Positions 1 through 34,141 are shown, counted from the first letter of the stretch. The stretch is 34,141 bases of DNA from an uncultured Victivallales bacterium (GCA_903933565.1 CAIZKT010000176.1:1-34141), one strand, 5' to 3'. Notes: generated by a model from the letters alone, not told the origin. Numbers and translations: made by a program.

Positions 1-2
1 TC

Positions 3-2159
3 GAGGGTGAGGGCACCCTGCGCGCCAACCTCGACGAGCGCGTCATCCAAGCCAACCTTCCCGCCGTGACTCAGGCCCTGCGCCGGGTGGACTTCCCCGC
101 GCCCGTGACCCTCCAGGTCAGCCTGCCACGCTCGCCGCCTGACTGGCGCCGGTGGCGCGGCAGCGTTACCCTCGCCACCGATAGTGTGCGGGTCTGGGAC
201 CGCACTCTTACTCCAGTCAAGCTCGTGGCCCATCTGGACGCGGGCGTGATCGACCTTGAGACGCTGACGGCGGGCTGTCCCGAGGCGCCCGCGGATGTCC
301 TGGCGGTAACCGCGACGCTGGACCTGGCCCAGGCCATCGACTCCGGCACCTGGCAGGTCCTGGCCGAAGTCCGCGGCAAGGCGATCCTGGAGCCTGCCAT
401 CGCCGGCTCGCGCACCCCGCCGGCCACGGCCTGGCAAGAAGCCGTCGTCCTGCGTGGCATGGCACTGTTCACGCCGGCCACCGGCAGCCTTGATGTCGCG
501 GCTGAGGGTACGGCCTATCCCGATCGCTGGTATGCCACCTTCGTGCCCCGTATCGGCCTTCCCGCCAGTCACATCGCCCGCGATATCCGCAGCGCCCTGG
601 GCGCCCCGGCCTGCATCATGCTGACCGCGACGCGCCCGGACCGAAGTCGGCCGCCCCGGCTCAGCGCCTCTGTCAGCGCCGCGGGCGCGCGCTACGCCGA
701 CCTCGAATTCCGTACGGTCCAAGGCGATCTTGAGGTCAGCCGTGACATGATCGAGTTCACCGGCCTGAGTGCGACCACGACGGCCGGCGATGACCTTACC
801 GTCGACCAGTTGCGCATCGACTTCGAACCCCTTGCCGTGACGATCTGCAACGCCCGCGTGATCGGCAATCCGGAACTGGCGCAGACGTTCATCGACGACC
901 GCGAGGGCAAAGCCATCTACCGCTCGGTGTGGCGGGACTTCCGCTGGACGCCTGGCCACCCGGCCACCATCGACCTGCACCAGTTGGTCTATCAGCAGGG
1001 CGCGGGCAGGCAGGCCTGGACCCTGACCCTCGATGCCGACCTCCGCGCCGCGCAGGCCAGCTACCGCGACCTACCGGTGCAGCGCCTCGCTGCCAAGGTC
1101 CTGCTGGATCTCCCCGACAGCGTCGTGGTGCGTGACGCGCGGGTCGAGACGGACGCCGCGACGGTCGAGGGTGACGTCACCATCCTTACCGGGAAGAATC
1201 CCACCTGCTCCTTCAAGGTGCGCCAGGTACAGGGCGGCCAGGATCCCCGGCGCATCCTGCGCCTGCTCAACCCCGAATGGGACGCCGCCTTGAGCCTGCT
1301 GAGCTTCTCTCCCGAGTCCGCGGTCGACTGCGGTGGCTCATTCCACCTGAGCGGTGAACCCATGCTGCAGCTCAGCGGCACCTTGAGCACACCCTATTGT
1401 ATCTTCCGCGGCCTGCGCGTGGACGAGCCCCGGGTGCAGTGGCGTCTAAGGCAGTCAGCCGTGCATTGGAACCTGACCTCGGGTCGGCTCTTCGGCGGCC
1501 CCATTGCCCTCACCGGAGTGTACGATGTCGAAGACGGCAGCGGAACCGTAGCCTTCCGCGGCGATGCGATGGTGCTGAAGGACGTGGCGGCGCAGTTTGG
1601 CCTGTCGGGCATGGACCTGGCTCAGGAGGGCGCCATCTCGGCCCATTGCCGCTTGCAGATCCTGCGGGGCTGGGCCGGTCGTGATCTGCAGGTCTACGGC
1701 GATGGGAACCTCTCCATCACCCAGGCCGATCTCTGGCGGGTGCCCCTGTTCAACACCTTGGGCCGCCTGCTTGACGTCTCGTTCCTCAACCGCATCACCG
1801 GCGGCAAGACCACCGGACTGGGCCGCATCACTCGCCTCGATGCCGAACTGGGGCTCAACGGCGATCGCATGATCGTGCGCTCACTCACCACCGACGGGAC
1901 CATCGTGTCGCTGCGCGGCAATGGCGAGTACTGCTGGGAGACGGACCGCATCAACCTTGCGGTCAGCGGCGAAACCCTCGACCGGGCGGGACTGGTCGGC
2001 TGGATCTTCAAGCCCTTGTCCTGGGCCTTCTTCAACGCGGAGTTGACCGGTACCTCCAAGGACAACAAGTGGCGCCTCTCAACGGTTCTGAGCAAGGTCC
2101 TGCCGGGCAGTTCAGGAGGCAATTCCGGCGATGCTCTCGAGCCGCTTCCCGAGCCTTGA
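3..2159 (+). CDS. AsmA-like C-terminal domain / large beta-rich envelope protein, 5'-truncated by the window
   Basis: The frame is open from base 3 (EGEGTLRANLDERV...) through the track's GTG at 66 to TGA 2159. The sequence is beta-strand-rich and ends in an AsmA_2-like C-terminus (GDGNLSITQADLWRVPLF...LRGNGEY...FFNAELTGTSKDNKW). Confidence 0.65.
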   Translation, partial: EGEGTLRANLDERVIQANLPAVTQALRRVDFPAPVTLQVSLPRSPPDWRRWRGSVTLATDSVRVWDRTLTPVKLVAHLDAGVIDLETLTAGCPEAPADVLAVTATLDLAQAIDSGTWQVLAEVRGKAILEPAIAGSRTPPATAWQEAVVLRGMALFTPATGSLDVAAEGTAYPDRWYATFVPRIGLPASHIARDIRSALGAPACIMLTATRPDRSRPPRLSASVSAAGARYADLEFRTVQGDLEVSRDMIEFTGLSATTTAGDDLTVDQLRIDFEPLAVTICNARVIGNPELAQTFIDDREGKAIYRSVWRDFRWTPGHPATIDLHQLVYQQGAGRQAWTLTLDADLRAAQASYRDLPVQRLAAKVLLDLPDSVVVRDARVETDAATVEGDVTILTGKNPTCSFKVRQVQGGQDPRRILRLLNPEWDAALSLLSFSPESAVDCGGSFHLSGEPMLQLSGTLSTPYCIFRGLRVDEPRVQWRLRQSAVHWNLTSGRLFGGPIALTGVYDVEDGSGTVAFRGDAMVLKDVAAQFGLSGMDLAQEGAISAHCRLQILRGWAGRDLQVYGDGNLSITQADLWRVPLFNTLGRLLDVSFLNRITGGKTTGLGRITRLDAELGLNGDRMIVRSLTTDGTIVSLRGNGEYCWETDRINLAVSGETLDRAGLVGWIFKPLSWAFFNAELTGTSKDNKWRLSTVLSKVLPGSSGGNSGDALEPLPEP

Positions 2160-2222
2160 CCCCTTGCTTTTTGGCGGCGCGACCGGCGCCGCCGCCGTGT
2201 AATCACCGGCGCCTCGTGCTAG

Positions 2223-3323
<1,101 letters not shown>

Positions 3324-3457
3324 GGGGCGCTGGCCTTCCCGGCCTGCATCACACCCGCCCCCTGATGAACCAGAAGGCCGGCGGGGTCTAGGCTGCAGCT
3401 ATTCCGGACTGCGGTGCTGCCCCACGTCTGGACCAGGACACGCCGGAGACGAGCCCG

Positions 3458-4966
3458 ATGCAAAGCCCCTCGCTGCCCGCGTCGTTTGCCCCTGGCCGCG
3501 GCGCGAAACTCCGACAGGCCGTTGCCGCGGCCAAGCGTTTATTTGGCGACGACCTGTGGGACCAGGACGTGGCCCTGCTGTCGGGCTCCAAGCGTGTGCG
3601 CGTCTCCATCTGCCGGATCGCGGTCATGGTCGGACGCGGCTTCGTGGCCCACAACTGCGGCCTGCAGGCCTCGGCCCTGACCTACATTACGCTGATGAGC
3701 ATGATTCCCGTGCTGGCGCTGATGTTCTCCTTCTCCAAGGGCATCGGCATGCAGAACCGCCTCATCGAACTGATCGGCTTACAGAAGAGCGAGATCGTGG
3801 AGAGGGTGCGTGGCCACGAGCAGAAACGGGTCGAGTTTGACGTGGCCCCCCCGGGCTCCCCGGAGGCCAGCAGCGCGGGCAACGGGCAGTTCGCCCTCAG
3901 CAGCCTGCCCGAACCGCTGCAGAAAGTGGTCACCACCGTCTTCTCCTACGTCGAGAATACGAGCTTCGGCGCCCTGGGCCTGGTGGGATCTCTGCTGTTG
4001 CTCTGGGGGGCAGTGCAGGCCATGCATAAGCTGGAGCAGACCTTCAATCATATCTGGGGGGTGCGCACGCCGAGGCCCCTGTTCCGGCGTTTCACCGAGT
4101 ACTTCTTCGTGCTGGCCCTGGTGCCGGTGCTACTCGTGGTGGTCACCAGCGCCAATGCGGCCCTGTCGGCGCCGGCGGTGATCAGCCGTATTCATCTCTG
4201 GTTCGGGCCCTTGGCCGAACTCTACACCGGCATCCTGCGGCTCTTCGGCGTGACCGTGATCGTGGGCGCTTTTGCCTTCCTGTACCGGTTCATGCCCAAT
4301 ACCGACGTCAAGCCCGTTCCCGCACTGCTGGGTGGGCTGGTGGGCGGCGCGTTGTGGTATGCCACGCAGTGGGCCTACATCACCTTCCAAATCGGGGTCA
4401 CCAACTACAACGCCATCTACGGCACCTTTGCCGCGGTGCCTTTCTTCCTTGCCTGGCTCTACACGAACTGGACCATTGTCCTGTTCGGGGCCGAAGTCAG
4501 CTTCGCGGTACAGAATTACCGCACCACCATCCTCGAAGGCTCGGCGGCGGCCTCGACGCCGGCAGCGAGGGTGCTGCTGGGGATCGTGCTGACCTATGAG
4601 TCCTGCAAGGCCTTCCTGGCCTGCGAGCGCGGCTGGCGTCCGGCGGAGTTTGCCCGGGTCCATGCCCTGCCCATGCGCCTGGTGGCCAGCGTCGCTACCA
4701 CGCTGGTGACCGCGGGCATCCTGGTCCCCGTCGATCTCGGTGGCGAGCGCGAGCGCTGCTATGTCCCAGGCAAACCGCCGGAACAACTGACCCTGGCCGA
4801 CGTGGAAGCGGCCGTGCGCGCCAACCACAAGCCCTGCACTGATCAACTTCTCCGCCTCGTGCCCGAGCGCGTTGCCGCCACCCTGCAGAAGCCCTACAAC
4901 GCCTTCTTTGGCCACTTGTCAACGGTGACCTTCCGCGCCCTGGTCGAGAGGGAGAACGAGGCGTGA
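3458..4966 (+). CDS. YihY/virulence factor BrkB family membrane protein with a C-terminal winged-helix-like extension
   Basis: ASALTYITLMSMIPVLAL, LEQTFNHIWGV, LYRFMPNTDV and YNAIYGTFAAVPFFLAWLYTNWTIVLFGAE are present. The tail (LVTAGIL...YVPGKPPEQLTLADV) resembles the Rrf2-like extension of long YihY proteins. Confidence 0.9.
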   Translation: MQSPSLPASFAPGRGAKLRQAVAAAKRLFGDDLWDQDVALLSGSKRVRVSICRIAVMVGRGFVAHNCGLQASALTYITLMSMIPVLALMFSFSKGIGMQNRLIELIGLQKSEIVERVRGHEQKRVEFDVAPPGSPEASSAGNGQFALSSLPEPLQKVVTTVFSYVENTSFGALGLVGSLLLLWGAVQAMHKLEQTFNHIWGVRTPRPLFRRFTEYFFVLALVPVLLVVVTSANAALSAPAVISRIHLWFGPLAELYTGILRLFGVTVIVGAFAFLYRFMPNTDVKPVPALLGGLVGGALWYATQWAYITFQIGVTNYNAIYGTFAAVPFFLAWLYTNWTIVLFGAEVSFAVQNYRTTILEGSAAASTPAARVLLGIVLTYESCKAFLACERGWRPAEFARVHALPMRLVASVATTLVTAGILVPVDLGGERERCYVPGKPPEQLTLADVEAAVRANHKPCTDQLLRLVPERVAATLQKPYNAFFGHLSTVTFRALVERENEA

Positions 4967-4987
4967 CGGCAGCAGAGGGGACAGACC

Positions 4988-6322
4988 GTGAAGCACTGCA
5001 CCGAACTGGACTTTGGGCCCTACGGCGGGGCGGAATTGTTCTTTGCGGACATCGATGGCGATGGGCAGATCGAGATTCTCGCCTATCAGGGCCCCGGCGT
5101 ATTCGGCGCCACGCCGTACCGGTCCTGGCCTCAGGTGGCGCCAGTGCTACCGCGCTCCACCTGTCTTTCGGCGTTTCGCCGCGACGGCACCCGCCTCTGG
5201 AGCTTCGGCGAGCCCAACCCCACGGATAGACCCTACGCGGCGCATGCCTTTGAAGCCTGCGTCAGCGTCGGCGACATCGACGGGGATGGCACGCCGACCG
5301 TGGCCCTGGCTGACGGTTCCCGGCTGCTGCTTCTCGACGGTCCCAGCGGCGCCCTGCGGACGGCGGCATCTCTGGCGGCAGACAACCTCTACATCGTCGG
5401 CATGCTGGGACAACCCAGCGCGCCAGGCGAGGCTGTGCTTGCCGCCAAGAACGGCGAGGGCGGCAGCGGGCCCTGGCGCTACGGCGAGCCGGTGCTTGGC
5501 TTCGACCGGGACCTGCGTCCAGTCTGGGGACCTGTCGCCATCCCCGGCGGGGGCCACTACATCCTCGGTGTCGACCTTGACCGCCGCGGTCGCCACGACT
5601 TCCTCATTGGTTACTGTCGCGTCACTCCCGCCGGACAGTGGACCTGCCTGGTGGAGGGCCTCGATCCCGCCCGCGTCGATGCGGCCACGGCCCACGTCGA
5701 CTACACCGAGGTCCTGCCCATCGGCCGAACCCAGTGCCTGGTGGGCTTTGCCGGTTCCGATAAAGCCTACCTGGTGGGTCCCCGCCGACGCACGCGCTTC
5801 GTGCGTCCCGACACCCACGTGCAAGGCTGCGCGGTGGGGCGATTCCGTCCCGACAGCCGTTTCCAGATGATGATCTACAACGACGATGGGCCGCTGCTGC
5901 TGGTTGATGCCGCCGGGCGGGAACTCTGGCGTTTGCCCACCACGCCTCTCGAACAGTGGCCGCTGGGACAACCCGAGTGCTGCCGCGGCCGCGTCTTCCA
6001 CCGCAACCGGCCCATCGTGCGCTGGCCGGGTCGGCCGGACCGCGTCGTCTTCTCCGACGGAGGTTGGCCTTGGGTAATCGACGGCGACGGCCTGGTCACC
6101 CGCTGTTTCGACCCGCCGGAAACCGCGCGCCAGCCCGAGCAGACTCTGCCGGAACAGGCGCGGGCAGACGATATGGGCTTCGGCTTCGCCACCCAGATCG
6201 TGGATTGGACCGGCGACGGCACCCCGCACGCCGTCATCTACGACCGTCGCCGACTCTGGGTCTTCCCGCCTCCGGAAACGACTCAGGCCCGCTCCCGGAA
6301 GGTGCTCCGGACTCGGGCCTGA
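4988..6322 (+). CDS. FG-GAP/VCBS-like repeat beta-propeller protein (PL11 rhamnogalacturonan-lyase-like architecture)
   Basis: Repeated DxDGDG-type loops: DIDGDGQIEI, GDIDGDGTPTV, DLDRRGRHDF, DWTGDGTPH. GTG start follows a purine-rich stretch (GAGGGG). Confidence 0.6.
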   Translation: MKHCTELDFGPYGGAELFFADIDGDGQIEILAYQGPGVFGATPYRSWPQVAPVLPRSTCLSAFRRDGTRLWSFGEPNPTDRPYAAHAFEACVSVGDIDGDGTPTVALADGSRLLLLDGPSGALRTAASLAADNLYIVGMLGQPSAPGEAVLAAKNGEGGSGPWRYGEPVLGFDRDLRPVWGPVAIPGGGHYILGVDLDRRGRHDFLIGYCRVTPAGQWTCLVEGLDPARVDAATAHVDYTEVLPIGRTQCLVGFAGSDKAYLVGPRRRTRFVRPDTHVQGCAVGRFRPDSRFQMMIYNDDGPLLLVDAAGRELWRLPTTPLEQWPLGQPECCRGRVFHRNRPIVRWPGRPDRVVFSDGGWPWVIDGDGLVTRCFDPPETARQPEQTLPEQARADDMGFGFATQIVDWTGDGTPHAVIYDRRRLWVFPPPETTQARSRKVLRTRA

Positions 6323-6325
6323 GCC

Positions 6326-7123
6326 TCACGGGACCAGCGCACCCCGCGGCGCCAGCCGCAGGCGCCAGACGCCGACCAGGGCCTCGACGGCGATGCCAAA
6401 GCGCATCTTGGAGACGCCCACCCGACGGTCGGGGAAGTGGATCGGCACCTCGCGCACGGCGGCCCCCAGCAGCCGGGCCCGGTACAGCATCTCGATCTGG
6501 AAACCAAACTGCCGCAGATACAGCGGCCTCTCGACCCCACGCGCCAACAGCGCCGCCCGCCAGCAGCGGAAGCCTCCCGTGGCATCGCGTACACCCAAAC
6601 CCAAGATCAGTGCCGCATAGCGCGAGCCGACCAGGCTGGTGAGGCGCCGCGGCCACGGCCAGCCTTCGGTGGACCCACCCGCGGCATAGCGCGAGCCCAA
6701 CACCAGGTCCGCCCCGGAACGCAGCGCGCCAAGCAATGCGGGCAGGTGCTCGGGACGATGGGAGAAGTCGGCATCCATCTGAATCACGGCGCGGGCCCCG
6801 GCGGCCAGCGCCTGGCGGAAGCCGTCGATGTAGGCCGGGCCCAGACCCTCGCGCCGCGCCCGAACCAGCAGGTCAACACCCGCATCGGCGAGACGGTGGA
6901 CGCGCACCGCCTCGGCAGTGCCGTCCGGGCTCTGGTCGTCGACCACCAGCAGGCGCGCTTCCGGCAACGCCGCGCGTACCGCCTTTAGCAGGGGGATGAT
7001 CGTGTCGCGCTCGTTGAAGGTGGGGACGACCACGGTCACCCCGCCACCCGTCGGCGACACCCCGCCGTCGTCCAGCCCGGCGTCCGCCGGGTTCGCTGGC
7101 CTCTGGGGTTGCAGCGCTGCCAT
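6326..7123 (-). CDS. Polyprenol monophosphomannose synthase-like glycosyltransferase (GT2)
   Basis: VVVPTFNE, VVDDQSPDGT, GLGPAYIDGF, QMDADFSH, GSRY, DATGGFR, FQIEM and PIHFPDRRVGVSKM. ATG at 7123 preferred; GTG at 7138 is an alternative. Confidence 0.93.
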   Translation of the reverse strand: MAALQPQRPANPADAGLDDGGVSPTGGGVTVVVPTFNERDTIIPLLKAVRAALPEARLLVVDDQSPDGTAEAVRVHRLADAGVDLLVRARREGLGPAYIDGFRQALAAGARAVIQMDADFSHRPEHLPALLGALRSGADLVLGSRYAAGGSTEGWPWPRRLTSLVGSRYAALILGLGVRDATGGFRCWRAALLARGVERPLYLRQFGFQIEMLYRARLLGAAVREVPIHFPDRRVGVSKMRFGIAVEALVGVWRLRLAPRGALVP

Positions 7124-7134
7124 GGGGGTTCCCT

Positions 7135-8040
7135 TCACAAACCTCGACCCGCCGCACCCAGGGCGTCGGCCATCAGGGCATGCAGGTCGCCCAGATGTTC
7201 TACGCTCAGGTCAGGCCGCACCTCCAGCCCGACGCCATACACGCCGTCTTCCTGCGGATTCGCCACCTTACAGCTCAGCGCCCCGGCATTGGCGGCCAGC
7301 AGGATGTCCGTCTGCAGACGATCGCCGATCATCAGGATTTGGCCGGACTGAAGGCCATGCCGGGTAGCGATGGGCCACAACATTTCGGGATTGGGCTTGC
7401 CCAGCACCTTGTCCGGCGACCGCAGCGTCGCCGCGGTCAGGCAGGCGCAGATCGAGCCGCAGTCCACCAGCAGCGTCTCTTCGTCGGTTGGACAGATGAC
7501 GTCGGGGTGGGTCGCGATGAAGGGCCTGCCGCGCCGGATCCAGTACCCCGCCCGGCACAGCCGCTCGTAGCTCAGGCCCGTGTCGAACCCGACCACCACC
7601 ACCTCGGGGTTATCGTCGACGTCCGTGAAGCCTGCCTCAGCCATCTCGGCACGCAGACTCGGGGTGCCCAGAATGAAGAGCCGTTTCTGCCCAGCGTACT
7701 CCTGGCGCAGGTAGTCCACCGTGTTCCAGGTCGAGGTGTACATCTGCGCCGGCTCGATCTGAATGCCCAGGTCGGCCAGCTTGTCGAGATAGACCTGCCG
7801 ACTCTTGGATGAGTTGTTGGTCAGGAAGGTGAAGCCGATCCCATGCGCCCTGAGGAAATCAAGCCACGGCAGCGTCCAAGGGAAGAGCGTCGCGCCGCGG
7901 TAGATCGTGCCGTCCATGTCCATCACCACATGACGGACGCGTCGCAGCAGGGAGGCCGAGTCATGGGGTTCAGAGTTCAGAATGTGGGATTCCTGAGTTG
8001 CGGGTTCGGGGCCCAGAGGGTCCGTCGTCCGTGGTTCCAA
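7135..8040 (-). CDS. HAD-IIA family hydrolase (NagD-like phosphatase)
   Basis: DMDGTIY (motif I), FLTNNSS, VVVGFD, ATHPD, GKPNP and IGDRLQTDI. The start codon is uncertain (TTG, low-complexity N-terminus). Confidence 0.92.
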   Translation of the reverse strand: MEPRTTDPLGPEPATQESHILNSEPHDSASLLRRVRHVVMDMDGTIYRGATLFPWTLPWLDFLRAHGIGFTFLTNNSSKSRQVYLDKLADLGIQIEPAQMYTSTWNTVDYLRQEYAGQKRLFILGTPSLRAEMAEAGFTDVDDNPEVVVVGFDTGLSYERLCRAGYWIRRGRPFIATHPDVICPTDEETLLVDCGSICACLTAATLRSPDKVLGKPNPEMLWPIATRHGLQSGQILMIGDRLQTDILLAANAGALSCKVANPQEDGVYGVGLEVRPDLSVEHLGDLHALMADALGAAGRGL

Positions 8041-8079
8041 AATACCCGCCGGGCGCAGCCCCCCGCCGGGCGCAGTACC

Positions 8080-9537
8080 TCAGCGCCGGACATGAGCCAG
8101 GAAGGCACGGTAGCCCTTGTAGGCCATGTAGGCGTCCAGCTTGCCGGCCACCTCCCAGGGCGCGTGCATGCTGAACAGGCCCACCCCGCAGTCCACTACA
8201 TCCATGCCGTAGCGCGCTAGAAACTGCGCAATGGTGCCGCCGCCACCGACGTCTACCTTGCCCAGTTCCCCCGACTGCCACACCACCCCGGCGCTATTGA
8301 ACACCTGCCGGATTTCGGCCATGAACTCGGCGCTGGCATCGCTCGAACCGGACTTGCCGCGCGAGCCGGTGTACTTTGCCACGACCACGCCGGCGTTGAT
8401 CTGGGCCATGTTGTTGGGGCTGCTGACGTCGGGGTAGTTCGGGTCATGCAGAGCATTCACGTCCGCCGACAGCATCCGCGAGCGCTCCAGGCAACGCCGC
8501 AGGGCCAGGTTCGTGTCCACCGCGCCGGTCAGGGCGATCATTTCGGCAACGCTATTCTCGAGGAACACGGAATCCATGCCGGTGGCGCCCACCGAACCGA
8601 TTTCCTCCTTGTCACAGAGGAGAACGACGGCGGTATGCTCCGGGGTGGCCTCGAGATCAAACAGTGCCCTCAGCCCGGCATAGGCGCAGACCCGGTCATC
8701 GTGGGCATAGCCGAGGATCATAGAGCGGTCCAGGCCCAGGTCCCGCGCCGGCCCGGCCGGCACGATCTCCAACTCGGCGCTGGCAAAGTCCTGCTCCTCG
8801 ATCCCGTAGCGCTTCTCCAGCAGGCGCAGGATGCCGAGTTTCACCTTGTCCTTCACCTCGGGGTCATCGTCCGCTTTCTCGGCCGGCAGACTGCCGAACA
8901 GCACATTCAACCCCTCGCCGTTGATCCCCTCCGACATCGGCTTGGCTGCCTGTTCCTTGCCCAGATGCGGCAACAGGTCCGTGATCGTAAACACCGGGTC
9001 GGCTGGGTCTTCGCCGATGCACACCTGCACCAGGGTGCCATCCTGGCGAACGACCACGCCGTGCAGGGCCAGCGGCATGGCCACCCACTGGTACTTCTTG
9101 ATGCCACCATAGTAATGGGTGTCGAGCAAGGCGACGCCGCCGTCCTGATAGAGCGGCACCGGTTTCGCGTCGAGCCGCGGCGCATCCGTGTGCCCGCCGA
9201 CCAGGTGCAGGCCCTGCTCGAAGCCACGCTTGCCGATGACCGCCGCCAGCAGGGTCTTGCCCCGGCAGCCGCGGTACACTTTCATCCCCGGTTTCAGGCG
9301 CTGCGCACCATCACGCAAGCTGTCCAGATCCACGAAACCGCGGGACTGCGCCTGCGACACCGCCAGGGCAAAAGCCTCCCGTTCGGTCTTGGCAACGCTC
9401 AGAAAGTCGACGTAGTCACGGCAGTACGCCGCCACCGACTCCCGTTCCGCCGGGCTGATGGCGGACCAGGCATTGTCACGCTTCCAGACGCGAGCCGGGG
9501 CAGCCGCGGGGACCGCGCCCTTCGTCTTCTGTGTCAT
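8080..9537 (-). CDS. M18 family zinc aminopeptidase (ApeA-like)
   Basis: HTDAPRLD, THYYGGIKKYQW, HDDRVC, DKEEIGS, SADV, GGGGTIA and MHAPWE. Confidence 0.95.
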   Translation of the reverse strand: MTQKTKGAVPAAAPARVWKRDNAWSAISPAERESVAAYCRDYVDFLSVAKTEREAFALAVSQAQSRGFVDLDSLRDGAQRLKPGMKVYRGCRGKTLLAAVIGKRGFEQGLHLVGGHTDAPRLDAKPVPLYQDGGVALLDTHYYGGIKKYQWVAMPLALHGVVVRQDGTLVQVCIGEDPADPVFTITDLLPHLGKEQAAKPMSEGINGEGLNVLFGSLPAEKADDDPEVKDKVKLGILRLLEKRYGIEEQDFASAELEIVPAGPARDLGLDRSMILGYAHDDRVCAYAGLRALFDLEATPEHTAVVLLCDKEEIGSVGATGMDSVFLENSVAEMIALTGAVDTNLALRRCLERSRMLSADVNALHDPNYPDVSSPNNMAQINAGVVVAKYTGSRGKSGSSDASAEFMAEIRQVFNSAGVVWQSGELGKVDVGGGGTIAQFLARYGMDVVDCGVGLFSMHAPWEVAGKLDAYMAYKGYRAFLAHVRR

Positions 9538-9582
9538 CTGCGCTTCTCCAAACTGACCTGCGCCCGGCCTGAGGGGTTCCCG

Positions 9583-9610
9583 TTGCGAGCCGGGCGCCGT
9601 CTACTATATT
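9583..9610 (+). promoter_or_regulatory. Putative sigma70 promoter for tmk-holB
   Basis: TTGCGA-N16-TATATT in the divergent intergenic region, about 105 bp upstream of tmk. Confidence 0.4.
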
Positions 9611-9715
9611 CCGTGCATCGAAGACCGACCAACCCAGGCCCGGTCGGAGTCGAGAATCGGGGCGTGAGTCGGTCCCTCAAGTGGGCTTCGCATAAGCCCG
9701 GGCGCCGGAGAGAGC

Positions 9716-10372
9716 GTGGCTGTCCGAACCATCCAAGGCGGGTTCTTCATCACCTTCGAGGGCCCTGAAGGCGCCGGCAAGACGACGCAGATCGGGCTGC
9801 TTGAAAACGTCCTCCGCGGCCGCGGCTTTGCCGTCACCGTCACCCGCGAGCCCGGCGGCACCCTTCTCGGCGAACGCCTGCGCGAGCTGATCAAGCACTT
9901 CGATGGGCCCGAAGGCGTGGCTCCTGAGGCGGAGTTGCTCATGTTCGGCGCCAGTCGCGCCCAACACCTGCGCCTGCTCATCCAGCCCCACCTCGCCGCC
10001 GGTGGCATTGTGCTCTGCGACCGTTTTGCCGACTCCACCACCGTCTACCAGGGCCTCGCCCGTGGCCTGGACCGCAGCTTCATCGAGGCCATGCACCGTT
10101 TCACCGTCGGCGAGCGCTGGCCCGACCTAACCTTCCTGCTGGACCTCGAGGTCGACGCCGGCCTGGAGCGCGCCCGGCAGCGGCGTCTTGCCACGCCCGG
10201 CCCCGTCGATCGCATCGAAGCCGAGTCGCGCCCCTTTCACGAGGCGGTGCGGCAGGGCTTCCTGCAGCTCGCCCAAGCCAACCCGGGGCGCTTCCGCATC
10301 GTCGCCGCCGCGGCCCCCCCCGAGACCGTCCACGCCCGGATTCTGGAGGGTCTCGACCGTGCCCTTGGCTGA
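9716..10372 (+). CDS. tmk: Thymidylate kinase
   Basis: FITFEGPEGAGKTTQ P-loop, TREPGGT, LCDRFADSTTVYQG, PDLTFLLD and DRIE. Confidence 0.97.
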   Translation: MAVRTIQGGFFITFEGPEGAGKTTQIGLLENVLRGRGFAVTVTREPGGTLLGERLRELIKHFDGPEGVAPEAELLMFGASRAQHLRLLIQPHLAAGGIVLCDRFADSTTVYQGLARGLDRSFIEAMHRFTVGERWPDLTFLLDLEVDAGLERARQRRLATPGPVDRIEAESRPFHEAVRQGFLQLAQANPGRFRIVAAAAPPETVHARILEGLDRALG

Positions 10373-11420
10373 GTTCAGCGACGCCTTTCCCGACCTCTGC
10401 CGACGCCTGCTCGTCTCCCGGCGGGCAGACCGCGTCGGGCAAGCTTATCTGTTCGTCGGCGACAGCCCGCCGCTGCTGCTGCGCTTCGTGACCGCCTGGG
10501 CCCAGGTGCGCGCCTGCCTGACTCCCTGTCCCGATGGCGATGCCTGCGGCACCTGCGAATCCTGTCACCGCCTGGCGAACGACACCTACCCCGAGCGCTT
10601 CGACCTCGTTCCTGAGTCGAAGACGCGTCAGATTCTGGTCGACGCCATGCGCACCTTCCATAATGGGCTCAACCGAACCACCGCTGCCTCCCGCCCCAAG
10701 ATCGGGGTCATCGCCGAAGCCGACTGCATGGGTAACGAGGCTCAGAATAGCTTCCTCAAGACCCTCGAAGAGCCGCCGCCGCACACCCTGCTGCTGCTCT
10801 ACACCACTCAGCCCCGTCTGCTCCTGCCCACTATCCGCTCGCGCTGCCAGGTTGTCCCCGTACTCCACAACCGCGTCGATTATGCGGACCTCCGCCAGCG
10901 CGGCCTCTTCGCCCTCCTCGCACCCCTGCACCGTCAGGCGGGCGCAGCCGTGGGTCTGCGCACGTCGGCGCAGCTTCAGGCCCTCTTCGCACAACTCGGC
11001 GCCGAGGCCGAAGCCGCCGTCGGCAGCGGTATCGAGGAGAGCTGGACTGAGATGATCGAAGCCGACAAGGGGCTGCGCAAACGCCTCGGTGAACAACGCG
11101 ATACCCGCGTCGCCGCCGAGTATGTCCGCCGCCGCCGCCAGATCGAGGACGGCATCCAGGCCTGGTTCCTCCAACAACGCCTCCTGGCCGCCGACGTCCG
11201 CCCTGACCTCCTGCCCCACCCCGAGTTCCTTCAAGACCTCCCCAAAGACCCGCACCACCCTCCACCGCTCCCCGACGACGCCGATGAAGACCTCCGCTTC
11301 GTCGCCGACCTCCTCCGCGCCCTTCGCGCCAGTCTCAACGAAGCCCTCACCCTCGATGCTTTCTGCCTCTCGGTCAGCGCCAAAACCCACCCACCGAAAA
11401 AAACTGCCCGCCTCGCTTGA
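10359..11420 (+). CDS. holB: DNA polymerase III subunit delta'
   Basis: Overlaps the end of tmk; GTG 10359 follows GGAGGG. Contains AYLFVG, the Zn motif ACGTCESC, AQNSFLKTLEEPP and LLPTIRSRCQ. tmk-holB synteny is canonical. Confidence 0.92.
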   Translation: MPLAEFSDAFPDLCRRLLVSRRADRVGQAYLFVGDSPPLLLRFVTAWAQVRACLTPCPDGDACGTCESCHRLANDTYPERFDLVPESKTRQILVDAMRTFHNGLNRTTAASRPKIGVIAEADCMGNEAQNSFLKTLEEPPPHTLLLLYTTQPRLLLPTIRSRCQVVPVLHNRVDYADLRQRGLFALLAPLHRQAGAAVGLRTSAQLQALFAQLGAEAEAAVGSGIEESWTEMIEADKGLRKRLGEQRDTRVAAEYVRRRRQIEDGIQAWFLQQRLLAADVRPDLLPHPEFLQDLPKDPHHPPPLPDDADEDLRFVADLLRALRASLNEALTLDAFCLSVSAKTHPPKKTARLA

Positions 11421-11450
11421 TTCTGGCCTGGTAACGAGTTGCTAGCAAAG

Positions 11451-11605
11451 TTCCGCACAGGTTATCAACAGGCCAGCGCTCGCGCTGTCAACTCTCTGGT
11501 GATACTATTTTAAGTACTTGCGCCATAGTTTCTTATGTTCATTATCGACGGGTCTTGTGGCATTTTCGTGGAGACCCGAATCGGAGCGGCGCCGACTTAT
11601 GCACA
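11451..11605. promoter_or_regulatory. Cluster of DnaA-box-like nonamers around an AT-rich patch
   Basis: TTATGCACA (11597-11605) matches TTATNCACA exactly. Also TTATCAACA (11462-11470), TTATCGACG (11542-11550) and TTCCGCACA (11451-11459). The AT-rich segment spans about 11500-11545. Confidence 0.5.
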
Positions 11606-11859
11606 GCGCCCGCTTGCAGGTACAGAAGCACCGTTGGTGACGGCATTTCGGTGACGCGTGGGGGGCGCCAATGCGGCTGTGCTCTTGGGTAACGCCGCTA
11701 GGTGAAGTGCGGCGGCAGCGACTCGCCGCGGTGAGTCGCCGACGCCGCTTTGGCTGACCCCTACAGCATCGCGGCAGCGCCGGGAAACTTAGTAGCGCGG
11801 AGAGCACGCCAACGAAACGGCGCGCTGGACGGTGGGAACGAGAGGGGGGCGAAACAGAC

Positions 11860-11935
11860 TGGCGTCCCCAAGGGGAGTCGAACCCCTGTTTACGGGATGA
11901 GAACCCGTTGTCCTGGGCCACTAGACGATGGGGAC
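11860..11935 (-). tRNA. tRNA-Glu (anticodon CTC)
   Basis: Reverse complement is GTCCCCATCGTCTAGTGGCCCAGGACAACGGGTTCTCATCCCGTAAACAGGGGTTCGACTCCCCTTGGGGACGCCA (76 nt). Anticodon arm ACGGG-TT-CTC-AT-CCCGT, T-loop GTTCGA, encoded CCA end. Confidence 0.97.
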
Positions 11936-11949
11936 GTGTGACGCAGGGT

Positions 11950-11977
11950 ACATTACAGGAACAGACGGCGACGTCAA
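11950..11977 (-). promoter_or_regulatory. Putative sigma70 promoter of tRNA-Glu
   Basis: Minus strand TTGACG-N16-TAATGT, ending 14 nt before the mature tRNA 5' end. Confidence 0.55.
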
Positions 11978-12118
11978 GCTGCCTGGCACGGTTTCCAGTG
12001 GCGCGCCTGGCGGCATTTCCGGGGCTGTGGCGTCGTCGCCAGCGTCGATACCGGTGACGACCCAGACGCGCTCGGCTTGGATTGACCACGGGGATAATGC
12101 AGCGGAGGGTAGCGCGGC

Positions 12119-13579
12119 ATGGCGCTTCGGGAAAGCATCACGGCGGCGACCGTCTGCCTGCCCCAGGCCGCGGGGCGCTTCTATCCGGCGGCAGCGGAGC
12201 CCCTGTCGCGGGCGCTGCGGGGGTTCCTCCCGGAACGCTCGAAGCCCGTTGAAGGTGGCCCAGCCGCGGCCGTGATCGTGCCCCATGCGGCCTACAGCTA
12301 CTCCGGCCGGATCGCCGGGCGCGTCTATGCCTGCGTGGACGGAACGCGCCTCGAACGGGTGGTCGTGCTCGCCCCCAGCCACCACGCCACCTTCCGGGGT
12401 CTCGGGGTTGGCGGGTTCAGCGCTTTCCGTACCCCGCTGGGCGATCTGCCCGTCGATACCGGCATCTGCGGCGAACTGGCGCAGGGCGGCCAGGGCATCG
12501 CCAACCGCGCCGAGGCCTTCCTTGGTGAGCACGCCATAGAGGTGCAACTGCCCTTCCTGCAGACCGTCTGCCCCGCGGCCAGGCTGGTGCCGCTGCTCTG
12601 CGGCGAGATGTGGCCGGAGGAAGTGGCTGAGATCGCGGCACGCCTGGCGGCAGCAGTGCCACACGAAGGCACGCTGTGGGTGGTCAGCAGCGATTTCACC
12701 CACTACGGCGAGGACTTCGGCTATGTGCCCTTCAGGCGGGATGTTCTGGCCCGCGTCGAGCAGCTCGACCACGGCGCCATCGAAGCCATCCTGCGCCGGG
12801 ATGCGACAGCGCTGCGGGAGTACCTACGGGCGACCGGCGCCACCGTCTGCGGCGCCGACGCCATCGGCATCTTGTTGTCCCTGCTGCCGCACCTCGGCTC
12901 CGCCTGGGGCACGCACCTGCTGGAGTACACCCAGTCAGGCCGCCTGGCGCACGACGAGACGCATAGCGTCGGCTATGCCGGGATCACCTTCACCAACGCG
13001 GCCGCCCGCACCGAGTCCCTTGTCTGGCGACCCTCTGCCGCGGCTGGTGAGACGCTGCTGGCTCTGGCGCATGAGACGCTCGCCGCCGAACTCCAGGGAC
13101 GGACGTACTCGCCCCCGGAACCCGCCGCGCTGCCGACGGACATCACCCGCGTCGGCGCGGTCTTTGTCAGCCTCTATGTCGATGGCACACTGCGCGGCTG
13201 CATGGGCTCGCTGGAACCGCGGCAAGCGCTCTACCGCGAGGTCATGGTCAACGCCTCGAACGCGGCCTTCCGAGACCCGCGTTTTCAGCCGCTGCAGCCC
13301 GCCGAATTCGCCCGCCTTGACCTGGAGATCGCAGTGCTCAGTCCGCTGCGACGCCTCGCCGACCCGATGCACTTCGAGGTGGGCCGCCACGGCCTTGTCC
13401 TGCGGCGCGGGCGGCACGAGGCGGTCTGCCTGCCTCAGGTGGTGACCGAACTGGGCCCCAACCGCCAAGCGACCCTCGAACACCTCTGTCGCAAGGCCGG
13501 CCTGCCCCCCGGAGCCTGGCGCCAGGCAGCGGAGTTTTTCGTGTTCGAAGCCTGCGTGTTCCGTGCCTGCCGGAGATAG
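12119..13579 (+). CDS. amrB: AmmeMemoRadiSam system protein B (Memo-like) fused to protein A (AMMECR1)
   Basis: Memo motifs IVPHAAYSYSG, APSH, EHAIEVQLPFL, SSDFTHYG and TVCG. AMMECR1 motifs GAVFVSL, LRGCMG, AAFRDPRF, LPQV and LCRKAG. Confidence 0.92.
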   Translation: MALRESITAATVCLPQAAGRFYPAAAEPLSRALRGFLPERSKPVEGGPAAAVIVPHAAYSYSGRIAGRVYACVDGTRLERVVVLAPSHHATFRGLGVGGFSAFRTPLGDLPVDTGICGELAQGGQGIANRAEAFLGEHAIEVQLPFLQTVCPAARLVPLLCGEMWPEEVAEIAARLAAAVPHEGTLWVVSSDFTHYGEDFGYVPFRRDVLARVEQLDHGAIEAILRRDATALREYLRATGATVCGADAIGILLSLLPHLGSAWGTHLLEYTQSGRLAHDETHSVGYAGITFTNAAARTESLVWRPSAAAGETLLALAHETLAAELQGRTYSPPEPAALPTDITRVGAVFVSLYVDGTLRGCMGSLEPRQALYREVMVNASNAAFRDPRFQPLQPAEFARLDLEIAVLSPLRRLADPMHFEVGRHGLVLRRGRHEAVCLPQVVTELGPNRQATLEHLCRKAGLPPGAWRQAAEFFVFEACVFRACRR

Positions 13580-13597
13580 TGGGGGCTTGGGGCTCGG

Positions 13598-13734
13598 GGC
13601 GAAACGGGGAAACGGCGAGACGGCGAGGCGGCGGCCGGAGGAGGAGAGGAGGAGAGGCGAGACGGCGAAACGGGGAAACGGCGAGACGGCGAGGCGGCGG
13701 CCGGAGGAGGAGAGGAGGAGAGGCGAGACGGCGA
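13598..13734 (+). repeat. 66-bp purine-rich tandem repeat (2 exact copies plus 5 bp) built from degenerate octamers
   Basis: Units start at 13598, 13664 and 13730. Sub-units include GGCGAAAC, GGGGAAAC, GGCGAGAC and GGAGAGGA. Confidence 0.9.
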
Positions 13735-13973
13735 GGGGGAGGAAAGGCGGCAGGCAGGTAGTAGAGGCTTTAGCCGGTTTCGTGTATCCGCTCGGACCCG
13801 TCCCACGACTCGACCACATGGCAAGCAGGCCGCAGTCCAACCCGGGAGTCTCCTGCCCGCGGGCCGACTCGTTCCGGCCGACCCGGAATGACCCACGAAG
13901 CGGCCGCTGAACGCAACTCAACCGCAAGCGCGCTGGTTCTCTCGAAACCGCCCGCTCCACTGCGCCCTGCACC

Positions 13974-14001
13974 TTGCAAACCCTGTGGCTGCGGGTATCC
14001 T
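13974..14001 (+). promoter_or_regulatory. Putative sigma70 promoter of the RDD gene
   Basis: TTGCAA-N16-TATCCT. Confidence 0.4.
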
Positions 14002-14116
14002 TTGGGGGGTGCGGAGGGCGGCATTTTGCCGTCCGACAGGGCGCGCCTGGGGACTGGCCTGCACGACGACTTTCCGCCCGGGGCATTCCAGGCGCCGATG
14101 TGCTAGGAGGTATGGC

Positions 14117-14974
14117 ATGGCAACGTGGTATTACGTCGAGAACAACCAGCAGGCCGGGCCGCTGGACGATGAGGGCTTCGCTCGCCTGGTCAGCCAGGGG
14201 CGGATTCAGGCTACGACGCTGGTCTGGAATGAGACCATGACCCACTGGCTGCCCTATGCCCAGGCCCGCGCCGCCAGCGTGCAGCGCCAGGCCGAGGCGC
14301 TGGCCACAGGCGCCGGGGTCGGCACGCCACAGGACAGCCCCGCGCCCCTGCGGGCGATGACGGGGGCCGACGCCGGCGGCGCCGTGGCCGCGATCCCCTG
14401 TGCCACGTGCGGCCTACCGTTCCCGCCCCAAGAGGTCCTCCCCATCAACGGCCAGTGGGTCTGCGCCGGCTGCAACGCTCTCACCCAGCAGGCGCTGCGC
14501 GAGAGTGCTTCCAGCCGGCCTGTGGTGCATTACGCCGGCTTCTGGATCCGTGTGGTTGCCAAGCTCGTCGATGGCCTCACCCTGTTCGTCGGCAACCTGG
14601 TGGTGGGCTTCTGTATCCAAGGCGGTTTCGCGGCCGGCTTCGGCCCGGCCATGGACACGGCCGGCGGGCCAGCCGACATCGCCATGAAGATCGCCGGCTT
14701 CGGCGTGACCTTGCTGGTGCAGCTCGTGGTCGGCCTCTGCTACACCACCTTCTTCCTGGGCCGCTTCGGCGCTACGCCCGGCAAGATGGCCTGCGGCCTC
14801 CTGGTCGTGCGTGCGGACGGGTCCGCGGTGACCTATGGCCGCGCCGTTGGGCGCCACTTTGCCGACATGCTCAGCGGCCTCACCCTCTGCATCGGATACC
14901 TGATCGCCGCCTTCGACCTGGAAAAGCGGGCGCTGCACGACCACATCTGCGATACCCGAGTGGTCCACAAGTAG
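14117..14974 (+). CDS. RDD family membrane protein with N-terminal GYF_2 (DUF4339) domain and a CxxC..CxxC Zn ribbon
   Basis: AGGAGG at 14105-14110 precedes ATG 14117. WYY..QQAGP...TLVWNETMTHW (GYF_2); CATC...CAGC; YAGFWIRVVAKLVD, GATPGKMACGL and RALHDHICDTRVV (RDD). Confidence 0.92.
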   Translation: MATWYYVENNQQAGPLDDEGFARLVSQGRIQATTLVWNETMTHWLPYAQARAASVQRQAEALATGAGVGTPQDSPAPLRAMTGADAGGAVAAIPCATCGLPFPPQEVLPINGQWVCAGCNALTQQALRESASSRPVVHYAGFWIRVVAKLVDGLTLFVGNLVVGFCIQGGFAAGFGPAMDTAGGPADIAMKIAGFGVTLLVQLVVGLCYTTFFLGRFGATPGKMACGLLVVRADGSAVTYGRAVGRHFADMLSGLTLCIGYLIAAFDLEKRALHDHICDTRVVHK

Positions 14975-15055
14975 CCCGAGAGCCTCGCCGGCGCTCTTTG
15001 ACGGGCAGCCGGCTGCCGTCTCCATGAGCCAGCACGACGACTCCGAGGCGACGGG

Positions 15056-16021
15056 CTACGGCAACAGGTCGGCCTGCCCGTAGGTACGCGCTACAGGGGG
15101 CGCGGCGGCAGCCGCCGCCATCACCGTCATGGCCCAGAGGTCGGGGTGACGCCGGGAAAAGGCGTCTGCTTCGGCGGGCGAAAACACCATGTACGCGGTC
15201 GACAGCGCGTCGGCTGCCGCCGCCGAGTCGCAGAGGATCCAGGCGCCCATGGTGGCCGTGACCGGTCGGCCCCGGCGCGGGTCCAGAATATGGCGCCCCT
15301 TGACGGCCATTCCCGAGCCGCTCAGAGCCGCATTGTGGAGGCGCAGACGCGAGAAACCCTGGGCACTGCCCCAGTCGCCCCCGACGCCGACCACCCACCC
15401 CCGCTCCCCGGGCGTCGGCCCGGGCCCGAGGGCAAGCGCTGTACTGGTGCCCGAATGCACCAGCACATTGTCCACCTTCCAGTCCACCAGCGTCTCTCGC
15501 AACCCGTCCAGAGCGAAGCCCTTACCCACCGCGCCAAGATCCAGGATTACGCCCCGCGAATCAGGGGCGAGGGTAACGCTGAACTCGCGTGGAGCGCCGC
15601 TTTCCGGCGGGGTGGCGTAGAGTTGCAGTTGCCGCATGCCCACGCGAGCCAGGGCATCGGCAAGCAGCCTTGGCGCGGGCGTCTCCAGGCCCTGCCGCCG
15701 GGCCTCGGCCCAACAGGCGAGCAGCGGGCCGCAGGTCACGTCGAAGGCGCCCGCAGTCTCCTGGGCCAGATGCGCGGCCAATCTCAGGCAGGTATAGGCT
15801 TCGAGGGACAGACGGGCGGTCTCGCCGGGGCGCAGGCGGTTGATCTGGGAGATATCGCTGCCGGGGTCGTGGCGGCTGAGCAGGCGTTCGTAGCGGTCTA
15901 CTTCCCGAAACAACTCGCTGGCGACCTCCCCAGCATAGCGGGCGCTGCCGCCCGCCACGACGACTTCGAAGCGGGTGGTCATGGCCTCGTGGGCAAAGCG
16001 ATGCAGCGGCAGGTCTTCCAT
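15056..16021 (-). CDS. apbE: FAD:protein FMN transferase (ApbE family)
   Basis: AMTTRFEV, LSRHDPGSDISQIN, TAGAFDVTCGPL, LDLGAVGKGFALD, ALSGSG, HILDPRRG and ADALSTA. No N-terminal signal peptide or lipobox visible. Confidence 0.93.
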   Translation of the reverse strand: MEDLPLHRFAHEAMTTRFEVVVAGGSARYAGEVASELFREVDRYERLLSRHDPGSDISQINRLRPGETARLSLEAYTCLRLAAHLAQETAGAFDVTCGPLLACWAEARRQGLETPAPRLLADALARVGMRQLQLYATPPESGAPREFSVTLAPDSRGVILDLGAVGKGFALDGLRETLVDWKVDNVLVHSGTSTALALGPGPTPGERGWVVGVGGDWGSAQGFSRLRLHNAALSGSGMAVKGRHILDPRRGRPVTATMGAWILCDSAAAADALSTAYMVFSPAEADAFSRRHPDLWAMTVMAAAAAAPPVARTYGQADLLP

Positions 16022-16022
16022 G

Positions 16023-16562
16023 TCATCCCTGGGCTTGCCGCAAGCGGGCCTCGGCGTAGGTCAGGCTCAGCGCCAGCGCCAGCGCCGCCAGACCGCAGCC
16101 ACGGTGGAGCGCTACCAGCAGCACCTGGCCGTCACTCCCCAGCAGTGGCAACATGGCGACCAGGGGCGTGACCATGACCCCGATCAGGGCCAGCGCCAGC
16201 AACCAGAAGCCGAGACGGTGGCCCGGGCAATAGGCAGGACCCGCCGCTGAACCGACCTCGAAACCGAAACGCGGGCCCAGAACAAGCAGCGTCAGGGGGA
16301 ACGCCGCCGCCAGCCCGCCCCCGCAACCCACGTGCAGCAGCAGCAGGTAACCCCTCAGCGCTTGGCCTGTAAGACGGGACCCGAACCCGCTCAGGGCCAG
16401 CGCGATGAAGCTCAACGCGGCGCAGCAGAGGACGAGCCGTTCCAGGCCCGGAAACCGCTGTGCGCCGGCAGCGCCGGAGGCGCGGCTACGCCGGAGGCGC
16501 AGGCAGGCCAGCAGCAGGAGCCCGGTCCCGAAAAGGCCGAGAGCTGAGAGGAGCTGAAGCAT
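16023..16562 (-). CDS. Small polytopic membrane protein, cytochrome-b-like (FdnI/PhsC-type remnant fold)
   Basis: About 5 hydrophobic segments with intramembrane His in LLLLHVGCG and VALHRGCG. Sits in an operon between the multiheme cytochrome and ApbE. Confidence 0.6.
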   Translation of the reverse strand: MLQLLSALGLFGTGLLLLACLRLRRSRASGAAGAQRFPGLERLVLCCAALSFIALALSGFGSRLTGQALRGYLLLLHVGCGGGLAAAFPLTLLVLGPRFGFEVGSAAGPAYCPGHRLGFWLLALALIGVMVTPLVAMLPLLGSDGQVLLVALHRGCGLAALALALSLTYAEARLRQAQG

Positions 16563-16574
16563 GGCGTTCGTCTC

Positions 16575-18887
16575 TCATCCCCTATGGCTGAAGAACCCCG
16601 CCGCACGCCGCACGCCGGGCAGGACGAAGGCGAGCACGATCAGCCCGCTGGCCGCAACGGCGACTCCCAAGGCTGCCTTGAACCACGGGCGGAGGTAGAA
16701 GGTCCAGGCAAACAGCCGGTTGAAGGGGACCTGCAACCCGTGCCAGTCGTACATGTGCGTCACCGCCGACCGGGAAGTGAGCAGCGGCCCGGCCGCCGGG
16801 ACCGTACCGAACAACAGCGCCGCCGTGGGCGAATGGCAATCGGTACAGCCGCCGCTGCCCAGGGCGCGTCTCGCCGGGCGCACGTCGTGGGCGACGGCCC
16901 AGGCACAGGGCTCCGCCGCGGGGTCCGTCACCGCCTCCAGGGACAGGCCGCCGCTGGCCGTAAGCCGGAAGAGCTTCCCCGAGCTGACGTAGCCGTAGGA
17001 CACGCCCGGCACCTTCTCCGCCGCCGCCAGGACCTGCAAGACACGCGCGACCTGATCCTCGTTGAAGGCCTCCTCGCGCCCCGTCGTCGCCGCTACCGCC
17101 GCCAACACGAATTCCGGCAGCAGCGGCACGATCTCGGCGCCCCGTTGCCAGGCCCACCCGCTGAGTTTAGGGGCCGTCTCCAAGGGGGTCACCTCGAGGG
17201 CGCCATGGCTCGCTGCGTAGCGTTTGCGGCCCGCGAGCAGCAGCGGTTGTCCGGGCGCGTCAGGCCACTGCGACAGGGCCTGCAGCGTCCCCAGCAACCG
17301 CGCCGCGAGCGCGGAGTCGAGCTCCACTGCTGGGTCGAAATCGGGGACCAGTGGCGTCAGCCCGCCGGGGCCCAGCCAGGCCCACCAGCCGCCGCCGCGA
17401 GTGCCCGCTGGCGCCGGACGGGCTTGCAGGCGGCCGTCCGCGGTGGGCTCATAGAGCGAGTTGCCCAGGACCAGTACCGTCGCCTCAGATGTCTCTGCAA
17501 CCCGCCCCAGCGCCGCCAGGATGCCGCTGACTTGGTGGCCCGCATCCAGAATGCCTTTGCCCGCCGTCGCCAGCGCTTCCGGACGGAGCGGCGTCGCCTT
17601 GCCAGCCTCGATCCTGGCCCAGAATGCCGGCCAGGCCATCCGGTGCGGTGCGATGCGGCCATCCAGCGTCTTCATGAACACCGGTTCGACGATCTGGGGA
17701 GCGTCGGTGTACCACTGCGCCCGGCCGTGGATGCCGAGACGGTTGGCCCGCGCGGTACGTACCCTGCGCGGTACGTTCTCCGGCCAGAACCCCGAATGGC
17801 AGGCCGTGCAGGAGAGCGTCTCGAAATGGCTCGGCGGCAGTCCCCGATGCCGTGGGCGCGGCGCCCCGAGCCGCCCGGCCGTCCCAGCCCCGGCTTGACC
17901 CGTGCCCAGGTGACAACCCCGGCAGGAAAACTCGGCCGAACCGCGCGCTTGGCCAACCGCGGCCTCGCCCTCGTAGCCACGGATAGGCTGGTGGTCGGCG
18001 CCGTTGCGATGACAGTCGACGCACTGCAGGCCGGCCCGGGTGTGGACATCCCCGTCAACCTGCCAGCGCTCCGTCTTGACCGGCGCAACCGAGTGGCAGA
18101 ACAGGCAGTTGCGGTCCGGCGGGCGGTAGCTCAGATCCACCAGCACCCGGTGCTTGGGATCGAACTGGCCAAGATCGTAGCGGACATAGGGCGGAACCGC
18201 ATACTGGTGATCGTCGGGGTTGGGCCCATCGATCAGGCGCCAGCTCTCGCGCACCCGCGAGGCCATACCGCCGACCTCGCCAAAGCCGTCGGCGGCGGTG
18301 GCGGCCCAGCGAAAATTCTCCCGCCCGATCTGCTTGGCCCACTCGCTCGGATCCTGCCGCGGGGAAGCGCCATGGCAGGCCTGGCAGTGAATTTCGACCT
18401 TCCCCGAGACCTCCCAACGCGCCCCCGGGTCAGCCAGCTCGTCGACCGGGTCGCCCCAGCCGCCGCCCGGGAAGTGCCGTCCCCATAACGTCGTACACTG
18501 CCAGGGGGTCAACCCCAGAGCCGCCGGCGTCCACGTCTGCGGCCAGCCGTGCCCCGACACCGGCACCTGTGTCCCGCTCGCCGGGTCCACCCAGAACCAC
18601 GGCTGAGCCGGGCGCCCCAGACGCGCCGCCGGCGTCTCCGGACTGAAGTGGAAGCCGCCCGCGACGGCCGCATAATCATGGCAAGACCCGCAGGTCTGGC
18701 GCGCGGAATACGGCGGCGCGCCCGGCGCGCTCGGCACGATGGCATCGCCCGCCTCGTCGACCAGCACCAACCGGTGTACCGGCGTGGTACGGCTGCCGTC
18801 CCATTCCCCCGCCCGCCCGGACGGTTCCTGGGAACGTGCCGCGCCAACCAGGAGCAGCAGAACAACGGCGGCAGCAGGCAGGTTCAA
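16575..18887 (-). CDS. Membrane-anchored periplasmic multiheme cytochrome c (7 CxxCH)
   Basis: Sec-type signal peptide (...VGAARS). Motifs CGSCH, CQACH, CLFCH, CVDCH, CRGCH, CTACH and CTDCH. C-terminal TM helix. TTG start overlaps the upstream TGA (TTGA). Confidence 0.9.
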   Translation of the reverse strand: MNLPAAAVVLLLLVGAARSQEPSGRAGEWDGSRTTPVHRLVLVDEAGDAIVPSAPGAPPYSARQTCGSCHDYAAVAGGFHFSPETPAARLGRPAQPWFWVDPASGTQVPVSGHGWPQTWTPAALGLTPWQCTTLWGRHFPGGGWGDPVDELADPGARWEVSGKVEIHCQACHGASPRQDPSEWAKQIGRENFRWAATAADGFGEVGGMASRVRESWRLIDGPNPDDHQYAVPPYVRYDLGQFDPKHRVLVDLSYRPPDRNCLFCHSVAPVKTERWQVDGDVHTRAGLQCVDCHRNGADHQPIRGYEGEAAVGQARGSAEFSCRGCHLGTGQAGAGTAGRLGAPRPRHRGLPPSHFETLSCTACHSGFWPENVPRRVRTARANRLGIHGRAQWYTDAPQIVEPVFMKTLDGRIAPHRMAWPAFWARIEAGKATPLRPEALATAGKGILDAGHQVSGILAALGRVAETSEATVLVLGNSLYEPTADGRLQARPAPAGTRGGGWWAWLGPGGLTPLVPDFDPAVELDSALAARLLGTLQALSQWPDAPGQPLLLAGRKRYAASHGALEVTPLETAPKLSGWAWQRGAEIVPLLPEFVLAAVAATTGREEAFNEDQVARVLQVLAAAEKVPGVSYGYVSSGKLFRLTASGGLSLEAVTDPAAEPCAWAVAHDVRPARRALGSGGCTDCHSPTAALLFGTVPAAGPLLTSRSAVTHMYDWHGLQVPFNRLFAWTFYLRPWFKAALGVAVAASGLIVLAFVLPGVRRAAGFFSHRG

Positions 18888-20251
18888 GCGAGGAACTCCC
18901 GTTCGCCGAAGCGGAGCTTCCGCGCCTGCTCGACGGCGTCATTGACGCGCAGGACCGCCACCGCGGTCTCGTAGCCGACCTCGGCCGGGCAGTTCAACGG
19001 GACGCCGAAACGGATGGCGTTGAAAAAGTTCTCGAGGTGCGGCTGATGCGCCGGCTTGGCCAATTCGACGGGCAACGGCCAACTGCCGGCCTCCATGGTC
19101 ACCCGAACATCAACCGTCACGTCCCGGGTGGCGGCGCGCACGATCGGGGCCTTCACCGGGCTTAACAGACCCATCTTGACGTACGGATCCCAGTCGGGAG
19201 CATGCGGTTCGCGCAAGGCGGCGTTGCCGCGGGTCGGGACTTCCGAGATCACCAGCGAGCCGTCCTCGCCCATGAAGGTCTCGTAGAAGCCGCCGTGGGA
19301 GCTGGTGGTCAACACCTGGTAGAAAGCGCGCGCCGTCCCTTCCGGCGTCTCATAGTCGAAGATCGCCAGCACGTTGTCGTACCACTCGTGGAGTTTGTAG
19401 AAGTCCACCCCGCCAGCCGCCGTCACGGCGCTCGGGTTACAGCCGAAGACCCAGGTGAAGACATCTATCTGGTGCGAGCCGAGATCAACGATCGGGCCGC
19501 CGCCGTACTTCTTGTACCAGCGCCAGTTACGGAACTGCGACATGGAGTCGTAGCCGTACTTCTCGAGGGTCTCCGCCGGGAGCGGGCTGCGCTCCGGCCA
19601 ACCAAGGTCAGCGCTCCTGGCGCGGTTCCACTGCCCGTAGGCATGGGTGACCCGGCCAAGCAGCTTGACCTCGCGGATGAGCTTGGTGACCGCGTGGAGG
19701 TAGCGCGGGTTGCTGCGCCGCTGGTGCCCGATCTGCAAGAGTTTGCCCGTCTCTTTCGCGGTCCGCACCATGCTGCGGGCCTTTTCCAGGCTGTTGGACA
19801 TCTCCTTCTCGCAGTACACATGCAACCCGGCGCGCAGGCAGGCGTTGGCATGTTCGGCGTGCATCCAGTCCGGCGTGGCCACGATGACGGCATCCAGGCC
19901 CTTCTCCTTCTCCAGCAACTCCCGGTAATCCTCGTAGACGTTGACCACGTGGCCGTACTTCTTCAGGTAACGGCTGCCGTACTGCTGGCTGTAACCCCAG
20001 ATGTCGCAGACGGCCCGGAAGCGAATACCCGGGATGCGCAAGGCGGCCTCGATCAGGACGCGGCCCTGGGCCCCCACGCCGAGCACCGCCACCTGCAGAT
20101 CGTCGCCCGGGGTTGGGGTCAGGGTAGGCTGCGCCAGCGCGGTCGGCAGCAGGGACGCCGCCGCCAAACCCGCCCCCACGCCAGCCGAGGTCCGCAGAAA
20201 GTCGCGGCGGCTGGCCGCCGACGCGGGCTGGGCTGTCACCTTCTCGTCCAT
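18884..20251 (-). CDS. Tat-exported Gfo/Idh/MocA family NAD(P)-dependent oxidoreductase
   Basis: ATG 20251. Twin-arginine signal SRRDFLR with h-region and ALA cleavage site. Rossmann GVGAQG, VATPDWMH, CEKEM, GHQRRS, NWRWY and GGGPIVDLGSHQID. Confidence 0.93.
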   Translation of the reverse strand: MDEKVTAQPASAASRRDFLRTSAGVGAGLAAASLLPTALAQPTLTPTPGDDLQVAVLGVGAQGRVLIEAALRIPGIRFRAVCDIWGYSQQYGSRYLKKYGHVVNVYEDYRELLEKEKGLDAVIVATPDWMHAEHANACLRAGLHVYCEKEMSNSLEKARSMVRTAKETGKLLQIGHQRRSNPRYLHAVTKLIREVKLLGRVTHAYGQWNRARSADLGWPERSPLPAETLEKYGYDSMSQFRNWRWYKKYGGGPIVDLGSHQIDVFTWVFGCNPSAVTAAGGVDFYKLHEWYDNVLAIFDYETPEGTARAFYQVLTTSSHGGFYETFMGEDGSLVISEVPTRGNAALREPHAPDWDPYVKMGLLSPVKAPIVRAATRDVTVDVRVTMEAGSWPLPVELAKPAHQPHLENFFNAIRFGVPLNCPAEVGYETAVAVLRVNDAVEQARKLRFGEREFLA

Positions 20252-20340
20252 GGCAAGTCCGCCCTTTCGGTTTGGAGCGCCACAGCATAACGTCGCGTCG
20301 CCAGGACCGCAAGACAATCGCGGGCGAGGGCGACGCGGCG

Positions 20341-20375
20341 GTCTGACCTGTCGGACCTGTCTGACCTGTCGGACG
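20341..20375. repeat. 9-bp tandem repeat GTC(T/G)GACCT, about 4 copies
   Basis: gtctgacct gtcggacct gtctgacct gtcggacg, located in the divergent intergenic region. Confidence 0.85.
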
Positions 20376-20446
20376 GGCCTCTGGCGGCGCGCCCGCAGAG
20401 CCGGGCGCCAATCTTCACTGGCATTACCCGCCCCTGTGCCCGTCCG

Positions 20447-20475
20447 TTGCATCCACGGCGGTGGCACGGTATCCT
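20447..20475 (+). promoter_or_regulatory. Putative sigma70 promoter of the first beta-helix gene
   Basis: TTGCAT-N17-TATCCT, about 120 bp upstream of ATG 20597. Confidence 0.45.
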
Positions 20476-20596
20476 TAGGCCCGGCGGAGCGGCGCTGCGG
20501 ACGAGTCCGGCCAGGCTGCGAGTGCGGCTGAGTCCTGAAACGCAAACGAATCAAAAGTGCCGAGGAGCCCGAGCGCGGGCTGAAGGGGGTAGGCAG

Positions 20597-23377
20597 ATGT
20601 TGAAACAACGGGTTCCCGCCGCGATCTCAGGCGGGCTGGTAGCGGCCCTGCTGTCCAGCTGCGGCACCACGGGCGACGCGACGAAGGGAACCGGCGCGCC
20701 GCCGGAACCCAGCGCCTTGCTCTACGTTGCCCCGAACGGCAACGACGCCTGGTCGGGACGATTCGCCACGCCGAACGCGGCCCAGACCGATGGCCCGGTC
20801 GCCACGCTCGAACGCGCCCGCGACGAACTCCGCAAACTGAAGCAGTCCGGAGGCCTGCCGACCGGCCCCTGTGCGGTCGAATTGAGCGGGGGCAGGTACG
20901 AGCTGAAGGTGCCCTTTGAGCTGACCGCCGAGGATTCGGGGACCGAGTCGGGCGCCATCGTGTATCGTGCTAAGCAGGGCGAGGAGGTCCGCCTGGTCGG
21001 CGGCAAGCTGCTCAGCAACTGGCAGCCGGTGACCGATCCGGCCACGCTCGAGCGCCTCGATCCGAGCGCCCGCGGCAAGGTCTTGCAGGCGGACCTGAAG
21101 GCGCTCGGCCTCACCGATCTCGGCGAGGTCACCAGCGCCGGAAAACGTCTCGAGTTCTTCTTTCGGGACCAGCCTATGCCCATCGCCCGCTGGCCCAATG
21201 AGGGCTTCGTCAAGATCGTGGACGTGCTCGGCCAGACCCCGATCGACGTGCGCGGCACCAAGGGCACGAAAGAAGGCATCTTCACCTACGCCGACGACCG
21301 TCCCACGCGCTGGAAGCAGGAGAATGACCTCTGGTTGCACGGCTATTGGTTCTGGGACTGGTCCGACCAGCGCCAGAAGGTCGCCTCCATCGACACCGAG
21401 AAGCGCGTGATCACGCTGGCGCCGCCCGTCCATGCCTACGGTTACCGCGAGGGCCAATGGTTCTACGCCTTCAACGCGCTGGCTGAACTTGACACCCCCG
21501 GCGAGTGGTATCTGGACCGCTCGGCCGGCATCCTCTACTTCTGGCCCCCGGCATCGCTCAAGCAGGGGGCCGCGGTGGTGTCGGTGCTGCCGACGCTGGT
21601 GACACTGAAGGACACCGCGCACATCACCCTGCGCGGTCTGATCTTCGAAGCGGCGCGGGACAACGGGATCGTGATCTCGGGCGGCACGCACAACGAGGTC
21701 GTGGGTTGCACGCTCCGCAACCTCGGGGCCTGGGCGGTCCGGGTCGGTGGCGGCACGGCAAACGGCGTGATCGGCTGCGATATCTACGCCACGGGCGACG
21801 GCGGCATCACCCTCGATGGCGGGGACCGCAAGACACTCACCCCCGCCGGCAACTTCGCGGACAACAACCACATTCATCACTACAGCCGCTGGAACCGCAT
21901 CTGCCGTCCGGGCATCGCGCTGGGCGGCGTCGGCAACCGCGCCACCCACAACCTGATCGACAACGCACCGCATCAGGCGATCTCGTTCGGTGGCAACGAC
22001 CACCTCATCGAGTTCAATGAAATCCACAGCGTCTGCTACGAGTCCAACGACGCCGGGGCCATCTACTCCGGCCGCGACTGGACCATGCGCGGCACGGTCA
22101 TCCGCTACAACTACCTGCATCACATCAATGGCTTCGAGGGCCGCGGCTGCGTCGGCGTCTACCTCGATGACATGTTCTGCGGCACCGAGATCGTCGGTAA
22201 CCTCTTCTACAAGGTGACGCGGGCTGCGTTCGTCGGCGGCGGGCGTGATTGCACCATCGCCAACAACATCTTCGTGGACTGCCCGCCGGCGGTACACATC
22301 GACGCCCGGGCCATGGGTTGGGCCGGCTACCATGCCGACGACTGGGTTAAGGAAGGCACCACGAAGGGCACCCTCTCCGGCATCCGCTACAACGAACCGC
22401 CCTACAGCACCCGCTACCCGAAGCTGATCAACATCCTCGCTGAAGAACCGCACGCGCCGCGCGGCAACCTCGTGGCCCGCAACGTCTGCAGCGGCGGCAC
22501 CTGGGACGAGATCGAGGCGAAGGCGAGACCGCTGGTGACCCTCGAGGACAACCTGGTCGAGGCGGAGCCGGGCTTTGTGAACGCATCCCGAGAGAACTTC
22601 CAGCTCCGCGACGACTCGCCGGCCTACAAGCTGGGGTTTCAGCGTATCCCCCTCGAGCAGATCGGGCTTTACCAGGATGGCCGCCGGGCTTCGTGGCCGG
22701 TGAAACACACAGTCCGCGACATGACTCCCGTGGCGGTCCTGCCCAAGTCCGGCGCCGTACGGACCGGCCCGCCGCCCGTCTTCACCCTGCGCCGCACCAC
22801 GGCGCCGATCCAGATCGACGGCGTCATCGAGCCGCAGGAATGGGCCGGCGCTGACCCGGCCAAGGCGATGGTCGTCGAGCAGGACCTGCAGGGCGAGAAG
22901 GTGAAGCCGGCCAGTCTGGCCTGGTTCGCCTACGACGACCAAGGCCTCGTCGTGGCCATCGATAATGCGGTCAATCCGGCGACTGCGCTGAAGCCCGGCA
23001 ACGAGTGGGGCCGGGACGACGCGGTGGAACTGGCGTTCCGCAACCCCGCTGCCGGCAAGGACGCACCGATTCTCGTGCTGCGCGGCTATCCTTCCGGGCA
23101 CTTCGAGAGCAGTCCGGAAGCCGGGGCGTCGGCGGCGGCCGTGAAGCAGGCGGCTGAGGGCGTGCTCTACGCCGCCAAGGTGGTGGCGGCCGGCCGCTGG
23201 ACGGCGGAGTGGCGGATTCCTTTCGCCGCGCTCGGGATCGACCCAGCGAAGCCACCGAAGCTCGCCTTTAACCTGAGCGTGCGCAAGACCGCCGGGCCAG
23301 ACTGGGTCCTGTGGCAGGGCACCCGGGCCGCAACCTGGGCCGTCGGCAACGCCGGAATGCTTGAACTGGCACGCTAG
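20597..23377 (+). CDS. Lipoprotein with right-handed parallel beta-helix (GH141-like) and C-terminal CBM9/DOMON-like sugar-binding domain
   Basis: Lipobox LSSC. YVAPNGNDAWSG..DGPVATLERARD, ARWPN, ELDTPGEWY, Asn-ladder repeats, DAGAIY and GVYLDD. C-terminal IDGVIEPQEW...YDDQGL...DAVEL...WTAEWRIPFAALG. Confidence 0.8.
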   Translation: MLKQRVPAAISGGLVAALLSSCGTTGDATKGTGAPPEPSALLYVAPNGNDAWSGRFATPNAAQTDGPVATLERARDELRKLKQSGGLPTGPCAVELSGGRYELKVPFELTAEDSGTESGAIVYRAKQGEEVRLVGGKLLSNWQPVTDPATLERLDPSARGKVLQADLKALGLTDLGEVTSAGKRLEFFFRDQPMPIARWPNEGFVKIVDVLGQTPIDVRGTKGTKEGIFTYADDRPTRWKQENDLWLHGYWFWDWSDQRQKVASIDTEKRVITLAPPVHAYGYREGQWFYAFNALAELDTPGEWYLDRSAGILYFWPPASLKQGAAVVSVLPTLVTLKDTAHITLRGLIFEAARDNGIVISGGTHNEVVGCTLRNLGAWAVRVGGGTANGVIGCDIYATGDGGITLDGGDRKTLTPAGNFADNNHIHHYSRWNRICRPGIALGGVGNRATHNLIDNAPHQAISFGGNDHLIEFNEIHSVCYESNDAGAIYSGRDWTMRGTVIRYNYLHHINGFEGRGCVGVYLDDMFCGTEIVGNLFYKVTRAAFVGGGRDCTIANNIFVDCPPAVHIDARAMGWAGYHADDWVKEGTTKGTLSGIRYNEPPYSTRYPKLINILAEEPHAPRGNLVARNVCSGGTWDEIEAKARPLVTLEDNLVEAEPGFVNASRENFQLRDDSPAYKLGFQRIPLEQIGLYQDGRRASWPVKHTVRDMTPVAVLPKSGAVRTGPPPVFTLRRTTAPIQIDGVIEPQEWAGADPAKAMVVEQDLQGEKVKPASLAWFAYDDQGLVVAIDNAVNPATALKPGNEWGRDDAVELAFRNPAAGKDAPILVLRGYPSGHFESSPEAGASAAAVKQAAEGVLYAAKVVAAGRWTAEWRIPFAALGIDPAKPPKLAFNLSVRKTAGPDWVLWQGTRAATWAVGNAGMLELAR

Positions 23378-23403
23378 GCGCCGGGGCGGAATGCCTGTCG
23401 GGC

Positions 23404-23859
23404 TCAGCCTGGGCTGGCGTCGGCGCGGAGAGCCAACCAGGCGTCCATCGGCGTACAGGCCCCCACGGCGGCGGGCGAACGAGCCCGCTGTTCCGTATCC
23501 AGCGTCACAAGGACGGCGCCGTAGCGGATAGCCGTGGCAACATACACGGCGGCGGCACCACGCAGAGAATGCGCCGCCGCCAGGGCGGCGGCCTGCTTGG
23601 CCAGATGCGCGTCCAGAGGAACCGCAACCAAGCCTGGGACCCCGAAGGCCAGGTCCGCCAGCCGCATGGCAAGCTCCTCCTTGCCCGTACTGCGGCGCAC
23701 GGCGGCGGCGACCTCGACCGCCAGCAGCCACGGCTCCACGAGGGGCAGTTCCTGCGTACGGATAGCCTCGAGCAGCGCCCGACTGGCCTCAGAACCCGGT
23801 TCGCTGGCATGACAGGCGCTGACGAAGACGCTGGCGTCAAGCACGAGCAATCGCGGCAT
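23404..23859 (-). CDS. vapC: Type II TA toxin, VapC/PIN domain (probable catalytic Asp-to-Ala substitution)
   Basis: LVLDASVFV, LAVEVAAAV, LRGAAAVYVATA and LVTLD. ATG 23859 follows GAAGG. Confidence 0.88.
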   Translation of the reverse strand: MPRLLVLDASVFVSACHASEPGSEASRALLEAIRTQELPLVEPWLLAVEVAAAVRRSTGKEELAMRLADLAFGVPGLVAVPLDAHLAKQAAALAAAHSLRGAAAVYVATAIRYGAVLVTLDTEQRARSPAAVGACTPMDAWLALRADASPG

Positions 23860-23906
23860 GGGCGAGCACCTTCTGTTGGCGCAGGGAGTGGCTTGAACAG
23901 TCCTGG

Positions 23907-24164
23907 TCAGCGCCGCATGTCGGCCAGCAGTTCCGCTGCCGTCAAGGGAGACTCCCAGCGTCGGCTGACTTCTTCGGTGGCCGTGAAGAACTGCGCCCAG
24001 GCACGGGCCTTGGCATCGGGCGTTGGCAGGGCCTGCTCCACCGGCATAATCAGGCCCACGGCTTTGCCCCGGCAGGTGACTCGGAACGGGCTCCGGTTGA
24101 GCTGCACCGCCCGCATCACGGCCGAGGTCCGGGCTTTGAGCTCGCGAATGCTGATATCGGTCAT
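23907..24164 (-). CDS. Type II TA antitoxin, Phd/YefM family
   Basis: MTDISIRELKARTSAVMRAV...FRVTCRGKAVGLIMP is a Phd-type N-terminus; the gene lies upstream of the PIN toxin. Confidence 0.9.
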   Translation of the reverse strand: MTDISIRELKARTSAVMRAVQLNRSPFRVTCRGKAVGLIMPVEQALPTPDAKARAWAQFFTATEEVSRRWESPLTAAELLADMRR

Positions 24165-24192
24165 GGTCAACCATCCTGGCGCGCCTGGCGCG

Positions 24193-24214
24193 TTGTAGCT
24201 ACCAATGTAGTCAC
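24193..24214 (-). promoter_or_regulatory. Putative TA autoregulatory operator overlapping a -10 element
   Basis: Minus strand GTGACTACATTGGTAGCTACAA: perfect palindrome GTAGCTAC (24195-24202), a second imperfect copy GTGACTAC, and a TACATT -10-like hexamer. Confidence 0.55.
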
Positions 24215-24399
24215 TCAGGTCCTGGATTCCCAGCTGAAGATGAGAAGTGGGTTTCGTCCGGAGGTGTTGCCCGAGGTGTACAGTAAGGGACCCTCAGACA
24301 TGAGTAGGTCGGGCCAAGCGCCGCGGCGGAAGACCTTGCAGGGGGGCGGGCAGCCTCACCTTCTCTGGGGCAGCCAGGAGTATCGAAAGGAGCGTCCAG

Positions 24400-26580
24400 A
24401 TGTTGCGGCCAATCGCTCTCGCGGGAGTCTCAGGCGGGCTGGTAGCGGTGCTGTTGTCCGGGTGCGGCACGACCGGCGCGGCAGGGCAGGGCGCTGTCGG
24501 GGCGCCGGAACCGGCGGCGCTCTTCTACATTGCCACGAACGGTAACGACGCCTGGTCGGGACGCCTCGCCAGGCCCAACGCGAACCAGACCGATGGCCCC
24601 TTCGCCACCCTGGAACGCGCCCGGGACGAGCTCCGCAAGCTGAAGCAGACCGGTGGTCTGCCGCCCGGCGGCGTTGCGGTCGAACTGCGCGGTGGGGTCT
24701 ACGAACTGAAGGCCCCGTTTGCGCTCAGCGCCGAGGACTCGGGGACGGAGGCCTCTCCGGTCACCTATCGGGCGCGGCGGGGCGAGGAGGTCCGGCTGGT
24801 GGGCGGCAAGGTGGTGACCGGCTGGGGACCGGTGACCGACCCGACGGTGCTGGCCCGCCTGGACGAGGGCGCCCGGACGCAGGTGCTGCGAGCCGACCTG
24901 CGGGCCCAGGGGATCACGGACTACGGCGAGATGAAGACCGGCATCGCCGGGGCCGCCGGGGCACAGGGACTACAGCCCTACGACCCGGGCATGGAGCTGT
25001 TCTTCCAGGATAAGCCCATGACCCTGGCACGCTGGCCCAACGAGGGCTTCGTCAAGGTCGGCGAACTCCTGGGCGGCTCGCTGCGCGAAGCCCACGGCCT
25101 CAAGGGCGACAATGTCGGCAAGTTCACCTACGAAGGGGACCGGCCGGCTCGCTGGGTTGGCGAGAAGGACATCATGCTGCACGGTTACTGGTTCTGGGAC
25201 TGGTCCGACCAGCGCCAGAAGGTCGCCTCCATCGACACCACGGCGCGCGTCATCACCATGACCGAACCGTACCACTACTTCGGCTATCGCAAGAGCCAGC
25301 GCTACTACGCCTACAATCTGCTGCCTGAGCTGGACCTGCCGGGCGAGTACTGGATCGACCGCGAGGCCGGCGTGCTGTACTTCTGGCCGCCGGCGCCCAT
25401 CGCCGCGGGCAAGCCCATGGTCTCGGTACTGTCGGCGCTGGTGACCTTGAGCAATACCACGCACATCACGATCCAGGGCTTCGTCATGGAGGCGACGCGC
25501 GGCACGCCGGTATCCATCTCGGGAGGTACGGGGAACCTGCTGGCCGGCTGCACCCTCCGCAACACCTCGAAGTGGGCCGTCAACGTCAGCGGGACGAACA
25601 ACGGGGTGGTCGGCTGCGACATCTACAACACCGGCGAGGGCGGCATCACCCTCAGCGGCGGCGACCGCAAGACCCTCACGCCCTGCGGCCTCTACGCCGA
25701 GAATAACCTCATCTACGAATACAGCCGAATCTGCCGGGTCTGCCGCCCGGCGCTGTCGCTGAGCGGCGTGGGTATCCGCGTGGCGCACAACCTGATCCAC
25801 AACGCGCCCCACATGGCGATCAACTTCGGCGGCAATGACCACATCATCGAGTTCAACGAGATTCACAGCGTTTGCTACGAGACCGGCGACGCCGGGGCGA
25901 TCTACGCCGGTTATGACTGGACCATGCGGGGACACCAGATTCGCTACAACTACATGCACCATGTCAAGGGACCCGGGCTGCACGGGGCCAACGGGGTTTA
26001 CCTGGACGATATGTTTTCCTCCGCGACCCTCTACGGCAACGTCTTTCAGGAGGTGAACCGGGCGGCCTTCATCGGCGGTGGGCGGGACAACGTGGTGGAG
26101 AATAATCTCTTCGTGGACTGCAAACCGGCGCTGCACGTGGATGCCCGAGCGGTCGGCTGGGCCAAGGCCAGCGTCGAGAACCAACTGACCGAACGGCTCA
26201 ACGCCATGCCCTACCAGCAGCCGCCGTGGAGCCTGCGTTTCCCTCAGCTTCTGACGGTCTTGCAGGATGAACCGGGCCTGCCCAAAGGCAACCTGGTGAC
26301 CCGCAACATCTGTTTCGGCGGGGTCTGGGACGAGATCGAGAAGGTGGCCATCCCGCTGGTCACGATGCAGGACAACCTGGTGGGCGAAGACCCGCACTTC
26401 GTCGACGCGGAGCACGGCAACTTCCAGCTCAAGGACGATTCTCCGGCCTACGGGCTCGGGTTCCAGCGTATTCCGATGGAAAAGATCGGCCTCTACGAGA
26501 GTAAGCTCCGTGCCTCCTGGCCGGTGCAGCACGAGGTGCGGCAGGCCGCACCTCACAAACCCGCTGGAGACAAGCCATGA
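24400..26580 (+). CDS. Lipoprotein with right-handed parallel beta-helix (GH141-like), paralog of 20597..23377 lacking the C-terminal domain
   Basis: AAGGAG RBS and lipobox LSGC. Co-linear similarity to the upstream paralog (NGNDAWSG, HGYWFWDWSDQRQKV, IEFNEIHSVCYE, GVYLDDMF). Confidence 0.85.
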   Translation: MLRPIALAGVSGGLVAVLLSGCGTTGAAGQGAVGAPEPAALFYIATNGNDAWSGRLARPNANQTDGPFATLERARDELRKLKQTGGLPPGGVAVELRGGVYELKAPFALSAEDSGTEASPVTYRARRGEEVRLVGGKVVTGWGPVTDPTVLARLDEGARTQVLRADLRAQGITDYGEMKTGIAGAAGAQGLQPYDPGMELFFQDKPMTLARWPNEGFVKVGELLGGSLREAHGLKGDNVGKFTYEGDRPARWVGEKDIMLHGYWFWDWSDQRQKVASIDTTARVITMTEPYHYFGYRKSQRYYAYNLLPELDLPGEYWIDREAGVLYFWPPAPIAAGKPMVSVLSALVTLSNTTHITIQGFVMEATRGTPVSISGGTGNLLAGCTLRNTSKWAVNVSGTNNGVVGCDIYNTGEGGITLSGGDRKTLTPCGLYAENNLIYEYSRICRVCRPALSLSGVGIRVAHNLIHNAPHMAINFGGNDHIIEFNEIHSVCYETGDAGAIYAGYDWTMRGHQIRYNYMHHVKGPGLHGANGVYLDDMFSSATLYGNVFQEVNRAAFIGGGRDNVVENNLFVDCKPALHVDARAVGWAKASVENQLTERLNAMPYQQPPWSLRFPQLLTVLQDEPGLPKGNLVTRNICFGGVWDEIEKVAIPLVTMQDNLVGEDPHFVDAEHGNFQLKDDSPAYGLGFQRIPMEKIGLYESKLRASWPVQHEVRQAAPHKPAGDKP

Positions 26581-29500
26581 AGATGCTGAAGACCGTGATT
26601 TTCGCCTGGGCCGTGGCCACCGTGAGAGCGAGCCGCGGGGCGGACGAGCCTGTGCCGTTGCTGCGCAATGGGGGCTTCGAGCAGACGCTCGCCGTGCCCG
26701 GCCTGCCTGAGAGCGGTGGCAAATCCGGCGGCTGGACCCTGACGGGCAGCCCGCTCGCGCCCGCGGAGTGGACCCTGAGCGGCTGGTTCACGGGCGAAAT
26801 GAGCGTGCTCGCCGACGATGCCTGTGAGGGCAAGCGTTTCCTCAGAATCCGGGGCGGCGCGGAACGGCAGGCGCAGATTTACCAGGCCTGTCCCGAGGTC
26901 CGAGCCAACCGTTCCTACCAGACCTCGCTCCGCTACCGGGGAGGTCCGGTTGAGGTTAAGGCCTACGAGTACAGCCCCGGCGGCAGCGGTCCGCACATCG
27001 AGACGGTGGTGACGGGGCCGGCAACCGACGAGCCCGGAGGCGTCTGGCGCACGGTGACCGCCGAGTACTGGCCGCCGGAGACCGTCCTGAATGTCAGCCT
27101 CGTGGTCGCGGTCGAGACGGGCCGGAGCGCTGATCTCGACGACTTCCGGATTCAGGAAACGCCAGCGGCAGCGACGCCGGCCGGCCCCGGCTGGATCAAC
27201 GTGCTTGATTATGGCGCCTCGGGCTCGGAGTTCCAGACCACGGCCAGCACCACGGCCGGCGCGAAGCAGATCACCGTCGCGAACCCAGGTGACTTCAGGG
27301 CCGGTCAAGGCGTGATGATTTCCAAGTGCCAGCCGCACTACAGCAGTGCTGTCTTGCGCGGTCCGGGCAGCTACTACGGCACGACGCAGCCGCTCGATGG
27401 GGTGGCGGAGTTACGCGGCTTCGATGGCAGCGCCGGCGACTGGCTGGTGTTCATCCTCGACATCGAGGGCGACCAGCCGCTCTGCTTCCGCTGGAGTGAC
27501 GATCTCGCCCGCAGCTGGAAGGCCAAGCAGGTGCCCATCACCTGGGATTGGCAGACACTCAGCGGCGGGATGGAGGTGAAGTTCCTCAAGCGCGACCTGA
27601 AGCCCGGGCACGGCATCACCTTCAGCGCCCGCACCCAACTGGTGACGAAGATCGAGAAGATCGAGGGCAACACGCTGTGGCTGGAGGCAGCGCCGACGAA
27701 GACCGTGACCGATGCCGTGGTCCGGCACTGTGAGGCCGCGGCCCTGCAAACCGCGATCGACCGGGCGATCCGCACCCGGCGCAACCTGTACTTTCCGGTT
27801 GGTTACTATCGCCTCGAACGCGGGCTCTCGGTCCGCAACGGCGCCCTGCGCATCGAGGGCGCGGACGGCGTCCACACCGTGCTCGACATCAGCGATGGGA
27901 CGGGGTCGGTCTTCGCGCTCGCTGGCGGCAGGGAGGTGACGATCCGTAACTTCCGCATGCTTGGCCACACGGGGTTGGCCGAGAAGCCGGGGACGATGCA
28001 GAATGCCACGGGGAACCCCTTCTGGTGCTGCGCGCTCAAGGGCTGCAACGCGGTATCCATCGCCAATACCGAGCGGGTGTTGTGCGAGAATGTGCATGTC
28101 TCGCGGATGTCGGCCGAGGCGTTCTACTGCCAGGGCAGCGGCCGCACCGCCGCCGACAAAGGCCAGGATATCTACACCAAGTCGCTAACCTTCCTCCGTT
28201 GTTCCGTGACCGACTGCGCCGCCAACGCTTTCAACAACAATGACACCAGCGAGAATACCTCTGTGCTCTACTGTCGGATCGACGGCGCCGGCTGGCATGC
28301 GTACGAAGGTCCAGGCCGCTTTATCAAGCTCATCGGCAACTACATCCGCAATTCTGGGCCGTTTACGGTTGGCGACATGAGCCACCGTTACCAGCCGCTG
28401 CTGGAACTCGGCTGTGGCCAGGCGATTGTGGCCGACAATGTCTTCGAAGGCTGCAACGGCCTCAACGGCGGTATTGTGATCAACCACGGTTCAACTCAGG
28501 TTGCGATCACCAACAACCTCTTCATCAACTACCGTGGCACCGCCATTACCGTCACCGGTCAGACCACCCGCAATTCCTATCCGTCGCAGCAGGCTGTCGT
28601 CAGCGGCAACCTCATCGATCTGACCGCCGTGGGTGGCGCGGCGGCGGCCCGGGCCGGCATCGTCATTGCCGCCTCGGACGTGACCGTCAGCGATAACCAG
28701 GTCTACGTGCGTGGCGAAATCGACCCGAGCGTGACCGGTATCCGTATCGCCGAGCCTGCCGTGAATATCCTGGTGCATGACAACCTGATTCGCAACGGCG
28801 GCTATGGCATCGTGGCGCAACGTTGCCGGTCCAGCGTCACTGCGGTGGCCGAGGATGGCAGCTTCCGTGAAGGCAACCTGCCGCTCGAGTGGCCCGGGGG
28901 CCATCGTTACCGCGGCTGGAACCTGGCCTGGCTCGGCGGCACTGAGCCGAACCCGCTATGCACGATCGCCGAGTTCGACGCGGAGACCTGCCGCTTCCGG
29001 CTGGCCCAACCCCGGCGGGTCAGCGTCGGCGATGCCTTCGCCATCTTCCCACCCTCCGCCAACTGGACCATCCACCACAACACCATCACCGACTGCCGCC
29101 GTCCAGTGACCCTCGATGGTTACGGCAGCCCGACGTCGGTCTTCCGCGACAACACCGTCACCCGCGGCCAGGCAACCGGCGTGGAACAGGCCATCGCTGT
29201 GCTCGGTGAGTACAAGCTCAGCGGTAATCTCATCTACGGCTTTGACGAAGCGGCTTCGGCGGCCTTGGCCCTGCATCCCTGCCGTATCGGAAGAGAGCTG
29301 CGCAACCTCTACCGCGACAACGTTTTCCAGAACTGCACCACGCCCGTGCAGGAACGCGCCAAGGGACTGTGGGCCGCGTCCATCAAGCAGGGAAACACGT
29401 TCCTCGCCTGCCCCGGCGCCCCCCAGACCGACGCCACCGCCACCACCGAGCCGCCGGTGGCTTTTCTGCCGAGCGAGACTCCGCGGCTGGCGGTATTCGA

Positions 29501-30083
29501 AGCCGTGAAGATGACGCCGCTCGCGGCCCTCGATGGCCGCGTCGACGAGTGGCCGTGGACCGACAAAAACCGCGTGGCGGTCACCCAGTTCACTCCCCAA
29601 GGCGACCCACTCCTCGAGCCGAAAGGACGCCTCTGCGCCGGCTGGGACGATGAGAACCTCTACTTTGCCATGCGTTTCACCCGGCTTAAGCGCACCCCGC
29701 TCAAGGCCGGGCTCAACTGGTCCGGTGACGGCGTCGAACTATCCTTCCGGGCGCTCGATCCGGGCCAGGTCTCGCCGATCTTCGTCCTCTGGGGAACCGT
29801 GGATGGGACGTTCAATGCCTCCGACGCCATGGGCGCTTCCGTCGAGCAGGTGCAGCGGCTCGAAAAAGGCGTCTCGTACGCGGCCGCCAGCAGCGACGAC
29901 GAGTGGACGTGCGAGTGGAAACTGCCCTTTGCCGCCATGGGGCTGAAGTCCGCCCCGGCCAAAGGGTTCAAACTCAACGTCGGCGGACGCAGCCTGGCGG
30001 ACGATTCCTGGGCCGCCTGGGTCCCAACCGGCGGGCGCGTCTGCGATGTGGATGCGGCGGGCGAACTGCACTTCGCGAAGTAG
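26577..30083 (+). CDS. Secreted modular beta-helix protein: CBM4/9-like N-domain, pectin-lyase-like beta-helix, C-terminal CBM9/DOMON-like domain
   Basis: ATGA overlap with the upstream gene and a signal-peptide-like N-terminus. LLRNGGFE...LDDFRI (CBM-like); WINVLDYGASGS and AALQTAID..LYFPVGYYRL (Pectate_lyase_3-like); Asn-rich coils; LDGRVDEW...WDDENLYFA...WTCEWKLPFAAMG. Confidence 0.78.
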   Translation: MKMLKTVIFAWAVATVRASRGADEPVPLLRNGGFEQTLAVPGLPESGGKSGGWTLTGSPLAPAEWTLSGWFTGEMSVLADDACEGKRFLRIRGGAERQAQIYQACPEVRANRSYQTSLRYRGGPVEVKAYEYSPGGSGPHIETVVTGPATDEPGGVWRTVTAEYWPPETVLNVSLVVAVETGRSADLDDFRIQETPAAATPAGPGWINVLDYGASGSEFQTTASTTAGAKQITVANPGDFRAGQGVMISKCQPHYSSAVLRGPGSYYGTTQPLDGVAELRGFDGSAGDWLVFILDIEGDQPLCFRWSDDLARSWKAKQVPITWDWQTLSGGMEVKFLKRDLKPGHGITFSARTQLVTKIEKIEGNTLWLEAAPTKTVTDAVVRHCEAAALQTAIDRAIRTRRNLYFPVGYYRLERGLSVRNGALRIEGADGVHTVLDISDGTGSVFALAGGREVTIRNFRMLGHTGLAEKPGTMQNATGNPFWCCALKGCNAVSIANTERVLCENVHVSRMSAEAFYCQGSGRTAADKGQDIYTKSLTFLRCSVTDCAANAFNNNDTSENTSVLYCRIDGAGWHAYEGPGRFIKLIGNYIRNSGPFTVGDMSHRYQPLLELGCGQAIVADNVFEGCNGLNGGIVINHGSTQVAITNNLFINYRGTAITVTGQTTRNSYPSQQAVVSGNLIDLTAVGGAAAARAGIVIAASDVTVSDNQVYVRGEIDPSVTGIRIAEPAVNILVHDNLIRNGGYGIVAQRCRSSVTAVAEDGSFREGNLPLEWPGGHRYRGWNLAWLGGTEPNPLCTIAEFDAETCRFRLAQPRRVSVGDAFAIFPPSANWTIHHNTITDCRRPVTLDGYGSPTSVFRDNTVTRGQATGVEQAIAVLGEYKLSGNLIYGFDEAASAALALHPCRIGRELRNLYRDNVFQNCTTPVQERAKGLWAASIKQGNTFLACPGAPQTDATATTEPPVAFLPSETPRLAVFEAVKMTPLAALDGRVDEWPWTDKNRVAVTQFTPQGDPLLEPKGRLCAGWDDENLYFAMRFTRLKRTPLKAGLNWSGDGVELSFRALDPGQVSPIFVLWGTVDGTFNASDAMGASVEQVQRLEKGVSYAAASSDDEWTCEWKLPFAAMGLKSAPAKGFKLNVGGRSLADDSWAAWVPTGGRVCDVDAAGELHFAK

Positions 30084-30094
30084 CGCCTGGTCAT

Positions 30095-30478
30095 CCAGAC
30101 CTCAGGAAGCTACGCACGGCGACGCGCAAGGTGAATGCCGGTCGAAAACCGGCGCAACTCCAAGCCCGAAAGGCTGACATTCGCCAGCCCAGGGCAGCGC
30201 CCTGGGTTGGCACCAACCAGCAAGATTTTCCACCCTGACGGGGTGGGACAACCTCAGGAGGCCTGGCCCTGGGCCAGTCCCTCGCCAAGATCGTGGTTGA
30301 CCTGATCTTCGGCACCTATGGGATGGGACGCTGCAAGGGCGGGATTGTCGCAGGCATGCAGCCTGCAATTCGCGCTTGGGGTCCGGTACCCAGGGCGCTG
30401 CCCTGGGCTGACGGATTGTGCCCCTTCGGGGCGGCCGAACGAAGACCAGACCTCAGGAAGCTACGCACGGCGACGCGC
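30095..30478. mobile_element. Non-autonomous REP-flanked IS200/RAYT-like relic bounded by 33-bp direct repeats
   Basis: Exact direct repeats CCAGACCTCAGGAAGCTACGCACGGCGACGCGC at 30095-30127 and 30446-30478. Perfect 23-bp inverted pair of REP-like hairpins at 30185-30207 and 30388-30410. A central TnpA-like fragment lies between them. Confidence 0.65.
30269..30329 (+). pseudogene. Remnant of an IS200/IS605-type (RAYT-like) Y1 transposase
   Basis: AGGAGG at 30256-30261, then CTG-GQSLAKIVVDLIFGT, which resembles the TnpA N-terminus MxQSLxKxxxHxxFST. It is followed by TAT..TGG GAC, resembling the YxWD C-terminus. Confidence 0.55.
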
Positions 30479-30506
30479 CCGCGGGCCGAGGGCTCTGCAA
30501 GAGCCT

Positions 30507-31436
30507 CTAGGGATAGTACTTGTTCGAGGCGCGCGCGAAGTTCTCATAGATGACGGGGAGTTCGATGCCCTCTCGTTTCAACTCCGACTCACGGGCGGAG
30601 ATCATGAACTGACGGCCCGCGATGATGGGGATGTCGGTCGGCTTCTTGCCATTGCAGGAGATCTCCAGAGCCATCCGGGCCGCCTCAGTTCCCTGCTCGA
30701 AGGAGGAGAGGCCGTAGGATACCGCCCCTCCATCTTGAACGAAAAAGCCAAAGAGTCCCACGGCGGGGATGTGGCTGTTCGCGAGGGTCCATTCCATGAT
30801 CTCCTTGGGCGGAACGGTGCCGGCGGCCGATTCCGACCGTCTGATGGTGTGATAATGGGAGATCAGCAGCAGGTTGTCCTTCCCCTGAGCTCTTGTGACC
30901 GCGGCTTTCCAGTCGTCAAAGGTGCGGCACAGGACCGAGTCCGCCATTTCGAAGGGTTGCCACGAATAGCCGTGAAGTTCCCGGGTCACGAAGGTGGAGC
31001 TTTCCGAGTCGTCGGCGATATGGATGATACGATTGCGGGCCGGATAGAAGGTCACCCGCAGGGCCTCCCGGACGGAGGAGGCAGGCACTCGTTCCAAGAC
31101 CCCGGTGACGTTGCTCGCCTGGTCGTAGCCGTAATGTTCAGGGGCCGCGTTGACGCCGCAGAAGATGATCTTGAGGCGCGGATCATGGAGGTACTCTTTG
31201 GCGACGTATTGCTGGGCGATGTCGTCGCAGGCAATCACGACATTGGGGCGCCAGCTGTTGATGGCCTTACGCGCGCCGACGGCGGCCTTCGCCACATCCT
31301 CCGGAGAAGGGTGGCGCTTGGCGTCCATGTAGTAGTAGCGCACGGATACACGTTTGCCCTTGATCACCCGCCCAAGCCCCTCGTTGACTTCCTCGACCCA
31401 GGAGAAATCGGGGGCATAACTGTGTAAGACGAGGAG
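30507..31436 (-). pseudogene. ABC_sub_bind-type substrate-binding protein lacking its start codon and signal peptide
   Basis: The frame extends upstream of the track's GTG 31367 as LLVLHSYAPDFSWVEEVNEGL. A TGA lies further upstream with no start codon between it and this motif. Downstream motifs YMDAKR, VIACDDIA, IFCGVN, NVTGVLE and SSFEQG. Confidence 0.7.
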
Positions 31437-31693
31437 GTGAGGCCGTTGAGGACCGCCGACGAGGGCGCGATCTCAAGGATCAGCAACATCGTAATCGCGA
31501 AAATAGACGGGATGAATTCGTCGGACAGGCTGAACATCCACATGACGATGGTGGCAGCGAAGATGGCGAGGAAGCTGGAGGCGTCAAGACCGAGCCCCAG
31601 CCTGGGCCGCAGGTAAAGGATGATACAGGGCACGATAATGGCGAGCAACCAGCCCGCCAGTTTCAGACTTACGGGAATCTTGATTCTCATCAT
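31364..31693 (-). pseudogene. N-terminal fragment of an SLC13/DASS-like permease, fused out of frame to the SBP gene
   Basis: Three TM segments (FLAIFAATIVMWMFSLSDEFIPSIFAITMLLILEIAPSSAVLNGLTSSS), then a hydrophilic tail that is simply the alternative frame of the SBP gene. Confidence 0.6.
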
Positions 31694-31802
31694 GTGCTTT
31701 TCTTTGCAGGAAAGGGGCGCAGGGGGAGCCGTCGGCCCGAGGCCGGAGAGGGGCCAGACGACCCGGGATTCCTTTCCGGCGCAGTCGGCCGTCGTCAGCG
31801 GC

Positions 31803-33857
31803 CTACAGCGGCAGTACCCAGAATTGCTTCGGGGGCACGCCGGTAACGACGTAGTAGATCGTGCCCACGATGCTGGGGACCACGGCCCCGAAGATCTCGC
31901 CGGCGATGAGGCCGAAGAACAGCGGTTTCAGGGTCTGATAGAGGCGGCTGCCGCCGTACTTAACGATGGCGCTCTTGAGCAGCCAGCCGAGGATGAACGA
32001 GCCACTCAGCCGCCAGGGGGGCTCGGTCGCCCAGGTGAGGAAGAGCACCGGGTGCAGGGGCCACCAGGTGGTGCGCAGGCGGCCCAGGTAACACAGCAGG
32101 GCCAGCGCCATGCCAGCGGCCAGAGCCGCCATGCAGAAGCCATTCGGCGCCATGGCCCCAAAGCGCGCCCAGCCACGCAACGCTGAGGCCTTTTCCAGGC
32201 TGCCCTGGGCTTTGAGCATCTCCAGCGCGTTGACGGTGTTGTCGAAGGCCATCTTCGGCACATACTGCCCGGCCCAGCCGTCCCATTTGGCGTAGCCCAG
32301 ATCATACTGGAAGTAAAGCGTCACCGGCAGCGCCACCAGCAGGCCAAGTACGATGGCGACCGCGAACAGGCAGGCGCTTCGTCCCAGCGGCACCCGCCGA
32401 ATCTGCAACAACTTGAGGCTGTTGACGACGAACGGCATCAGCGACTCGCGCGGGTCGACCAACAGGACCGTGGTCAGCATGAACATGATCAGCAGCGGGC
32501 GTGGACCCAGAGCCTGAGTGCCCATCAACCCCCAGACCGCGACGCAGGGGAAGAAGAAGGGCTGGTTGTAAAACAGGCCGGTCTCGGCGAAAACCCGTCC
32601 CATCACCACGTAGAAGACCAACAGGACCCCGGCGTACATCAGCGCGATCTGCCAGCCCAACCCCACCAGCGCCAACTGGACCACGAAGGCGGTCAGAAAG
32701 AGAACAAACAACCGAGCCCCCCAGACTGCCGCTTGATCAACCTCCAGCCCACCCCCGGCGCCCAGCGCCCGACGCGCCACCGAGAGGTAGTAGTGTCGAC
32801 CGCAGAAAAGCACCACGCCGAACACCCCCAGGTTCGCGCCGAAGAGGGCGAAGGTCTGGGGTTTCAACGACAGGTAACCGCTGGCCGACGGGCCGGCGCC
32901 CGAGGTCAGACTCAGGCCGTAGGTAGCGAAGGCGCCGACGACGGTAGCCCAGAGGAAAGGCCCGATGCCGAGCGACAGAGACACTTCCTTGGGCACAAAA
33001 TAGGCCACGCCGATGACGGTGGCGTAGAGGATCGGCGCCAACAGCCGGGCCCCACCACCACGCTGGATGTATGGCACCAGATCAACCATCGCGGTCAGGT
33101 TGAGCTGCCGGGTGATCGGAATCATACCATCCGGGAAGAAGGTCGCCAGGAAGTTGTTGAAATGGATCAGAAACACGGCCAGAGTGCCCACCCAGAACAG
33201 CCGGTTGCGCAGCAGCGGACTCGTCGTCTCCCCGTCGGCCGGCAACAGCGAGTTGGCAAACTCCGCCAGCGGATAAGGCAGCAACTCGTGATCGGACCAC
33301 TGCCGGTGCAGCACGACCGCCAGGGCGGTCAGCGCCAGCCAGAGCGCCAGAATGATGGGCAGCCAGAACGCCAGGGTGCGGGTCCAGGCTTGCCAGGGCA
33401 CGTCGGTGAAGGCGATATGGCGGTTCGCCTCCCCCAGGCCCTGAACAAAGCCGTTGAGCACCCTATCCTCGTCCGCGCTGGAGTCGGCCAGCATCTGCTT
33501 CGGGACCACTTGGAGCACCTGCTTCTCGCTCCAGCCGGGGTTCAGGCGGTTGAAGTGATGCGGCAGGATCAGCGAATTGGTGAAGGTGCGCAAGAGGCCA
33601 CTGGCAGGGATGCAGCAGCAAGCCAGCACGAGGCTGAGCATCACCGCCAGTTCGCGGCCGCTCAGCACCCAGCGGCGGTTGAGTCGCGCCAGCAGCGGGT
33701 TGACCACGATGACCGCAAGGATCAGCGCCCCATAGACCGCCACGGGCAGGTTGTTGCCGATCAGGAAGGTCTGGTTCAGGATGTTGTCGTTGACGTAGTT
33801 GAAGCCGCACAGGGCGACCACGCCCAGCAACCCCAGAATGACGGCTCGGATGGTCAT
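31803..33857 (-). CDS. Large polytopic membrane protein, DUF6785/DUF6784-like (putative transporter)
   Basis: About 16 or more TM segments. MTIRAVILG, LSGRELAV, VPWQAW, RQWSDHELLPYPL, RVFAETG, WWPLHP and LKPLFFGLIAGE. Confidence 0.75.
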   Translation of the reverse strand: MTIRAVILGLLGVVALCGFNYVNDNILNQTFLIGNNLPVAVYGALILAVIVVNPLLARLNRRWVLSGRELAVMLSLVLACCCIPASGLLRTFTNSLILPHHFNRLNPGWSEKQVLQVVPKQMLADSSADEDRVLNGFVQGLGEANRHIAFTDVPWQAWTRTLAFWLPIILALWLALTALAVVLHRQWSDHELLPYPLAEFANSLLPADGETTSPLLRNRLFWVGTLAVFLIHFNNFLATFFPDGMIPITRQLNLTAMVDLVPYIQRGGGARLLAPILYATVIGVAYFVPKEVSLSLGIGPFLWATVVGAFATYGLSLTSGAGPSASGYLSLKPQTFALFGANLGVFGVVLFCGRHYYLSVARRALGAGGGLEVDQAAVWGARLFVLFLTAFVVQLALVGLGWQIALMYAGVLLVFYVVMGRVFAETGLFYNQPFFFPCVAVWGLMGTQALGPRPLLIMFMLTTVLLVDPRESLMPFVVNSLKLLQIRRVPLGRSACLFAVAIVLGLLVALPVTLYFQYDLGYAKWDGWAGQYVPKMAFDNTVNALEMLKAQGSLEKASALRGWARFGAMAPNGFCMAALAAGMALALLCYLGRLRTTWWPLHPVLFLTWATEPPWRLSGSFILGWLLKSAIVKYGGSRLYQTLKPLFFGLIAGEIFGAVVPSIVGTIYYVVTGVPPKQFWVLPL

Positions 33858-33951
33858 GGTGTCCTCGGTTGACCCGCAAACTCGCTCGCACTATAGCCCT
33901 CCTGGAGCCTTCGTGGCGGGGGCGGAGGGCGCCAACCTGGCGGAAATGCAG

Positions 33952-34141
33952 GCGAGCCGCGGCCGCTCCATTTCCAGTGGACCGCCCGTGGCCTCACGGG
34001 CAGTGGCCGCGAGCCGCGGCCGCTCCAATTCCAGTGGACCGCCCGTGGCCTCACGGGCAGTGGCCGCGAGCCGCGGCCGCTCCAATTCCAGTGGACCGCC
34101 CGTGGCCTCACGGGCAGTGGCCGCGAGCCGCGGCCGCTCCA
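33952..34141. repeat. 57-bp palindromic (REP/BIME-like) tandem repeat, at least 3.3 copies, running off the window end
   Basis: Units start at 33952, 34009, 34066 and 34123, with a single T/A difference in the first copy. The array contains recurring hairpins GCCCGTG-GCCT-CACGGGC and GGCCGCG-AGC-CGCGGCC (the latter spans unit junctions). Confidence 0.92.

Follow-up and report, generated by a model that had tools for sequence, protein, structure and literature searches.

The window (the whole stretch of DNA analysed, 34,141 nucleotides) carries four tightly packed minus-strand genes at positions 15056–20251, which encode a Tat-signal Gfo/Idh/MocA oxidoreductase (hereafter, Gfo), a heptaheme cytochrome c, a five-helix membrane protein and a homologue of the ApbE flavin transferases (Table 1). 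The linkage of these genes is not a matter of chance, since the arrangement is conserved across loci of two phyla. Leaving the flavin step aside, we put the chances at about even that the four genes encode a respiratory-type periplasmic, membrane-anchored sugar dehydrogenase. No description of such a complex was found in the literature searched.

Verrucomicrobia, Planctomycetes and Bacteroidetes have very many Gfo/Idh/MocA enzymes exported by the Tat pathway, which contribute to glycan breakdown. In the available portions of the preprint by Nasseri et al. (bioRxiv 10.1101/2024.03.25.586180), the account of periplasmic NAD re-oxidation goes no further than 'cytochromes or small hydride acceptors'. 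A testable candidate for this re-oxidation is offered by the cluster, which would pair the dehydrogenase with its own cytochrome c/b acceptor and with a flavin enzyme that is predicted to bind it. Beyond that, the cluster yields an ApbE subfamily excluded by the design of a published survey, a widespread but unnamed heptaheme cytochrome family and what is probably a new FdnI-type cytochrome b relative with a single heme.

Organization and conservation of the cluster

The Gfo and cytochrome genes overlap by 4 nt; the next two intergenic spaces measure 12 and 1 nt. The overlap has its source in the start codon of the cytochrome gene, which lies within 'gcTTGAacc'. No promoter-like sites were found between the four genes, and terminator-like sites were not above those of shuffled sequences (4 observed versus a shuffle mean of 2.8). 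Contigs from RNA libraries of lake water overlap parts of the Gfo, cytochrome and membrane-protein genes, reaching from Gfo into the cytochrome gene in two runs from a single study, with zero contigs on the ApbE gene (15151–16018); such libraries may contain DNA, and the contigs reveal neither levels nor single transcripts. The genome holds three matches to cytochrome c assembly genes (PF01578). Three beta-helix, CBM-bearing proteins adjoin the cluster in the window.

Table 1. Coordinates and assignment of the four clustered genes
Feature	Coordinates	Strand	Description and basis
Tat-signal Gfo/Idh/MocA oxidoreductase	18884..20251	(-)	455 aa, ATG start; Pfam, TIGR01409
Membrane-anchored heptaheme cytochrome c	16575..18887	(-)	770 aa, TTG start; CxxCH count, model
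Five-helix, two-His membrane protein	16023..16562	(-)	179 aa, 12-nt gap; alignment, fold match
ApbE-family FAD:protein FMN transferase homologue	15056..16021	(-)	321 aa, 1-nt gap; Pfam ApbE

A sequence-only reading of the window had described four co-oriented genes with the same overlap and gaps, and its coordinates agree with ours. The four products it named are also borne out: a twin-arginine Gfo/Idh/MocA oxidoreductase (PF01408 and TIGR01409 above their cut-offs), an exported, C-terminally anchored seven-heme cytochrome (seven CxxCH motifs, a hydrophobic signal and a C-terminal helix), a cytochrome-b-like, His-containing membrane protein (FdnI, CybB and HyaC as top fold matches, a weak PF01292 match and an invariant His pair) and an ApbE-family protein (Pfam ApbE above its cut-off).

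Synteny was followed by tblastn in 38 cytochrome-anchored loci from two phyla, 22 from the phylum of the window and 16 from a second (labelled Planctomycetota), using whole-genome searches in place of a single-protein scan of genome contigs, which found 2 loci. A Gfo orthologue is adjacent in 25 of the 38 loci (14 and 11 in the two phyla) and ApbE in 28 (17 and 11). Neighbourhood conservation, which the sequence-only reading had proposed as a check, thus shows the four genes to be a conserved unit. All four occur in identical order, with 78–87% identity, in one further locus (L002), and the 4-nt overlap recurs in three others (L035, L041 and L042). The cytochrome stands without adjacent Gfo in 8/22 and 5/16 loci, and in L045–L049 it is accompanied by ApbE without adjacent Gfo; five genomes in which Gfo is not adjacent were checked, and they have it elsewhere, at 49–51% identity. 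At genome level, 22 of the 23 cytochrome genomes hold a Gfo orthologue (E ≤ 1e-90), compared with 80 of 401 genomes of the window's phylum overall. The cytochrome is missing from 58 of these 80. A DoxX-like protein of 172 amino acids lies beside Gfo in 11 of the 12 loci that lack the cytochrome, as against 0 of the 38 that have it (the DoxX match is weak, E 0.02). Because this protein holds the cytochrome's position, the two are suggested to be interchangeable membrane acceptors.

The looser associations bear on a reading that we consider distinctly unlikely, in which there is no direct electron link. Gfo would then recycle its NAD with a second sugar or a 3-keto-sugar, in the manner of GFOR and the AL/BT enzymes, and the cytochrome–membrane protein pair would be a separate, quinol-linked redox module that is only co-regulated; the cytochrome's fold, which resembles octaheme tetrathionate reductase, might then point to a reductase, or to a conduit that carries electrons for a different substrate. 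The many Gfo genomes without cytochrome, the cytochrome loci without adjacent Gfo and the likeness of the cytochrome core to an enzyme are consistent with this, as is cofactor recycling without an external acceptor, of which the characterised relatives GFOR and AL3/BT3 are capable according to the available parts of their descriptions. Against it stand the overlap kept in at least three other loci, the near-complete presence of Gfo in cytochrome genomes and the DoxX-like protein, an argument for Gfo being dependent on a membrane partner.

The sequence-only reading drew the module at four genes. These do form a unit, but the real unit is larger. An Agl23/PMT_2-like membrane protein belongs to it, as does an F5/8-type-C protein that is secreted; in this genome the two genes sit together on another contig (C27), apart from the four genes and out of reach of the sequence-only reading. 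The F5/8-type-C gene is found in 12/22 loci of the window's phylum, 10/12 cytochrome-less loci and 12/16 loci of the second phylum, and the PMT_2-like gene in 3/22, 7/12 and 10/16, respectively. The PMT_2-like protein passes the NCBIfam model TIGR03663, 'flippase activity-associated protein Agl23' (161 bits, cut-off 126).

This wider membership would suit a role in the cell envelope, where the cluster would act on a lipid-linked or envelope glycan and not on a nutrient, by the same electron path with another substrate and purpose. The Agl23/PMT_2-like GT-C protein would flip or transfer a sugar, the F5/8-type-C protein would bind the glycan, and Gfo would oxidise the sugar moiety in the periplasm, comparable to the oxidation of decaprenyl-phosphoribose by DprE1. 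Electrons would reach quinone through the cytochrome with its membrane protein, or else through the DoxX-like protein. We regard such a role as unlikely. The recurrence of the two additional genes, the Agl23 score, their pairing on C27 and the fusion of the Agl23-like protein to ApbE in six genomes speak for it. However, the relatives' gene content points to 3-keto-glycoside breakdown: a 3-keto-disaccharide hydrolase (PF06439) lies within or beside the cluster in L041 and in 7/16 second-phylum loci, and L034 and L064 have TIM genes resembling xylose isomerase. The glycoside or sugar context that had been proposed for the window is supported by pathway genes in the clusters of its relatives. 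Moreover, the beta-helix and CBM neighbours in the window are typical of glycan degradation, the two envelope-type genes are not linked to the other four in this genome, and no acceptor or donor sugar emerged.

The cytochrome and the cytochrome-b-like membrane protein

The cytochrome begins with a hydrophobic signal and ends in a transmembrane helix, which is present at residues 733–767 of the AlphaFold2 model (pLDDT 86.7). Its seven CxxCH motifs (residues 66, 168, 261, 289, 322, 360 and 681) are all invariant among 78 sequences. Seven further histidines are invariant as well (H38, H80, H282, H299, H347, H354 and H667) and provide each of the seven c-hemes with a candidate conserved partner, which would leave no obvious open catalytic heme. 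This is a further point against a cytochrome that works on a substrate of its own, apart from Gfo. Pfam detects Cytochrome_C7 (PF14522, 34.5 bits), a sequence search of the PDB gave no match, and the homologues, at least 988 in number, are every one unnamed.

In fold, the heme core has one clear match, which is also its best, octaheme tetrathionate reductase (PDB code: 1sp3; Z 8.2, rmsd 4.7, 299 aligned residues). The alignment covers residues 36–729 of the model, and the runner-up reaches only Z 4.2; Foldseek against the PDB returned nothing at E ≤ 0.001. The tetrathionate reductase has eight hemes, one of which is a Lys-ligated catalytic heme. In comparison, the cytochrome has seven CxxCH motifs and a His partner per heme, is anchored in the membrane and carries an insert some 300 residues long; its sequence similarity to 1sp3 is not detectable. 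The insert (residues ~370–665) is a non-heme alpha/beta region whose only likenesses, to MbnC and dCache domains, are weak (Z about 4). In the window's phylum Gfo is adjacent in 8/8 long-insert forms and 0/5 short-insert forms. A function of the insert as a docking domain for Gfo was considered and dropped, as second-phylum homologues are without it, yet have Gfo adjacent in 11/16 loci.

In the membrane protein, H77, M137, G142, H153 and R154 are invariant, and H77/H153 is the only invariant His pair. By the positive-inside rule and our reading of the alignment, both histidines would lie at periplasmic helix ends. No Pfam family scores above its cut-off (PF01292, Ni_hydr_CYTB, reaches 13.6 bits against 30.1), and 11 of 20 family members match PF01292 weakly, the best with E 1.7e-4. 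The top folds for the model (pLDDT 81.7) are FdnI (1kqg_C, Z 12.1), CybB (5oc0, Z 11.8) and HyaC (4gd3, Z 11.2), scores within the range that helical bundles attain by arrangement alone. Foldseek against the PDB ranks 1kqf_C first (probability 1.00, E 0.27), with nothing at E ≤ 0.001. The family comprises 1078 clusters among 1.84 billion representatives, and the ESM Atlas matches are unnamed clusters, one of them with PF01292 in 16% of its members.

The protein would probably bind a single heme, as a cytochrome b subunit whose heme site faces the periplasm. It appears to share the four-helix core of FdnI, HyaC and CybB (PF01292), and on our reading the His pair, on bundle helices 2 and 4, matches the periplasmic heme of FdnI. 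Unlike FdnI-type proteins, it has two invariant histidines and not four, pointing to one heme, carries an extra N-terminal helix, scores below the Pfam cut-off and is usually fused to the heptaheme cytochrome c: in 12 of the 13 relatives examined, cytochrome and membrane domain form a single polypeptide.

The oxidoreductase and the ApbE homologue

Gfo matches GFO_IDH_MocA (PF01408) with 68.5 bits (cut-off 24), as well as the C-terminal domain families PF22725 (50.4) and PF02894 (45.8). Its twin-arginine motif reads SRRDFL and its Rossmann motif GVGAQG, strand 2 is followed by D83, and G58, G60 and G63 are invariant among 15 orthologues. The catalytic lysine of Gfo/Idh/MocA enzymes sits in an E-K-P motif; the corresponding E148-K149-E150-M151 is invariant in the same alignment, with a Glu in place of the Pro throughout the subfamily. 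The N-terminus (SRRDFLRTSAGVGAGLAAASLL) fits the S/T-R-R-x-F-L pattern of Tat substrates, with a hydrophobic stretch behind the motif, and it scores 18.2 bits with the NCBIfam Tat signal TIGR01409, above the cut-off of 16.7, and 17.5 bits with Pfam TAT_signal, below that of 22.7. R-N-R-F, R-T-Q-F or R-N-H-F variants replace R-R-x-F in L033–L035 and L041.

The top named NCBIfam model is the BT_2158 glycoside 3-dehydrogenase (NF058561), matched over positions 1–250 of 487 with 92.3 bits, far short of the cut-off of 750. Among solved structures, DgpA, which oxidises C-glycosides at C3, and other Gfo enzymes come closest, with matches confined to the Rossmann domain; the assignment of a substrate is therefore weak. 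As far as the BT2158/AL3–BT3 pathway is described in the available parts of PMC8121099 and bioRxiv 10.1101/2024.03.25.586180, it resembles the cluster in its Tat signal, Gfo fold and presumed tightly bound NAD, and its DUF1080 (3-keto-disaccharide hydrolase) and xylose-isomerase-like partners are also found in the cluster's relatives. In those same parts, NAD is recycled with a keto-sugar and the systems appear without cytochrome, ApbE or membrane partner, whereas the cluster has all three.

The ApbE homologue is the second of two in the genome (PF02424, 159.1 bits, cut-off 25.6; the other scores 242). In ApbE enzymes a His, the Mg/FAD-binding D-A-x-S-T and the G-K-G motif are the catalytic and cofactor residues. 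Here K167, G168, D172, S234-G235-S236, H244, D271, S274 and T275 are invariant among 18 sequences, and with G-K-G, His and D-A-L-S-T conserved the protein keeps its catalytic residues; their roles were taken partly from the available text of a review (PMC12052999). The active-site loop is shortened, with an 8-residue deletion relative to TM1553 and an 'SGSG' motif before the conserved His. The protein belongs to a distinct subfamily. Its N-terminus (MEDLPLHRFAHEAMTT) starts 1 nt past the preceding stop codon, and by eye a hydrophobic N-terminus was seen in 0/10 cluster, 0/6 cytochrome-less and 0/6 unfused second-phylum ApbE proteins. The survey of Meheust et al. (2021; PMC8238504) dropped genes without a signal peptide according to its available text, and this subfamily would therefore have escaped it.

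Covalent FMN attachment by ApbE, as had been put forward from the sequence, did not fare well. The canonical acceptor motif D-x-x-[ST]-G-[AS]-[ST] had no match in any reading frame of at least 120 aa across the 34-kb window and 22 related loci, and no carrier for covalent FMN emerged. Looser look-alikes, some of them not conserved, were noted by eye: HGAS behind cytochrome heme 2, ASGAAG in a membrane-protein loop and, close to the C-terminal end of the F5/8-type-C protein, a G-[NS]-T-[SG] that is conserved. The membrane protein itself was considered as an ApbE substrate and rejected, its cytoplasmic loops having no conserved Ser/Thr.

ApbE is fused to the Agl23/PMT_2-like membrane protein in six genomes (L082, L083, L084, L086, L075 and L076). 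The fusion places ApbE past the last Agl23-like helix (11 helices by our count), which argues for a periplasmic ApbE. Given these fusions and the loops without conserved Ser/Thr, Gfo was tested as the ApbE partner. The predicted Gfo–ApbE complex scores ipSAE 0.86 (0.85–0.87 in three runs; best of three controls, 0.00), with at least 92% of contacts in common between runs and partner pLDDT of at least 88. In calibration the pass mark was reached by 58/80 solved complexes and 2/110 mismatched pairs, counts that are only approximate here as our own alignments were used. The predicted interface holds no ApbE catalytic residues and no conserved Gfo Ser/Thr, and Gfo active-site residues 148–153 and 256–263 are not in it. 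As modelled, the contact resembles that of two stable partners more than that of an enzyme with its substrate. ApbE also lies beside Gfo in 6 of the 12 cytochrome-less loci and is therefore not there to serve hemes as such. The place of ApbE in the unit, as first proposed, is thus retained in part: catalytic residues and predicted Gfo binding agree with it, but the protein is signal-less and not specific to the cytochrome.

The fold, G-K-G, His and D-A-L-S-T are those of the ApbE/NosX flavin transferases, as described in the available parts of PMC12052999 and PMC8238504. Compared with the proteins covered there, the cluster ApbE is without a lipoprotein or Tat signal and without a nearby acceptor motif, has the shortened loop, is found fused to Agl23 and is predicted to bind Gfo. 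In two genomes (G152 and G164) an ATP-synthase-like ATPase neighbours ApbE, which adds nothing to the picture.

Proposed electron path

From the anatomy of the four proteins we infer that electrons flow from Gfo to the hemes. Gfo would fold in the cytoplasm with NAD tightly bound, as expected from its family, and would be exported through Tat, for which the motif is present. The signal-less ApbE, predicted to bind Gfo, may travel with it as a Tat 'hitch-hiker' or modify it before export. In flavoprotein–cytochrome c sugar dehydrogenases, likewise, a Tat signal on one subunit serves the export of another. In the periplasm Gfo would oxidise a sugar or glycoside, probably at C3 judging from the context genes of relatives, and the hydride of the bound NADH would pass by way of an ApbE-supplied flavin, at a putative flavin site. 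Electrons would then run through seven bis-His c-hemes to a single periplasm-side heme b and on to the quinone pool, a route suggested by the anatomy and the fusions. A chain from sugar through NAD(P), FMN, c-hemes and heme b to quinone had been drawn before; the conserved unit, the heme b-like subunit and the predicted Gfo–ApbE complex fit it, but its FMN carrier did not emerge.

The same anatomy would also fit flow in the reverse direction, which the sequence-only reading permitted as well. Electrons would pass from quinol through heme b, c-hemes and flavin to Gfo-bound NAD+, making Gfo a periplasmic keto-sugar reductase that might, for example, detoxify 3-keto-sugars or finish their metabolism; the related AL3/BT3 enzymes reduce 3-keto-glucose, according to the available parts of their descriptions. 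We consider this highly improbable. By textbook midpoint potentials the reduction of NAD+ by quinol is uphill, and no device to couple it was seen; a single heme b on the periplasmic side offers no obvious use of the membrane potential.

With sugar oxidation as the preferred direction, the cluster may be extended, tentatively and with considerable doubt, to a new class of respiratory dehydrogenase in the PVC group, in which an NAD-holding Gfo carries a signal-less ApbE via Tat, ApbE supplies or holds a flavin that converts the hydride of the bound NADH to single electrons, and the membrane acceptors, heptaheme-c/heme-b cytochrome or DoxX-like protein, are interchangeable. If true, this would explain net sugar oxidation by the many Tat-exported Gfo enzymes of these bacteria in a compartment without free NAD.

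Periplasmic sugar oxidation that feeds c-hemes and the respiratory chain, as proposed for the cluster, is known from LacABC-type complexes. The catalytic subunit of these is an FAD-dependent GMC protein, whereas that of the cluster is an NAD-type Gfo, with flavin, if any, supplied via the ApbE homologue; the cytochrome of the cluster carries seven hemes, and a heme-b-like membrane domain is attached to it. Pfam searches gave no match to GMC or FAD families among the four proteins or their neighbours. The FAD glucoside 3-dehydrogenase/LacABC system is named in the available text of Liu et al. (2021; PMC8121099). Genes for ETF and ETF-QO lie upstream of Gfo in two loci only (L038 and L040) and are read as local context.

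Gene layout and conservation in two phyla

The four genes that the sequence-only reading had grouped together are all on the minus strand, with the junctions that it described (see the table of features). No promoter-like sites were seen within the cluster, and terminator-like sites were not more numerous there than expected by chance; the 4-nt overlap between the Gfo and cytochrome genes is also present in three related loci (L035, L041 and L042). Contigs from two lake-water RNA libraries of a single study, with 95–100% identity, cover parts of the Gfo, cytochrome and membrane protein genes and span the Gfo/cytochrome junction (18818-19300 and 18692-18998), and none of the contigs matched to the window lies on ApbE; such libraries may contain DNA and the contigs do not show a single transcript, and the coverage lends weak support to expression. 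Cytochrome c assembly genes are present in the genome.

The linkage of the four genes recurs in two phyla, as judged from synteny counts in which the window's proteins were compared with locus flanks by tblastn (E ≤ 1e-5, with at least 40% identity for Gfo). Gene absences are under-counts because some contigs are short (L077, L085 and L092), and as the related loci are not independent, the counts are given without statistical claim. The cytochrome family is large and has no name; at least 988 homologues were found, 'hypothetical' wherever a label exists; the few named records are from Verrucomicrobia, Kiritimatiellae, Aminicenantes and one gammaproteobacterium. The cytochrome is present in 23 of 401 sampled genomes of the window's phylum and in 25 of 301 genomes of a second phylum, to which a MAG titled Planctomycetota belongs. 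A Gfo orthologue (E ≤ 1e-90) was found in 22 of the 23 cytochrome genomes, versus 80 of the 401 overall; in five genomes with a non-adjacent Gfo, it lies elsewhere in the genome (49–51% identity).

Gene counts at related loci
Locus set	Loci	Gfo	ApbE	F5/8-type-C	PMT_2-like	DUF1080	DoxX-like
Window's phylum, cytochrome-anchored	22	14	17	12	3	1	0
Second phylum, cytochrome-anchored	16	11	11	12	10	7	0
Window's phylum, Gfo-anchored without cytochrome	12	12	6	10	7	1	11

Features of the window and of related loci (L numbers; L093 is from the window's own genome)
Feature	Position	Strand	Length	Remark
Gfo	18884-20251	-	455 aa	first gene
Cytochrome	16575-18887	-	770 aa	TTG start; 4-nt overlap with Gfo stop
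Membrane protein	16023-16562	-	179 aa	12-nt gap to preceding gene
ApbE	15056-16021	-	321 aa	1-nt gap to preceding gene
Large right-handed beta-helix protein, first	20447-23377	+		weak GH141-insertion match
Large right-handed beta-helix protein, second	24400-26580	+		
Large right-handed beta-helix protein, third	26577-30083	+		CBM9-like domain
9-bp repeat, unit GTCGGACCT	20341-20374	+	3.8 copies	in 345-bp divergent spacer of Gfo and beta-helix lipoprotein genes
66-bp perfect tandem repeat	13598-13734		2.1 copies	purine-rich; between Memo-AMMECR1 and RDD/GYF genes
Memo (AmmeMemoRadiSam system protein B) + AMMECR1 (protein A)	12119-13579	+	486 aa	single protein
PIN-domain toxin gene plus Phd/YefM-type antitoxin ORF	23404-24174	-		antitoxin ORF 23907-24170
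DUF6785 + DUF6784 protein	31803-33857	-	684 aa	domains of unknown function
DoxX-like protein (example)	L062:7381-7899	-		directly upstream of Gfo
F5/8-type-C + Agl23-like genes	L093:1023-3388	-		contig C27
ApbE fusions	L075:6352-9183; L076:1595-3814; L082, L083, L084, L086			ApbE at C-terminus of PMT_2-like protein
Electron-transfer flavoprotein (ETF):quinone oxidoreductase	L038:10775-12415; L040:10783-14424			directly upstream of Gfo

Among the minor features, the 9-bp repeat may be a regulator binding site, and the PIN and Phd/YefM genes resemble a type II toxin-antitoxin system. L040, one of the two relatives with an ETF:quinone oxidoreductase, also encodes ETF alpha and beta, with a ferredoxin domain, upstream of Gfo.

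The heptaheme cytochrome and its membrane domain

The cytochrome gene product is assigned to the multiheme cytochromes by Pfam and NCBIfam. Its seven CxxCH motifs are invariant in an alignment of 78 cytochromes, together with exactly seven further histidines, a pattern that fits seven putative bis-His electron-transfer hemes. The sole clear solved relative of the AlphaFold2 model (pLDDT 86.7) is octaheme cytochrome c (PDB code: 1sp3; Z 8.2, rmsd 4.7 over 299 aligned residues), with the second-best fold match at Z 4.2. The model has a non-heme alpha/beta insert at approximately residues 370–665, for which comparison with solved structures gave no convincing match. One homologue (P0008, 1108 aa) has 11 CxxCH motifs, corresponding to four additional hemes beyond the seventh.

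The cytochrome and the membrane protein form a single unit. Of 13 relatives examined, 12 encode a fused polypeptide of 613–946 aa that contains the heptaheme domain with its transmembrane helix as well as the membrane domain; the split form is found in the window, in its close relative L002 and in L052. A library of 1.84 billion representatives contains 1078 relatives of the membrane domain (E ≤ 0.001), and long fused forms account for about 22 of the best 150 of these. Pfam and NCBIfam assign no family to the membrane protein, with weak PF01292 matches in 11 of 20 members of its family. Residues H77, M137, G142, H153 and R154 are invariant, and our reading of the positive-inside rule would put H77 and H153 where helices 3 and 5 end on the periplasmic side. 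The folds closest to the model (pLDDT 81.7) are FdnI, CybB and HyaC, with scores (Z 12.1, 11.8 and 11.2, respectively) within the unspecific reach of helical bundles; FdnI is also ranked first by Foldseek (E 0.27). The combined scores support a distant relative of FdnI-type cytochrome b that, unlike the latter, would be mono-heme and retain the periplasmic heme site only. Two-His membrane cytochromes associated with flavinylation are described in a 2024 mSystems paper.

Gfo, its proposed membrane acceptor and the substrate

Pfam and NCBIfam identify Gfo as a Gfo/Idh/MocA oxidoreductase with a twin-arginine signal, which scores 18.2 bits with TIGR01409 (cut-off 16.7) and 17.5 bits, below cut-off, with Pfam TAT_signal. 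The Rossmann and E-K motifs are invariant in 15 orthologues. The best named model, BT_2158 glycoside 3-dehydrogenase, scores far under its cut-off, and the best solved relatives, the C-glycoside 3-oxidising DgpA and other Gfo enzymes, match within the NAD domain only. Gene context gives a better hint of the substrate than these matches: a gene for a 3-keto-disaccharide hydrolase (PF06439) is located between the cytochrome gene and that for ApbE in L041 and immediately precedes Gfo in several second-phylum loci, xylose-isomerase-like genes occur in L034 and L064, and the three beta-helix proteins adjoining the window's cluster are probably glycan-degrading enzymes. Liu et al. (2021, PMC8121099) describe BT2158 as a Tat-exported Gfo with bound NAD; Nasseri et al. 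(2024, bioRxiv 10.1101/2024.03.25.586180) describe a cofactor stuck in the reduced state, with cytochromes proposed as possible re-oxidants.

That two unrelated membrane proteins occupy the same place beside Gfo is the strongest indication that it requires an acceptor in the membrane. In 11 of 12 cytochrome-less loci (L057-L068), a membrane protein of 170–172 aa with weak likeness to DoxX (E 0.02, below cut-off) is encoded directly upstream of Gfo; the 38 cytochrome loci yielded no match to it, and with this query neither did the window's genome. Besides Gfo and ApbE, the conserved set contains a membrane acceptor, which is either the cytochrome with the b-type domain or the DoxX-like protein, together with a secreted F5/8-type-C protein of approximately 220 aa and an Agl23/PMT_2-like protein that passes NCBIfam TIGR03663 ('flippase activity-associated protein Agl23'); DUF1080 is added in some lineages. 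In the window's genome the F5/8-type-C and Agl23-like genes are together on another contig, adjoining an ABC-transporter ATPase and unlinked from the four-gene cluster; this F5/8-type-C protein is 56–58% identical to cluster members.

The periplasmic sugar-oxidising electron-transfer module put forward in the sequence-only reading stands as the best-supported interpretation, with about an even chance of being right, and the functional unit is larger than the four genes it had named. The F5/8-type-C and Agl23-like proteins of the conserved cluster leave room for a reading, which we consider unlikely, in which the electron path is unchanged and the substrate would be an envelope or lipid-linked glycan. 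The sugar-oxidising module would be of a known general kind, the periplasmic dehydrogenase wired to the respiratory chain, and the composition of the cluster is unprecedented; full-text searches of the literature turned up no Gfo enzyme described together with a multiheme cytochrome and ApbE.

ApbE and its predicted complex with Gfo

The window's ApbE is a specialised paralogue. It scores 159 bits (Pfam), against 242 bits for a second, canonical ApbE elsewhere in the genome, where three FMN_bind proteins are also encoded. The catalytic His and the Mg/FAD motifs are invariant, and compared with TM1553, the loop preceding the His lacks 8 residues. The canonical ApbE acceptor motif was not found in ORFs of at least 120 aa in the window or in 22 related loci, and no carrier emerged for the covalent FMN that the sequence-only reading had placed between bound NAD(P) and the c-hemes. 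No signal peptide was seen by eye in any ApbE member (10 from the cluster, 6 from cytochrome-less loci and 6 unfused proteins of the second phylum). A 2025 ApbE review (PMC12052999) gives the acceptor motif and reports cytosolic ApbEs, and Meheust et al. (2021, PMC8238504) describe a survey from which genes without signal peptides were removed.

ApbE is not tied to the cytochrome, as it is also found in cytochrome-less Gfo loci, following the PMT_2-like gene in 6 of 12. In six genomes from two phyla it forms an in-frame fusion with the Agl23/PMT_2-like multi-pass membrane protein, whose C-terminus it follows; to our knowledge, no fusion of a flavin transferase with a GT-C-type protein has been described. 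A hand estimate of topology for the L075 fusion (11 helices, N-terminus inside) would place its ApbE in the periplasm. A target accessible to a stand-alone ApbE in the cytoplasm as well as to a fused one in the periplasm would be a protein that crosses the membrane folded, which points to the Tat substrate Gfo, and as the candidate target Gfo was therefore chosen for complex prediction.

Prediction with Gfo residues 45–455 and ApbE gave an ipSAE of 0.86 (runs 0.85, 0.86 and 0.87), compared to 0.00 for the best of three controls; at least 92% of contacts agreed between runs, and partner pLDDT was at least 88. In the calibration of the tool, the pass mark was reached by 58 of the 80 solved complexes and by 2 of the 110 mismatched pairs, counts that hold only roughly for Gfo and ApbE because our own alignments were used. 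We know of no solved Gfo-ApbE complex, so that a pass by the tool's memory is unlikely. The prediction supports binding, and ApbE seems to act as Gfo's partner, not as a servant of the cytochrome. On the Gfo side, the predicted interface involves the IPGIRF and LAKPAH stretches, which are specific to the subfamily, and a loop; on the ApbE side, it involves the N-terminal helices. It includes neither ApbE catalytic residues nor conserved Gfo Ser/Thr, and the modelled pair resembles a stable partnership more than an enzyme captured with its substrate.
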